This document shows positions 1-64,000 of a stretch of 64,000 bases of DNA, piece by piece. Location: assembly GCA_030704615.1 (NCBI GenBank), contig CM060731.1, positions 48,422,001-48,486,000 on the forward strand. The letters are read 5' to 3'. The notes under the pieces were generated by a model. That model did not search any database. It was not told the origin of the DNA and saw only the letters and a list, made by a program, of their open reading frames with translations. The DNA is from Takakia lepidozioides. Taxonomy: Eukaryota; Plantae; Bryophyta. Numbering within the stretch: the stretch's first letter is position 1; each line of letters opens with the position of its first letter. The translations under genes were made by a program, and so were the position numbers.

Positions 1-416
1 GACATCAATGAACAGGTAACGAGTAAAGCCTCCCTCAAAGAGAGACACAATATATTCTTCTGACGATAGATCCTGTATAGGAAATTACCATAGACAGAGA
101 ACCTACCAGGTGGGTCTTCAAGGGCAGATCCGGCGCCTCTCCTTGAGCTGCCATCATCACTGTCCGCCCGACACTTCACAACCCTCACTTCATCTCTTTC
201 TGCAAGGCACCAAAACCCATCTCTTTCTTCGAAAATACGTTCCGCAATTCGGCCGCAGCGTTTAACAACTCCCCAGTTGTCCGAAGAAGCTGCAGACAAT
301 TTCACACCATGCCTGCCCTTAGGTCTACCTGAGTGGAAAGGAGACACTGAAGGCGTGCTAGGCAGATGATTACAAATACAAGTGTGCGGCAACCAAAGGT
401 GCAATGCTCCTGCCAT
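1..416 (-). CDS. Probable 5' exon of an unidentified gene running off the left edge (possible organellar transit peptide)
   Basis: ATG at 416 follows a GA-rich leader, and the frame stays open to the window edge (MAGALHLWLPHTC...VVKCRADSDDG...EDPP). A candidate donor CCTG|GTAGG lies near 106. No recognisable domain. Confidence 0.35.
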   Translation of the reverse strand, partial: MAGALHLWLPHTCICNHLPSTPSVSPFHSGRPKGRHGVKLSAASSDNWGVVKRCGRIAERIFEERDGFWCLAERDEVRVVKCRADSDDGSSRRGAGSALEDPPGRFSVYGNFLYRIYRQKNILCLSLREALLVTCSLM

Positions 417-1061
417 CTCTGTGTTTGCGAACCACACACCCTCTCCCTCAATCTCCTCTTCCCCCTGCTCTCCTCACTCTACTGTCGATGCAGCAGCTAG
501 CCTACCTTAGCTTACACTACCAAATAGTTGGAGTCTAATTTGTGATAAAAGTGCTATTAAAGATGCCATACATATCTGCTTTTTATGTATGCAGGAATAT
601 GTTACAATATGTTGTCAATGAAGAATATTTTGTGACTGACTCTCGTCAGTAATTTGTAGTGTACAATTGTTTCCCTCATGTCACCGAGTATTTTCTCCCT
701 CTCATTGCATGGATCAGAGTAGTTGGCTATGAGAGCCGCATGGGGGAAGGGATTGTGATGCTCACTAAGGTCTGCATGTCTGCACTCCAAAGGAACCTAC
801 TCATGCTGTGGCAACCTGACTCTCACAAGTGGAACATGGCAAAGGAAAAGCCTTTCTAGTCTAAGCTAAATTAAAGGACAGGTTCAGTAGGTCTGAGATA
901 CTGAATGGCAGATACAAGCAAACAGGTGCTCAATGTTGTATAGATCAGTCTCTCTTCTTGCATATTTTTTTTTCCCCAACCAAAATGAAAACCAACCAAG
1001 CAGGGGTAGATGTAGGTGTCCATGTGAAGCAAAGCACTTCTTTTCATGTATTTTCTTTGTT

Positions 1062-1291
1062 TCACAAGTAAACCCCCAAGAACAGACCCCCTCTTGGAAA
1101 TGGTGAAAGGGGTTGGTATTATAACAATTGATCGCCCAACAGTCCTTGAGATGAATTTGGTGGCGGTGTAGCAGTCAGGTGCCCGAGGGGGCAAGCTGAT
1201 GTGCAAAGCAAATCGCCAGTTTCTCACTGTGTTAAGGTAGAAGTTTTTCCTTTTGCTCCTCCTCCAATGCAAATCGTCTACCCAGACACCT
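1062..1291 (-). pseudogene. Degenerate DYW deaminase domain belonging to the upstream PPR gene
   Basis: Out-of-frame remnants: HSEKLAI (~1212-1232), ISLPPRAP-DCYTATKFIS (IRVIKNLRVCG deleted, removing one Cys of CxxC) and NPFHHFQEGVCS...TGA. Confidence 0.85.
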
Positions 1292-4200
1292 TCATCCATC
1301 CAGTCTCAGCTTGGCATGGATTGAGGCATCCTGTGGATCCCAGCGAAGGAGACATTTTGCGACACGTTCTGCCACCCCCACGTTCCCATGCTTTCTGCAG
1401 GCACCAAGCAAGGCCCCCCACACCCCAACACCTGGGTCGATTGGCATTTTGTTGATGAAGTTCTCTGCCTCACACAATCGCCCTGCACGGCCAAGAAGGT
1501 CCACCATGCAGCCAAAATGCTCAACTGTAGGAGTGAGGCCATGATCTCGACTCATGGAATCAAAGTAGTGATAGCCTTCATCCACCAGGCCCAAATGGCT
1601 ACATGCAGAGAGAATATTTATGAAGGTGATACTATCTGGCTTCAAGCCTTCATGTTGCAATTGTTCGAATAGTTGGAGGACCTCCCTGCCACAACCATGT
1701 TGCCCATATCCTGCGATCATGGCACTCCAAGATACCACATCTCGTTTGACCATATTGTCAAACACTTGACCCGCATCCTTCATGCTCCCGCATTTTACAT
1801 ACATATTAACAAGAGCATTCTCCAAATTTGCGTGTGGAGCTATTCCAGCCTTGATGATGTCAGCATGCACCTCTCTGCCCTTTTCAAGGATAGCCAAGCT
1901 GGAACACGCGTTGAGAACGCCAATGAATGTGACCTTATCAGGTGTCAACCCTTCCTGTATCATTTGCTCATAGATCACAAAAGCCTCCCTGCTACACCCA
2001 TGCTGTGCATATCCTGCGATCATTGTGCTCCATGTGAAAACATTTCGTCGTGTCATACTGTCAAACACTTGCCGTGCATCCTTTGTGCTCCCGCATTTGG
2101 CATACATGTGGACAAGAGTAGTTTCTAAATCAATATATGATGCAATTCCAGCCTTCATGACATCAGCATGGACCTCTTTGCCCTTTTCCAGGGCTCCAAG
2201 GTGGGCACACATGTTGAGCACACACATGAATGTGACCTTGTCAGGTATCAAACCTTCCTTTCTCATTTGCTCGTACATCTCAAAAGCCTCCCTACCACAC
2301 CCATGTTGAGCATATCCTGCAATCATAATATTCCATGAGACAACATCTTGTTCAGCCATATTGTCAAACACTTGACGTGCATCCTCTAGGCTCCCACATT
2401 TAGCATACATGTCAACAAGGGTATTCTCCATAGAAACATCTGGCTCAATTCCAGCTTTCATGATGTCAGCATGGACCTTTTTGCCCTTTTCCAGAGCTCC
2501 TAGCCTGGCACACACATTGAGAACACACATGAATGTGACTCTGTTGGGCATCACCCCTGCCTGCATCATTTGCTCAAAAGTTTCAAAAGCCTCCAAAACA
2601 CACGCATGCTGAGCATATCCTCCTATCATTACATTCCATGAGACCAAATCTCGTTGAGCCATGCTGTCAAACACTTGACATGCATCCTTTAAGCTCCCGC
2701 ATTTGACATACATGTCCACAAGGGTGGTCTGCAGAATGATATCTGGCATAATTTCAGCTTGGACAATATCAGCATGGACCTGGTTGCCCTTTCCAAGGGC
2801 TCCTAGGCTGGCACAGGCATTGAGAACACAAAGGAATGTGATCTTGTCGGGTGTCACCCTTTCCGACATCATTAGCTCATACAGCTCAAAAGCGAGCCTG
2901 TAACAGCTGTGCTGAGCATATCCAGTGATCATCGCATTCCATGATACCACATCTTGTTCAGTCATACTGTCGAATACTTGCCTTGCATCCTCTATGCTCC
3001 CACATTTTGCATACATGTCAACCAGGGTATTCCCCAGTCTGATATCTGGCTCAATTCCAGCTGCCACGATGTGAGAATGGACATCTTCACCCAGTTTCAG
3101 GGCTCCTAGGCTGGCACATGCATTGAGAACATAAATGAAGGTGATCTTGTTGGGCATCACCCCTTCACATATCATTTGCTCATACAGCTTGAAAGCTTGC
3201 ATAGCACACCCATGCTGAGAGTATCCTGCAATCATTGTACTCCATGAAACCACATTTCGTTCAGCCATATCGTTAAAGACTTCACAAGCATCCTTAATGC
3301 TCCCACATTTGGCGTACATGTGGACAAGGGTATTCTCTAAATTGATGTCTGGGGCAATTCCAAATTTCCTGATGTCAGCATGGGCCTGTTTGCCCTTTTC
3401 CAGAAATCCTAGGCTGGCACATACATGGAGAAGACAAGTATATGTGACACTGTTAGGTGTCACCTCTTCCCGAATCATTTGCTCATACATCTCGAAAGCT
3501 TCCCTACCACATCCTGCCATTATGGCGTTCCATGAGACTACATTTTGTTTAGCCATATTGTCAAACACATGACGTGCATCTGGCATGCTCCCACACTTGG
3601 CATACATGTCAATTAAAGTATTCTCCAGCATGATATCTGGTACAATTCCAGATTTAATGATGTCGGCATGCACTTCTTTACCCTTTTCCAGGGCTCCTAG
3701 GCTGGCACACGCATTAAGAACACAAATAAATGTGACCTTGTTGGGCATCACCTGTTCCCGTAGCATCTGCCCATAGATCTCGACAGCCTCCCTACAGCAC
3801 CCCTGCTGAACATATCCTGTGATCATCGCATTCCAAGAGACGATATCTCGTTGTGCCATATTGTCGAACACTCGACGTGCATCTTTCACACTCCCACATT
3901 TGGCATACATGTCAGCAAGAGCAGTCTCCAGGATCATATCTGTCGCAATTCCAGCTTTTAGAATATCAGCATGGACCTCTTTGCCCTTCTGCAGGGTACC
4001 TAGGCTGGCACATGCTTTGAGAAGGCAAATGAAGGTGACATTGTTGGGTGTCACCCCTTCCTGTCTCATTTGCTGATAAATCTCAAAAGCCTCCCTCCCA
4101 CGTCCATGCTTTGTATATCCTGACATCATTATTGTGCATGTAAAGACATCTCGTTTAGGCATATTGTCAAACACTTGGCGTGCATCCACCACGCTCCCAC

Positions 4201-4537
4201 ACTTGGCATACATGTTCACAAGGGTGTTGAGTACCAAGAAGTTTGGATTGAATCCAGTTTGTATAATGTGGGCATGCACCTGCTTTCCTATTTCTAGGTC
4301 TTTACTTTTGATGCACTGCCTCAAGAGAGAGATGTAAGTACTGGAGTCTGCTAAAATGTCTCGATGGTCCAAAATGTGCAGCACCTCTTTAGATCGTTGT
4401 GCCTTACATAGTGTGCTTACATCCTCACAAGTGCCAGAAGAGTTCTTGTTGACTCCTTCTCCTGCTCCACTTTTAGAAACAGTGGCCATGCTGGAAGTGC
4501 CTGGTATAAACAATGATGCTTGATTCAGCCCTGCCAT
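1292..4537 (-). CDS. PLS-class pentatricopeptide repeat protein with E domain; C-terminal DYW domain disrupted
   Basis: 1081-aa ORF with nine ~101-aa P-L-S triplets (MY[AV]KCGS repeated 9 times), then P2-L2-S2 and the E motif HFGCMVDLLGRAG...VWGALLGAC. The frame ends inside E2. A phase-1 acceptor (cag|GGCTGAATC, ~4530) matches the paralogue, so the true start may be in an upstream exon. Confidence 0.93.
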   Translation of the reverse strand: MAGLNQASLFIPGTSSMATVSKSGAGEGVNKNSSGTCEDVSTLCKAQRSKEVLHILDHRDILADSSTYISLLRQCIKSKDLEIGKQVHAHIIQTGFNPNFLVLNTLVNMYAKCGSVVDARQVFDNMPKRDVFTCTIMMSGYTKHGRGREAFEIYQQMRQEGVTPNNVTFICLLKACASLGTLQKGKEVHADILKAGIATDMILETALADMYAKCGSVKDARRVFDNMAQRDIVSWNAMITGYVQQGCCREAVEIYGQMLREQVMPNKVTFICVLNACASLGALEKGKEVHADIIKSGIVPDIMLENTLIDMYAKCGSMPDARHVFDNMAKQNVVSWNAIMAGCGREAFEMYEQMIREEVTPNSVTYTCLLHVCASLGFLEKGKQAHADIRKFGIAPDINLENTLVHMYAKCGSIKDACEVFNDMAERNVVSWSTMIAGYSQHGCAMQAFKLYEQMICEGVMPNKITFIYVLNACASLGALKLGEDVHSHIVAAGIEPDIRLGNTLVDMYAKCGSIEDARQVFDSMTEQDVVSWNAMITGYAQHSCYRLAFELYELMMSERVTPDKITFLCVLNACASLGALGKGNQVHADIVQAEIMPDIILQTTLVDMYVKCGSLKDACQVFDSMAQRDLVSWNVMIGGYAQHACVLEAFETFEQMMQAGVMPNRVTFMCVLNVCARLGALEKGKKVHADIMKAGIEPDVSMENTLVDMYAKCGSLEDARQVFDNMAEQDVVSWNIMIAGYAQHGCGREAFEMYEQMRKEGLIPDKVTFMCVLNMCAHLGALEKGKEVHADVMKAGIASYIDLETTLVHMYAKCGSTKDARQVFDSMTRRNVFTWSTMIAGYAQHGCSREAFVIYEQMIQEGLTPDKVTFIGVLNACSSLAILEKGREVHADIIKAGIAPHANLENALVNMYVKCGSMKDAGQVFDNMVKRDVVSWSAMIAGYGQHGCGREVLQLFEQLQHEGLKPDSITFINILSACSHLGLVDEGYHYFDSMSRDHGLTPTVEHFGCMVDLLGRAGRLCEAENFINKMPIDPGVGVWGALLGACRKHGNVGVAERVAKCLLRWDPQDASIHAKLRLDG

Positions 4538-6078
4538 TCCACATGACTCAAACCCTCAGTTACAAATCTATCCAGTCGAATTAACACAATATATAAGCAC
4601 TCCACGATACTCCAAAGAAAGATTTCTCCATTGGGACGCGCCTGTTGGTTGACATAAACTGGGTTACAAACTGCTGCAGTCATCCACTTCAGAATAATCA
4701 GTACTAATCAGTACCAATAATACAAGTTTGAGTTGGGACCCTTGATTCATCATCTAAACAATACCAGCTGGATTGTCTGCCAGGAGATTCATGGTGTGCA
4801 TCAATATTTCAGCCAGCACCAGATTGTGCTAGAACTTGTATGGTGGCAGCTAGCTCTGGCTCCACCCAAGGAGGGTTTGCCCAACCCTCAATCCAAAGGA
4901 CCTCGTTTGAGCGTCTAGGTCTCAAGTCCGGTGATCTGAGACATTCCTGTGCATACCACCAGTGGTCAGGTGAATCAAAGCCTTGCTTCGACCAGTTTAA
5001 CCACCAAGATCCAAGCATCTTCCCGGCAGCTTTCCAAATAACGACTCACAGGAAGAGTAGGAACGCTCCTACTATTTCGACTACAAAGAGCATTTAATTT
5101 AAGTAACCAGAGAGCCACAAAACCTCATCCTGCCATCTTGAGGCTAGCGCCCTGCTTGACAAACGCTTTCAAGTTCAAAATGAAGATTCCCTTACCTTAT
5201 CAAACCTTCTGTCCCACCACTGTGAAGGATCGGAATGGAACTCCTGCCAGAGTCGTTCTTTGCTCATTGCTTGACCTGCGTGCAAAAACCACATCATATG
5301 ACAATCTTCGGATTGCATTGGCCCTCTAGAGAAGGGCGCTGGTGCTTATACAAAAAAATTCTGAACTCTTAATTGATCAATCTCCCTCTCCGCCTGTCTA
5401 TCTCTTGATGTGGTGTGTTGGCTCCTTGCGCCAGAGACTCTCCGGGCTTCTGATGCACATTGTACACACACTCTCTCTCTCCCTCTCTCACTCCGTCACC
5501 TTTCTAAAAACCGGAGTACCGGCAGTGCATTCACAGCCACAAGTGACGAATTGGGGGCAATAGAAGCAGTAGTTACTCGCATCAAATCAGTGTTGTCCAG
5601 CATAATGCCTATACCTGCCCCCACATCAACACTCAATTCCCTACAACAGCAATATCATTGACTTCGCCAGAGCCATGTGGCGTTTGCGGTCCGATTTCCC
5701 ACACCCTAATGGGCTAGAACCCCCAGAGTATGAAGTACGCAAATATTTACGCCCCCATACCTGTCTTCACTATCCGTGGATTGTGGTAATCCGTTGCAGC
5801 GATCCCTTGCAAGGTCCTGGGCTCCAGCATGTTGGATCCACACTGGATTTCACAACTTCGATTTGTCATCTCACCCCTGTAAAAGACGGTGATGAAAAGC
5901 CCATAAAAGATAGGATGGATTATTGGCGGGGAAAGTTCTATGTTCTCTGTTCTCTGTTCTTTGGCGCCTTGGAGTTGGGTTCATGCGTGTTTAAGCGTCA
6001 CGCTCTGCCTTATTAGTGCTTGGAAGTGTGGAGTTGTATTCTTCTTCTTCGTCCTCCTCCCTCTCGCGGAGTAGCGGC

Positions 6079-9000
6079 ATGGCAGAGAGCCTGGGCGCTC
6101 TCCTGAGCGTGCAGGGTGAGGCCAAACCTGATAAGGCCCTGTCTTCTCCCTGCGCTGAACGGGTGGGAGGCAACACCCCATGCAGCAGATTCACAGGCCC
6201 GTCTGTGGAGCTGGGGTGGGCGTCCACCTGTGCGATGCCAGGCCTGGGACCCTTGCAAATCATGGCTGTGACGTCTCTCCAGCAGCCTCCAGGGATACTG
6301 AACAAAGGTACACACCTGCATTCTTTTGGGTCTCCAAGGTGTGTGCACGAAAAGCAATCCAGGCTGCAATTTGTCTTACGCCCATGCTTGCAGAAACAGT
6401 TTGGTCTAAGAAGACAGCATGATGACTGTCTGTGCCGAGATCTTTCTTTGAAGTATCAAGGAGCTTTGAGATATATTATAGTGTGATGTAGTATAGTGTA
6501 CAGGTTTGGGATAAGAGTGTTCAGTTATGCAGGATTGCAGGGTTGAATCAGACACAGATGTGTGTTGGACATGAGACTGGGAGCAGGGGTAGCACGTATA
6601 CCATTGCAACTACTTTCGACAGCGGGCCAGGAGAGGTAGCCAACAAGAACTCTTTCGGTACTTGTTGGGATGTGAGAACACTATGTAAGGCAGGACGACT
6701 GAAAGAGGCTCTGCACATTTTGAACCAAGGAGGCATTCGCGCGGACGCCAGTACTTATATCTGTCTCTTACAGGAGTGCATCAACAAGAAGGGTCTAGCA
6801 GAGGGGAAACAGGTGCACGCTCACATCATTCACAGTGGATTTAAGCCGGAAGTCTTTCTACTCAACACCCTTGTCAACATGTATGCTAAGTGCAAGAGCA
6901 TGGTGGATGCACGCCAAATGTTTGATGCCATGCCTGAAAGAGATACATTTACGTGGACAATAATGATAGCAGGATATACCAAGCACGGGAGTAGTAGAGA
7001 GGCTTTAAAGATCTACGAACGCCTGCAACGGGAAGGGGTGACGCCTAGCAGGGTAACATTCCTTTGCATTCTCAATGCGTGTGCCCACCTAGGAGCCCTG
7101 GAAAAGGGGAAGGAGGTCCATGCTGAAATCATTAAAGCTGGAATGGAGTCACATGTGACCCTACAGAATGCCCTTGTTGACATGTATGCAAAATGTGGGA
7201 GCATAAAAGGTGCGTGTCAAGTGTTTGAAAATATGGCTCAACGAGATGTGGTCTCATGGAGCGCGATGATCGCAGGGTATGCTCATAATGGGTGTGGTAA
7301 GGAGGCTTTGGATATCTACGAGGAAATGCAACGGGAAGGGGTGACCCCCAACAGGGTTACTTTCATTTGCGTTCTCAATGGGTGTGCCAGTCTGGGAGCC
7401 CTGGACAGAGGGAAACAGGTCCATGCTGACATCATCAAAGCTGGAATTGTATCATATGTAAATTTAGAGAATACGCTTGTCGACATGTATGCCAAATGTG
7501 GGAGCCCGAAGGATGCGCGTGAAGTGTTTGACAACATGCTTAAGCGAGATGTGGTCTCATGGAGTGCGATGATTACAGGATATGCCCAGCATGGGTGTGG
7601 GAGGGAGGCTTTCGAGGTTTATGAGCAAATGCAACTGAAAGGGGTGACACCTGACAGGGTCACGTTCACTTGCCTTCTTAATGCCTGTGCCAGCCTAGGA
7701 TCGCTTGAAAAGGGCAAAGAGCTCCATACTGACATCATCAAAGCTAGAATTGCCCCAGATATTGTTCTTGAGACTGCCCTGGCTGATATGTATGCAAAAT
7801 GTGGGAGCATGAAGGATGCATGCCAGGTGTTCGACAACATGGCACAACATAATGTGGTTTCATGGAGTGCAATGATAGCAGCATATGCTCAGCATGGGTG
7901 TGGAAAGGAGGCTTTTGGAATCTATGAGCAAATGCAATGTCGAGGCGTGACACCAGACAGGGTAACATTCATTTGCATTCTTAATGCCTGTGCCAGTCTA
8001 GGAGCTCTGGAAAAAGGGAAAGACGTCCATTCTGACATCATCAAGTCTGGAGTTGCATCATACATTAACTTGGACAATAGCCTTGTTAACATGTATGCCA
8101 AATGCGGGAGCATGGAGGATGCGGATGAAGTATTCAACAGTATGGCTAAACGAGATCTTGTCTCATGGAATGCCATGATCGCAGGATGTGCTCAAAATGG
8201 CTATGCTAGGGAGGCCCTGCAACTATTTGAACAAATGCAACACGAAGGCTTGAAACCTAACAGTATCACTTTTACATCTCTTCTCTCTGCATGTAGCCAT
8301 GTGGGTTTTGTAGATGAAGGCTGTCATCATTTTGATTCCATGAGTGAGGATCATGGTCTCACTCCTACAATGGAGCATTTTGGCTGCATGGTGGACCTTC
8401 TTGGCCGTGCAGGGCGACTGGATGAGGCAGAGGAGTTCATTAACAAAATGCCAATCGAACCAGATGCTTCAGTGTGGGGGGCCTTGCTTGGTGCCTGTAG
8501 CCTTCATGGTGAGGTCAAGCTAGCTGAACTTGCGGCAAACTCCCTTGTTAAGTGCGACCCACAGGACCCTGCAGCTTACGTATTGCTATCAAACATCTAT
8601 GCTGCGTCTGGCAGGTGGGACGACAAAGCAAAGGTAAGGAAATTGATGGAAGACAGAGGTGTCAGAAAGGAGGCAGGGTGCAGCTCCATTGAGATAGACA
8701 ACCAGGTGCATACATTTTTTGTAGAAGACAAATTGCATCCACGTATTGAGGAAATCCATGCTGAGCTTAGGCGATTGTTTAAGCATATCAAGGAGGCTGG
8801 GTATGTGCCTGACACTCGCTTTGTATTACATGATTTGGAGGACGAGCAAAAGGAACTTTCTCTTTGCTACCACAGTGAGAGGTTGGCCATTGCTTTTGGG
8901 CTTATCAGCACACCCCCCAGGGCCCCTATACGTGTGATAAAGAACCTTAGGGTGTGTGGTGACTGCCATACTGCCACCAAGTTCATCTCAAAGATTGTTG

Positions 9001-9080
9001 GTAGAGAAATTGTTGTGCGCGATGCCAACCGCTTTCACCACTTTGATAATGGGGTATGTTCTTGTGGGGATTATTGGTGA
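6079..9080 (+). CDS. PLS-E-DYW PPR protein, organellar C-to-U RNA editing factor; model exons 6079-6307 and 6541-9080
   Basis: Five PLS triplets, E domain, PG-box variant AGCSSIE, intact HSERLA and CGDC zinc ligands, terminal CSCGDYW*. Donor AAAG|GTAC (6307) and acceptor TGCAG|GG (6540) are both phase 1 and join in frame. Confidence 0.93.
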
Positions 9081-10541
9081 GACAAACAACATTCATGGAA
9101 GAAGTCATTGCACATGTACTATTTTCTATCAGCATAAGGTGAAATGAATGGATTCTTTACACACAGCTTCTTTGAGCTTGAACATCAGCATATAGGCATG
9201 TTCCTAGCAGGTCTTCATTATCCTGGCACAGTAGTTGGTTGTCGGTTCCGGATGATCACCAGTTTTTATTTGTCATATAAGCTTCCATCATGCCACCATT
9301 GCGAAGGTAGATCATGTGAAAATTCACAAGGTTTGAAACAATTTAGTTTTGCAGCTGGTTTTGCAGCTACCAGAGAGACATTTGCAGGCAGGGAAAAGAT
9401 CCAACATTGGAAGTATGCAGTTGGAGTGTATGTAGAGGGACACAGGAAATTAGTCAAATCCCCCACTTGAAACAATAAGCAACGAGAATGCGGAGGCAAC
9501 TATCTACATTGTTGAGGTAGTTGTCTGATATCCAGTTCAAAAGGAGAGTTTTTAGTTATAGGGTACTCGTATACAGAACATCACCAACAGAGCAAGGCTG
9601 GGTACAAAACCCACAAACTCTAGGCACAAACAGCCAGAATAAAAGCTTCAACTAGATACATACTGATTCATCAGGGAGAGTTGGATTGTGGTAAAAGTAG
9701 GTACCACATGGGGATAAGAGGAAAGCGTCAATCCCACTTGCCCAATGTTTCATAAGAACAATCAATCACATACACTATCCCAGGTAAATATTCATGATAC
9801 AAAATCTTGTGAAATGCATGTACAGAGTAGAAGAAGGAAGACTCTTGCCGAAGAACTTATGGTGTCACCTTCACCCCGAAGGGCTAGTGCCTCCTGCTTG
9901 GACTATGGTCTAATGGCCATAACCAGGGCAATGCAGTTGCCCAACCCTCCCTCAAGGACTCGAAACCCCCCAGGTACCCACACATTAAGTAACTAGTTGA
10001 CCCAGGTACACCCCTTGTACACAGACTACTATTGGCATGTTTTTCTCACCCATCTGAGGCCGACATGTTGAAAAGAAGACAAGTGAAGGGAATGTTTCTT
10101 CAATTCGTGCAACTTGAAGCCAACTCTGCTCATACATTCGATTCCAGACCATCTGTATCAATCAATCACCAGCTGTCTCTGATACCAATAACAGTATGAA
10201 ATAAGTTCACGAGTTTCTAACATATTTCTAGTGCATCTGATGGAGCAAACCTGACAAACAAACACACAAGCAGCAGGCTACCCATCTTTGCCTAAAATTT
10301 TGCGAAGAGATCTGAGTTTTATTGATGTGAACATACAAAACCAATTTTCTTTTCACTGGAGACTTCACAAAATTTTGTGAGATAGCCCTGGTCGAAGAAG
10401 GGGATGAAAGTGTCCCCAAATGCAAAGTCAAAATCCTAGACTGCACAAACACAACAAACAGGAAAGCACCTTTTGTTGATCCATCCAAGTCACCAGGACA
10501 AGGCTGGGCCCAGCATGGTTGCCCATCATCAAATGACAGCT

Positions 10542-13097
10542 TCATGGCTTCACTTGTTCACGAATGAATAGTTCCACCTCCTCCACCTTGCCAGTCATGG
10601 CAGAGGCCTCTGTGATGGTTACTTGGTTGGTACATTGTGAGAACTTAAACAACTCCCCTTCTACCCCTAGGACAATTTCACTGGTAACATCCGCGGCTGA
10701 AGTAGCTGATCTTGTCGCCCGCAGCTTCTCACTGTTACAAAGAAAACACCAAACATCAAAGCCTTAACCAAATTCCACACCTTCTACCTGAGGTCACATT
10801 ATTTGCTCTTACACTGAACAAGACAAGTTTCTGAGCAAGAGTCTCATCTAAGAACCGGGGAGCAACTCTTCCCGGTATCTGCTGGAGAGACTTGCATAAA
10901 AAATCAATGCCTCCAGTGGGTTGTTGTCCTGTAGATGATTGCTGGAAATTTCTTAGAGGATGTCAAGGGGTTGCTTGCGTGATGTTTTGGTGATTGAGAT
11001 TCAAATAAATCACAATGATGAGTAGAACACAGGAGGTGGCACGTCTGGGCATTTTTTTATACTAAACTGCGGTTCTGAACAAGAAAACAATTCCTTCTGT
11101 ACAACTCACGACATGAATAAATACCTCCTCTCCGTTGCAACTGTTGTTCATTTAACTCCAGTAAAGCCCCTGTTGCAAGCAAGGCTTGCATAGAGAGCAG
11201 AAAGTGAAATCAAAACAAAAAGTAAGGCACCTACATTTCTTTTTCTAGTTGCTTGCGAATGAACTCCATGGAATGAGCAGTGACTTTGTCCATTTTGTTA
11301 CAAACAAGTAGCACCGGGATCTTCTTCCTCACCACCACTGCCTTTGTCAGCACCTCATACAAGTACCTTCATGCATCCCACCTATTTCTTATTAGAAATA
11401 CCACCCATTTCTTCTTGAAAGACAAATGCATACTGATGCTTTCATCAATAGTGCCTTGAATATAGATCCTTACTTCAAGCTTCAGGTAAGAGAGAGGAAG
11501 TGTGTACTCAGCAGCAGGTCGAAGGTTGGGCATGAAATCAAGAGCATCCACTACAAACACAAGGCCACGTGCTTGTGGCAGGAAATCGTCCAGCTTGGGC
11601 CTTAGTCTGGCATGGCCTGGTACATCCACAAGGTGGACTGGCTTTATCTTTCCCTTCTGCACCCACAAACCCAGTCATGGTGCATATAAGCAACCATATC
11701 ATGCTCTACACTCATTTAAAGTTACCAATGTGGAAGGAATCAACTTAATGTCCATTCTGCTTCTCAGATACCATGGTTGCATTTCACTGTTGTGCTAGCA
11801 TCTATTCACAGGGTCCTACTGGAATGTGTAAGGCCTAGTAGACAACCATTTGAAAGAACCCCAAGAGTTATCATGCGCCCACATGCAGATCTATAATAAA
11901 ATAAGCTGGTGATGAAAGCATATAGCAGAAATTGATGATGGATTGAATGACAAAAGACGGGTACCTTGGTTGACTCTGAGTGAAGAATGAAGCGCCCTTC
12001 ATTAGGTTCCATGGATGTCACTGTTCCTTGATGGGTTGTACCATCGCGTAGCTGGAGTCATTCCAATCCAACTTCTCAGGCTACATCAATGGTAATGCAT
12101 GCTTTTGAATTTAAGATAGAGGATCTTCACAGAACCGTACATGTGATGGATAAAGGCATGTCAGCCATAGTTTTACTGCATCAGATCAGACATTCTACTG
12201 ACTTAAAGCAATCAATGCCCCACAACTTAGGGCCCAAATGATAAGCGAAATTAAAAATTTGGCATACCCGATAAAAGAGCGCAGTTTTCCCAGCTCCACT
12301 CAACCCCACAAGTAAAATGGTAATTGTCTTCTTCCGGTTGAATGCAACCCGGATGACTGCAAATTCATACCACAGCCACATGAGATCCAACCACAGTTCA
12401 GCCTTTCAAACAGCTGGAGCCTCAACAGCTTGTATAGGTCATACTCACGAAGAAAACCTAGAGAACATGAAAGGGTGATCTAATTCGCGGTTCGTTGCAG
12501 ATGCTATGGCATTTGTCATGGATGATACCAACCCTCAAGTGTGCTATGGAGACAGGTTAAGAAAGCTGAGCAGAGACTGCAAAGAGATAATTTCACTCCT
12601 GGAAATTTGAGCTCAATGCCATCCCATTTCAGAAACTTCAAGCATCCCATAGAAAAATCCTGAGGTCACAAAAATTGATGTATACTACCCGTCCTTGAAC
12701 AAAGTGTTCTGTGAATTATGCCAAAAACTGGCAAAAAAACCCTAAACTCAAATAACTCAGATGAGAACTGTCTCCCAGCAGAATAAGGTAAAACTTCGAC
12801 AAGTACGAAACAAGTAGAACACATCTTTGAATATTACAGCATGAATGAATGCTGGTGACAGACCCTAATAACTTAATCAAGATATCTGGTCGTCGAGAAA
12901 GCTGCGCGAGAGAGTTGCGCAGAGATGCAAACACAAAGAAGGAAGACAATGAGGCAAGAGAGTTGACCTAGATATAAAACCAGCAAGGTCACAAAAAGCA
13001 CGGCCACAGTTGAGAACAGCGCCACCTCCTCCCGCTTCAGTTGCCGCCATGACTGCCATTCAGGCTGCAACCGAGACGCTTGCTCCTCCTCCCCCAT
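10542..13097 (-). CDS. SRPRB: Signal recognition particle receptor beta subunit; 6 exons (13097-12968, 12356-12268, 12051-11965, 11656-11508, 11366-11235, 10731-10542)
   Basis: N-terminal TM helix, P-loop GLSGAGKT, TVTSMEPN, G3 DVPGH, FVVD and G4 NKMD. All GT-AG junctions join in frame. Confidence 0.92.
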
Positions 13098-15826
13098 CGC
13101 TCCTCGCCCCCTCTCTCTTCTCTCTCGCTCGTCCAAACTCTGGGTTTTGTGAACAGCTTCTGTTCCTGTGGATGATATTTGAGGACGACATTCGTTTATT
13201 TCCATACATGAACCCCTCGGGTTTCCATTCGGACCCTTGACGCTCTAGTGCTATGAAAAAGGAACCCTCACTCTTTTTCTTTTTTCTTGTATTGTTTTGT
13301 TTTTGTTTTTTAAGGGGATGAACCCTCACTCTTTTATAAGATGATCTTCTTCAAAAACAAAAGAAAAATATATATCTTTATATATTTAAAAATAGAGGAA
13401 TCTGCAATCCCCTTTTCTTTTCTTTTTTTATAAAAGGGATGAAGCCCATTTATTTTATTCAAGGTCCTGTGGGGCCATGAAGCATGCACACCAGATGCTG
13501 AGGGACGAACCCGAGTTTCTTTAACGAAGAGAGAGCCATCCATATGGATGATAAACCCTTTCCTGGTTATTTAAAAACAATTAATAAAAAAAATTAATAA
13601 AAAAGTAAAAAAGAAAAGTGAAGAAGAGAGTGCCATGAACCTTTGGTGGGCTCCCTCTCCTCTCCTAAGTATTCTCCATGGTAGAGGAAGCAAACAACAA
13701 TTCCCAGAAAACCAGCCCGAAAACAGGGCTGCACACAAATGTCAATGGTGGGACATTGAAATGGTCGGTCCTTGCTCACCGTGGCTATTGCAGAATCCCA
13801 CTGTGGGATGCAAGCTCGAATTACAGGACAGCTACATTTCAACACCGCGTGTCCTCCACATTTGGATGCTTCTTTCAAGGTTGGACATCATCAGTTTCCT
13901 CTGCAAGTTTCTTCCTTTCTTGACGTTTAGAGGTGTGGTATCAAAAGTGGTCACTCGGTGAATGCTGAATCTGAATGACGATACCAGCAGCATTTGACAT
14001 TCAGGTTTGATCACACACTGAATGGGCCCGGTATGACAAGTAGTTTCTATTGTACTTTTCTCTCCAAAATGAACGTGAATCTGACGACAGGTCAAAGACT
14101 CGAATACCGCACCTTCCTCTTCCAAGCTCACGAAATCAACTAGAAGGCCAGCTTCCTCATAATTCCACATACATCTTAATGGAAGACAAACGAGAGTGGT
14201 CTGTCTGTGGGCGATGTGAAGCAGATGGCAGTATCGTCATTACTCTCTTAGCTGCAAAGCCTCACCTGCAAACACCATCGAAAACTTCCAAAAGATCCAA
14301 CTCAAAGCCTACCCAGCTATAAGACATTTGCAGTGCCGAACATGAAGCCTGAGATCTCAATTGCTCGGTGGAGCTCTTCAAGCACAGACTGAAACCTTCG
14401 CACACCCTTAGGGCCCTTAGTGCAAAAATCACCCTCAAAACATTATCCCATAACGTTTGCCCGTATCGATGAAGAGTTCCAGTATAAAACCCAGGACTGC
14501 CACAACCGTTCTGAAGCCGCGTGTCCAGCACAAAGCGAACTATTCTTTCGCCTTTTACTAAAGAATACCGTGCGTTGAACACAGAAAGCGGCATACCCTA
14601 ATTTTTTGGCTGCCCCTCACGGGGCCCAACCAACAATACAACCTGGAAAGCAACTTCACATACTCGTAAAGTGTACCGTACCGGAAAATGTTGCTGGCGA
14701 CATTCATCAACGCCATCGACCATTGCCCAGTAATGGTATGATCTGTGCATCTACTTCCTCTATGTACATAGTGGTTTCGAACATGTCAGCACGACTACCT
14801 ACTCTTTTCTTAGTCGTAATTGCACCTATCATCCAAGTGGACTATAATCCAAAAGTGGAGAATTGTCATCCATGCAATGGCTAATTTTTACTATCATCTT
14901 GTCACATTCAGTCAAACTTATAGAATTGTGAATTCCTTAGCAACACTTGAAATCCTCATGTAAGCATTGCCATCACATCCGGACCAGCCAGGAAAAATCC
15001 CACCAAACAAGCTAAAAAATAATCAGTTCACCATCCGCCATCCTGTCCCGATGACCGCAAGTTTGTCGGTTCCGGAAGTTGATAAAGATTGTACCCATTT
15101 ACAAGAGCTGTAGGCTGGCAGAGCAGTGAAGAAATAGCCCGCAAATATTTTTTATCCATACCATACAAAACAATGGAACATCTGCACTCTAATTTCAGAA
15201 GTTTGTGGGCAAGCATTGCATGTTTCAGATTCTGCGGTGCCTATTTAGCCCAGTGGTAAGGCTGTAAATTGCTTCACTAGTGGTTGTGGGTTCAAATTAA
15301 GTGGGGATGGCGACCTCTGAGATCGTACGTTTGTGAAGTAGGAACATTGAAATTCATAGAGAGCTTCGAGAAGAGACGGCAATGGTGGAGATGCACGGCG
15401 CAAGGTCGGCCACGTGTGTGTTGATTATCCTCGTTGCTGGGCCCCTTTCAGAAGTCTCTCCCCCACGTGCACAGTTTGTGTGAGTATATTCAAGTGCAAG
15501 ACAGATTTTATATGCACGGACAAGTCTGTAGTCTGTACGCAGTCTCACTAGTATCGGAGGAGAGGGTGAGAAAAGACACAGACAGATGTGTAGCTGTACA
15601 CAGAATATCTGGACAGACTGTCGAGTTTGGAAAGCGCGGGCTGGCTCTCTATGTACAGTGCTTCAAGTGTCCGGTCTGTCCTCGTCTTTTTTCCTCTTCC
15701 GCTGTGGAATCAATTGTTGAGAAACTACAGGTAGAGATGAAGACGACTCGTGACCGTGTGGATAATAGCAGGTGGATCTGATCGTCACTTGCCATCTTCT
15801 TGCTCGGCTCGAGCTTTGACTCTGGG

Positions 15827-16186
15827 GCCGGATGCAGATCTAGCTGTTCGAAGTTTGTGTTCAGTATGATGATCACTAGTTTTATATCTGGTACAGCCTC
15901 ATGATAGATGTCAACGACGATTGCTGGACTCCTTTTCGATCCTCGTCCCTGGAAGAGAATTGGGACATACGAGGCAGAGAGTTCGTTAAGGTCGACAGGT
16001 GCCGGATGCAGATCTAGCTGTTCGAAGTTTGTGTTCAGTATGATGCTCACTAGTTTTATATCTGGTACAGCCTCATGATAGATTGTCAGTGATTCGTGTC
16101 AACGACGGTTGCTGGACTCCTTTTCGATCCTCGTCCCTGGAAGAGAATTGGGACATACGAGGCAGAGAGTTCGTTAAGGTCGACAG
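15827..16186. repeat. Two-copy tandem duplication of ~175 bp
   Basis: GCCGGATGCAGATCTAGCTG...AAGGTCGACAG occurs at ~15827 and ~16001. The second copy has a short insertion. Confidence 0.9.
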
Positions 16187-16740
16187 TTGCAATTCTCTTG
16201 GACACCTCATCGAATACATAGCTTCAGTTGTGTAACTTCTCTCCGAATTAGGTAGCGGGCCACCAATTCAGGCTGGAGTTTGCCCTTATCATGATCAGGA
16301 ATTGGCACCCGTCAATCAAGAAAACATGAAAAGCTGCAGATCCAACTAGGCATCAGAATTTCGTCCTGGAGAGGCTCAATGGTGTCCTGGAAAACGTCAT
16401 GTTGATTATTTCAGTGTTTTTGATTCAAGATTACTTCCGGTAAATCAGCGGGGGGCCTTTCCTGGTGTCCAATCACAAGTTATTCAGACTGAGTTTACTG
16501 CAAGCATGACAATCTTGAGCATTTGATCGGCTGTTGAGTCTTCATGAATAGACCTTTTGTGAGTGAAGTTGCAGGAATAGCAATTGATTGACGAGTTCAC
16601 GACTCAGACTCAGGCTACATACGCCTTTCCGGATATTGTCTGGGGCAGAAGAACAAGCCTAGAGAACTTGAGGACGCTTGTGATTCTGGACGGTGGATTG
16701 CAAGAGAACCTGTACAGCTACGACACGTAAAGACAGGCTG

Positions 16741-19305
16741 ATGAGTTATGCTAAGGGGACAAAAACCTTGATGGACAGCAGCTTTAATCCAGAGTCGTTT
16801 GGGAAGAGGTGCATCTTACTCACTTCACTTTTCTCTATGCACTTGATGCTCTCAAGTGCGTTCCTTGTCCACACTGGCCCACCGGAAACTCCGGATATGA
16901 CAGGTGGATTTGCGAGAACTACTTTCCAAGCACGTTATACAACCATGTGGGGCGGACCTGATAACGTCAACCTCATGGATGAGGGCAACACGGTGCGACT
17001 ACGACTTGACAGCCGCTCAGGTACATCTTACATACTTCTTAAGCATCAGAGGGCAACAGATACGTACAACGTACATATTAATGCATAGCGTACCTAAGTA
17101 TTACAACGTTGCAGTGCAGTCCTCATATGTAGATTCTCCAGTTTATACAAACTGACACATGTATGTTCGAGTATCCAGAAGTGGCATTCATACCAAGGTC
17201 AACTGACATACATAAACGTCGAGCACAAATTCATGCACGGGTGTACATTGATCACATGCACGAGCTCTTTCTGTCTTACCCCTGCACTGAAATTCCATGT
17301 TAGCAGTGGCATAATTTGGCCCGGAAATTTATGTGCATGTATGCAGGTTCAGGATTCATGTCACGGGATAAGATTCTCCATGGCTTCTTCAGTGCAGCGA
17401 TCAAACTGCCCGCAAATTATTCTGCTGGCACTGTCACTGCTTTCTATGTGAGTTTTGGTGCATGGTTCTTTCTTTGCAGCCCTCTGGTGAAATAAATGGA
17501 AGTCACTGAGCAAAGCTTGAGCACTCTAAATTCGTATCTGGAAAAGAAGTAGAGAAACTTGACTCACGTGCACTGAGCAGTCTCGTGCAAGCTTATAAAC
17601 AAATTAAAAAACAAATCAAAATATGGAAGCCTCTGGCAGCTTCTAGTTTCTCTAGTCACAAATGTACACAAGTATTTTAAATGGTCAATTTCGATTACTA
17701 TGAAATCACTCTGGCGACGTTGCTTCGTGCCTGCAGACTTCAAACCAAGACCTCTACCCAGACAAGCATGATGAATTTGACTTCGAGTTTCTAGGAGTCA
17801 GATCCGGCCAACCCTATGTTGTGCAAACCAATGTGTATGGGGATGGGAGTGTGTCAACAGGTCGGGAGGAGCGTCATCATCTTTGGTTTGATCCATCTGC
17901 TGATTTCCATGAATACAGCATTCTTTGGAATTCCCACCATACTGTGTAAGTGCCTCTGAACTCTAGCTCTCTTACAGATGTCAGGTCACCTCCAGGTCAC
18001 GTAGATGTGGGGCGAACGTTGGATGGCTGGACACGTCTGTACAATTAATAGGAATCTACTGCATCCATGCAGAATAGATAGACCTACCGATCTGTGGCTG
18101 GAAAATGGTAACTAAATCGAAGCCTCTGGACATGTTCTGATCCGCGTCTACTAGCGGTTGTCTCGAACATGTATTCCACCAGCTGCTCGAAATTTCTATT
18201 ACGTTAGGGGCAGTGAATGTACGTGTACGTCATACTACGGTGTGAGTCCTCTTCTAGACTAAAGCTATCAACGATGTTGGTCTTTGTGAATTCCAGATTC
18301 TTTGTGGACAACGTTCCCATTCGGGAATTCGTGAACTCTAAGGTTCTGGGGTTGCAGTATCCCGCCAAAGCCATGACATTGTATGCGACCATATGGGACG
18401 GGTCAGGCTGGGCCACGGAGGGGGGGAAATACCCTGTGGACTACACCCAAGCCCCATTTGACGCTACTTTTACCAACTTCAAGCTGGAAGGCTGTGTGTG
18501 GCCGAACCCCGCAGCGCAAACCACAGCACCGGAATGTTCGCAACCGGGGTTTCAAACTCGGATTAATGCTCACTCCCTTCACACACTTACGGGGAAACAA
18601 AGAAAGGCCATGGATTGGGTCCGGAAGAACTACCTGTGGTACTCCTACTGTGACGATCGGCATCGCTACCCTGTGCCTCTGCCCGATTGCATATCCACAG
18701 GTAATAAATCTGGCATATATACCATCTCGACTGTCTACCTAGCGCACTACTGGACGTTTGCATGTTGCCATGGGCATGATACAGAACTGAAAGTGATTCC
18801 CTGGTTGCACCTAGCTGCATATTATTGAACTTGTTTGCTGCAATCACGAGGTTAACAACTGAACTAAACAGAGCGACAGGAATTGTGCAGCTCGAGACCA
18901 TTCAAATGATACAGAATTACTATATATTGATCAAACTTTTGTTGGATCGAGTTCAAAAATACGGACCAAGCCCTGTAAGCTACAGGTGAAGCTAATTTAA
19001 TCCCATTCTTGAGTACTTACCTACTCAAGGACGGGATTATTATCAAGAAACATTTTAATTCCTCTGCATTCATGAGAGTTCTTGAATCTATAATTTCTGA
19101 TCAGCTTCTTGTTTAATGTAAATTTGCAGACTCGAAAGATCAGATTCTACCGACCGTCGATCACAACGATAGTACTATTGTAGAAAATGATGACGCTCCC
19201 ACGCCAGGTGCACTGCACAGACGGCAGCTACAACGTGGCGGGAGTCTATCAGGGGCCTTCACTTCAGAGCACCAACATTTTGCACAATTCATAGAGAACC
19301 AATAA
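16741..19305 (+). CDS. XTH: Xyloglucan endotransglucosylase/hydrolase (GH16), group III-like; exons ~16741-17020, 17347-17447, 17737-17945, 18297-18700, 19130-19305 (last exon tentative)
   Basis: Hydrophobic signal region; catalytic HDEFDFEFLG; QTNVYG..GREER..LWFDP; YSILWN; FFVDNVPIR; YATIWDGSGWATEGG; XET_C YSYCDDRHRYP..PDC. Intron positions are typical of XTHs. Confidence 0.93.
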
Positions 19306-20936
19306 GATCATGCATTTTCCAAGTTCGCTTCGAAAGTCGGTAAAACCTCCACATGTGCACTTCAGATTGTAGAAATTTCCCGAACTCGTTGAAAGTCGGC
19401 CGGCTCTCTCCCAGGGTATTGTAAGACCTGAGACCTTTACTACTGCTGGATTAGCGAGGCGTCCACTCGAATCCCTTTGTGCATGGTATTCTTCCAGTAC
19501 AGATTAAGCCTTACCATTCTTCGAGAGCATATAGTTTGTACCTGCCGGATGATTCTTCAGCGCTTCCAACTGAATAACCTAGAAAGTATCTTGGTTTGAG
19601 ATGGGACTAGGGTGGGTGTGGCAATGGCACCCAGATTAGTGTACAAGTTTTAGTGGATTTGTACAACGTAGACTCTAATGATCTCGACGAAATCATAGAT
19701 CTGCAGGCAATAACCTGCCGTTCCATGGATTCACATGTGAGTTGTGAAGCACATTCATGCACACATCAGATCGTGACTGGAGTAAGTACTTAGTGTGTCT
19801 TGGCAGACTGAAGCGAGGGTTCTTTCGACTCATCATAGGTTTGCACTGGTGTCTGCAATTGCGTAGCTGTTGAGCACCACGGTTGCCACATCTACTTGAA
19901 CAATTGATCAATAAGCAGTACTCTGAACGTACAGTAACAATTTCAGAGAAAATGCCAATCTCATGCTCAAGACTTCTGTTTCTCCATGATGCTGGCGGTT
20001 AAGTTCTTCGCAGTTCTGAAACAGGAAATCAAGCATCTGGCAAGGGCATGAGTTGTTTCAATCATTCTTCCAATGCATCTGCCTCTTGTTCATACAATCA
20101 TATCTTCTCAAGTACCATCCTGCTCCTGATGGTACCTACAGACTTGCCTCCTCTTGAACCCAAAAACAGGGAGATCCGCTCGCTCATAACTTTGACTACG
20201 CAGGTGGCTCTTGCTCAGAGTGATTGTCTTGCCTACTCATTAGCCCAACATACTCAGAAGTTACCCTGCCATGGTCTGTGCAAACGCCTTGCAGATAGAC
20301 TACCGAGTACCGACACGCAACAAAGAACACGCCGCTCGAACCAGACACAATGCAAAACAACCTCCGAGAAAGTTGTGCGTAATTCCATAGTATGGTGGAT
20401 TCATGTGAAGCTGCTTTCGAACTCCTCCATTCTTGCCTAGAAGAGAAGAGACGAGAAGGGACTTGGCATGTTCCGGACCCGACCCTTTCTTTCATACACA
20501 GAGAAAGAGAAGCGTGGGCCCGGATGTTGGTGTGGTCTGTCCATGTCGTGATGAAGTCATCCTCCCTCGCTCGTTGGCTGATGACGGAATATATCCATGG
20601 TGTGGCCATTCATAATTTGACACGTGTGATAGTTGAAGTTTTGAGAGGATTTGATTGGGCTGACGACGCCCCACGGTACGTAACGGTAGGGCCTGGAAAG
20701 TTCTGGGCTCTTTCTGAGAACTTTCATGTCCTTGGCCTCCATCGCCGGCTCGCTCTTGTTTTGTCGGTTCTTGCTTCTTGAAAGATCGAATTGCTGGTTA
20801 AGGAGTGTGGAAGGTCCGTGTGGAGGGATTGGTGAAGTCGTTTGCAGTGTTGCTTGCATTGGATTTCTGAGGTCTTGATCAGAATTGGGGATACGAGAAC
20901 AGACTGCTCGTCGCTGATCGGCTCTAGTTTGTTGGT

Positions 20937-23900
20937 ATGGAGTACGCATCATCGTTCTTTGAGGGCCGGCCGTCCAGGTGGAACTATGGATCGCTCAAGA
21001 ATTTCAACTCGATTTCTGCTCCGGTGCAGCATCATCTGCAGAGGGTATGGAATCGTTTGCCTGCGCTGTCTATTCCAGAGCTGTTCGTGTATTAGGTGCA
21101 TAGCGAAGATGACCAGATCGCGAGTTTCCTTGCCCCTCGTTTTAAGGGTGTTCCTGGAGTCGGGAGGTTTCATCGCATATTTTACTAGGGTGATCTGTTA
21201 TCTCCGTATATGTTTGTTCATTTTTCGCGGTGGCACGGGCTTATTGTTGTTTAGGGTGTAGCGATCGGAGATTTTACTAGGGTTATGTGGAGTCTACACG
21301 CAATTGTCCATTTGGGAGTAGCAGAGGGTTATTATGGTCTGGAATGGAGCTTGATCGCTAGAGTATGTGGTGTTGTTTACTATTTTGTGTTCCTAGTTCA
21401 TATCTGCCGCTCGTAGTATCTGGTAGGCATCCGTGTAGAAGAAAAAACCATCTTATAACATGGTCCCATAGGCGGGCTTTTCTCAACAGGCTATCATATA
21501 TGTTGAGGGTCATCTCCTTTCAGTCATTAGGTTGTGGACCACCACAAGCACCACCAAGGCTTCCCGATAGTTGGTTCTCTGAGGGCAGTGTAGGTAGTCG
21601 AAAACAGTGATGGGAGTCTGTTTTGAGACAGAGTTGGTGGTAGTTGGCTGCTCCCTGACCCTCTGCCTGATGAGTTTTCCTCTTTGATACCAACACAGTA
21701 AACCCTTGGGTAGAGTTAGAATAGTTATTATGGTGGGCTTACGACGATGGAATTTTGTATTTGGATGTGACAGGTATATATGACTTTGGCTGCTGCACTT
21801 CTGGTGTCTGCACTGGGAGTGTACGGCCACACACTATGGCACATTGGAGGTCTTATCACTTCACTTGGTTTCATTGGCTCAACTTTGTGGCTTGTAGCCA
21901 CACCTTCAACTCCACAAGAGGAGGTTTGTCTCTGATCATATGCAAACTTTCTTTGCCATGATGAGGGGTTAGGTTGTGTATCGGTACATGCCATCACAGA
22001 GAGAGCTTTTAATTGACAGGTATCTGCAAGTACAGGTCATGGAATACCTTAAGATATTCTCAGGAGACATACATATCTCTCTCTTCTCTCTGCTCTGGCT
22101 GAAACCCTGGTGGGGGCAAAGCCCACACAAGACTTTGGGTGGGTTAGTTTACCGCGGGGTCAATGGCTGTTAGGCTATGGCAAGCCCACGGTCCCCATGA
22201 ATGGCATGAGTACATTCTCTTCTCTGTTTGTTATTAAGTTTCGTCTTTCTTTCTTTCTCTCTTCTTTGATCAGTGGTCAATATCCAGAAGGCTATGGTAA
22301 GCCGAGTACAGTCTCTTCTTTGATCAGGGTTTTACCCGCCTAAGTTAACTCAGTAGTTCTCAAGCTATGAAGTTTTTCCTGTTTGATCTTTTTGGGTTAA
22401 GTGCGATCTTGGTTGGTAGTTGGGGCACTTTTCCCTGATATTTGATGGCATGGTGTTTTGCAATTCAAATTTCATAGCATGATCTCTCCTTTAAGATGTT
22501 GCTTAAATGAATTTTGTGCCCTTCCCTTCCACCCTGGATGTCAGATCCTTTTATTAAACTGCAGTTTATGAAACGAATGGGCTTCCTTTTTGCAGGGTAA
22601 GAGATTGAAGCTGTTGGCAGCAGCTGCGTTTTGTCAAGGTGCCTCTGTTGGCACACTTGTGGAGGCTGTCCTTAACTTCGACCCAAGGTATGTATGTTTG
22701 AAAAGTGCAGGTGAAGTTCAAAAGTGTTGTTAGGTTTGGATGAGAGATTAGAATTTTGTTTGTTTGAAAGCAGAGAATTGGGGCAATAATACATCGACTT
22801 TGTATATGAACAAGCAACGCTTGCTTGAGTTAATTTGGTTAATCTGGTTTGACTTTAAGGGGTGATTTCTCTCAAAAATTAAGTAGAGTATGAAGTTTGT
22901 GAGATGTTTCTGATGGAGATTGTTGTTCATGCTTAGCACACTCATACCCGGCCAAGAAGTTTCTTAACAGAAACAAGTTTTAATTGTATTAGTGAAGCTT
23001 GATGTAAGGAGGTTTTGTGTATTCGTACTTGTGCACAAGCTGTGAAGCTGGTTGAGACTAACTCCTGTATTGATTCTCAATGTGATATGGCAGCATTGTG
23101 GTGATGGCATTCCTTGGATCAATGGCCATCTTTGCCTGCTTTTCTGGAGCAGCGTTGTTAGCAAGACGTCGCGAGTACTTGTTTCTTGGTGGTGTTTTGT
23201 CATCAGTTGTTAGCACCATGATGCTGCTCCAATTTGGCTCCTTGTTTTTTGGTGGTGGAGCTTTGATGTACAACATTGAGGTATTTCCTTTCTTCTCTAC
23301 GTCCCTCTTCCTGCTTAAATGTGGCTGAGCAGTAATTGCACCTAGATTGACAGACAGGTGTCTCCTCCTGTTAAGAATCTGCGGCTTATTTTCTCTTGTC
23401 GTCGGTAATGTTTGTTCTCTTTATATTGTGAATCTCTAGAGTAAGGAATAGGATGAGGATTATTCTCCAGCATGAAACTTCCGGGGCTTCTAACCTAGGG
23501 AACATACAACAGATGTGGCTCTATCAAATACTCCATTGTTTGAGTCGTCATGATACGTTGGCACCTCCACACTTTATGAATTTTTAAGTCTGTTGAGCTG
23601 TGTAATGAGTGTTGGTGGAGGTGGATTGCAGATATATGGAGGGTTGCTTTTGTTTGTCGGTTATGTGTTGTTCGACACCCAAATGATCATTGAGAGGGCA
23701 AACCGGGGTGACTTTGACTACGTGAAGCATGCCCTTGACCTCTTCGTGGATTTTGCTGCAATTTTTGTCCGCCTGCTTGTCATACTGGTGAGTGATTGTT
23801 CTTTTGTACAGTTTGTGTCAATTTGGGTGCTTATATTGGAGCAGGGTTTAATCTAGGTCCTATGGGCAATGGAGTGCAGATACCTTGCCCCCCCCCCCCC

Positions 23901-24294
23901 ACCCCCCCTGGGGCATGTAGATAGGATTCCTGGCTGCGTGCATCTAGCAGAGACTGTACTGATTGGCATTGTTTGTTCTGGCTGATTTATGGACATCTCT
24001 GAAAAGCTTAGTCCCCGGGATCACTTCCATTAGCAGACTCCAAAGAAAACCGAATTGTTCTGGCTGATTTATGGACATCTCTGAAAAGCTTAGTCCCCGG
24101 GATCACTTCCATTAGCAGACTCCAAAGAAAACCGAATTGTAATTTGTTCATGAGAGTTGAGCCTCTGCAAAGTTGCGGCCTTTTTTCTGGGTGTACTTAC
24201 ATTGTTGATTTTGCTGGTTTTGCAGACAAAGAACTCAAGTGAAAGAGAGCGTAGAGAGGAGGAACGCCGCAAGAAGAGGAGCAGTAGTCAGTAG
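20937..24294 (+). CDS. BI-1: Bax inhibitor-1 (TMBIM6 family); 6 exons (~20937-21044, 21774-21923, 22596-22688, 23094-23280, 23632-23787, 24226-24294)
   Basis: MEYASSFFEG..W.YGSLKNF..IS..VQHHLQR|VY.TL; LARRREYLFLGG; DTQMIIERA..GDFDYVKHAL.LF.DF.A.FVR.L.I; basic C-terminal tail KNSSERERREEERRKKR. Confidence 0.94.
23973..24139. repeat. Two-copy ~82-bp tandem duplication in the last BI-1 intron
   Basis: TTGTTCTGGCTGATTTATGGACATC...AAACCGAATTG occurs twice back to back. Confidence 0.9.
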
Positions 24295-25489
24295 TGGAGA
24301 TTGTCAAGGAAAATTAAGTCAAGAAATCCCAGAGATAGCTCTGAGGCAGCGTACATGCAAGTGAGTTGGTTCTTTGAATGGTAAAGTGTATAATGATAAT
24401 GATACAGATTTCAGTGTCTGCTTTCCTATGTTTGAAATATCTAAAAGAGTGTGGACAAAACTCATGAGTCTGTTAGTCAGGCAGATAAGACTGTGAAGGG
24501 TGAATTGCTTTGAAAATCCCCTTGAAAAGGATGTGGACCTAAATCAACTGTCCGATGGAGTTGGAATTGAATTCCTGGGAATTGAATTTGCATTTGATCA
24601 CATGTGCATAACAGAGTTAGTTCGGGATTTTGAAAAAGAGTATTACCTTGCAGGCTCTCGTTCACTTACTCTTGTTCACTGGTATGTGAAGCTTACCGGT
24701 ATGACAAATTGATTTTGAAAACATCTTAACTCACATGAGGAATGCCTTGTGATTAGGAATGTATTGAAACAGGCAACGTAATCAGCCTGTATCAGACAAG
24801 GAGGGTCTTGCGTGCAATCTTGCACTTATTATCGATCCGGTTCCGTGGGAACTTGTCTCAAAGCATTGAAGGGTCTTGGGTAGGACCCTTACACCGCACT
24901 TTAACACTTGGTGAGCCAAAAACTTGATTCTTGTTATGACATATATATATACCACTGTTGGACAATTCTTTTGGTTCGTCTATATGGTAACCTCCGGTTC
25001 CAGTTTGGAAGTTGAGGGCTTGCTAAGGATCTGGCAGAGGGTCTGGAGGGTCTCATTTTGTTTCCCTTTCCGGTTCTCATTAAATTTCAAAATATTCCAC
25101 CTTGGGCAGCTCTCAACATGACAGATTGAAGATTGTTGATCTGGAAATTGGCGGTTGTGCATCTCAGTTCCTAACCAGATTTTTGTGACAACCTTACATA
25201 GAACCTGCTGTTTGAGTTGAAAAAATAGTTGATAAAAGTGAAGGATACACAAACACATCATACCAAACAAATTATTCTATGAAATTAAATTTAACAATGT
25301 GTTGATCAAATATATGTATAAAATGATCTAACGCACATATCGATACCATCTACTCTTCGACTGCTTCAAACAAATTGTCATCCTCAAATTCTTCCTCCAA
25401 TACCTAAGGCCAATCAGAGCACCTCGCAAAACTATCATGAAATTAGAAAATAATTTGTTATTTGTAATTTTGGCCAACTTTGGAGAGTG

Positions 25490-26830
25490 GTCTTAAGTTT
25501 TTACTCTAACTGGGACTCGCTCCCTTCCCCTCCCCTTTCTTTGTTGCTTCTCTTGAATTGGCTGCCTGCTAGTTCTCAAGTTTCCTGTCTTGTATGGGCA
25601 ACTCTGAGGGCTCTCATTTTGTGGAACCTCTGGAAAGCTAGATGTGCCTTTATGTATGAGGAAAACCCCCCTAGGGGCAGGCCAATTCTGTTTTGTATTT
25701 ACAATGACCTGCTTACTGAGGAGGGGACAAGCGTTGGGAATTGTGTGTACAGCTGTTTCCAGAACTTCTGAACAACGCGGGCGCAAGCTCCTCGATCGTT
25801 TTCTGCAGTACTGGGGCAAAGACGACACTCTCGGCCCCTATTTTCCTATCATGCGTTTCAGTTGGAAAAGCTCCATCCCCGGCGCATGGGATGTCCCTTG
25901 GTGATGGGGAAGATGGTGATTTCAATTGGAGGCACAAGAAGGCCCGTGCAACAAAGTTTAGGACTCAGCTTCGTTTTTTTTTCTTCTTTTTTTGAATGAT
26001 GGGATGAGCTTGGATGAAGGTGGGGGTACGACCATTGATCCCCACAAAATATTGCATCCAATGCAGTGGATATGGGCAAATTTGTCTGAAATATGACAAT
26101 TTGGCACATGGTCAACGCAAGGGGGGTCAAATTTTCAGTTTAGCCCAAATTTGATTGGGCTTACTCGGTGTATTATAAATAAACTAGCGAGTGAGTTTGC
26201 AAATAAGCAGAGGAACTGATGTAGGAGGTGCTCTGACACAAAATTCGCCTTTACTACACCTCCTTACATCGAGTAGGCTTGACTCGCAGTCTATGGTTGG
26301 GGAAACTCGGTGTCTTATAAATAAACTAGCAAGTGAGTTTGCAAAGAAGCAGAGGAACTGATATAGGAGGTGCGCTAACACAACGCCTTTACTGCACGCC
26401 CCAGATTTCCTCATAGTAAGTTCTCGATAAGTTCACACACAATTTTGAATGCTCCTTCATTTACAGTGGGTGTGTAAGGGCGATCATGTATAGAATTCAC
26501 TCAGACCTAATGTCTGAGGCTAGGAAAGCGTGGTATGTGCTTTGTGCAGCTCTTTCCAAAGGACCTGCAGAGGAGAGAAAAAAGAAATTACTCGATCGTT
26601 TTGACATCACATGGGCGAAGGATGGCTATCTCTGCAACAGAACCTCAGATTCCATTATTGACTGGAACAACACCATCCCGGCATGCTGGCAGTTCTATTA
26701 GCACCCGGCTCTCGCCTGCTAATGGAGAAGACTCGGACATCAATTGGAGGCACATGCGCGGTCTTCGTAGCGGGAGATCCAAGGCTCAGCTCACCTTCAA
26801 GCCTTCTAAGCGTAGAAGGGGCAACCCCTA
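25490..26830 (+). mobile_element. Two degenerate 3' fragments of an L1-like non-LTR retrotransposon, with a ~95-bp direct repeat (26163/26305) between them
   Basis: W.TL..LILWNLWKARC..M.E motif typical of LINE ORF2 C-termini. The segments at 25700-25970 and 26480-26800 share KLLDRF...W.KD...W...IP.xW and CAATTGGAGGCACA. Confidence 0.55.
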
Positions 26831-28290
26831 GTTCCATCTCCTTAGGCAGTTGCTGTCCCTAGTTATTGTCTCTAGTTTTTCTGATAGGACCTACCCCATG
26901 TGTACTCTGGTTACGGGGCGGCGTCCCCTTCATCAGCCTCCATGGCATGTCATAGAGGTTATTTTTTCCTCCTTTTAATACATTGGCCTACCTCAGGCCT
27001 TCGAAAAAAGAAAAAAGAAATTGAAATTCCATGCTTCTACGCAGTTCTCCATGTCTTTTTTGTTGCTATGGATGCTTGCCATGTTTGTCTGTCTCTTGTT
27101 AGACATATTACCACAGTTATCCCATCTAAGACAAAAAATTTGGTGGGGGTGGCAGTAATTGACAAAAAAGGTATTTGTCAAGTTAAATAAGCACAGTGTG
27201 AAACTAGCTAGAATAAAGCTAGTTATTTGTATTTAACACTTGGATTTAGGTCAAGTGTTAAATCAGGTGTCAAGTTTAGTTTGACACCTGACCCGTCTTA
27301 TCTTCACGAGAGCGGCAGTCGCGCAGCTCATCTCTCTCGAGTTGAGCCTGCGCGACCGAGCTCCTTCATGCGTTTAGATCTGAGTGTGCTTATGATGGGA
27401 GTGTAGGTTGTTGTGGGGTGGAGTCCCCATAGCTTGAGGTGCCCCTGGCTCGACTTCTATTTTAAAGAGTGATGCTGTTGGATTCATGTTGTTTCTTATA
27501 TCAACACTATGTTTTTAGCTTTCTTATCACTCGAGAGAGATGACCTGTATCTAGTTTTCTAGTGCTAAGCTAGATGTGACGTTTTTGTTTTTAAGCACTA
27601 TTATAATATAGCTTGGTCACGAGAGCCGGTAGTTAGACTGGCAATATGTGCCTAGTGGAGCATAACAGAAAGGCAGGAACCACTCGAAGTGTCGCTACAA
27701 CAGTTCTAGCCTCCTGGGAATGTAGCGGGTCCAAGCTTTTTATAACAAGCAGGTGGGCTGGACCTGCTGTTTGGGTCTAAGAAGACTGGGTCGGCGGATA
27801 GGCCTCTATGGTTCCCAGGTGCAAAGGCCCCGTCTTGGGCTGGATGGATCTTTGGTCGGTGACGGTTACGCTATGGTGAAGTGGCGGATATGTGTAGGAA
27901 CGTCACATGCAAGCGAGTGCTTTGAGCGATTTAATCAAAAGATGATGTCTGAGGACATGTGGCACAGGTGTTCTCATCAACTGTGCAGATTGAGCATCTG
28001 ACAGTTGTGTTTGGCAGGAGTTCTGATCTCAGGGGTGAGCATTTGAAGGCAGGTTTGGAAAGGTTATTGATCTGGAACTCATTGAGCCAATGAGTTCCGC
28101 TTAAAGCCATTTTGCTGGAGGAGATTGCTGATTATTGATGTTCCTGGAGCTTCAGGTGCAGGCCCTGCAATCGCTGGCTAACAAGATTGATTAACAAGCA
28201 GAATCTGACGGGCAATCTGCCGAGAGCCTCATCTGCTTCTCGGAGGGGTTTCCGTAAAGGCCCGGAGGATTTAATCCATACAATGGCAAC

Positions 28291-28564
28291 CTAGGTGAGG
28301 TACCGAATCAACTCTGAAGCAGTGGCTATGGCGCCACCAGTGATTGCCGTGCGAATCATCTTGTCGTGATTAAAAGTGATCACGCTTTGTCACCCTTTCG
28401 TTCTTCAACATTGAGAAGGCCTCTAGCAATGTTCCATGAGCAGCTTCCACCCCTCCAATCTTGATGAAGCCGTCCAAAGTGTAGTTCAGAAAAGGATGGC
28501 CCAAGTCCACCAGCACATCTATAGTGGGAGAGTCAACTCTCGCTGATAGCCTCGAGTGCGGCAT
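28291..28564 (-). pseudogene. OEP16: Processed, internally deleted copy of chloroplast outer envelope pore protein OEP16
   Basis: MPHSRLSARVDSPTIDVLVDLGHPFLNYTLDGFIKIG matches the OEP16 N-terminus. After a deletion and frameshift, DKMIRTAITGGAIATASELIRYLT* matches the C-terminus. Confidence 0.8.
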
Positions 28565-28657
28565 TTCGCTCTGCTTTCCTCACACCCAAGTTCTTTCCTG
28601 CATCGGCAACAAATCTCTGCTGTCGCTGACGGATGGAGAGAGACACGGAGAGACGGA

Positions 28658-28846
28658 GATCTCATTGATGGCAAGAATCTGCCCGTGTGACCTCTTCACC
28701 TTCTTCAACTTCCTGAGGAAGTACCAAAACTTGGACTTTGCCCGCACTTCGTTGGTCGCCCACAACGTCATGCGGTACGCCTTCGGCTGCTCATCGGTTG
28801 GGGTAGGCAGTGCTCGCTCCACCACCTGGTGAAACCAAAAACTCGT
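28658..28846 (-). pseudogene. RPL18A: 5' fragment of 60S ribosomal protein L18a (eL20)
   Basis: [57 protein letters not shown]. The start codon position reads ACG and YQ is deleted. Confidence 0.9.
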
Positions 28847-28923
28847 GGCTCCTGCTTGCTCTCTCTCTCGGATCAGCAGAAGCTAGAAGGAGCGCGAGAC
28901 GGCCAATGCAGGCGCTGCCGTGT

Positions 28924-29415
28924 CTAAAAGGTAGGCTCATAACCATTGGTTGCAATGGCCAGGATGGCGAAACCAATGGCATGACCCAGAGCTCCCCAAG
29001 CAAGCACATCGACGAGGGTGAAACCAGCGGGGTCATTCGTCTTCAAAAAGCCAACGACCTCCTATGCCCGGCTATCACCGGCCTCGAAGTGAGTAACGCC
29101 ATTTTGTACAGGGAGTCCTTGCCTTGCAACATTGTCTCTCTGGAAGGGGAGGAACACAAATCGTCCCAGAAACAGAAGAGCTCTGGTGCTCAAGGAGATC
29201 ACAACCGTTGCATTGCATGTGGTCTTCGCCGAGGACTTGGCGATTCTAGTTTGGCTCGAAAACGACCGGTTGCTCATTGCCAGGGAATCCAATCGGTTGC
29301 CAGATCGCAGGCCGGGGAAGCTGGCCTGGACGGAGGCCACTCTTGCAACCTTCTTGCTTCCGGACAGAGTGGGAATGCCAGTGGCCACCCAGGAAGATGC
29401 AGCACAGGCAGCCAT
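28924..29415 (-). pseudogene. psaG: Near full-length photosystem I subunit G copy with one in-frame TAG (29062-29064)
   Basis: Transit peptide, then [77 protein letters not shown]...NGYEPTF*. Confidence 0.92.
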
Positions 29416-29878
29416 TATTGAAGCAAACCGTATCAAAATCTGCACAAACTGTAGGCGAAGCTTCAGAGACGGGCGCTGTGTGCAAAGATTTGTGCAAGAC
29501 CTGCGAGCTAGAGCGACAAGCCTGTGGTGGTGCACCTGTAACAACAAATGAAACCTGGGAACGGTTTGTAATGGTGAGAACGTTTTGGTGTTAAAAAAAA
29601 AAAAAAAAAAAAACCTTTTGATCTAATTTAAATGATTTAGAGCCTAATTGGTCATAACTTTGTCAGATGGACTCCGTTTGACTCAGTTTTTGGGGGGATA
29701 GCTGCAGAAAGGGGAAATCTACCTATCTTGACCTACCTATCTTGGTTTTAGTTTTTGGGACTCTGCTAAAAATCTAGGGAATTTTTAGAGTGTGAGTGTG
29801 CTATGAAAGATCCACAATTCTGTTTCTAGAACCTGTTCTGGTCTACATGAGAGATAAATCTGGGGATGTACTCCTTGT

Positions 29879-30622
29879 ATGGCTGGGGGAAATGAGGACG
29901 TAATTGAAGGGCAGGTCTCTTCTCTTAGCCTGTGCACACAAGGGGACAGGATTTATGTTTCCCAAGGAACTCAGACTGATTTGAGGGGAGAACAATTGGA
30001 CGAGTTGATTGCATACTGGGAGTCAGGCATTAGCAGTAGACAACAGACTGCTGTAGTTGGCATTGAGGGCCTCAATATCGCCTTGGACAGTCAGAACTCT
30101 GTTGGAGCCAGCAGTTCTGCAGCTGTAGGTGAAATACCAAAGTGGGTAAAAGCTAGGCTTGGAACACAGCCAAAGACAGCCCCGGGGACCAAGGTGTTCA
30201 GCCACAAGGCCGTGGTGTACTGGAGCAGAGGAGCTACACAAGTTTGTGCAATCAGACATGGTTGTAGCCGGATACACTCTGCACAGGGCAACCACGAGCG
30301 GGGGTTCATTAGCAATGACATGTTTGTTGTGCGTGAAGGAGATGCAGTCATTCTCAATGAGGACACCCGCAACCGTCTCAAAGCTTTCGAGTTGAGAGAC
30401 TATCAGACCCTACCTTTGTTTTCTTTAGTGTTCAGTGAGCGGGAGATAGGGGAGTATTGCTTTGTCTCTACCTGGCAGAAAGAGGAGGAGGGTTGGTTAG
30501 AGCGAGCTACTGTAGCTTGGGACAAGGTTAGTGGCAGGTTTCTGGACATAGATATACCTCCTACACCTTACCATCATGCAGAGCGAGGCACTTTGAGAGA
30601 AGTCTGGCAGTTGATAGCATAG
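29879..30622 (+). CDS. Uninterrupted 247-aa orphan ORF upstream of gag (candidate extra ORF of the gypsy element)
   Basis: ATG-to-TAG open frame on the same strand, ~300-400 bp before gag. No recognised domain. Confidence 0.5.
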   Translation: MAGGNEDVIEGQVSSLSLCTQGDRIYVSQGTQTDLRGEQLDELIAYWESGISSRQQTAVVGIEGLNIALDSQNSVGASSSAAVGEIPKWVKARLGTQPKTAPGTKVFSHKAVVYWSRGATQVCAIRHGCSRIHSAQGNHERGFISNDMFVVREGDAVILNEDTRNRLKAFELRDYQTLPLFSLVFSEREIGEYCFVSTWQKEEEGWLERATVAWDKVSGRFLDIDIPPTPYHHAERGTLREVWQLIA

Positions 30623-31000
30623 ATCAGGATTAGATCTTGCTTGGTCGGGCTTCTATTCTTCCCCTCCATCTCTGTACTAGTTTCATTACCTTGTACTTAT
30701 AGTTGCCAAAGCCTCTCTTGGTGGAGGCCAGTCAGTCCGGGGTTTTGGGCTGGGATATTCTACAGGTTAGCACTGCAGATGGATTTTGGTGTGGGGGTGT
30801 TGATGTTTTGATTTCTTGCGTTTGGATCCCCCCCAACACCTGCATGCTTGACTGTGCGCCATGTTGGTTTTGTGTGGGCGTTTGCTTTCATAGGGATTAG
30901 GCCGGATTTGATCACCGGTCAATCCTAGAGTATGTTGTCGGTGGTGAGGCTGGAGTGATGACCAGCAAGACCACCAGTGTTTCTTCTATGTTGAGGCTGG

Positions 31001-33014
31001 GTTGATTACCAGCCAACCATAGGAGTTCTTGCGGTGGATGCAGGTGCAGGTGCCCTGAGCCATTGGGATATGACCCTTAGACTGCAACAGGTGCCCACCC
31101 GTGTCACTATTAGATTAGTGTACTCTGGAGCTGTGGGCACAATCGAGTTGGATGACTTTATCCAGGAGTTCGACAGTTGGTGTGATTTGCAGCAGATGCG
31201 CAATCCACAGCTATTCACCCCATTCATGGCGTGGAAGGGGCTGTTCCAGCATTTGGAAGGCCCGCCTATGGACGATTACCACGAGTTCAGGTGAGGACAT
31301 GAAGCAGAGATTGAGGAGTGGAGGATGTATTGGTCACCTGACTACGTCTCCATTACTGGAGACACGACGCGACCAGTAGCTGCATCAGTACCAATATCTC
31401 CCACTACCAGCACTAGTAGTGGAACAAGTAGTGCCGGTACTTCTGCAGGTGGTACCAGTTCAAAAGGTGCTACTACTCCTCCTGCCACGACTACAACACA
31501 TGTGCCTAGATTCAACCCGGTGGTGGAGTTCTTCCAGGAGTTGCGGAGGAACTACCAAGGTGTACGGACAGAGAAGCTGCGAAGTTTGCAAGACTTCCAG
31601 CGCAAACCCAGTGAGAGTTTGCGAGAGGCCTACACTCGTATGAGGCGCTTGATAAGTGTGACCCAAGGGGTTACTGAAGCTCAGGCAATCCAGTTCTGGT
31701 ATGGAATTTTGGACAAAGAGCTCAGGAGAAGGGTGCGGGATGCAACCCTGTTACAAGCAGCCCAACCCACATTAGCAGATGTGTTTCTGCTGGCTGAGCG
31801 GATTGAGCTCAACATGGTGGAGGAGCGAGTTGTTACCATTGGGTTTGGCAAGGACATGCCTGCACGAGGCGCAGCTGCCAGCCCACAGGCACAAGGGACT
31901 GCCCAACAGCGTGGTCAGGGGGGCAAGGTTTCCCAACCCAAGTTCCATGGAGCTTACAGGGGACCTCAGGTGCAGAGGCCTGTGGCATCTTTTGCAAGCC
32001 AACAGCAACCAGGGGTGATATGTTGGACATGTGGAGGACCCCATGTCAAGAGAGATTGCCCAGAGAGTGGCAAAAGGCCAGCACAAACACAGCCTGCACA
32101 GTTGCAGTGTGGGCATTGTGGCAAGTATGGGCATGGAGATGCCCAGTGTTATGACTTGCATCCTGAGTTGCGCCCAGGTCAGTTCCAAGGGAACAATGGT
32201 GGCCGGGGGCGAGGTGGACCATCCCAGAGAGGACGAGGTGGTCGGGCACGAGGTGCAGGCCAAGGGCAAGCTCAACATGGCCAAGGACGCGGAGGTCAGG
32301 GTGTTGACCAAGGCATGGCCAACCGGCTTCAGCAGCTAGAGCAGAGGCTAGCTGCAATGGCTATAGCTCAGGCGGTACCGACTCCCAGGTGGGATGGTCC
32401 ACCTCCTGCTCCTGAGGGAGGAGATATGGGAGGCATGGGATTCATATGCGGAGCAACACTACCACTAGAGCAGGTGGAGTCTGCTGCAGCCGTGACTCGA
32501 GGAGCAGCACGAGTTCCTGAGCCACGAGGTGCAGAGATGGAGTTGGATTCACAACGTGGGGAGGCAAGCCGTCAAGCGAGGCTGCCTCAGTCATTCACCT
32601 TGGCGGAGACAGTGTCAACGCCATCCATGGCACCTAGTTCTCGCCCGACTGTTACCGAGGCGGAGGTTTCTATGCCATTGGGGAGAGCTACACGTGCAGC
32701 ACTGACACCTGCTGCCAAGGCTAGTGCAGCTGGTGTGTTGTTAGGGGCAGCCACCTCTGTGTGTCAAGCCCCACTGTTCTCGGCAACCATGATTGCGACG
32801 CCGGGGGTAAGACCAGCTGTAGTGTTCAGACTAGCAACAACATTCTGTGAGAGTGGGGAGGTCACTTCATCTTCTGCGGAGTTACTGGAAGGTGTAGTGG
32901 CAGAGGGATCCTCGGATTTGAGGGTCAAGACTGCCACGGCTGCGCCATGGCAAGCTGCAGCTGCCAGGTTGACGGAGCTGCCAGCTAGGCCAGCCTTTGA
33001 GTGCGCCATGGTGA
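31001..33014 (+). pseudogene. gag: gag region of the gypsy polyprotein (in-frame TGA at 31292)
   Basis: Capsid-like LDDFIQEFDSWC and QRKPSESLREAY...AERIE; zinc knuckles CWTCGGPHVKRDC and CGHCGKYGHGDAQC; RGG-rich stretch. Confidence 0.88.
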
Positions 33015-33277
33015 CCTGGGGGGTGCACTCTTTATAAACTGTGCATATCACGTGCGTTCGTCGCCTAATAAAAAAACCCCATGTATACGGGTCCTTGGAT
33101 AATTTATACCCCTCTGTACATATTTTTTGAAGATTATAAAACCCCCTCCTGTAAATATACAAAATTTACAATTTTTAAAAAGTACCCCCTTCTGTATGTA
33201 TATTCTCATTTTCCATCATTAAAAATAACCCTCCAATATGTATATGTATGTTTTTATATTATATCGAATTTATTCAT

Positions 33278-36200
33278 TTAAAACATAATAAAATATAACA
33301 AATTAATTAAAAAAAAATATTTGCCTTTGATAAAGTTGTCAAAGACTTTTCGGTCATTTGCATCAAGTACATATGTGTTTGACTTGACATTGTACTTTAA
33401 ACATGCTAACGCGATAATGGAATCCAAATCAACCATCATGTTATCCGTCAAATCGTACGTATAGACCCCTCCTCGAATTTTTGGTACCATGCTAACCCAA
33501 TCTCCATATGAGAAGGACGCTCCAATAAATCAACAGAATCCCTACATTCTACAAACCGCTTATTGATTTTCTTCCGCATTCTTTGAACCCTGCCCAAATA
33601 CCAAGTGCCTTTGGTTGCTCCTCTGCAGGTTTTCCCTGGTCTGCCTTTCCTGTTTGTAGTTTGGATCGCAGTCTCCTCATCAACAAAAAATACAGCACAA
33701 TCCGAACCCAATCCCAAGCTCGTGGCTTTGTTGCTGGTAGTTGGTTGGTTTTCTCGGCAAAACAACATCGATGCACTTCTTACTCGTGTCAATCTATCCT
33801 TGGATAGAGTAGGGTTGCCATTGAGTTGGCTAACCAAAGTGCTTTTGAATATGGTCTTCCCGTCTACTTTGACAAATGGAACCACCGCCTTCGGTCCATC
33901 TTTCTCTTGTTCAAACTCATCAATGACAGCATCCAGAGTATGTCTCAATTCACTCTGAATAAGTACCTCTTCCGCATGATCATCCAAAGGTTGGCTCAAA
34001 ACATCCTCCATTGAATTCGAAGGCCCGCACACCAATTCATCTTCCACGACCTCATTTTGAATATGTGTGTCTGCATTAAGAGGACAAATAGAATCTATGG
34101 CATCGAAATCATCACCCTCCACTTCCATGCTTTTGAATAGTTCGGCCTCCATTTGTCTCTCAATTGTCCATGGCTCATTATGCGTGTTAATGCTCCTGCA
34201 CTCTCAATCAAATCACACCCGTCATATGTCCTCTCATTCCGTAACATACCTCCCACTTTGCTGAAGAATATTTCACACACATCTGAACCAACAAGGCTCA
34301 AAGGAACTTGCACATGATTAAACTTATCCTTGAACAATTTGAGAACCACGTAGTGGCATGAAATTTGTAAATCCAAGTATGCTTCCCTGCTAATGAAGAA
34401 GGATTTCAGATTATACACCTCGTGGTGGAATAACCACAACTTCCACAATCTGAAAAAAAACGATACCTTCGCAGCAGATTGTACCCTCTCACACAATGAC
34501 ATGTGAGGAGACAAAAAAATGTCGATGTAGCATGAAATGATGTATAGGTAAATTTCAGTACCTTTGGTCCTCTCCCTTCGATGATTCACAGTTGATTGTA
34601 TCTCCCTCAAACAAGCTTGCACCTTCCGAGATGCCAGTCGTTGAGCTGCTGCCCAATTCTGTCGATCTTCTCTTTTAATATCACATTCCCGAAGTCCATG
34701 CTTGTCCACTGAAAATGAATGGTAGACCAATAACACATGATTCAATGTAGCAACCTCATCACCCAACACCAAAGTCCGTGATGCACTGTCCAAGGGATTT
34801 ACCAATTTTTTCCCATTGTGGATGAAGTCCTGATCATGGAGTCCGTATATATCTCCTCCGTTGCACACTCGACATGTAAACAACCATCCTTCCCAAGGGA
34901 TGCAAAATCTACTTCCAGCCCCATTGGCATAATCTTCTAACATCACTTTTCTCCTCCTACTATCTCCGTCTGAAGCATGCCCAATTATAGGCCCAACCAC
35001 GTCCCTCACATATTTGTCCCACAACTGTCTCACCACTTCCCATTGTGATCTCACAAAATTGTTGTCAAATCTATTGCAAGTGAGCTGGATTACCAATACC
35101 AATCGAGGTAATCGTACATGTAGAGGATTTGCTATCAACACTCTGGCGTAATGGGCAACCACATTGTTTTTGAATGCCTCCACAATATGTTCGTACCCTG
35201 ATTCCCCTTCTCCCACTTGCACCACAAAATTTGAAATACATACATGGTTGTCTTGAAGCCCACAGAACCCGAGAAGGGTGTCATCCCTAGCAATCCAACG
35301 TACCAATCGCTTCACAACAGTTTCATCTTCGGCCACCATCACTGGGATGCTTCCCATTGGAATATTTGCATCTTCCATCACATTTCTGTAAATTCCAACC
35401 ACATGCTGAAATATATCATCCCTTTCTCCCGCTTTGTACTTCAAACCTTTCCTCAAAGACCGTCTTGTAGTATCAATAGAAGGACCCCCCACATTTGAAG
35501 CCAAAAAATGATGCAATCTCGGACCCCCCCAAAGCTGCACAGTCTCAAACATTGTTTTTGTGCTAGTACCATACCTCTTCCCTTGTGGAGACCTGTCAAT
35601 ATTCTTGCCCATATCAACAAGAAAATCCCACAAACTTTCTTTTCCTTCAAAATCCCCCCTCCTATGTGCATCAACAATATCACGACAAAATTTGAGAACA
35701 TCTCCTCTTTCAATTGCCTCAATCCCAGACTCCTTCAAACTCCTACATCGCACAGACAAGGATATCACTTTGGTCCTGGCCTCCCACAATTTGAACCTCA
35801 ACTGTCTCAACTCCTGTCAAATTTGAACTCAACTGTCTCAACTCCTGTCTGTTTTTGTAAACTTGTTTGACAATCTCGGCATTTCCAAGATATGACAACC
35901 TTCTTCCCTTGCCAGTATCTCTCTCCCATCTACATTCCATGGCACCTCTTTCTCTATATACCCTCATTCTGAAGTCATTTTCCAAGGGAATGGAAGAACA
36001 TGCTGAACAGCCTTATAGTGTCACGTGGAGGAGGTGCACATTGTGAGTGTCATTACGGAGTTACCCAAGGGTTTTGAGGGGAGTACGGCTACAGGCAGTA
36101 ACAATGAGAGTGGGTTCACAAGACGAGGTATTCGGTTCAGACCACCTTCACCGCCACCCTCAACTACTGTAGAGTCAGACACAGACTCGGAGGCTTCATC

Positions 36201-37745
36201 AACAGGTGTGCAGTTTCATTCGCATTGTTGTGGGACGACATGTCAAGTTTGGAAATGGCTCCCCATCCAATGACACTCTAAAACAATCCGCGTGCCGAAA
36301 CGTACCAACAACCTTATGCTCTTGATTGGTTAGAGTGATGGTTGCATTTGTCAACGGCTCGACATACCACTTCTTTCCTCCCTTGCTATCTTGAAGGAAT
36401 GGTTTCAGACTTATTCTCTGCTGGTTGTACTCCCACCATTCATCCCATAGGCCCCAACACAAACTGTCTCTTCCTTTGTTGCATTGGGACCTTTGCTGTA
36501 ATTGTCAATCCTCGATCAGATCTGCCCGTTGGGCAGCGTCAACACAAGTGTATGGAGTTTGTGACGAGGATGCTCCCATTGTTGATGCCACAATTGGATT
36601 GTCAAGTGGTGGGGATGGCAACATAGGTTGACTGACCAAGAAAGAGCTTAGATCCTGTTGCTTTACATCTTTGGCAATCATAGGCTTTGGAGGCCTTCCT
36701 CTCTTTTTGCAAGGTCCTTCACTACTTCCAACCTTCTGGCAAATCTCTGCATCGACATGAGTTTTCCTTTCACATGCTCTGTCAAAGAAGATTGCAAAGA
36801 ACCTGTCCTTGGAAACAAGAGTAGCCACTTCGAATCAAGTGGGCACCTAATCCTTATGGAACCCAACTGCGAATAGTCTCCAATTGTGGCTTCCACAATC
36901 TCAAATCTGTTTCCAGGATTGTCCTCACAAAACCGAGCGACTTCCTCTAATGCCTCCTTCACCCTGTTCTTCTTTGCATCTAATGCTTCATCTGCATTTA
37001 CAGGGCTGATGACACATTGTGATGAACCCTTCCCATGACGCCTCTCATAGGCTATGCGATGCCCCTCACTCCTCAAATGAGATCTCATAAAGTTTGCACA
37101 TGCATCATATGGTTTGTTTTTCCCATACCGTGCATAAACATCCTCACACTCAACACACCATATGTGGAACATTGCTTGTCCTTGTTGATCCTTTGTCATC
37201 AGCTCAAACTTGTCACATCGTCCTTCTGCAGAGATTTTCCTTTCAACGGCTCTAATTTTTTCTGCCATTTTTGAATATCGTTGGATGTAGCCAATGTGCT
37301 GCACAATCTACCAGATCTCTGCTGAAGTGCATGCTCATGTGCATGGTCTTCATTTCCACCATCGCCAGCAAAGGGTGTATCAGGGTCCATCCTCATCTTG
37401 GTAGACACTGGTGCCGGGTCCTCGCCTGGTCTGTCCTCATGCAAGATCGTAGAACCACTGGAAGATAGAGGTCTTTTCAATCCTTGGTCCCCATCATTTT
37501 GGTCTGAAATCTTAATGTGTACAGTATCCCTTTCAGAACCATCCTCTCTTCTTGTTTGGCTGAAAGGACACTACCCCCCATGGAAAGGAAATGAAATTTT
37601 GCTGAGACAAGCTCATCACCTATAATTTCTGCTCGGATGCATTTGTATGTGACACCTTGCATAGTGAACACAGAACCAAGCCTGTTTGGTGATGCATCTC
37701 CTCCAACAAGCAGGACTTTTACTTCCAACTCTTCTTCCATGATGA
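33278..37745 (-). pseudogene. Frameshifted P-superfamily-like DDE transposase
   Basis: HTH-like GKRY...GGPRL..FL..N..GPS..T.RR; D1 AEDET (~35326); D2 ASDGD (~34969); QDFIHNGKKL.N (DxxH); DRQN...AQRL; E in GSDVCEIFFS (~34273). Upstream frames contain Cys/His fingers and an AT-hook KKRGRPPK. Confidence 0.8.
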
Positions 37746-38397
37746 GTTCACCTGCAAAATGCAATGAAAACATTTCAAATCAGACCTTGATAGACCAATA
37801 ACAAAGCACCCGAGTTGGAAGGTTCCAAAGTCCTGTTTTATACAACCCTATAGGCTGTCCAAGCAGGGACTACGTTGATAAGAGGATGAAATGTATACAG
37901 AAGCAAGTACCTGATTGATGAGTTTGACGTTGCTAATTTTTGCTGCTGCTATTGACCAAATGCTGCTACTTCCACTGCTGGTAGCCCTCTTGGGTGATCC
38001 TGAACCCATAGTCCATCCTTGCATCAGCGGCTAGCCCTCCCTCCACACTAACATATTTAAATACAAAGTTCTGTCAAACTCCCTACGATGTTGCATGAAG
38101 AAAGCTCACCTTGTTGACAATATTGTCCCACCGCTGTGGATCAAATTTATAGAACTCCTGCCAGCGCTGTTCCTTGCTCCGAATCTGGCCCTCTTGGATG
38201 ATTTTGCACCCACGATCCTCTCCCTGCATCAACAGCTACCCCTCCTCCACACTAACAATGCGTACATCATGCCTCTGCAGCTACTACTGTGGCTTCCAGT
38301 TGATCATCTACCCATGCAGGTTTCTTGTAGCTATCCTTCCACATGGAATCATAGGTAATCTGGAGCTTGGAATCCACCATCTGGAAATTTAGGGACG

Positions 38398-38916
38398 ACT
38401 CTGATAACAGGGAAAAACAGGCTGAAATGTGTTGAAGAAGGTACCTTCATTAGCAGTCCCTTGTTCTATCTATTGCGCTGCTGCCGCTGCTATTTCCAGT
38501 TGACCATCTACTCACATTGTCCCACCACTGACTGGGGTCAGAAAAGTATTAATTCCTTGAAAGCTTCTCTCCATCTCTGTTATCTTTTTTTAGGTACTGT
38601 CATGCTACCACCTCGGCAGTAACTTGCAAAGTCACTCCAGAGCACCGCAGATCCACCCAACGAGCTAACTTACAAAATTCAATACATATGCTTCAGGGCT
38701 GAGTCTGATGAGAGGGAAAAACAGGCTGAAACAGGTCAAACCAGAAGGTGCCCTCAGGCTGAAATACGTTGAAGAAGGTACCTTTCATCAACAGTGCCTT
38801 GCTCTATCAATTGCGCTGTTGCCGCTGCTGTTTCCAGTTGACCATCCACCCACATTGTCCCACCATTGACTGGGGTCAGAAAAGTGTCTCATTCCAAAGC
38901 TTCTCTTCATCTCTGT
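38398..38916. repeat. ~180-bp diverged direct repeat inside the P-like element
   Basis: GGGAAAAACAGGCTGAAA...GTTGAAGAAGGTACC...GACTGGGGTCAGAAAAGT...CATCTCTGT at ~38410 and ~38712. Confidence 0.8.
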
Positions 38917-38929
38917 GGTGCTATTGTAG

Positions 38930-39225
38930 GGTGACTTCAATGCCCAAGTGGGCAAAGGGCTCCATCAGGACGATATCATTGGGTCTTCTGGTGAGGACGA
39001 GCTGAATTCTAATGGCAGACGGTTAATTAACTGGCTGGAAGAGCTTCAGCTTTTGACCTTGATTAACAAGACAAGAGGTGACCAAGTGCAGTGGACTCGT
39101 GAGAAATCCCAAACTAGGGAACGTTCCATTGTGGACTATATCATAATGGACAAAATTTTGTTCCCCCAGTGTGCCAATGTGTTGATCGACAGAACTGATA
39201 TTGGTACCTCTGACCACTTCCTGGA
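38930..39225 (+). mobile_element. Fragment of a non-LTR retrotransposon AP-endonuclease
   Basis: GDFNAQVG...NSNGRRL...WT...SIVDYII...SDH, the C-terminal APE motifs. Confidence 0.8.
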
Positions 39226-42011
39226 CTGAGATCAAAAGGCGTTTTCCCAAGGCTAGAGTAGAAGAGATTCTCAAGGACCTGGACCTGGATCCGCAAGTCT
39301 TGACCCTGCACCTTAAATCCAACTTAGAGGCTGTAGTGTCCAAAGCCATGTCTATTGCCATGAGATTGTCTGATGAAAATGAAGTTAGGCAGAAAACTTC
39401 CCTGAACTTGTTTCTAGTCAGTGACATGGGGGAGGACATCTTGGATGACCTCAAGGGTCCACCCACTCTCGGCACTAGACTGAAATTTAAACTCAGGGAA
39501 GGAAGCCTACCTTTGAACATCAAACAGAAGCAGAGAGGAAAGGGGGAGTGCACTCTCCCAAGTGAACCTGCATTATTCAGTTGGCAAGCAAGTGTCTGAA
39601 AAATTGATCCATTTGAAGACACCACGGTGCAGCTGAACACGGCCTGACGTGACAACAATTAAACATCATACTGAGACAAGAGAAGCAGTCAAGGACATAG
39701 TCATGCATATGGCAGCAAGTGATCACCCTTCAAACATGATTGAAAACATACATGAGGTCAAAGGCAATTCGAAATCAGCGAAGGGTACTGTAGCTAAGAG
39801 TTGGAGTGTCTTTAAAGACAAAGGGAAGAGAAAGAAACACTTCACTGGCAATGAGGGGAGGCTGTGGAAACGCCAAGAGGATGGCACAAATGATAGAAAT
39901 AACAGGGTTGGGCAAAGGATCCTGCAGGAAGAAGAAAGGGTATGTCAGCATGGAAAGGACGTGCAGCTCATTCCAATGGAAAGGGAAACATTCGTGCAGT
40001 TAAGTACAACAACCAATTGCCCTTCAATTATGGCTGGAATTTTCCAAAAGGCGAGGGATGATAAGGAGGAGAATAGGCCTGATACAGTGAGTTGCTTAGG
40101 GGCAATGAAACAACTTTCTTTTGAAGAAATCAGCAATTACACAAGCAAGGGAAGGAAACTATAGTCCTTGTATGTGAAAGGAGGGTAATATGGTGCAAGT
40201 GCAAAAGGAAGGGAGGCACAAGGAGGTCACTTACTGCTAATTGGGATATGCTAGAGATCACAAGAAGGGAACAGGGGTACCCAGTAAGCAGAAGAGCAGC
40301 TGAGCAGGTGTGGGATGATGTTCGGGCTGCAAACACAACGGCGAGCCAAGCAACTGTCACTACAACTAAAGATACGAGTAAGTGGAGCAACATGATGGCA
40401 GCATGGAATATCTGCCGAGGGATGCTGGTTGGCAAGGAGCTGCGACATATGGTGAATGAGGAGAGAGACATGTCCCGAATCAACATGGTTCAAACACGAT
40501 CTGAAAGATGTAAAGAAAAGGTGCATTTGAAGGCAGAAGGGTATTATTTTCAGACTCGTGAAGAGCCTAATTACACAAGAGAAGAACGAGAAGGCAAGCA
40601 AGGAAAAATCTCACAAGCGGAAATGCAACCCTAAACGGCGAAAGTAGAACATACACGACGAGCACTGGAGAACATACCCATGAAACGTCAAGCATGTGCA
40701 CCACGTGCAGTGAAGGGAAGAATGTATGGGGGGCAGCAGTTATAACTGAACTACAAATGCGTTTGCTGCACTCAGTGACGAAAGAATACGGAGAAGCGGT
40801 GAAACTGCCATATGTGTTTATCTATGGACATTGGACACAAAAGAAAGGATGTTGGGCGCACCTGCGATTCATGGAAAACCAAAAGACAACAGGTGTCGAT
40901 AGATTGCGGAGCTAGTGGAGCTCAGGACATTCTGTCTGAGTATGTGAGACTTCCTACAGACAATAAGGGAAATTTTTTCACAGTGCGTCTAATCGAAGAC
41001 TGCTCTTCAGCAGTCTGCTTCAACTGCAGCCAAATGCTCCACATTAAGGTGGATTGCCCAACAGGAAAGAGAAAGCTTTCTCCAGCATCCAAGCTGCCAC
41101 TGGGCAGCCAAACTAGAGGGTCAAATGGCAGGGTCTCCCTCCAGTGCAACAACAACAATCAAGTGCTCAATCCCAAGATCTCCGTTCTTCGGCCCAAACT
41201 CTTCCCCCCAGTGATCACTTGCAAGTTGCGGGCAGTAGAGGTGCCTTCCAACACCATATCAGCAATCAGGACCCTATGCAACTCGAAGCGGCATCCACCC
41301 CTCGCAGGCAACCACTTGGCAAAAAAGATAGCAGCAGAGCTGCTGCACAAATCAAACCCTAAACTCCATCAGCACAAAAAGCTATGCCTTCTATGGTGGT
41401 CCACTCTCCAAAATTCTTACCAGTATTGCAAACAATCCATCTTTTGCAAAAACTTGCCTCAGGCAGGCTTCATTTCCAGGCCAAGACCTGAAAGGGTGCT
41501 CAGCCCTGGAATCCACGGAAGCGTCATTAGCAACATGTGTCACGCCAATCATTTATAGGAAAGGAAATAGGCCTAATGTGCTCATTACCTCTGATGACTG
41601 GGAATCTAGTGCCCCCACATTGTCCTACCATGCCCTGTGGAGAGGAGGGGAGAGGAGAGGAGGGAAAAGAGAAAGCCCACGGAAGGGAAGGCGAACGCGG
41701 GAGAGGAGGAGAAAGAAAAGAGAAAGCCGCGGGAGATCAGGGGAGAAAGATCGTGGAGCGAAAAAAAAAAAAAACAAACAAAACGACGATCCCACGATTT
41801 GATCTCGGGATGCATCGCGGCAAAATCGACATTCTTACCACTACACTATCCCTTAAAACTCAACAACCCCCTCCTGTAAAATTATATTTAAGGTGTTTTA
41901 AACCCCCCTCTGTATGTATAATGTTGTACATGGGGGGGTTTAAAATACCCCCTCCTGTGCACGCACGTGGCTGGTACATTTAATGAGGAGTGCACCCCCC
42001 GGGCATGGTGA

Positions 42012-44065
42012 CACCTGGAGTTGTCTTGTTAGACAACCAGGATGGCATTTTCTCTTTGAGTGGACCGGCAGGCAAGAAGTACCGGCCACTGCGGGTCTTG
42101 TTGGACTCGGGAGCTCAGCCACTGATGTTGGGCAAAGCTGCTATTGCAGGTTTGGGCCTCATGGAGGCAGATATGGGGCCTTGTCCTTTCCAGATACAGA
42201 CATCTCTGGGAGGATCAGAGCAGGCTCGGGGCATGACACGGCGTGAGTTGGCCATTGGACTACAAGCAGATCATCCTGTAGATGGCTCAGTGATGCGAGC
42301 CAAGGCTATTGTGACAGACGCGGTCTCTTACAATGTCCTCATTGGTGGGGCAGTGTTATATCCCATGGGCTTCACCCTGGACTTTTGGGAGGAGTCAGCA
42401 TCCTACAGGCCTGGATGGCAGTCAGGGGATGGTCGTCGTGCACAGCTCCCTGTGACATTCATTGGGGGTATTGCGGCTGCCCAACGGGGCAAGATGCCAA
42501 CACTAGCCGCCTTTACAGCTGCAGTTAGTTGGCCTGGAGAGTTGCTGGAAGGCAATGCCCATGCAGAGGATGTGCCACCTCCAGCAGAGCAGGATGACAT
42601 GCATGGTATGGCGGAGTTGTCTGCCATGGTTGCTCACACTCCATTGTGGGGTACGAGCAAGGATTTGCAGCAGGTTGCTGATCGACGGGTGCAACAAGCC
42701 TGGGTAGAGGCTTTTGTACCGTCAAGAGAGGAGGAGAGTGCGGGTATTGCACCAGGACCACCTCAGTTGTCACCATTGGATACCACACCTATTGTGTGGC
42801 AGTATATGGATGAAAGCATTTGCTTTCTGGACTTGTTTGGCGGGATCAGCACCGGATTGGCTGCTGTGCTACAGGCAGGTGTGCGGGTAAGGCGTTACTT
42901 GTATGTGGAGAGGGATGAGACTGCACGACGCATCTCACTGCGCCATGTGGCTCAGTTGGTACAGCAGTACCCTGACTTGTTGCCTGTGTCTGCAGTTCGT
43001 GGATACCAACAAGCCTTGCCAGCAGACATTTCCTTGTTGGGGGCGCAAGATTTGGAGCAGGTTGGCTCCATTGATCTGATAGTGGCAGGTTGGCCCTGCC
43101 AAGGGCATTCATCATCCGGGCATGACAATGGATTGCGAGACTCGAGGACGGGTCTGTTTTGGGAGATGGTGCGGGTTTTGCGCCACTTGCAGCTTCATCA
43201 AGCTGTATCTCCAGCATACATCTTGGAGAATGTGCCACTGATGGATGATTCTCGGGCCAGGGTGATGGCCAGTGTGCATCAAGTCCGGTCGTGGCTTGGG
43301 TCAGCAGTGCTGCTGGATGCAGCTGCAGTGGGATCACGGGCTCATCGTCCACGGCTTTGGTGGACTAACTTGATGCCACCCGCACTGCTCAAGCGTGCAT
43401 TTGATGGGGTGCAGCGGCCAGCACACCTCACCGTGGATGGCATTTTGGACACAGGGAAGCAGTCTCAACGTGTGAGACACGATGACCGTTCGCCTTTGGC
43501 AGTGGTCAACAGGGTGGGTCAACCACGAGCAGCATTACCTACACTGCTCAGCTTCCCAGGATCCCATGCTTTTCGGGATGGTGGACCTGGCCTCTTGTGG
43601 GATAGCCAGTTGCAACAGTTAGTGGAGCCTAATGCCGACGAGCGAGAGCGGGCTATGGGATTTTCCACTAGGACCACGGCCGTGCCTTCTCTTTCTGAGG
43701 CATCACGTCGTCAGGTGTTGGTGCAAGCAATGGATCTCAATTGCTTGACCTGGATTATCAGTTTGGCTATGGCTGAGCAACGTAGAGTGCGGAGTGCACT
43801 TCCCTTGACGGTCTCTCTACCTACCGAGACGGTACAGGCAGCGAGTGGGGGCGAGCCGGTGAGGACCACGGGGTGTAGACATCCATGGCACACGTGGGAG
43901 GTGCTCGAGGTTCAGAGGGAGTTGGCAGCCAAGGCAGCTGTGATGGATGAGGTTGGGGATTCTTCTCGGGATGAGGAGGTTCTCAATGATGAGATGATGG
44001 GGCAGGATGAGGCCTTGTCATTGACTGAGCAGGCAGGGAATACTGCTCAAGAGGTTGCAACATAG
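42012..44065 (+). CDS. Gypsy aspartic protease followed by a DNMT3-like C5-cytosine DNA methyltransferase domain (~42815-43770)
   Basis: Protease LLDSGA (42104). MTase motifs in order: I FLDLFGGISTG, II YVERD, III ADI, IV AGWPCQG (Cys at 43097), V RTGLFWE, VI LENV, VIII HRPRLWWTN, IX ERERAMGF, X RRQVLVQAM. Confidence 0.92.
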
Positions 44066-47000
44066 CAACCACTGGACGCCTCCTCTACCTCTAAGCCCAC
44101 TGGACTTAAGGTTGCAGTTACGGAGGACAATTGGGAGCCTGACATTGGACCCATTGTCACCGGAGGAGAGAGACGACGTATACGGCAGTTCCTGAGGGCT
44201 TACAGGAATTGCTTTGCCTTCAGTTTGAAGGACTTGGGAGCACTGAAGGGTCGAGAGATCCGTATTGAGTTGGCCACTGACACGCCAATCTTTCGGAGAC
44301 CCTATAGATACAGTGACATGGAGAGGTCTTTGATTCAGATGAGGACTCAAGATCTCTGGGAGGCAGGTTTGGTGGAGCTCTCTGGTGGAGAGTATGCTTC
44401 TGCCACAGTGATGCCAGCCAAGAAGGATGTCTATGGCAATTGGACGGAGAGACGTATGTGCGGTGATTACCGGCCTGTAAATCGTCAGACCAAGTCCGAT
44501 AGGTATGCCATGCCGACACCAGAGGAGATCTTTGATGCCATTGGGCATTCCAAGGTCTTTAGCACGTTGGATTTACGATCCGGATATCACCAGTTGCCGA
44601 TCAAGGAGGCGGATAAGCAAAAGACGACATTATGGGGATCAATGAGCACGGGAAGGATTGCCTATACCAGTGGCGGTTCTTACCATTTGGGCTTAAAAAC
44701 GCTCCCGCTGAGTTTCAAAGAGTCATGGACAGGATTCTAGCAGGGGTGGAGTTTGCTCGGTGCTACATAGATGACATCATCATCTTTAGTGCTACGGTGG
44801 AGGAGCATGAGAGACACCTTCAGGTGGTATTGGAGCGCTTGAGAGCGCACGGATTGAAGTTACATCCGGGCAAGTGCAAACCAGATTGAGTATCTGGGTC
44901 ACATGATATATCCTGGAGGATTGGGGGTACAGCAGACTAAGGTAGAGTCCATTGCACAGGTTCCATGCCCCACGGATGTGAGCCGAGTTCGAGCTTTCAT
45001 GGGGTTAGCAAACTATTACAGACGGTTTGTTAAGGGATTTAGTGCCATTGCAAAGGCTCTAACCAAGTTGACCAAGGTGGACCAGGAGTGGCAGTGGGAA
45101 GATGAGCAAGAACAAGCTTTTCAAGAGCTCAAGGCGAGGTTGACCTCGGCGCCCATCTTGAGACGACCTATCAGGGGGCGTCTTTTTCAGCTGCATACAG
45201 ATTGGAGCATGCTGGGGCTTGGAGCGGTGCTCACACAGGTGGATGATGAGGAAGAGAGTTCGTAGTGGCTTATGCTAGCCGCTCGAACAATGCTGCAGAG
45301 TCTAAGTATAGCTCATATGAGGGAGAATGCTTAGCTGCAGTGTGGGCCGTGGCACACTTCAGGTGCTATCTATACGGCAATCTCTTCACCCTTGCCACGG
45401 ATCACCAACCACTCAAGTGGTTGATGGAGTCAGACAAGCTTACGGGGAAGCTTGCACGGTGGGCACTCATCCTTCAAGAGTATGACTTTCAGGTGGTGCA
45501 TCGACCGGGTTTGGTCAATCGCAATGCATATGGGTTGAGTCGCAATCCATGCACGAGCTAGCAGGATGACACTGGAGCTCGGTGGCATGGTGAGACAGAC
45601 GAGGAGATGGTGCCCGGATGGCATGCATCTGCATTTCTGTGTATCTTGGCAGCGGAAGGCCAGGTTGGACCTGCAACATGGATGACTGTAGATCAAGTGT
45701 CTGAGGACCCTGAGGCCAGCAATGAGTAAGGTGGCGCCAAAGATATACATGAGGATTCAGTTGTGTTGGACTACCTCTGCACTGGAGACACTGCAGCCAC
45801 TATGACTGCCAAGGAGATGGATCGGATCCTACAACGAGCCAAGAGGTTCAAGTGGGAGGGGACACACCTGCTCCGAGTGTGGGAGGATGGTCGAGTGAGG
45901 ATTGTGCCTCACCCAACACAGCGGGCACGGTTAGTGCGGCATGCCCACGAGGAGTTGGGGCTTTTTGGGGTGCGACGCACCCATAGCCTACTGCAGGGGC
46001 AGTATTGGTGGCATGGTATGCACACAGAGGTGCAACAATTTGTGGCTAGGTGCATGGTGTGTGACAGGGTGCGTGCTTCATTCAACGCCCCTACTCCACA
46101 ATTGCACCCTCTTCCAATCATGGGATTGGGCTACAGGTGGAGTCTTGACTTCGCAGGGCCGTTGCCACTGACCATGCGTCACAACAAGTACGTGTTGGTG
46201 ATGGTGGAGCACTTCTCCAAATGGATTGAGTTGGTTCCATTGCCTGATAAGGCTAGTGACGGAGCTGCGTATGCATTCTTGGATTGTGTGCTTAGCCGAT
46301 TCGGTGCTCCAGCTAAGGTACTCACGGACCAAGGGAGAGAGTTCTTGGGGGGAGTTTCAGGCTTTGTGTGACAAGACCTTGATAGACCACCGCACCACTT
46401 CTCGGGATCATCCTGAGGCCGATGGCTTGGCAGAGAGAGTTGTTCAGACAGTAAAGAGGGGTTTGCGCAAGTATGGCTTGCAGAAGGGACACCTAGGAGA
46501 TTGGGACCTTCAGTTACCCTGGTTAGTCATGGGCTACAAGTTCAGCAAGCAAGCATCACTTGCCTCCTTCTCACCATACTTTCTTCTCTTTGGCCGAGAG
46601 CCGGATTTGCCTACATCCATTCGCAGAGAAGCTGCTACAGTTCTTAATCTTGACGATCCAGACGTGTGGGCACGTGCATGTGAGCAGCGTGCAGAGTTGT
46701 TCAAGAAAGTCATGCCCATGGCTTTCGAGAACCTTGCCATTGCACAACACCGTGATACGTTGAGGTATGCTACCATACGTGGTGGGGGCTATCGTCATGG
46801 GGTTCGGAGATTCAACCTTGGTGACTATGTCTATCTGCAGCAGACTACTCTTACGACCCTGGATGTGACTGCATGACGTGTTATTTTGAGGGTTCGAGAG
46901 GTCTTGCCCTCAGGCGTCTTGGTCTTGGAGGGTCGGGATGGCATAACGTGGAAGGACCATGTGCGTAATTGTGCGCCCTGTCACCTTCCGAATGTCGATG

Positions 47001-47188
47001 GTAGGATTGACCCAAACCTGGCAGTGGTATCTGCAGGTTTGAGGTGCATGTTGTGTGGGTCTGCTAGAGGGGCAGCCACCATGCTGGTGTGTGATCGATG
47101 CTCTCGAGGTTGGCATATGGGATGCTTGACACCACCTCTTGAGATGGTTCCGGATGGGGATTGGTTATGTCCACATTGCATTGGATAG
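44066..47188 (+). pseudogene. pol: Gypsy RT-RNase H-integrase-PHD, with frameshifts and nonsense codons
   Basis: RT: RMCGDYR..N, LDLRSGYHQ, PFGLKNAP, YIDD. RH: HTDWS..GLGAVL, YASR, TDHQPL. INT: degenerate HHCC, SLDFAGP, TDQGREF, GLAER. PHD: CMLC...CDRC.RGWHMGC...WLCPHC. Confidence 0.93.
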
Positions 47189-47593
47189 TGAAAGTGGATA
47201 CACCATGGAAGGCTAACAAGAAACGCAAGGCCCAGCTACTAGGAGACCTTGAACACACGAGATCCTGGCTCAAGTTCACAGATTGCAAGACAGCGACTAA
47301 CGATGGGGCTACACTTGTACCCGGCCTCTTGGTCGATAGAGTTTGAGCACAATAGGGACAGGGATAGAGGACTTAGTACGGCTGTGGCTATTACATCTTG
47401 TAGCTATCTGGAAGTAGAGGGACCTATCCACCAGCTAGGGGGGCGATTGTGGTAGACTACTTTATTGTGCATATATGTGTGGTGTGGTTTGGACAGCGAT
47501 GTAGTTGTGTTGCGATACGTATGCGCACGACATATTCCAAAAATGACAACGTGAGGAATTGGGTCATTGTGGTACTTTAACATTGGTCACAAC

Positions 47594-48054
47594 CAATGTT
47601 GGACTAGTATACCGATAAGAAACTGGTTTCAATACTGGTATGTATACTGGTATGAAGTACCAGACCACTTTGGTATCACCTCAGGCCACTACCTAGCATA
47701 TACCTGTATTGGCCTCGTATCTGCTTCCTAATATTGTGGACGATACCATACCCGTCTGGTAGGTGGTTGAAAATCTGGTACCTGATACGGCCAGTACCAT
47801 ATCCATATTTGTGAGGAAAACCTAGGTATCAATACTTTGAGGAACTTGACATATCATGAGTTTTTTTTTTATACCAGACCAGTATTGATAATACCCTGGT
47901 ATCAATTTCTAAAAACTCTTGCTATGGATACCACCATGGTATCCAAATCTCATATTTTGCCAGTACCAGTACCTCCCTGGTATCACAATTGGCCGGAGGC
48001 CTATATACCAGTACCAGCCTGGTGTGTTCAAAATATGATACCAGTCCAACACTG
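47594..48054. mobile_element. Non-autonomous hAT-type MITE (461 bp)
   Basis: TIRs CAATGTTGGACTAGTAT / ATACCAGTCCAACACTG, 8-bp TSD GTCACAAC (47586-47593 and 48055-48062), many internal ATACCAG/CTGGTAT repeats. Confidence 0.88.
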
Positions 48055-48345
48055 GTCACAACGAGGCTGAAGACGAGGATAATTAAGATGCAAATTTCTA
48101 TAACTTTCCACCTGTCATTTTTATGTCTTCATCAAGGACTAGGGATCTCCAGTGGACATCACATTCCATATTGACATGCACTTAGCTTTTTTATAGTCTG
48201 CTTTCTGAGTGTCTTAATACCAGGTACTAACGAGGAGTCTTTAATTTAAATACTTGTTTGTCCGTTTCAATGAATCTTCCATAATATTTGTTTCTTCATT
48301 TTATTTTATTTTCTGCCCTACTAACACATACTAAGTTCTAGCCAT

Positions 48346-48925
48346 AATTGTTTGTCCATTTGTACCTTAAACCCAAACCCAAAACCCATGCCCTAAACCC
48401 TTAGCCTTACCCTAAACCAACCTTACTGTACTACCCTACTTACACCCCAAACCTTATTCTACTACCATGTTACGTCTTTCCAATGTTTCATGCTCTTTTA
48501 ATAATTTTTTTTGTTGGATAAGGTACAATAGAGTAGCGAGTGTGAGTCTTCCATATTTGTTTGTCCATTTGTACCCTAAATCCAAACCCTGTACTCTTAC
48601 CTTACCGTAAACCCAAAACCTTGTGGTACCACCCTAGTTACACCCCAACCTTATTATACTACCCTGTTATCTCTTTCTAATGTTTCATGCTCTTTTAATA
48701 TTTTCTTTTGTTGGATAAAGTTCGATAGAGTGGTTACATGGATATAAAATTTCCCAAACATTATTAGTTTCAACGAGTGCAAGTCTTCCATATTCCAAAA
48801 TCCAAACCCTAAACCCTTACCCTTACCGTAAACCCAAACCTTATTGTACTTCTCTAGTTACACCCCAAATCTTATTGTACTACCCTGCTACCTCTTCCCA
48901 ATGTGTCATGCTCTTTTAATATTTT
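48346..48925. repeat. Three diverged ~200-240-bp tandem units containing telomere-like CCCTAAA/CCCAAA motifs
   Basis: AAACCC..CTTACC..TAAACC...TTACACCCCAA.CCTTATT.TACTACC.TG...CATGCTCTTTTAATA occurs three times. Confidence 0.75.
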
Positions 48926-51900
48926 AGTGCCCTTGTTACACCCAAAACATCATTCCAATTGCGTTGTCTGTTAATGTGTTTGACATGAAGATTTAATTAA
49001 AATTAACAAGTTGTATTGAGTATGATAGAGGGGGAGTCTCCCAAATGTTCAATGCGAATAATTTGTTTGTCGTGATTGTATAATGTAATATGACATCATT
49101 CCACTTTGAAGTGGATGTTCGATGAATTGTTGAATATTGCAACTCCACAAGCACTTCAATGTCAATTGGACCTCTTATATGAAACATTTTATGATAGCAA
49201 GTATGACATCACCTATAATTTCACAAAGTTCATTGAGACATTACACCATGATATTATTAATATTTGAATTAATCCAAAACCACATGAGGGTTGCTTTGTT
49301 TGGGAAAATGGGTGGGTAAAAAAGACCATCCATTACAATTGACCCCAAATCTGCCTCAAATGTGTCCAAATTTTCATCACAAGGTGAATTCTTCTGGTCA
49401 TATTGTTCCTTGCGTGAAAACTCACTACCACAAAAAATTTGGAAGTAACCTATCTACATGAGCTGTTGGAGGGACATGAATAAGGATACCCCTGCACACT
49501 AAAAAAACATTACTGACGACAGTGCTTTTATTATTTTAGGGTGCTATATAGACAGACAGGTGCATAACGTCATGGCGCACAACTTTCATTCAGAAAGTTT
49601 TTTCATCCGAGGTCATCCAACGATTTGCCATCGTGACAAATCGATTTCTGATTTCTGACGCGACCTGAAATGGGTCGCGTCGTCCATTAGGGGTTAAGTT
49701 TGGTCCGGATTTAAGCCAAAAGTCTGGAATTAGTTAAAATTGGGCTTTTAAGCAATTTACGGAGGCTCACTTGCAGCTCATGTGTTGCAAGGAATCTATT
49801 CCACAAGCTGTCCAAGAAGACATTATAATCAAAGCAAGAGAGGATCTTGACAATGCATTACTGAGATGTCAACAGTACTACCTATCTACCAAAGCCTTTC
49901 AAGAGCTACAATGAACTTGTACTTACCATTTCGGAAACACCGTTTGGGAAAGAAAAGAGGCTATAAGCCAAAAGTAGATTTCATCCATGGAACCGGGATT
50001 GCGGAAGTAAATACATATGATGTGAGGGCCCACCCCCGAAAGGGGGTAGTAGCCGCAAGGCGAAGTGGCTCTTAGTTACGCCGGCCCCGGCCGGAGTCAT
50101 TTCTCTATATATAATGCAAGTGGTCTACGAGACTCTTGGCTTAGCAAAAGTGGAAGCAGTTTTGGGCGATGCACTTCGTGAGTTTTCATATGTTCTTGCT
50201 TATCTTACAAATTTAATATAAACCGCATAACATATATAACAACATAACATATATACAACAAAAGATATCAGAAATATTGGTAACGAGGGTAAACACTTCA
50301 TTTGCTAGGTCTGTCCAATTGTGTAAGTTCGTAAAATCTTTAGAAAAAACACCATAGACCAGCAATGATGATTCTGACCAGTTGCTAAACTCCACACAGT
50401 TTAGCTTTGCAATGTAAATAGCCAGTTTGACATGTTTTTTTCCTTATTTCCGTTGCTCTAAAAGACAAAAATGACAACAAAAACACTGAGAACAATACGA
50501 CATAGCAGAATTTGGTCGACATTTTTTCTTGTTGCTGCATTATTTAACCCTGCAATTTTTACAAAACTACAACAATATATTTGAGTATCCCAACAATCTT
50601 GAAAGGGAGGGTCATACACGTGAAGCTTGACACTGAACTTCTACGTCCTGATATTCAGCTAGACGTGGTAATGTGAAACATGGGACTTCACTTCCTTCCT
50701 CAATACACTTATTCATAAGTTTATTGACTAGCAAGCATGGTTGGGTTTTTTCTTTTGCTATCAAGGATTCTAGATTTGACAAAGTCTTATATGTTTCATT
50801 CTTATATACTAAGAGAGGGTTTATGAGTTTGCAAGCCTGAATGCTAGGTCACTTAATTTTCTTGTTGGCAGCGTTTGACATCGAAGTCACCCGCCCATTT
50901 TCTTTCTCTACACTACTGATACTCTGTGGACAAATCCCTGAATCCAAGGATTTGAGCAAAAGGGTTGACCCTAAACTGCGATGGGTTTTGGGCTGGGGGA
51001 GCAAATGGGCCATTCTATCTTCCCTACATAAGTCATTTGTAGAGGCCTAGACAATTCTTACCCAACTTGCAGAATTGCAAGAGGACCTCTCTTGGAAATT
51101 TTCAGATTTCTCCCTCAAAGAAGAGACATAGCAGACCGAGGTCGAAAAGAAGATAAGAGGTATAATTTGGAGCCACTTGTCCAATGGCAGAGAAAAGATT
51201 GGGCATGCAATACGTGAAGGATTTTATCTCTTTGTGGATCAAGCAAAAGTGTCTATGACAGAAAAGAAGTGCAAATAAAAGAGGACCTTGCATTGTTCAA
51301 TGCGGAGACATTGTTCAATGGGTCATGCGCCATAGAGGCAGCTGACTTTCTCAAGCTCTGCCAGTTTGATGAAGTGATTGAAGAAATTCAAAAGAGGTAC
51401 TTTAAGAACTGTGTGACACGCATGTCATATATAGAGAGGTCTTGCTTATGCCGATTTATCACTGGGCGGGAATACTTTGCAGGGCGAACAATGTATGTGA
51501 CACATCTTGACAGGAGGGATTTTCCGTGTATCCAGTCATGATCAATTACTGGACTTTGGACTCTAGCTATGGAAGACCCTGAGACTAACTTACTGGTTAC
51601 TGATAATAGGATCAAATCTCCCTGGGAGCTAATCGAGGGGTTCCAGCGGCCACAATATATGACTAAATCTTGAGATTGTCATGCCGAAACACCTAAATGT
51701 GAGCTAACCATATGTTATCTCTAAAAGGTATTTATGATCACAATTGGTCCAGATTAGGTAACTGCAATGAACCCTTTTAACTCATATATGATCATGATGA
51801 CACCACTTAATGGACAAATTAATAACCACTGACGCGCACTTTGAGAAAAGTATCAAGTCATGAATGAGTCGAGACTGGAAGAATGAATCCAAACATGCAA

Positions 51901-53160
51901 GAGAGGGGATGACATTTCGTGATCAATGATCACGATTGAGTTTCAACTAAATCAAGGATCCAGGATTGAGTTTCATCCAGATGGAGAGTGGGGGGGTTAG
52001 TCATTAATTATGTTAGTTGAATATTTGTTTAAATAGTAAAGTGAAAGAGGACGCATACTTCTTGGGCACCTTTGGCTCTAGACGCAGTACACTTGCTGTT
52101 CAAAATAGTACCCCCTACTGGTCCATTCAAGGATTATTCTATGATTTCACATTGAATATTCACCAATATTTCAAAATAATTCGGATTTTTCTTTTTCTTT
52201 TTTACATTAAATTTCGTTTCTTTGTGCCCACATCAGAAATATATATGACGACACTGCACACCTGAAACTGTACACATCTTTTAAATGGTCCATTTTAGGT
52301 GTTTCTACCTTAGCTATTGGGCGACTGGGCCATAAGGTGAACATTGGAGTTTTGTTTTCAATGGTTCTTCGTTGTTGTTTACTTTGGCCCTTTGGGCCTT
52401 CAGTTGATGTAATAATTTTCTTTCTCTGTTTTGCCCAAACTGGGTGCGGGGTGTATGGCTACAAGGATAGGCCAAACAATGTCTTATGATTACATTCTCT
52501 TTCTTTGCCTCCGGTTCCGTTTTTACTATTTTGTGGTTCTCTCAGGTGTCCCTTGGCCCTGGCCACGTTATAATGTCTTTCCTTCTTCATTTCTCTCTTG
52601 TGGATATTCGAGGCTGAGCCTAAAGCCCTGGTCCTGTTGGGGTCTAGCTTTTGGGCTACTCACACATCGCATATTGATGCTTGTGTGAAGGGTTTTCTAG
52701 AGGAAAGCCTGAAAAGCCTGAACTAATTGTTTCTACCAAAATAAGTCAGTACACTATCAAAATAAGTGAGCTTGCCTGTCCTGCTGCTATGTCCAAAAGC
52801 ACCACATCCCTACTGCTACTACTAAAACTGCCCACTTGATGATGAAGAGAAGGTAGTGCCTCTGTCAGCACTTATATTTGCTAAACCTGCACGACTTTTA
52901 TCTCGTTCCTACACCGTTTTCCTTATGTCTAAGTTGTCTCCTTCTAATTAGCTGTGTTCAATGAATTTGTTGATATTTGGATCCAAATTGCTTGTCCCCG
53001 CCTCTCCATCGACTGGGGCGAGGCTTTTCCTGCTCCATTATTGTTGACTCCCTATGAGGTAGCTAAGATGGCGCTTGGCTTTGCAAAGCCTTGGTCCTAA
53101 GATTTTGTGAAAACCGGAACCGGTCCAGGTTATGAAATAAATCAAATAACTGCCCAACAC

Positions 53161-53320
53161 TTGTGATGTGGGTTGAACATAACTTATAACATTCAATGAT
53201 GCGGTTTTTGTGGACGTCATGAGTTATGGTACTGAAAGTAAAACAAGATCATTTAAAGAGCCTTTTTGTGTATACTGGGTGACAAGAATCATGGACACAT
53301 GTCTGCTCGAAACCTTCTGA
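53161..53320. repeat. ~160-bp dispersed copy of the sequence just downstream of PAL (57125-57286)
   Basis: TTGTGATGTGGG...CATTCAATGATGCGG...GTGGACGTCATGAGTT...CATTTAAAGAGCC...GACAAGAAT.ATGGACA...GCTCGAAA at both sites. Confidence 0.85.
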
Positions 53321-53519
53321 AAATACATGTGATCATTAAAATTCAACGTTTGCATGAAATTTCAAAAAATTAAAAAAATATGCGACCAAAATTGTTTGGC
53401 GGTTGCAATTGGTAATAATAATAATAATAATTACTAGTTCACACTCTATCCGATAGTCAACCCATGACTATGAGGAATGAGACTACAGCAAAGAGAATTT
53501 TAGATATTGCTCTCACTAA

Positions 53520-53625
53520 ACAACACGTTGACAAAAGGCTGGCTAGCAAGATTTTTCTGACGAGGAAGTTCTTAATGATCCGAATAAATTCTGTGGACAC
53601 AATGGAGCGGCACCTCAACTTGCTC
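53520..53625 (+). mobile_element. Small Ty1/copia gag (UBN2-like) remnant
   Basis: KRLASKIFLTRKFLMIRI.S.DTMERHLN resembles copia gag. Confidence 0.45.
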
Positions 53626-54396
53626 TTGAGTGTCTCTCCAAGGGAAAATCTCCAAGAAGAGAAGGTTTTCCTACCAAATGTTTTCTCGACTTCTGGAACA
53701 CTGTTGGCTCGAGCTTGTTGGCTCTTTTTAGGAAGTACTAGACTTTGGGGTATTGCATATATACCTCAGTACAATAATAGTTTTTTTAATTCCAAAAAGA
53801 GGAGATCAACCTCGTCTCAAGAATTGGAGGCCGATTACATTACTAGGCACAATTGATACAAAAATCTTGCAAAATTCTTGTCACTCGTGTGTAGTCTCTA
53901 CTCTTTGATTAGACCTTATCAAACGACTCCATAATCTACAACTTGACTTGTAGATAAAGTTAGAGACATTACAAGTAACTCTCTATTTAAAGAGGCTTTT
54001 GTCTTAAAGTTAAAGCTACTACATAGTCCATTACTTAACATATATAATAAAAATAGGTCTAAAAGGCAAGTCTTTAGTGATTGCTCTTAGCCTAGCTAGA
54101 ACTATAAAAAGCTCAGGGTGAAGCCATAAATCAGTTGTTCATGGTGTGTGCTTCTATGGTTGGGTGGAGAGTTGAAACATTGTGAGACCAGTCAATTCGA
54201 CTATAAAACTTATAACTTTTGAAGCGTGCAATCATTGGCTTACATTGAATAGCTTCATAGCTCTGTACCTGGGAATAGAACAACAAATTAGTTGGGCAAG
54301 CAATCGAAAACCCTCGGAAGTGGTGACTGTGTGCAGCCGCAAATGGGTGGGTTGAAATCGGGTGTACAATTTCTTCAGGGACTTGGTTCACCAAAG

Positions 54397-55799
54397 ATGT
54401 GGCCATTTGTACCTGGTCCAGCTTTCATGCCCGTTGCTTGGCTACGGTCCGCCAACCTGCTGCTACTGCTGATTTTGTTGTCTATGAGCGATTGGGTCTC
54501 AGTTAAAGGTAAGCTTCAGTCTCCTCTCCTAGACGGCACCTGGGTGATTTGTTTGTTCAGCTGGCTTCGATAGGTAGTGTCTCTTGAATACACCAAGTCT
54601 AGTGCGCACTGCGGACCTAATTCTTGATGCACCTCGAACAGTTTTCGTCATGTGTTTCCACCATGTCATTTCTCCACGTTAAAGGGCTTTGAAATCCGAG
54701 CATGCTTTGTCATAAAGTTTGATATGATATATTCCCATCTGATTGCTCACTTGAGGCTTTCCGAACTTTAAAGAGAGCAATGAAACTTGGTTCCTATTTC
54801 ACAGAGCATATATATTTGTGCAGGTGGTTCTACTATTGGAGTCTCCTACGGGAGAGAGGGGGATAATCTTCCATCGCCGCACAAGTAGTCCAACTACTCG
54901 AATCTTTACAGGTGCAGAACGTCAGAATCTATGACACAGACGGAGGAGTACTTGGAGCATTTGCGGGGATTGACGTCTCCATAACAATGCTGAACCAGGA
55001 TATTCCAAATATCGCTTCCAGTGAAGGTGCGGCACAAAACTGGGTTAGCACCAACTTGCAGCCGTACATCCCTGCAACTAAGATCAGCTTGATTGCAGTC
55101 GGAATCGAGATATTGACTAGCGATGATGGGATAGCGTCGCAGCTGGTACCAGCAATGCAGAATTTGCACAGTGCTCTAGTATCTGCAGGTTTGGATGGGA
55201 GCATTAAAATCTCGACTACGCATGCTTTCAATGTGCTGCAGACCTCATACCCTCCATCTGCAGGAGCCTTTCTGAGCAGCTATGCTACATCGGTCATGCA
55301 GCCTCTCTTAGGCTTTTTGGCTGAAACACAGTCGGTGTTCCTAGTTAACGTTTACCCGTTTTTCTGCTACACATACAACTCCGCAACTATAGATATAAAC
55401 TACGCGCTCTTCAATCCAAACGCCCCCACAGTTACAGATCAAGGCCGAACGTACAACAACTTGTTTGATGCACAGATTGACGCATTAATCTCTGCCATGA
55501 CAACCCTTGGTTATGGGGATATACCTATGGTGGTCACGGAGTCTGGGTGGCCTTCTGTCGGTGACCCGGACCAGGTGGGTGCCAGTTTGGCAAACGCACA
55601 AACCTACATCAACAACCTTGTGAAGCACGTTCTCGCAAATCCACCGCTTGGCACCCCTCTGAGACCTGGAGTGGCAATTCAGACTTACATATTTGCAGTC
55701 TTCAACGAAGACCAAAAGCCTGGTGCCACCAGTGAGCGCAACTGGGGTCTTTATTATCCCGACATGACACCAGTGTACACCGCGAATTTGTCCGTTTGA
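54397..55799 (+). pseudogene. GH17 glucan endo-1,3-beta-glucosidase with a 1-bp frameshift (~54879); exon 1 ends 54508, exon 2 starts 54824
   Basis: Signal peptide exon; IGVSYGREGDNLPSP then a frameshift into QVVQLL...VRIYD; NVYPFF; YNNLFDAQID; nucleophile VVTESGWPS; YIFAVFNEDQKPG.TSERNWGL. The acid/base motif reads VGIE instead of VGNE. Confidence 0.85.
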
Positions 55800-56927
55800 G
55801 TAAAGCTTAGACCTTTGATTTGTGCTCAGTGTTCCATCACGTTGGGTTACAAATTCATACCTCGGCAGGGCAGATGGAAAAAAGATCTACCAGACCTGGA
55901 AACTGAATCTCATACTTTTCACCTGGGGCTGAACATTAAGGTTGATCATTCTTTTGTGAGTTGCATTTTGAATTTGGGTATAGTTATTGTATCAGAAGCT
56001 TTCATTCTGTAGAAACTTGATTCATGTTTAGTATTTACCCAGGATCAGAGTGATCACCAGACAGACAGCTGATCAACCACAACCATGTACATTTTGGGGC
56101 ACCATTCTTGAATGACGAATACTTGGAATTGAGCTACACTAAGAATCTTACCTCTTGTCTCTCTGAGTTCCAAAGACATGCTGAAGTTGTTGATAGCTTC
56201 TCTTTGTATGCACAGAGTGAGGGAATGCATTGTCAGCCATCTTGCATGTCACCACACATTGCTTGGTGTGTCTAAGAAGTACACAAATGGTGCTAGTGGC
56301 CGAGTAGTGGCCTCATCTTTCACATAAATTCAAATAAATATAACTGCTAAATACAGAAAATAGCAGACACTTACCGAAGATAATAGAAATAATGTAACAA
56401 CTTAATGCACACAGGCAACCTCTGACATGATGGTAGGCCGGTTTCCGGCATGTCAAATCTTCTCCACCCTCTCTTGAGGTGACATGGAACTGAAGGAGTG
56501 TAAACTCCCTATACTAAGATTCTTCATCAAGCATTGCCAATGGTACCATAGGCCCTGCCTTCCAGATCTCCAGGTCAGTATGACAAGGATGTTTCCTAGT
56601 CCATACCTTATTTGCTTACTATTGACTGCCTTGGATGTGTCTTATGAGATGTGGGTCGTGGCATTAAAGGTTTGAGGCTTCCCAATATGCAAAACCTTAC
56701 AGACCAGGAATTGGCAGATGGCAAAGCCTTAAACTCTTTAACGGACCAAATGAGAATTTATCAAGGACCAAACATGTGTTGGACTTATTTTGCCAAGCAT
56801 TTGGTGCATAAATTAATTGGCATAAGTGTTGGGCATTATAGGACATCTCAACGAATCCCGAGCCATTCCAATGAGGAGACTCTGTCAATTGAATCTGGCT
56901 TGGTGAGGCTACAAAATACCTTGGCTT

Positions 56928-57094
56928 CACTACAACAGAACGTGGTTTTATGACTACCACTATGACTGCCCCACAGTCATGAAAAAGTATGACTGTAGGG
57001 CTCATATATAGTCATGCAGACACACCGTGTCACTTTTTTCACTATAGATGGTCGTAGTCATGAATGTACCAAATCAAATCCTTAACTGTTAGTG
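56928..57094. mobile_element. CACTA-like terminal remnant
   Basis: Starts CACTACAACAGAA, with direct and inverted TATGACT/AGTCAT subterminal repeats. The other end is degenerate and no TSD was found. Confidence 0.4.
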
Positions 57095-57486
57095 ATCATC
57101 ATATTGAGTTTGTTACTTGTAAAATTGTGATGTGGGTGGAATAGAACTTATCACATTCAATGATGCGGAGGATGATTTTTGTGGACGTCATGAGTTCTGG
57201 TGAAAGTAAAACAGGGTCATTTAAAGAGCCCTTTTGTGTATACTGCGTGACAAGAATTATGGACATGTTTGCTCGAAAGCTTTCTGTGAGGAGACGGTGA
57301 ATGACTAGTTTAGGGAATTGTTGCTACTTACAGCTCAAATGAAGAGCCTCTAGGTAGATGCATGTACATCTTTCCTTATGTTCTACTTCAGCGGTTGCTC
57401 AATAAATGCATATATGATGCACATGTCGGAAGTCAAGTTAAAAATTCCGAATCCCTGTGACGATCTACTATCTACTGAAATCCGCC

Positions 57487-59667
57487 TTAGCAGCGCTGGG
57501 AAAAAGGGCCGGGTGTCCCAGTCCAACCGTCAACGCATTTGAGAAGAGGATCCACAAGCTTGCCTTCGGAGATGGCATTATACACCTTCTCAATCTCTTG
57601 ACCAGGAGACACAGTCCTCAAGCCTGACAGCAACTGGGTCCCTAATTCTGACCTCACAAATTTGTAGAGAGGGTATGTCCTGCAGTCTTCAATCCGGTTT
57701 GGCACTGCCGAATACCCCTTGTTATCGTACGACTCCCGGACCAAAGGTACAGCAATGTTCAGGCGCGTCTTCAACTCCTCTTCAAATATTGCGATCCTGT
57801 GGAACACTGATGTAGTCTCCGATTTTTCATTCTTGGGGTTCTGGAGCGCATGACTCACCAAGACTTCCCTTAGTTTCTGCATCAAGGGGTAAGTTTCACT
57901 GCTGGCGTCATCGATGTAGCTGAATACAGGCTGCCGATCCACCAGGCTGAGAAGGTCCTTCTCGCAGAACCGTGATGGCAAAAGTTCGCCGTTACTGCAT
58001 GTGAAGAGCGTCTTCTTGGCGACCTGGGACACAATTTGCTTCACTGCCGTCTGCATCGTCTCCTCGATGTGGCGAAGGTCTACTGCCTGGCATAGACCCA
58101 CCAAGAAAGTGGAGCTCATAAGCTTCAGAATCTCAATAGATTCCTCGGTCTTTCTTGCAGACACTAGACCCAGTGAGTTGACATCCTGGTTGTGCTGCTC
58201 CGCGCTTTGCACGTGGGTGGTCACTGGGTTGGCCAAGTAGTTCAACTCCGAGAGGTATGAAGCCATGGCGATCTCCCCGCCCTTCATTCCGTAGTCCAGA
58301 CTTGGGTTAGGTCCTCCACTGAGGTTTGAAGGAAGCCCATTGTTGTAATAGTCGTTTACCAGCTCAGAGAACTGTGCAAACATGAGCTTCCCAATCGCAG
58401 CAACGGCCAACCGCATGTTGTCCATAGAGACTCCAATGGGGGTTCCCTGGAAATTCCCGCCATGAAGGGCCCTGTCGCCGGCAGCATCGATGATTGGGTT
58501 GTCGTTGACAGAGTTGATTTCTCTTTGAATGGCATGTGTGGCATTGCGAATCACCTCCACCTGTGGGCCCAGCCATTGTGGGGAAGTCCGTAGCGCATAT
58601 CGATCCTGCTTGGGTTTCTTCAGGGGGTCGGTCTCATGCAATTTTGCTGCTGCCTTCATGTACGAGCTTCCATCGAGCACCCACTCCATAATGGCAGCCG
58701 CCTCCATCTGCCCTGGGTGGTGCTTCAGTTTGTGCGTCAAGGGATCAGCAAACTCGGGCTTTCCTTGCATCACCTCACAGAACAGGGCCGAAAGAACCTC
58801 AGCCAGTAGGACCATCACATTGGCGTCAAAGCAGACAGTGGATGCCAAGGCTGACCCCACCGCTGTTCCATTGACAATGGCGAGGCCTTCCTTGGGCTGC
58901 AATTCAAAAGGTTTCTCGACCCCGGCCAGTCTCAGAGCTTCCAAGGCTGACACTTCCTGTCCGTCCTCGGTGACAGCTCTGGAGTTGGGCCTGGCAGTAA
59001 GTAGTCCCGCGATGTAAGATAAGGGAACAAGGTCTCCAGAAGCGGTGACGGTCCCTCGGAGTGGCAACTTGGGTGTGACATTTGCATTCAAAAGCTTTTC
59101 CATGGCTTCCAGGATCTCCCAACGAATGCCAGAGAATCCCTGCATTAACGTGTTTGTGCGCACGAGCATGGCTGCCCGCGTGGTGCACGCTGGGAGGGTG
59201 TTGCCCTTGCCCAAAACTCCCGCATTCAGAAACCTAATGAGCTCTCTCTGGAGCTCCACCCCTTGCTGTGTACGCCGGTGAGAGGTGGCTCCGAAACCAG
59301 TTGTGACGCCATAGATATCCCCACCGTTCATGATCTTCTGGAGAACCCAGTTGGAGCTCTCGTCCACTCGATTCTTGGCATTGGCGGTATCCAGCACCAC
59401 TCTCACCTCTGGTCGGCGGGCCACGGCTGCCACTTGAGCAACCGTCAAGGTCACCCCTTCAATGGCTACTTCGGTTGCGTCATAGAATGTTTTCACCATA
59501 TCTTTAACCTCGTCCAGGTGATTGCCTTGCAGGGCTGAGGCTGCTCGCCCCCAGTTCAGAGGGTCAGCAAGCTGCACCTTTGTGCTAAAGGATTCCAAAC
59601 TAGCCTCGTGCGCAGCTTTGATGCCACTGCCATTGACGCTCACCCGAGCTCCGTGGGCCGTCACCAT
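57487..59667 (-). CDS. PAL: Phenylalanine ammonia-lyase, intronless, 726 aa
   Basis: DPLNW; [15 protein letters not shown]; ELIRFLNAG (Phe at the specificity position, so PAL rather than PTAL); MIO triad TASGDL; [12 protein letters not shown]; NDNP; HGGNFQG; EQHNQDVNS. Confidence 0.98.
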
Positions 59668-59977
59668 CCTCGCAGAACTTTAATGGAGACCGTGGAAAGA
59701 AAACTAAATAATCTTGAATTATATACCGTCCCTGTGAGTGTTGAGAAAGGAACAGAGAGAAGAGAGGGCTGTTGCGAGCTACACGGATCAGTACAGAGAA
59801 AGGAACTTCAATGGATGGAATTGCAGGTGATCTTAGTGCTGTTGAAAGCAACTATACATATGTTTTGAACAGAAAAATACTCAAACTGGAGAAGGATGGA
59901 GAATTCAATAATATCTCTGAGACACCCAATCCCGAGGTTGATCGGAGAGTGGTGAGAATGAGAGTCCTGAGGAGCTG

Positions 59978-59985
59978 TATTTATA
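59978..59985 (-). promoter_or_regulatory. Candidate TATA box of PAL
   Basis: TATAAATA ~310 bp upstream of the ATG, followed by a CT-rich leader. Confidence 0.5.
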
Positions 59986-61593
59986 AGCAGTGCACATAAG
60001 AGCTAGTCATGTGGGACCCAGGGCGCTGATACGAAGCTGGCTGGCAGGCTCCAATACATAGGCAGTCCACGGCTGCTTTGCGACTCGCCATAGCTCAAAT
60101 CTGCACGCGGCCTTACTTGACCAGGTCACGCAAAGTTGAAGAACTGACCAGTATGTGATAGAAAACATATATATAATTTTCACCATCTGAAGCGGATCTC
60201 ACGAGTGAAGTGTTGATCAGCTCAGCAGCTCAGCAGCCTCTCGAGAATATGAGCAGACCATGTTGACCGGCTTCTCTCCACAATATGTGGAGCCACAACA
60301 CACGTTGCTAGTGAGGCGAGCTGGGAAACGCGCTGCCAAATGTGAGCACCACCTCTTTGACTATTTGAAAACCGTCCAAAGCCAACTACATACACTTCTT
60401 TGACTGAAGCATGGAAGATGAGGAGCACGTTGACAATTGAGTCAAATGGGGAATATGTTTTAAATATTTAGTTGATCTATGGAAGTGGAAAACTGTCCAA
60501 TTTGAAAACAGAACTTCGGTCATGTGTTGTACCTGGCTGTTGTTTTTGCTCAAGAAATTTGAACATGCGAAGACAAGTCATCTGATCTGTAATAAGTGAC
60601 ATCAATGGAGGTCTAGAGTCTAGAGTCTCTCTTGGACAGGGAGTGACTATAAGAAATTAACAAGGTATCAGCATAGTAAAAGAAGCCTAGGCTGCATGTA
60701 TACTGTCCGTATATGTCAATAGTAAAATGATCAAAATCTTGTTGGATGGTCTGCATCCACAGGATTGAACTGTCTTAATGATTCAATAATCGTGGGGGGA
60801 GGGTGCATAGGTATCGTGGGATGCGCTCATTGCGGGAGAGAATGATGAAACGTTTCGACCGAGGATTGAGCAAGAAGTCGTAGAGCTCGTCCTGATTGTC
60901 ATATGTTGTATTACAGAGAAGCAGCAGCAAGAGACATGCAAGTTACGTACGAAGAGATTATGGATGTTGCATTTAATCGAATTCATGAGGAAGCTGCTAT
61001 GATCTAGATAGGCATAAATCTTTAGGGCCCCTAAACTCTTATACCTAAGATTTGCATTATATATATACGCTTTATCATGTTTGGCGTTTTACTCGAGACA
61101 GTTTGCTTCAAGCGCTCTGAGTCAGTAGAAAAATACATTCCACTGATCCATACATATAAGATACCGCCCTTGTCGGCCTTATGTAGTTGTAACTTTTTCC
61201 TTGAAATTTGAGACACTACGATGTGGTGTCTAAGATGTAACTAGTGTTAACGTAGAGTGAAAGCTACGTACAGATTGCATCACATCGTGGCTCTTTGTGA
61301 TATGTGGTGTCCTGCCTAGTGTATCGGTCTAGTTGCTGATGATACGGACTACATGGAGCTGCACCACCTTGTATGGAATATGAATAGAGCTGGCGATTCG
61401 GTGGCCGGTTCCCAGGACGAGAAGTTGGATGTCGGATCCCAAGTCTCCTTGGATTGCGATATAATGGAGTACCCAACTGAACATTTGAGCACACTGGATG
61501 CTGAGAGCGATCATTGCCATGGAGGCAAAAAGCGTAGTGACTCATACATTGTACAAGCTGCTGAACAATATCCTCAACGGGTGATTGACATTG

Positions 61594-61957
61594 TGTTGGA
61601 AAACCACTGGCGTGTGGTCGGGCTAGGGATTGAACCTAGGACCTCCCCCATTCCGGTGGGGTGCTCTACCACTGAACTACCCGTCCCGTTCTGTTCTCAA
61701 AGTGTCGTGCAAGGGCTATAACCTTGACACTCCAACACTCCCCCTCAAGGCATAGCCCTTATAGCTAATGCCCACCCGTTCTGACCACCGCCCCAACCTT
61801 GGCTCTGATACCATGTTGGAAAACCACTGGCGTGTGGTCGGGCTAGGGATTGAACCTAGGACCTCCCCCATTCCGGTGGGGTGCTTTTTTACTGAGCTAC
61901 CCGTCCCGTTCTGTTCTCAAAGTGTCGTGCAAGGGCTATAACCTTGACACTCCAACA
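61594..61957 (-). mobile_element. TRIM with tRNA-containing LTRs (Helenus-like): LTR 61814-61957, PBS, 76-bp internal region, PPT, LTR 61594-61737
   Basis: Two 144-bp TGTTGGA...TCCAACA repeats, 139/144 identical. tRNA-iMet PBS TGGTATCAGAGCC directly follows the 5' LTR. PPT GAGGGGGAG precedes the 3' LTR. Confidence 0.92.
61615..61686 (-). tRNA. tRNA-derived cloverleaf inside the LTR (pseudo-tRNA, identity unassignable); second copy at 61835-61906
   Basis: GGACGGG-TA-GTTC-AGTGGTA-GAGC-A-CCCCA-CCGGAAT-GGGGG-AGGTC-CTAGG-TTCAATC-CCTAG-CCCGACC-A. Pol III A and B boxes are intact; there is one mismatch each in the acceptor and anticodon stems. Confidence 0.75.
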
Positions 61958-61977
61958 CTCCCCCTTGGTATCAGAGC

Positions 61978-64000
61978 AACAAGCATCCACGTTTCATTTT
62001 TGTGTAACGAGTCAATTTCTTCCTTCATTGCTAGCTCCCACTTAGCTCGATCAGGAGACATCATCGCCTCCTCATACCGTTTTGGCTCCTCTGGTAATGG
62101 TATGTATTCAGTTATTCCAGCAAACGTAGGGTAATTACTCTCCCACTCGCCGAATGTCTGTGGTGGCCGTCGAGATCGACGTACTTCTGTTCCCTGACTT
62201 TGCAAGCTTGGTGCAACCCGCTCAGGCCCTGTGTTTGCTGCATAAATTTCGCCTTCATCCATGGCAATAGGTAGATCCACTACTAGTTGAAGCTCAGGAT
62301 GCTCATTATGTTGGTCAATCGTATTCCCCTCATAATTTTGTACTTCTGGAGCCATTTTGTCTCCCACTCCCTCAAGTACCATAGTGCATGTGTTAGGTCT
62401 GCTCATCATTTCTTCGATGGGTGAAGAATTACGGTTACCCTTCTCATCTACTAACACATCACGGCTGATGACTATGTGCTGCTGCTCAATATCCCATAGC
62501 CGATACGCCTTAGATTCCACACTGTAACCAAGAAATATGCACTTTTTGCTCTTGGCATCCAATTTTTTTCTCAACTCTTTGGGTACATGTGAATATGCCA
62601 TGCTACCAAACACTCGTAGATGGCTGATGTCAGGTTTCTTCCCATTCCAGGCCTCCAAAGGTGTTTTCCCATTCAACACCCTGGTTCCCGTTCGATTTAG
62701 GGTGTATGCAGCTGTAGTGGCAGCTTCTGCCCATAAATTAGGACTGAGACCTTTTGCTTGCAGCATACATCTAACTCTTTCAAGCAGAGTCCTATTGTCC
62801 CTTTCGATGACACCATTTTGCTCTGGGGAATATGGCACTGTAAGTTCCTGCCGAATTCCATTTTCTTCAAGGAAAGTCTTAAATTTTGCGCTCAAGAATT
62901 CTCCTCTTCTGTCGCTTCTAAGCTTTCTCACTGCATGTCCTGTCTCTATCTCTGATTCCACACACAGCTGCTTGAGAACTTCTCCTTTTGTTTTCATGCA
63001 ATACAAGATCCTATAGCTGCTATAATCATCTTTAAACATGACAAAATGTTTGGAACCTCCATGCAAGTCTACATTCATTGTACACACATCAGCATGGTAG
63101 AACTCTCCAGGAGTCTGAACCCTCTCACGTTCTTCATTTACTGGAAACGCAACTCTGTGATTCTTGCCCATAGCACAACCTTCACAGAACTCCAGATCTG
63201 CATTAGGGTTCAGTATTTTCATACCATCGACGATTTGTGTTTTCTCCATTTGTTTAATCATGTCGACACTAATGTGTCCAAGTCGATCATGCCACGTTTG
63301 AAGACTTGCTCCCCCAATTGTCACTGCCCACATTTGCTTGAATATTATCCGTCGACAATACCATGTTTGCTTGCAGAGATTCTCCCGTAATCACTTTGAT
63401 TTGCAGTTTCCAAAGGTTTCCCTCTCTCACTCCAGTCATCATAAGAGGTCCCCTTCCCTGATTTGCATACAGCTTACAAGTACGCTTATCATAGATGACG
63501 ATGTAATCTCTGTCTACAGCCTTCGCTACTGAGAACAGATTCTTTCTGAGGTCAGGTACAAACAACACGTTGTGTATTGTTCCCTTTTTCCACTCACTTC
63601 CTGCTAGGGTTAGGATATCTATATCCCCTATTCCACTTGCCCATACTGTAACATCAGTGGCAACTTGTACTCCCCAACGATGAGATTCAATCTTCTTAAG
63701 ATTTTTGAACCATTGCATCTTGTTGGTCATGTGCTCAGATGCAGCACTGTCCGAGTACCAGGATATATCGTCTTCATCGCAAACTTTCTCTCCAATTGAC
63801 GTGTTGTTGTACACTGCTGCATTAGCATTGCTAATATGTACAATCTTTACCAGATCATTGACAATGTTCTGATCAGTGTTTCTTCGTTGTATCACTGAGC
63901 CATCATCGACACGCTCTCTTTCTTCATGATGAAATGCAGTGGCAACATAGGCATCACTCATCTTAATGGATTCCACCATGTTACCAGCGATACTCTTCGT
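61978..64000 (-). mobile_element. Ty1/copia internal region (PR, GAG-pre-integrase, integrase), truncated at the start of RT; continues beyond the window
   Basis: PR WYSDSAASEHMT; WHDRLGH...CEGC..GK; HADVC; LRSD..GEF; PEQNGVIER.NRTL; LRVFGS.AY.HVPK..R.KLD; EP..YEEA...W..AM.EEI.SL..N.TW. Frameshift near 63300. Confidence 0.93.

Follow-up and report, generated by a model that had tools for sequence, protein, structure and literature searches.

The locus described here raises the question of how fragments of host genes, some of them reading backwards, came to stand ahead of the gag gene of a retroelement. Within the 64,000-nucleotide stretch of Takakia lepidozioides DNA that was analysed (the window), we detected a cassette of 1.8 kb at 27777-29613, ahead of a Gypsy-DNMT element, in which no fewer than six fragments of host transcripts are joined. 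Their order is sense Lhcb4, a non-annotated stretch, sense HLH-like, antisense OEP16, RPL18a and psaG, then 71 bases and a run of 21 A (A21). The first-pass annotation had described three co-oriented host pieces (psaG, RPL18a and OEP16); the trio is indeed co-oriented, but the left edge of the cassette lies at least at 27777, and two of the three further transcript pieces have the opposite orientation, which makes the whole a mosaic of mixed polarity. With moderate confidence we propose that a reverse transcriptase wrote this mosaic by moving from one RNA template to another, and that the product was then multiplied with the element.

Contigs of four public runs (X1, X5, X6 and X9) were mapped on positions 27000-31200; X1 and X5 are DNA contigs from two studies, and X6 and X9 were taken, by a guess, to be RNA. 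Translations, database matches and gap-free RNA contigs placed psaG, RPL18a and OEP16 on the minus strand where they had been annotated, and thus antisense to gag-pol, which lies on the plus strand. The psaG piece (28923-29521) was previously called near-complete; psaG is present, but its coding sequence (29415-28924, 163 codons) is in fact complete, the piece ending 1 nt past the stop codon. The 106 nt of 5' leader reach at least the start of the RNA contig (29521). The piece aligned to the RNA contigs without gaps (8 differences in 521 nt and 11 in 599 nt), and its translation matched PsaG in PDB (E 4e-62), the closest named proteins being moss PsaG at 71-74% identity. The in-frame TAG at codon 118 (29064) is missing from all four runs and is private to the window copy. 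X5 piece 14 leaves the window sequence at 29450 for 179 nt, pointing to a variant copy; position 29450, at an AG, lies in the leader of psaG and may mark the end of an intron.

The OEP16 piece, also on the minus strand, comprises 56 nt of 5' leader with codons 1-62 (28378-28620, ATG at 28564), covered by gap-free RNA contigs with 6-8 differences, followed by the C-terminal codons, the stop at 28293-28291 and 32 nt of putative 3' UTR (28259-28378). A word-index search was blank, and a full scan gave the Tim17-family match: positions 28564-28373 match residues 1-62 of P0181, a 147-aa Tim17/PRAT-family protein, with 55% identity, and the last ~29 codons (28380-28291) match its residues 121-146 with 62%. 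The second Atlas match is a cluster named OEP16-2. The identity of the piece and its internal deletion, about 56 middle codons, thus agree with the earlier description, but the deletion is probably secondary and not a feature of the capture, because X5 piece 11, from another copy of the cassette, spans the HLH/OEP16 join and departs from the window sequence precisely at the deletion breakpoint, 28378, for 95 nt. The breakpoint has 1 nt of microhomology. Upstream of the leader, a 36-nt pyrimidine-rich (72%) stretch (28621-28656, minus strand) is likely a non-coding first exon of OEP16. At 28620 both RNA contigs diverge from the cassette into sequence with an ending like an intron 3' end, and it is plausible that a leader intron was lost in the cassette; no report on OEP16 introns in moss was found in the literature.

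The RPL18a piece (28657-28922, minus strand) holds a 5' leader, a mutated start codon (ACG, 28846-28844) and codons to ~67, crossing three intron sites; 28846-28657 corresponds to the 5' third of the gene and matched eL20 in PDB (E 1e-28). Six nucleotides are absent after codon 7, and 28661-28830 aligned to RNA contigs without gaps. To the left, in sense orientation to gag-pol, lies an Lhcb4 (CP29) fragment (27777-27863) with a 1-nt frameshift at 27837. It shows 2 differences in 87 nt from contigs of X6 and X9, whose loose ends continue in frame, and its 20 aa have CP29.1 as the best land-plant PDB match (E 3e-4). The stretch at 27864-28125 (strand not given) has an RNA-contig match at 28027-28125 (X9 piece 26, 5 differences in 99 nt), and a perfect 11-bp inverted repeat with a 3-nt loop is located at ~28064-28088 inside this unnamed transcript piece. 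The next fragment (28107-28258, plus strand), presumably HLH-like by its motif, shows 8 differences in ~152 nt from RNA contigs (X6 piece 18, X9 piece 27). Pfam gave no match for the RPL18a, OEP16, HLH-like and unnamed (28027-28125) pieces, and an Rfam search gave no credible match. A functional chimeric open reading frame was considered and rejected, the frames being broken.

End-to-end fusion of abundant transcripts is a typical feature of cDNA chimeras, and contaminating cDNA in the assembly or library had to be considered. The RNA contigs depart abruptly from the window sequence at the cassette joins, and DNA contigs cross five of these joins with at least 31 letters per side: 27863 and 28027 (X1 piece 2), 29521 (X1 piece 5), 28258 (X5 piece 11) and 28923 (X5 piece 13). 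For the RPL18a/OEP16 join at 28657, a bridging contig is absent among the 32 of 10,001 pieces listed. The pieces carry decay mutations and the copies differ among themselves. The junctions are genuine, an assembly chimera being excluded by DNA contigs of two studies, and we regard the artefact as largely refuted, with hardly any probability left to it. Among the pieces listed there is no junction-bridging RNA contig, which says nothing on expression.

Whether the donors were RNA or DNA was judged by introns. RPL18a introns after the first few codons and at AINE/I had been named in the first-pass annotation; both sites are real in relatives, and both are crossed by the cassette intronless. In place of the parental loci, the best 80 of 104 RPL18a-encoding contigs of relatives were compared. 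Intron-less matches are not under-counted there because the search puts them first. Site 1 (after codon 4-6) carries an intron in 65 of the 80, none in 5, with 10 unscored; site 2 (within the Trp codon of KSKFW) carries one in 63, with 3 more showing the start only, none in 12 and 2 unscored; site 3 (after AINE) carries one in 63, none in 12, with 5 unscored. These counts include the 12 loci that lack introns at sites 2 and 3, 9 of which carry no lineage label. Seven distinct genes were labelled moss-type, a label of our own based on the HGQ/KAYRM motifs. Four of them have all three introns (307 nt at site 1 and 575 nt at site 2 in L025), and three (L003, L004 and L005) lack those at sites 2 and 3, L005 keeping site 1. 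These three are metagenome contigs, and the exons of L004 are identical to those of the intron-bearing L025. At sites 1 and 2 the cassette reads through without a break, flanked by long matches, and it extends 4 nt beyond site 3. The mid-fragment site, missed in the first reading, is the strongest test. Derivation of the RPL18a piece from spliced RNA is thus well supported, because it crosses intron sites carried by intron-bearing moss-type genes, and the cDNA origin proposed earlier for this piece is sustained.

The same data bear on capture at the DNA level, of Pack type or by a Helitron, with genes or older intron-less retrocopies as donors. Pack-MULEs and Helitrons pick up several host fragments in mixed orientation and occur in multiple copies; mixed orientation is typical of capture at the DNA level, and the cassette shares it. 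Intron-less RPL18a copies exist among the moss-type contigs, and the RPL18a piece is more diverged than its neighbours, lying 12-13% from the deepest RNA contigs vs 1.5-3.3% for psaG and OEP16 (p 1.5e-8). An older intron-less retrocopy could be the donor; a paralogous RNA contig explains the divergence equally. The 71 nt between psaG and A21 (29522-29592), which contain a T-rich-then-CAG stretch on the minus strand, could be intron sequence; this interval (29522-29613 with A21) is entered by X1 piece 5, spanning 29409-29574. Against these points, the introns that such capture retains are missing outright at two RPL18a sites, 243 nt of OEP16 and 599 nt of psaG are collinear with RNA, and the pieces begin in the 5' leaders of abundant transcripts. 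At the cassette ends no inverted match >9 nt and no direct match >7 nt was found between the end zones. The cassette therefore has no terminal inverted repeats (TIR) or target site duplication (TSD) of its own around the cargo, a feature that could have overturned the original interpretation and that sets it apart from Pack-MULEs, as the lost RPL18a introns set it apart from Helitrons too. We consider DNA-level capture quite improbable.

The next question is whether the cassette belongs to the element. At the right, A21 (29593-29613, plus strand), the sole A/T run in the window to reach 15 nt, closes the cassette, and high-copy sequence then continues into gag. This 5' region (29614-31006, plus strand) has a summed depth of 2e5-9e5 and contains a 246-aa open reading frame (29882-30622), for which Pfam and Atlas searches were blank; the frame is covered by low-depth X6 contigs. 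It is followed by gag (31007-33014, plus strand; Retrotrans_gag, E 0.0024) with one internal stop, and by pol (42004-47188, plus strand), frameshifted, in which Pfam identified protease, C5 DNA methyltransferase, reverse transcriptase (RT), RNase H, integrase and a PHD finger. The DNA_methylase domain (E 5e-13) is located between the protease and RT and the PHD finger after integrase; the PC and ENV motifs are present, and motif VIII presumably resembles that of Dnmt3. The pol region has 59 homologues, the named ones from Marchantia, Calypogeia and Sphagnum at 45-66% identity. A search for family relatives with their flanks gave one weak match in viral contigs and none in prokaryotic genomes.

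Between gag and pol a later insertion of 9.0 kb (33015-42003) is marked by terminal inverted repeats, which are G-rich, and an 8-bp target duplication. It has minus-strand open reading frames of 573 aa and 251 aa without a Pfam match, a LINE endonuclease remnant at ~38927-39226 (E 4.5e-5) and a zinc-knuckle frame at 40803-41558. Downstream of pol a polypurine-tract-like run (47437-47446, plus strand) is followed by TG at 47448, and a MITE-like insert with ~15-bp inverted ends and a 6-9 bp duplication (47593-48055) lies just past the putative 3' LTR start.

The left flank is likewise high-copy. A very high-copy block starting with TG (27141-27613, plus strand) is a candidate 5' LTR; the summed depth at 27141-27563 is 2e5-7e5 in X1 vs 39 on the unique flank. 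Next to it lies a TGG-led motif (27614-27629, plus strand), which we take to be like a primer-binding site (PBS). A low-copy stretch (27631-27776, no strand) with no listed RNA piece, no Rfam match and no reading-frame clue separates it from the Lhcb4 fragment. For the PBS-like motif and the element lineage, the accessible part of Neumann et al. 2019 (PMC6317226) gave no assignment. No LTR pair was detected in the window by repeat finder, blastn, local alignment or k-mer search, and no copy of the 27141-27613 block was found after pol by blastn, local alignment or k-mers. Comparison of 26900-31050 with 46800-49200 gave no common word of at least 13 nt in either direct or inverted orientation; the ends may be lost. 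It had been proposed that the cassette sits in a Gypsy leader: the right flank, running into gag, agrees with this, but the left block has no LTR partner. Location inside the element's leader is thus likely, though not proven, because an LTR pair was not found.

The missing LTR pair could also mean that the cassette is a separate unit, either a polyadenylated plus-strand transcript retroposed by a LINE or part of another repeat (27141-27613), abutting a 5'-truncated Gypsy. A21 at the right end of the plus strand would fit such a transcript, and no contig joint skipping the cassette is present among the nine joints listed, those near the A run lying outside that set. But no TSD of 7 nt or more is found at the ends, immediately beyond the A run the sequence is high-copy again and stays so as far as gag, and a step building the mosaic would be needed beforehand anyway. 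We judge the separate unit improbable. A LINE-made processed pseudogene of the trio itself was rejected: the A run is on the opposite strand, TSD are absent, and the cuts are on the 3' side, while such pseudogenes show a 3' poly(A), TSD and 5' truncation.

The cassette is present in several copies. X1 contigs over it are 260-514 deep vs 58.5 on the unique flank, with some minor alleles at 54-65, which suggests ~4-9 copies, contig depth being a poor and rough measure of copy number. Variant copies, differing among themselves, are found in X1 and X5. Contig depth and variant copies together point, roughly, to the secondary amplification used as a criterion by Tan et al. 2016 (PMC5131818). The left block of pieces shows 15 differences in 338 nt vs 17 in 821 for psaG and OEP16 (p 0.03, or p 0.10 without the unnamed piece) and may be older.

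How, then, could three pieces have been written backwards? The first-pass annotation had invoked serial template switching on co-packaged mRNAs. In the published model (PMC5131818), the enzyme leaves the element's RNA for an mRNA packaged with it and then returns. This fits the sense pieces, Lhcb4 and HLH-like, which would be ordinary minus-strand switches onto co-packaged mRNA, but it cannot alone have produced the antisense trio, because such switching gives sense inserts. The two RNA matches that overlap by 19 nt at 28107-28125 fit microhomology, both donors being visible at few joins. The antisense trio has a common polarity, in which the 5' leader is kept and the 3' side is cut (psaG at stop+1, RPL18a at codon ~67, OEP16 32 nt past the stop), and each 5' end abuts the interior of the next piece.

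This polarity would be expected if the plus strand of the trio were first-strand cDNA, synthesized by running off one template and restarting on another. In that case the growing plus strand would leave its DNA template and prime near the OEP16 stop; having run off the 5' end of the OEP16 mRNA, it would restart inside RPL18a, run off again, restart at the psaG stop and finally return to the element near the A run. Copies would later decay separately, as in the OEP16 deletion and the psaG stop. The simplest enzyme, to which we give somewhat better than even weight, would be the RT of the element itself during plus-strand synthesis, resuming just behind the PBS; that this synthesis used mRNA templates is our inference. 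No paper on plus-strand or antisense capture was found in a literature search that covered few subscription journals. The cargo is most likely a non-coding, decaying passenger.

The polarity also bears on a different origin, in which a chromosome break within the element's 5' region was patched with RNA-derived sequence that the element later spread. Here 3' ends would be extended on mRNAs by any RT (e.g., that of a LINE), or loose cDNAs would be ligated either way. Two broken ends priming on RNA would account for the mixed orientation, the lack of TSD and the A run at one end, and the possibly greater age of the left block (15/338 vs 17/821 differences) points in the same direction. Moreover, gag-pol is not replaced here, unlike in the Drosophila cases described in PMC5131818. 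On the other side, three successive co-oriented pieces with their 5' parts kept suggest one processive enzyme, and the PBS-like motif adjoins the cassette, where strand transfers occur. A break patch seems unlikely to us; it and plus-strand capture would produce the same geometry, and sequence alone cannot separate them.

Tan et al. 2016 (PMC5131818) describe retroposition mediated by LTR elements through template switching, including the mouse "Super" retrocopy of four genes. The cassette resembles those cases in having partial intron-less pieces of unlinked genes in or beside an LTR element, with the copies multiplied afterwards. It differs in that the cargo is 5' of gag, the element's reading frames are kept, three pieces are antisense with their 5' leaders, and no LTR pair was found. 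Of the features used by Tan et al., absence of parental introns is seen for RPL18a, judged on the genes of relatives; flanking by an LTR element is seen at the right, where the sequence runs into gag, with a high-copy left flank; presence of both 5' and 3' LTRs is not seen. The table of PMC5131818, in the part available, gives one strand sign per retrocopy, and antisense capture is neither shown nor excluded there. Maize Bs1, an LTR element that carries exon sequence from three host genes and exists in 1-5 copies sharing switch points (as cited in PMC5131818 and PMC5408686), is described as a chimeric gene; in the cassette the frames are broken, the donors number at least six and the orientation is mixed. 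In the way it works the cassette resembles Bs1 and the LTR retrocopies of animals; membership is not proven, and we do not file it there because the LTR pair was not found.

The element itself has a counterpart in KnitGypsy-Dnmt3 from Klebsormidium, described in PMC5890265 as a Gypsy pol with an embedded C5 methyltransferase and DIRS-like repeats; streptophyte Gypsy-DNMT3 elements are likewise covered in bioRxiv 10.64898/2026.05.21.726589. As in these, the C5 methyltransferase lies inside a pol of Gypsy order (protease, RT, RNase H, integrase). Unlike KnitGypsy-Dnmt3, the present element belongs to a moss-like land plant and has a PHD finger, an extra 5' open reading frame and host cargo, and split or inverted repeats were not found. 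A DIRS-like repeat layout could, by analogy, explain the missing LTR pair. No description of a bryophyte DNMT-Gypsy was found in the literature.

Few plant examples of LTR elements capturing several genes are known, and our search, with few subscription journals covered, found none in mosses. New with respect to the literature consulted are the moss host, the methyltransferase Gypsy, the cargo ahead of gag, the at least six donors and the antisense block. The three antisense 5'-leader pieces would record a different reverse-transcription step or break repair. If the copies are transcribed, they would readily supply RNA antisense to three abundant genes (photosynthesis, ribosome and plastid import); small interfering RNA from retrocopies has general precedent (PMC5408686). 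That a bryophyte Gypsy with its own methyltransferase captures mRNAs backwards in plus-strand synthesis and yields antisense RNA to host genes is a doubtful, speculative extension; if true, it would be a distinct capture route, and the element could steer small-RNA silencing onto abundant host genes.

Elsewhere in the window, a divergent PPR gene pair with 303-bp repeat units was detected at 1292-4555 and 6492-9080, the second with E, E+ and DYW domains. An XTH exon (18217-18828), a Bax inhibitor-1 exon (23638-23787), a GH17 glucanase (54867-55799), an aromatic amino acid lyase (57487-59679) and a copia integrase fragment (61936-63390) were also observed. Two 152-nt copies at 61594-61965 are each called an odd tRNA-like gene by ARAGORN and are possibly SINE-like.

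Follow-up and report, generated by a model that had tools for sequence, protein, structure and literature searches.

We found that a Ty3/gypsy-type retrotransposon of the moss Takakia lepidozioides encodes a DNMT3-type cytosine methyltransferase (MTase) as part of its own coding region, upstream of a conserved stop codon that is very probably read through. The element lies in a stretch of 64,000 nucleotides, analysed as a whole and referred to here as the window, and is laid out as gag-protease-DNMT, stop, and RT-RNase H-integrase-PHD. The window copy is a dead, broken member of its moss family, which is high-copy and, by an indirect estimate, very abundant in the moss. The features are as follows.

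27176..47532, plus strand: whole element, 20,357 bp, or 11,360 bp minus the nested transposon; TGTC...GACA termini, no LTR pair
27172..27175, plus strand: left target-site duplication TATT
47533..47536, plus strand: right target-site duplication TATT
27746..27859, plus strand: captured light-harvesting (CP29-like) gene fragment in the element 5' region, E 1.7e-4 to CP29.1
28655..28852, minus strand: captured ribosomal protein L18a fragment, antisense, E 1e-29
28927..29211, minus strand: captured psaG/psaK fragment, antisense, with an internal stop, PF01241 E 2e-12
29879..30622, plus strand: ORF of unknown kind, 247 aa, 5' of gag
31070..33014, plus strand: gag, Retrotrans_gag E 0.002, premature TGA at 31292, separated from the protease by the nested transposon
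33015..42003, minus strand: nested DNA transposon with 43-nt imperfect terminal inverted repeats and the 8-bp duplication CATGGTGA
42012..42460, plus strand: aspartic protease, DSG at 42104
42800..43789, plus strand: DNMT3-like C5 cytosine methyltransferase domain, 330 aa, motifs I-X unpermuted
44063..44071, plus strand: conserved in-frame stop TAG CAA CCA, fitting the UAG-CAR-YYA readthrough motif
44114..45555, plus strand: reverse transcriptase and RNase H, three frameshifts, near 44633, 44880 and 45249
45733..46870, plus strand: DDE integrase (H2C2 zinc finger, rve core), frameshift near 46347, flanking stops at 45559, 45727 and 46874
47045..47182, plus strand: C-terminal PHD finger, PF00628 E 1.9e-11
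47437..47446, plus strand: polypurine tract AGGGGGGCGA, conserved in relatives
47448..47532, plus strand: 3' terminal segment B, last letters CACGACA

The assignment to Ty3/gypsy made in an earlier note on this DNA holds for the domain order and the RT but fails for the termini. The order is gag-PR-RT-RH-IN with a DDE integrase, and the RT is nearest the Ty3 type: the open RT-RNase H frame of one relative (L045) matched Ty3 RT at E 1.7e-75, followed by 8r0s (5e-48) and retroviral RTs (5e-30 or weaker). The TG...CA termini, the 4-bp TATT duplication and the polypurine tract also agree with Ty3/gypsy, but the two terminal direct LTRs are missing, with no second copy of segment B or of either element end within the window. 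That description had overlooked both the absence of an LTR pair and the PHD finger. The plant Ty3/gypsy lineages Phygy, Selgy, Tcn1 and OTA of REXdb (Neumann et al. 2019, PMC6317226), compared by description, share the GAG-PROT-RT-RH-INT order and 4-5 bp duplications, whereas the element here lacks an LTR pair and has an added DNMT and PHD finger. Three other identities were rejected: DIRS/Ngaro, since an rve and H2C2 integrase was found and no recombinase family appeared in the Pfam search; Troyka, which needs CG...CG termini and a 3-bp duplication (PMC12440569) where the element has TGTC...GACA and 4 bp; and a chromovirus, since the C-terminal domain is a PHD finger instead of a chromodomain.

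The ends were compared across copies. Position 47532 is the common 3' end among read contigs, 11 of 16 loci with a polypurine tract and B end run directly into the flank, and the 4-bp duplication is perfect in five of six relatives with both ends (three of four letters in the sixth). A-coding-B-A-B repeats are complete in the relative L040, present as the 3' half in L075 and absent from the window copy; most copies seen, the window copy included, are without the A-B duplication. A B-NN-A junction was observed in L008, L045, L049 and L081 and in loose contig ends of run X1, and the palindromic junction CACGACA-NN-TGTCAYG in six loci from two distant lineages. On these sequences we lean towards a model in which B-NN-A would be the true LTR of the cDNA and the integrase would cleave that cDNA at its internal palindrome GACA-NN-TGTC. 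The recurrence of the palindrome, and the joint presence of an MTase and A-B-A-B repeats in Klebsormidium (PMC5890265), would also suit an MTase that serves integration, binding or methylating this CpG-containing terminal palindrome and thereby steering the junction opened by the integrase or blocking self-insertion, with catalysis perhaps secondary. We consider this role unlikely, given that the catalytic residues are strictly kept and that the chlorophyte-type locus L079 shows no B end of this type up to 200 bases from its polypurine tract.

Once the nested transposon (33015-42003, with its 8-bp duplication) is removed, gag, protease, MTase and the start of RT fall into one frame, as the earlier note had read them. 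A neighbouring host gene was rejected; the MTase is in frame with gag-protease and part of the element. The ORF at 41987-44065 (692 aa) spans the protease motif LLDSGA (Asp at 42104) and the C5 methylase. The gag is 46-49% identical to the gag regions of Marchantia P0123/P0124, and the protease matches Pfam Asp_protease_2 at only E 0.007, under the Pfam cut-off. Uninterrupted copies exist: loose contig ends at 42004 were found in four of four runs (39, 21, 4 and 2 contigs) and match the gag end at 32977-33006 in 28 of 30 letters, compared by eye. The 573-aa ORF of the nested transposon had no match in Pfam or PDB, and the 247-aa ORF had no Pfam match, no Atlas match above 0.78 and no tblastx match across 81 loci. 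Host genes in the window are moss-like (PAL 85-88% to Sphagnum), which identifies the host by sequence as a land plant and disposes of the algal contamination that had been considered.

A C5 methyltransferase with motifs in canonical order, DNMT3-like and not permuted like DRM, had been claimed from the letters, and our searches bear this out. The domain matches PF00145 at E 4.7e-13 (49.7 bits, cut-off 22), with motifs I (DLFGGIS, 42830), II (YVERD, 42902), IV (GWPCQ, 43088), VI (ENV, 43226), VIII (RAHRPRLWWTN, 43337), IX (ERERAMGF, 43640) and X (43718). The best solved sequence match is DNMT3A (E 1e-19), ahead of a DRM-type entry (3e-9) and HaeIII (3e-6); DNMT3A is also the best fold match (E 4.8e-14, TM 0.59) of the predicted structure, an AlphaFold model in which residues 210-263 lie below pLDDT 50. 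By sequence, predicted fold and linear motif order the domain is of DNMT3 type, and DRM identity was ruled out because the motifs are not circularly permuted. All 47 related domains of full length retain the catalytic Cys and ENV, and intact copies likely encode an active enzyme. That of the window copy is probably impaired, because its motif X is unlike that of 46 of 47 relatives. We observed no self-methylation footprint, since the CpG depletion of the element (o/e 0.42-0.55) falls inside the range of host genes in the window (0.33-0.74), and CHG depletion was likewise uninformative.

The TAG at 44063 had been taken for a mutated CAG, and this interpretation was rejected. No variant reached 1% at 44061-44071 in 480 aligned contigs (run X1), although the nearby sites 44059, 44060, 44072, 44073, 44078 and 44080 do vary in the same contigs. 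Among 60 related loci in which RT follows the MTase, the junction carries a stop in 57, TAC in two (both from one insertion site) and CAG in none, and is lost in one; these loci are mostly one family and were retrieved by their MTase, and therefore have no power to reveal MTase-less copies. The earlier view of an integral polyprotein domain is thus correct in that the MTase belongs to the element and not to a neighbouring gene, but MTase and RT do not form one uninterrupted polyprotein.

UAG-CAR-YYA is the plant-virus readthrough consensus of the tobamovirus type (PMC3159437). CAR-YYA is exact in the window and in 6 of 60 loci, and CARYY occurs in 56 of 60. The context differs by copy (CAA CCA in the window and L003, CAG TTA in L045 and L046, CAA TCA in L049 and L081), the nucleotide motif being kept after the stop while the encoded residues change. 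As a control, 580 premature stops were followed by CARYY in four cases and by CARYYA in none. Stops of this kind also occur in the plant retroelements RIRE2 and SIRE1. Type I readthrough in tobamoviruses, benyviruses and pomoviruses and the MuLV gag-pol UAG (PMC3159437, PMC5009743) share the in-frame UAG-CAR-YYA, with structural protein upstream and polymerase downstream; here, in contrast, the stop is preceded by a protease and a chromatin enzyme. Because the stop is conserved and carries the readthrough motif, the main product would end after the MTase, and the DNMT, as a Gag-side product, would outnumber RT. Eight Marchantia proteins terminate 74-75 aa past the MTase.

Alternatively, the stop might be a true terminator, with RT-integrase translated from a start of its own or from an RNA that is spliced or sub-genomic, and the MTase still a Gag-side product. 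The Sphagnum-like family, in which the context is weaker (mostly CAA CCC then ATG; TAA in 18 of 53) and an ATG lies three codons past the stop in most copies, also fits re-initiation. The Marchantia gene models P0126, P0127 and P0131 span the stop region and join MTase to RT, and GAG-PROT-first two-ORF layouts exist in plant Ty3/gypsy (PMC6317226). We nonetheless regard a terminator as very unlikely: the next in-frame ATG is 85 codons past the stop in the window, inside RT, and 48, 117 and 117 codons past it in L003, L045 and L081, the reading frame is the same on both sides of the stop, and CAR-YYA is conserved as a nucleotide motif. Readthrough thus remains the preferred explanation of the stop.

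Related elements were found in Marchantia, Calypogeia, Riccia, Sphagnum and Closterium. In a large sister group the MTase sits between RNase H and integrase. Phylogenies of MTase and RT, which the earlier note had suggested, separate the same two architecture groups (support 100/99 and 100/100), and both nest the window copy with Marchantia and Sphagnum-like copies. The deeper-branching P0358, P0154, P0176 and P0400 have no stop between MTase and RT. Given this, and the position of the MTase in the sister group, Gag-level dosage is not needed in all relatives. Five pattern matches in viral contigs included no relative, and 147 in prokaryote genomes included one (L081), a eukaryotic element within a cyanobacterial assembly; none of the database matches was named Klebsormidium. 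In databases, family ORFs are labelled hypothetical proteins or DNA methyltransferases, in some cases with bacterial names, and Marchantia has annotated full-length Gag-PR-DNMT models, e.g. Mp4g09160.

Between lineages, dN/dS is ~0.09-0.16 for the MTase, 0.05-0.11 for RT and 0.04-0.12 for integrase, with dS near saturation, and these sequence comparisons place the MTase under purifying selection. That the MTase is a neutral passenger, was captured only once or stems from algal contamination is hardly credible. The window copy is dead with an altered motif X, and MTase dN/dS is ~0.55 in the decayed Sphagnum-like family, but RT, RNase H, integrase and protease show 0.35-0.56 in that same set. 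The domain is family-wide with relatives in several lineages, and its contig depth is similar to that of RT and integrase, a rough measure. One-off capture and neutral evolution, both named beforehand as ways in which the idea could fail, are thereby refuted.

Taken together, we somewhat prefer a mechanism in which Gag-protease-DNMT3 is made up to the stop and low-rate readthrough adds RT-RNase H-integrase-PHD, with the MTase packed at Gag-like amounts and likely methylating the element's own cDNA. Most translation would end at the stop and yield Gag-protease-DNMT3 in capsid-like amounts, and occasional readthrough would yield RT-RNase H-integrase-PHD. The protease would then free the MTase, which would be packed into particles; release and packaging together seem reasonably probable. 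Packaged enzyme could methylate new cDNA copies, and cDNA rather than host chromatin is, by a modest preference, its main predicted target. The nearest solved structures of the PHD finger are CHD4, PHF12, KDM5B/5A, ATXR5 and PHF21A. Most of these PHD fingers are readers of unmodified H3K4. The finger may well provide tethering to H3K4-unmethylated chromatin. A new copy would arrive methylated in silent chromatin, and could escape host surveillance or limit harm.

Abundant Gag-side MTase might instead act mainly on host chromatin or other transposons, silencing competitors, sealing the insertion site or restraining its own family. Its output would exceed the needs of one cDNA, host-benefit and insertion-site options were both raised by de Mendoza et al. 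(PMC5890265), and a moss host DNMT3b is described as methylating CG and CHH de novo in heterochromatin (PMC6453930). We judge this rather improbable, as the MTase domain itself carries no targeting module, the PHD finger being at the integrase end, and the sister-group fusion between RNase H and integrase ties the MTase to the replication complex. As for activity, DIRS-borne Dnmt3 relatives establish de novo CG methylation in yeast, whereas the Klebsormidium Gypsy domain showed none there, a result its authors call inconclusive (PMC5890265).

By description, the element is a land-plant variant of the KnitGypsy-Dnmt3 kind from Klebsormidium nitens (de Mendoza et al. 2018, PMC5890265). Both have Gypsy domains, an intronless unpermuted Dnmt3-like domain in the coding region, and purifying selection on the DNMT with key residues kept. 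The DIRS-like A-coding-B-A-B repeats of the algal element are seen here in the relatives L040 (complete) and L075 (3' half). They differ in host (alga versus land plant), in the very high copy number here, and in the PHD finger, a term with no occurrence in the text of PMC5890265. The algal DNMT lies in the ORF of RT and RNase H according to the peer-review file, a trait shared by deeper relatives such as P0358, whereas here a conserved stop lies between. SymbioDIRS-Dnmt3 of Symbiodinium (PMC5890265) also has a Dnmt3-type domain in a retroelement, with de novo activity on CG demonstrated in yeast, but has a tyrosine recombinase in place of the DDE integrase, a DNMT sharing the Pol ORF with RT, and a dinoflagellate host. 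Gypsy-7a_cRei of Chlamydomonas (PMC9940879) likewise has a chromatin reader (PHD) in a Gypsy polyprotein, but has ordinary LTRs and no mention of a DNMT. EpiLTRs (bioRxiv 10.64898/2026.05.21.726589) combine writers with a reader, but their DNMTs group as the sister of DNMT4 and are accompanied by DAM and a chromodomain.

Transposon-borne cytosine methyltransferases are on record from algae and protists. An opinion paper (PMC6338049) holds that land plants 'such as tracheophytes' have none; a 2026 preprint mentions 'streptophytes (Gypsy-DNMT3)'. As the earlier note had supposed, no description of Gypsy-DNMT elements in embryophytes was found in the literature searched, which excludes subscription papers, Repbase entries and theses. 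A further, rather less likely reading is an old green-lineage clade (chlorophytes, Closterium, liverworts, mosses) with a writer-reader kit, whose bryophyte members would make DNMT3 at capsid stoichiometry via readthrough, methylate their own cDNA, target H3K4-unmethylated chromatin through the PHD finger, in a manner comparable to the steering of animal DNMT3 by its ADD domain, insert by opening the internal palindrome of circular or LTR-permuted cDNA, and, given very many copies in each genome, may have fed moss methylomes; most insertions would then be LTR-less and unseen by LTR finders. Most copies being without an LTR pair, LTR-based annotation would overlook the family. In conclusion, a transposon-borne DNMT forms a high-copy family in a moss and is also present in Marchantia, and the readthrough layout leads to a dosage prediction lacking in the algal description. 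With transformation, methylomes and annotated Gag-PR-DNMT models in Marchantia, the enzyme's use to the element, left open in 2018, becomes directly testable.

We found that the element in the window carries a genuine DNMT3-like cytosine methyltransferase (MTase), as the earlier note had proposed. The open reading frame (ORF) at 41987-44065 contains both the protease motif and a match to PF00145 (E = 4.7e-13). When solved structures were searched with a profile of 22 relatives, human DNMT3A came top (1e-19), followed by a DRM-type entry (3e-9) and HaeIII (3e-6). The AlphaFold model (pLDDT 72.7, pTM 0.79; residues 210-263 unreliable) likewise had DNMT3A/B as its closest fold (E = 4.8e-14, TM 0.59). 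The motifs run linearly, which bears out the unpermuted arrangement. ENV and the catalytic Cys are conserved in all 47 full-length related domains, taken from mostly decayed loci; at the motif X glycine the window copy differs from 46 of the 47.

The surroundings of the element were annotated as follows.

1292-4555 (-): PLS-class PPR gene, one long ORF
6492-9080 (+): PLS-class PPR gene, one long ORF, with the E, E+ and DYW domains of the organellar RNA-editing factor type
18217-18828: XTH fragment
27176-47532: the retroelement, from TGTC to GACA, with TATT on either side
33015-42003: nested DNA transposon flanked by the 8-bp duplication CATGGTGA, parting gag from protease
47594-48054: short non-autonomous hAT-like element with terminal inverted repeats and 8-bp duplication GTCACAAC, immediately 3' of the retroelement
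54867-55799: GH17 glucanase
57487-59667: PAL, single ORF
61614-61686 and 61834-61906 (-): two ARAGORN tRNA-like calls without a proper anticodon, in a 152-nt direct repeat
61936-64000: Ty1/copia integrase region

Among the best 120 of 1910 matches, the PAL shares 85-88% identity with its nearest Sphagnum counterparts, 81-85% with Ceratodon, Physcomitrium and Pohlia, and no more than 75% with liverwort, hornwort and vascular-plant PALs. Together with the PLS/DYW-type PPR genes, these identities identify the DNA as moss, probably from none of the genera just listed. Since TATTTGTC occurs twice within 9100-31000, the left boundary had to be chosen; it was set at 27172 because loose contig ends past the 3' end start GC-TGTCAAGTTA, matching 27176-27185. 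At 42004, loose ends run on into the end of gag in all four contig runs, so copies without the nested transposon exist. That transposon carries a 573-aa ORF (34095-35816, minus strand) with no Pfam or PDB match, whose motifs appear to resemble P-element/THAP9, something that would be unusual for a plant. It further contains an ORF with a zinc knuckle (40803-41558) and, near 38930, an endonuclease-like GDFNA stretch. The element's 5' region holds a 247-aa ORF of unexplained kind and, at 27746-29211, captured pieces of the host's LHC (+), RPL18a (-) and psaG/K (-) genes; 28270-28580 (-) is presumably OEP16-like. Their source genes are highly expressed, which points to template switching onto mRNAs that had been packaged. 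The window copy is dead, because gag contains a stop and pol four frameshifts and additional stops.

The MTase is a fixed component of a large bryophyte retrotransposon family. Protein searches returned 212 and 67 relatives, and summed depth was alike over MTase, reverse transcriptase (RT) and integrase when read contigs were aligned onto 41990-47700 (61,937 contigs, which is not a copy number). Land plants named among the 187 listed relatives, a minority of which bear names, were Marchantia, Calypogeia, Riccia and Sphagnum; none of the named ones was a hornwort, a vascular plant, Physcomitrium or Klebsormidium. A full protein scan gave 246 clusters at E <=1e-30, with one cluster each for Scenedesmus and Closterium among 20 proteins looked up. 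The commonest layouts among 167 long proteins, a redundant set, were gag-PR-MTase (53) and RT-RH-MTase-IN with or without PHD (47), the latter found in Scenedesmus, Chromochloris and Monoraphidium. A large and diverse chlorophyte sister group, in which the DNMT3-like domain follows RNase H and precedes integrase (RT-RH-DNMT-IN-PHD; locus L079, proteins P0363, P0184 and P0186), had no description in the literature examined. A contig of a cyanobacterial genome assembly (L081, 1-9285) holds this eukaryotic retroelement as a circular 9,158-bp unit whose end segments (A and B, described below) meet in a B-GC-A junction. P0027, a protein labelled bacterial DNA cytosine methyltransferase, is almost identical to locus L046; in both cases eukaryotic DNA seems to have contaminated a bacterial assembly.

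Unrooted trees of hand-picked rows (38 MTase, 24 RT-RH; no host DNMT3 included) separated the two layouts (100/99 and 100/100). The window copy nests with Marchantia and Sphagnum-like copies in both. In the RT tree Marchantia lies nearer to the Sphagnum-like copies than the window's moss does, which could reflect old paralogy or transfer. Between lineages, MTase dN/dS was 0.09-0.16 (Nei-Gojobori; 4 of 40 window pairs usable, because dS saturates). Within a decayed Sphagnum-like family it was 0.55, with other domains at 0.35-0.56. A neutral passenger is thus a reading to which we give almost no credence.

The earlier note had taken the TAG at 44063 for a mutated CAG. This does not hold: no variant of at least 1% was listed at 44061-44071 among 480 contigs of the window's species, while six flanking positions vary, and CAG occurs at the junction in none of the 60 of 81 loci, mostly of a single family, that have an RT start downstream of the MTase. 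TAG (35) or TAA (18) followed by CARYY is present in 53 of the 60, and on closer reading in L041, L042 and L068; L051 reads TAG TAG CCA, L029 and L062 (the same single site) have TAC, and L071 has lost the junction. Distant lineages read CAA CCA, CAG TTA and CAA TCA after the stop; the encoded dipeptide differs in each, yet every one of these sequences fits CAR-YYA, a pattern that followed none of 580 premature stops. On these comparisons, the shared CAR-YYA is the independent signal for the stop. PMC3159437 gives UAG-CAR-YYA as the consensus of efficient readthrough by plant cells. Eight Marchantia models terminate 74-75 residues past the MTase. The stop ahead of RT is conserved and looks programmed. 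Against readthrough, the mostly CAA CCC ATG context of Sphagnum-like copies also permits re-initiation, and the stop between MTase and RT is missing from deeper relatives. A true terminator with separately expressed Pol nevertheless seems improbable to us; the stop looks like a later feature that brought the expression of protease and MTase to the Gag level.

The window element also departs from the first reading in having no LTR pair. Among 16 loci with a polypurine tract and the 3' terminal segment (B, ...GACA), 11 pass directly into flank and five continue NN-TGTCA, as does a sixth locus, L049. A perfect 4-bp duplication flanks 5 of 6 elements having both ends. Locus L040 reads A-coding-B-AT-A-B, where A is the 5' terminal segment (TGTC...), the layout given for KnitGypsy-Dnmt3 of Klebsormidium nitens in the Fig. 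4 legend of PMC5890265. The A-B join is variable, the B-NN-A junction by contrast exact and palindromic (GACA-NN-TGTC). The functional LTR may thus be B-NN-A, opened by integrase at its internal palindrome: a two-LTR circle would yield A-coding-B-A-B, which could go through further rounds of copying; the LTR-less form would come from a circle with one LTR or from linear DNA cut at both LTRs. L024, without a duplication, and L075, with one, occupy a single insertion site. In this case at least, B-B recombination or assembly collapse is the explanation, which counts against internal-palindrome opening as the sole route. That the MTase has a role at this palindrome is a doubtful proposition.

The anatomy, conservation and selection of the element are established. 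For its function we lean, modestly, towards a reading in which the stop would be read through, and the MTase released by proteolysis, packaged at Gag-like amounts and directed at newly made cDNA. The C-terminal PHD finger, which presumably lacks the aromatic-cage Trp, would tether to H3K4-unmethylated chromatin, judging by the histone specificity that we assume for the nearest PHD structures. Action of the MTase on host chromatin is an alternative we regard as unlikely beside cDNA methylation.

The element is a land-plant variant of the KnitGypsy-Dnmt3 kind. In their accessible portions, de Mendoza et al. 2018 (PMC5890265) confine their account of Gypsy-Dnmt3 to K. nitens, a 2026 preprint and PMC12344493 refer to 'streptophytes' without naming land plants, and according to PMC6338049 land plants such as tracheophytes lack such elements. 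Our literature searches turned up no published description of embryophyte elements of this kind, in agreement with the earlier note. The basic design is already in print for an alga; the land-plant range, readthrough layout and LTR-less ends are surprising, and are testable in Marchantia.

Follow-up and report, generated by a model that had tools for sequence, protein, structure and literature searches.

The locus at positions 61594–61957 of the window (the whole stretch of moss DNA that was analyzed, 64,000 nt) contains two closely spaced tRNA-like sequences. It raises the question of whether these are genes of the host or parts of a mobile element and, in the latter case, which polymerase would transcribe such an element and which proteins would copy it.

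Anatomy of the Element

Self-comparison of the window delineated a 364-bp noncoding unit with the LTR-PBS-PPT-LTR layout on the minus strand (Table 1). Both direct repeats have TG...CA ends, and they are identical at 139 of 144 positions. In the minus-strand reading, the interior opens with the PBS TGGTATCAGAGC, which abuts the LTR without a spacer and which we take to be of the tRNA-iMet type, and closes with AGGGGGAG, a purine tract that reaches up to the next LTR, again without a spacer. Direct repeats, PBS, and PPT being in register, the 364-bp unit with 144-bp LTRs outlined in a preliminary description of this DNA stands as proposed. No retroelement ORF was found inside the unit, and no second copy of the element was detected by self-BLAST within the window; the pattern running from the B box to the PBS has a single occurrence in the window, versus none across 100 shuffles.

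Table 1. Features of the element and of the adjoining sequence, in window positions
Feature	Position	Strand	Basis
5' LTR, 144 bp, TG...CA	61814..61957	-	repeat comparison
3' LTR, 144 bp	61594..61737	-	repeat comparison
PBS TGGTATCAGAGC, abutting 5' LTR; presumably tRNA-iMet type	61802..61813	-	
Noncoding interior, 76 bp	61738..61813	-	
PPT octamer AGGGGGAG, abutting 3' LTR	61738..61745	-	
5' LTR tRNA-like module; A box ~61889-61899, GG replaced (differences 61886-61890); B box ~61846-61856	61835..61906	-	ARAGORN, Rfam
3' LTR tRNA-like module; A and B boxes intact, noncanonical anticodon loop	61615..61686	-	ARAGORN, Rfam
5' LTR T4 run, 12 nt past module; predicted leaky Pol III terminator	61820..61823	-	function predicted
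3' LTR T4 run; predicted terminator of unit-length RNA	61600..61603	-	function predicted
Left arm of inverted repeat, bordering PPT	61745..61760	-	pairing vs. shuffles
Right arm of PPT-flanking inverted repeat, within U3	61711..61727	-	pairing vs. shuffles
Extra PPT octamer before 5' LTR; exactly 8 bases in common with internal PPT	61958..61965	-	
Inverted 12-nt PBS copy; last 6 nt (61972-61977) also Copia	61966..61977	+	
Disrupted Copia pol (broken off at first RT residues) with protease-region domain, frameshift near 63290-63390, and integrase; continues past window	61972..64000	-	
Low-copy host repeat, interrupted by element right after 61593	61236..61593	+	contigs with loose ends behind 61595

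Each LTR contains, from its position 52 and in the sense orientation of the element, a 72-nt tRNA-like module. Across the whole window, ARAGORN called only two tRNA-like genes, both in these LTRs on the minus strand, and Rfam family RF00005 (gathering score 29) matched the 3' LTR module with 51.9 bits (E = 7.2e-10) and the 5' LTR module with 44.1 bits (E = 9.8e-8). Cloverleaf pairing is formed at 19/21 and 18/21 positions in the two modules; the anticodon loop is broken and noncanonical, lacking U33, and an acceptor mismatch is present. In the 5' LTR, the conserved GG of the A box is gone, and four of the five differences between the LTRs fall within 5 nt there. The TRGCY part of the A box (TRGCY/YGG) reads TAGCT in the family majority, the canonical base at position 61676 being retained in most contigs, and TAGTT in the 3' LTR of this copy, the 5' LTR having lost YGG. 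Hence, the cloverleaf with A and B boxes that the preliminary description had placed in each LTR, in sense orientation, is recovered by ARAGORN and Rfam in both, except that the 5' A box is damaged.

Complementarity between the PBS and the 3' end of the module itself extends over four contiguous bases only, which rules out self-priming by the LTR module. The sense strand further carries a single T4 run per LTR, 12 nt past the module, and no other T4; a single T4 landed in that trailer in 406 of 20,000 shuffles. Judged from these features, the module is likely a promoter and neither a working tRNA nor the primer.

A Dispersed Multicopy Family

Contigs from sequencing runs were aligned to the window (10 runs listed, seven with the stretch or part of it; four studies). 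In run X1, summed depth was 21,000–96,000 per bin over the element versus about 170–1,040 on the flanks, with single-copy-looking contigs at a depth of 57–78; because summed depth is not copy number, the 350–600 copies given by the summed depth ratios are an inflated ceiling. In run X2, a 41-nt LTR contig had a depth of 1,559, whereas contigs with unique flanks were at 28–32; near-identical LTRs would thus number about 50 or more. Among the matches listed for X1 at the U5-side terminus, seven contigs exit at 61594 and six at 61813 with disagreeing flanks (flank agreement of 0.42 and 0.51, respectively), and the U3-side terminus is followed by five distinct flank 5-mers. Runs X1, X2, X4, X6, and X7 agree in showing a contrast in depth and flanks that diverge precisely at the termini. 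The element is thus real, multicopy, and gene-less, and it represents a dispersed family. A duplicated pair of host tRNA genes or pseudogenes, or an assembly artifact, would fit the tRNA calls by ARAGORN and Rfam in both modules, but it is refuted by the anatomy, with TG...CA ends, PBS, and PPT all in register and an anticodon assigned by ARAGORN to neither module, and by the dispersed flanks, the LTR–interior joints also being spanned by contigs in four runs from four studies, so that its probability is negligible.

No target site duplication (TSD) surrounds the copy at 61594–61957, which is flanked by CATTG on the left and CTCCC on the right and has a rearranged 5' end. Among 10 left–right flank pairs of other copies, a single match (TTCAA/TTCAA) was encountered, for which the chance expectation is about 1%; since it joins unlinked contigs from different runs and was spotted after the fact, it is a mere hint of a 5-bp TSD. 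The preliminary description had made its reading depend on other copies with TSDs: other copies are in fact numerous, their flanks diverging exactly where the LTRs end, and TSDs are absent from this copy and faintly indicated elsewhere. The two LTRs of this copy share a minority variant at 61705/61925, which, together with their near-identity, is what recent synthesis from a single template would produce. Pattern scans for relatives returned none in viral contigs, metagenome contigs, and prokaryote genomes, collections that hold hardly any plant DNA and are uninformative on distribution.

Relationship to Helenus

The preliminary description had noted that tRNA-bearing TRIMs were named Helenus by Kojima, and Kojima 2024 (PMC10886601) indeed uses this name for TRIMs with tRNA-derived LTRs. 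Helenus elements (TRIMp3) of fungi and animals are described there as noncoding units of less than 1 kb with the LTR-PBS-PPT-LTR layout and tRNA-like LTR sequences that bear a TRGCY/YGG A box and a GGTTC B box and do not serve as the primer, all of which applies to the moss element. It is noncoding and, at 364 bp with two 144-bp LTRs, well under the TRIM limit of 1000 bp; its PBS and PPT lie at the ends of the interior; both LTRs score above the Rfam gathering threshold; the module is noncomplementary to the PBS and, to judge by its sequence, nonfunctional as a tRNA; and the family is interspersed and multicopy, as seen from the depth contrast and distinct flanks. The element therefore falls within the published definition of Helenus and adds a new host group, not a new kind of element. 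The LTRs are not derived from 5S rRNA, the hallmark of Cassandra and Ajax, with no 5S rRNA match in 61000–62500 up to E = 1. Cassandra likewise has a Pol III gene within its LTRs and forms tandem arrays, but that gene is 5S rRNA rather than tRNA, the elements measure 565–860 bp, and Pol III transcription has been demonstrated (PMC10886601), whereas in the moss element it is predicted.

Other Helenus families differ from the moss element in several respects. According to PMC10886601, priming in fungal families is mostly from anticodon loops, animal families are tied to Gypsy and have 4-bp TSDs, and plant and fungal families have 5-bp TSDs. The only plant family in the consulted parts of that paper is Helenus-1_SMo of the lycophyte Selaginella moellendorffii, with a 120-bp LTR, an 85-bp interior, and a 5-bp TSD, and no moss appears in its Table 1. 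Compared with this family, the moss LTR (144 bp) is longer and the interior (76 bp) shorter, and U3 and interior cannot be aligned by eye. Similarity to the Selaginella consensus thus does not extend over the whole length, being confined by eye to the module, LTR ends, PBS, and PPT; families in Kojima 2024 were clustered at 75% identity and 75% coverage. The suggestion that the class is known and the family perhaps new agrees with these differences, as far as the families in the paper go, Repbase lying outside the comparison. A search outside Repbase and subscription journals found no report of a moss Helenus, and the 48-genome TRIM survey of Gao 2016, in the part of its text available, gives no TRIM for the moss Physcomitrella.

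Several segments do match the Selaginella family. By eye and without gaps, the 72-nt modules are identical at 55 of 72 positions (with the family-majority A-box base), and the last 10 LTR bases, including T4, are the same, the TTTTCCAACA end being common to both. The PPT octamer is also the same, the iMet-type PBS agrees at 11 of 12 positions, and both elements have CACCGG in the broken anticodon arm and an inverted repeat flanking the PPT. Four stem pairs (5:67, 28:40, 29:39, and 50:62) are changed on both sides between the two modules and still pair. The module of a bivalve Helenus, however, matches that of the moss at 48 of 72 positions by eye, which is the background level, so that 55/72 alone is no proof of descent, and a double capture of related host tRNAs would likewise yield paired stem changes. 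On balance, we lean toward common descent of the moss and Selaginella elements.

A Copia-Like Inverted Repeat around the PPT

The last 16 nt of the interior can pair with U3 bases 11–27, leaving the PPT and the LTR start in the loop. The pairing energy of −20.4 kcal/mol was equaled by none of 1000 shuffles and the alignment score was reached by 14 of 5000, although the entire hairpin region has just modest stability, equaled in 27 of 500 shuffles. In the predicted fold of the unit RNA, local hairpins outcompete the PPT-flanking stem and the cloverleaf alike: the acceptor and T stems of the latter have near-zero probability, and only four interior–U3 pairs exceed 0.2 because of this competition. 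Two further pairings in the fold were discarded, namely, that of the 5' half of the interior with the 3' end of the module and U5 in the minimum-energy fold, considered as a shield against tRNA processing (matched by 118 of 1000 shuffles, i.e., chance), and a T-arm palindrome pairing between the two modules, which is not conserved in the Selaginella family.

The arm-PPT-arm layout has been described for Copia elements, along with a proposed 8-base PPT primer (Bousios 2010, PMC2829016). In Sireviruses and classic Copia, as in the moss element, an 8-nt PPT adjoins the left arm, and the right arm is situated a few bases inside the 3' LTR, but the moss inverted repeat sits in a noncoding element of 364 bp. 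The Met PBS of Sireviruses contains the same 9-mer as the PBS of the element (PMC2829016). Taken together, the PBS, PPT, and hairpin would point to a Copia helper. A wider search for such PPT-flanking inverted repeats has been called for (Benachenhou 2013).

Arms of 8–15 bp flanking the PPT were also noticed by eye in the Selaginella Helenus consensus and, with differing sequences, in an unsystematic pick of 10 fungal Helenus families (supplement of PMC10886601); the words "hairpin" and "inverted" are absent from the main text of that paper.

Proposed Transcription and Replication

We regard it as probable that the element, a multicopy noncoding moss TRIM within the Helenus definition, is transcribed by Pol III from its module and copied and inserted by Copia proteins. 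In the proposed cycle, TFIIIC would read the A and B boxes of the 5' LTR, and Pol III would start near module position 1, pass the first T4, and stop at the second, so that the transcript would measure about 307 nt and carry a terminal repeat of 87 nt, which should be enough for strand transfer. Full termination at the 5' T4 would give no unit-length RNA. Host tRNA-iMet would then prime at the PBS and the 8-nt PPT would prime the second strand, with Copia RT and integrase acting in trans. The copy described here, having lost its 5' A box, is likely crippled.

Pol III transcription from the module is predicted from its sequence, and Kojima 2024 (PMC10886601) states that the role of Pol III in Helenus is without experimental validation, which leaves room for an ordinary Pol II-driven TRIM in which the remnant of a tRNA-derived SINE is a roleless LTR passenger. 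Runs X6 and X7 are guessed to be RNA, and the LTR contigs with 350–2,000 nt of flank found in RNA-guessed runs could be plain read-through. A Pol II promoter would, however, have to fit into a U3 of just 51 nt, and a roleless passenger is difficult to reconcile with the canonical A-box base at 61676 kept by the family majority or with the A and B boxes and T4 common to the Selaginella family, whose U3 and interior cannot be aligned by eye. We therefore consider the passenger explanation improbable.

As for expression, the DNA form and the one seen in X6 and X7 differ immediately upstream of about 61315; the former has an AG at this place, as splicing would give. Contigs of the LTR–interior–LTR form reach depths of 43 and 102 in these runs, compared with 6–9 for the neighboring exon-like flank, numbers from which strand, start site, and polymerase cannot be read.

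Junction with a Truncated Copia Element

Going upstream from the 5' LTR, one first encounters the PPT over precisely 8 bases, next an inverted PBS copy of precisely 12, and beyond these a Copia pol whose orientation matches that of the TRIM. The pol sequence, whose homologs are at most 51% identical to it among database proteins, breaks off at the first residues of RT, as placed by an alignment of seven of the 13 Copia homologs found. Contigs show uninterrupted Copia copies, at roughly 7–9 times the single-copy depth in X1 and X2, that continue through the break into RT; in these copies, the final 6 bases of the inverted PBS are also present, along with a PPT-like purine-rich stretch at the same place. 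Because 6 of the 12 "tRNA" bases and 3 bases at the other end also match uninterrupted Copia, diagnostic bases are few. The junction is spanned without differences by one 714-nt contig from run X4, whereas no junction-spanning contig is among those listed for X1, X2, and X5 (one of four runs bridged, in assemblies that drop rare branches). Run X4 is guessed to be DNA; yet its contig-size profile resembles that of X6 and X7, it lacks the uninterrupted Copia form, and it has a flank in common with X7. If X4 is RNA, the junction is transcribed.

The lengths of the two short segments equal those of the proposed Copia PPT primer (PMC2829016) and of the tRNA-iMet copy, Ty1/Ty3 RT copying 12 nt of tRNA-iMet (review PMC5371799). 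The junction could thus have formed during reverse transcription in a particle shared by the TRIM and Copia: the PPT primer would have been left unremoved and copied by RT at the 5' end, after which RT would have jumped to the primer tRNA or the PBS, copying 12 nt, and then to a Copia template at the 6-nt shared word. We give this origin an even chance.

A product of DNA repair, in which a TRIM or a three-LTR tandem inserted normally and its second PPT was later joined to a nearby Copia element through a deletion, with PBS-copied filler, accounts for the junction about as well and would imply no helper relationship. TRIM tandem arrays are common, the joint displays a 6-nt microhomology and coincides with the PPT-like purine-rich stretch of uninterrupted Copia copies, and the window lacks the second half of the empty target site. 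Repair would, by contrast, give no reason for the retention of exactly 8 PPT and 12 PBS bases, the lengths expected of two primers, or for the shared orientation of TRIM and Copia. We place the probability of repair just short of even.

In a further scenario, Helenus would be autonomous here, with 61814–61957 representing the 3' LTR of a truncated, once-autonomous Copia element, as might be supposed from the PPT preceding this LTR and the Copia pol upstream in the same sense. However, all nine contigs, from four runs, whose loose end lies behind the PPT at 61965 enter the TRIM interior, in assemblies that drop rare forms, and none continues into a Copia 3' region, the sole other exit being the junction contig; uninterrupted Copia copies moreover pass the break into RT, and an inverted PBS lies at the joint. 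This scenario is thus very improbable.

The observations could be combined into one account: a single tRNA-promoter TRIM would predate the split between bryophytes and vascular plants; paired changes would have kept its stems, selection thus acting on the RNA fold in addition to the A and B boxes; and the present copy would be a template-switching fossil from a Copia particle in which both primers are preserved and the helper is named. As a whole, this account appears less likely than not.

Neighboring Sequence in the Window

Other copies of the host repeat at 61236–61593 continue without the element, as judged from contigs. The copy in the window is decayed, at about 88% identity, and other copies resemble a spliced, expressed exon in X6 and X7. 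An ORF in the left flank had no Pfam match.

The window also contains a phenylalanine ammonia-lyase (PAL) gene as a single ORF (57487–59667, minus strand) and a glycosyl hydrolase family 17 ORF (54867–55799, plus strand). Among the matches listed, the PAL is 85–88% identical to most Sphagnum PALs, 81–85% to the closest from Ceratodon and Physcomitrium, and about 70–75% to those of liverworts, hornworts, lycophytes, and seed plants. In a quick tree of the window protein and 32 of the 120 listed matches, picked to cover the named lineages, it belongs to a clade of 20 rows (SH-aLRT 99) in which every named member is a moss, and it adjoins the Sphagnum groups rather than being nested inside them. 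The host is accordingly identified as a moss. Self-BLAST further revealed two arrays of about 303-bp units (1329–4464 and 6628–8566), 72–76% identical and in opposite orientation, which are possibly repeat-protein genes, as well as local tandem or dispersed duplications of 80–390 bp at 48342–48925, 15824–16190, 23973–24140, 38418–38916, and 53161–53316 with 57125–57282.

Implications

A many-copy moss family with near-identical LTRs extends Helenus to bryophytes and raises the question of whether plant Helenus elements are one very old lineage. In practical terms, moss Helenus will inflate tRNA gene counts in this genome, an effect shown for Helenus in rust fungi (Kojima 2024, PMC10886601). 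The helper link in that paper, as far as its text was available, comes from interior similarity only (Copia-9_PGr), and the helper of Cassandra is described there as still unknown. The junction, if formed during reverse transcription, would physically connect a Pol III TRIM with its helper, which would then be this Copia family. Mosses would also offer tractable hosts for work on Pol III in Helenus.
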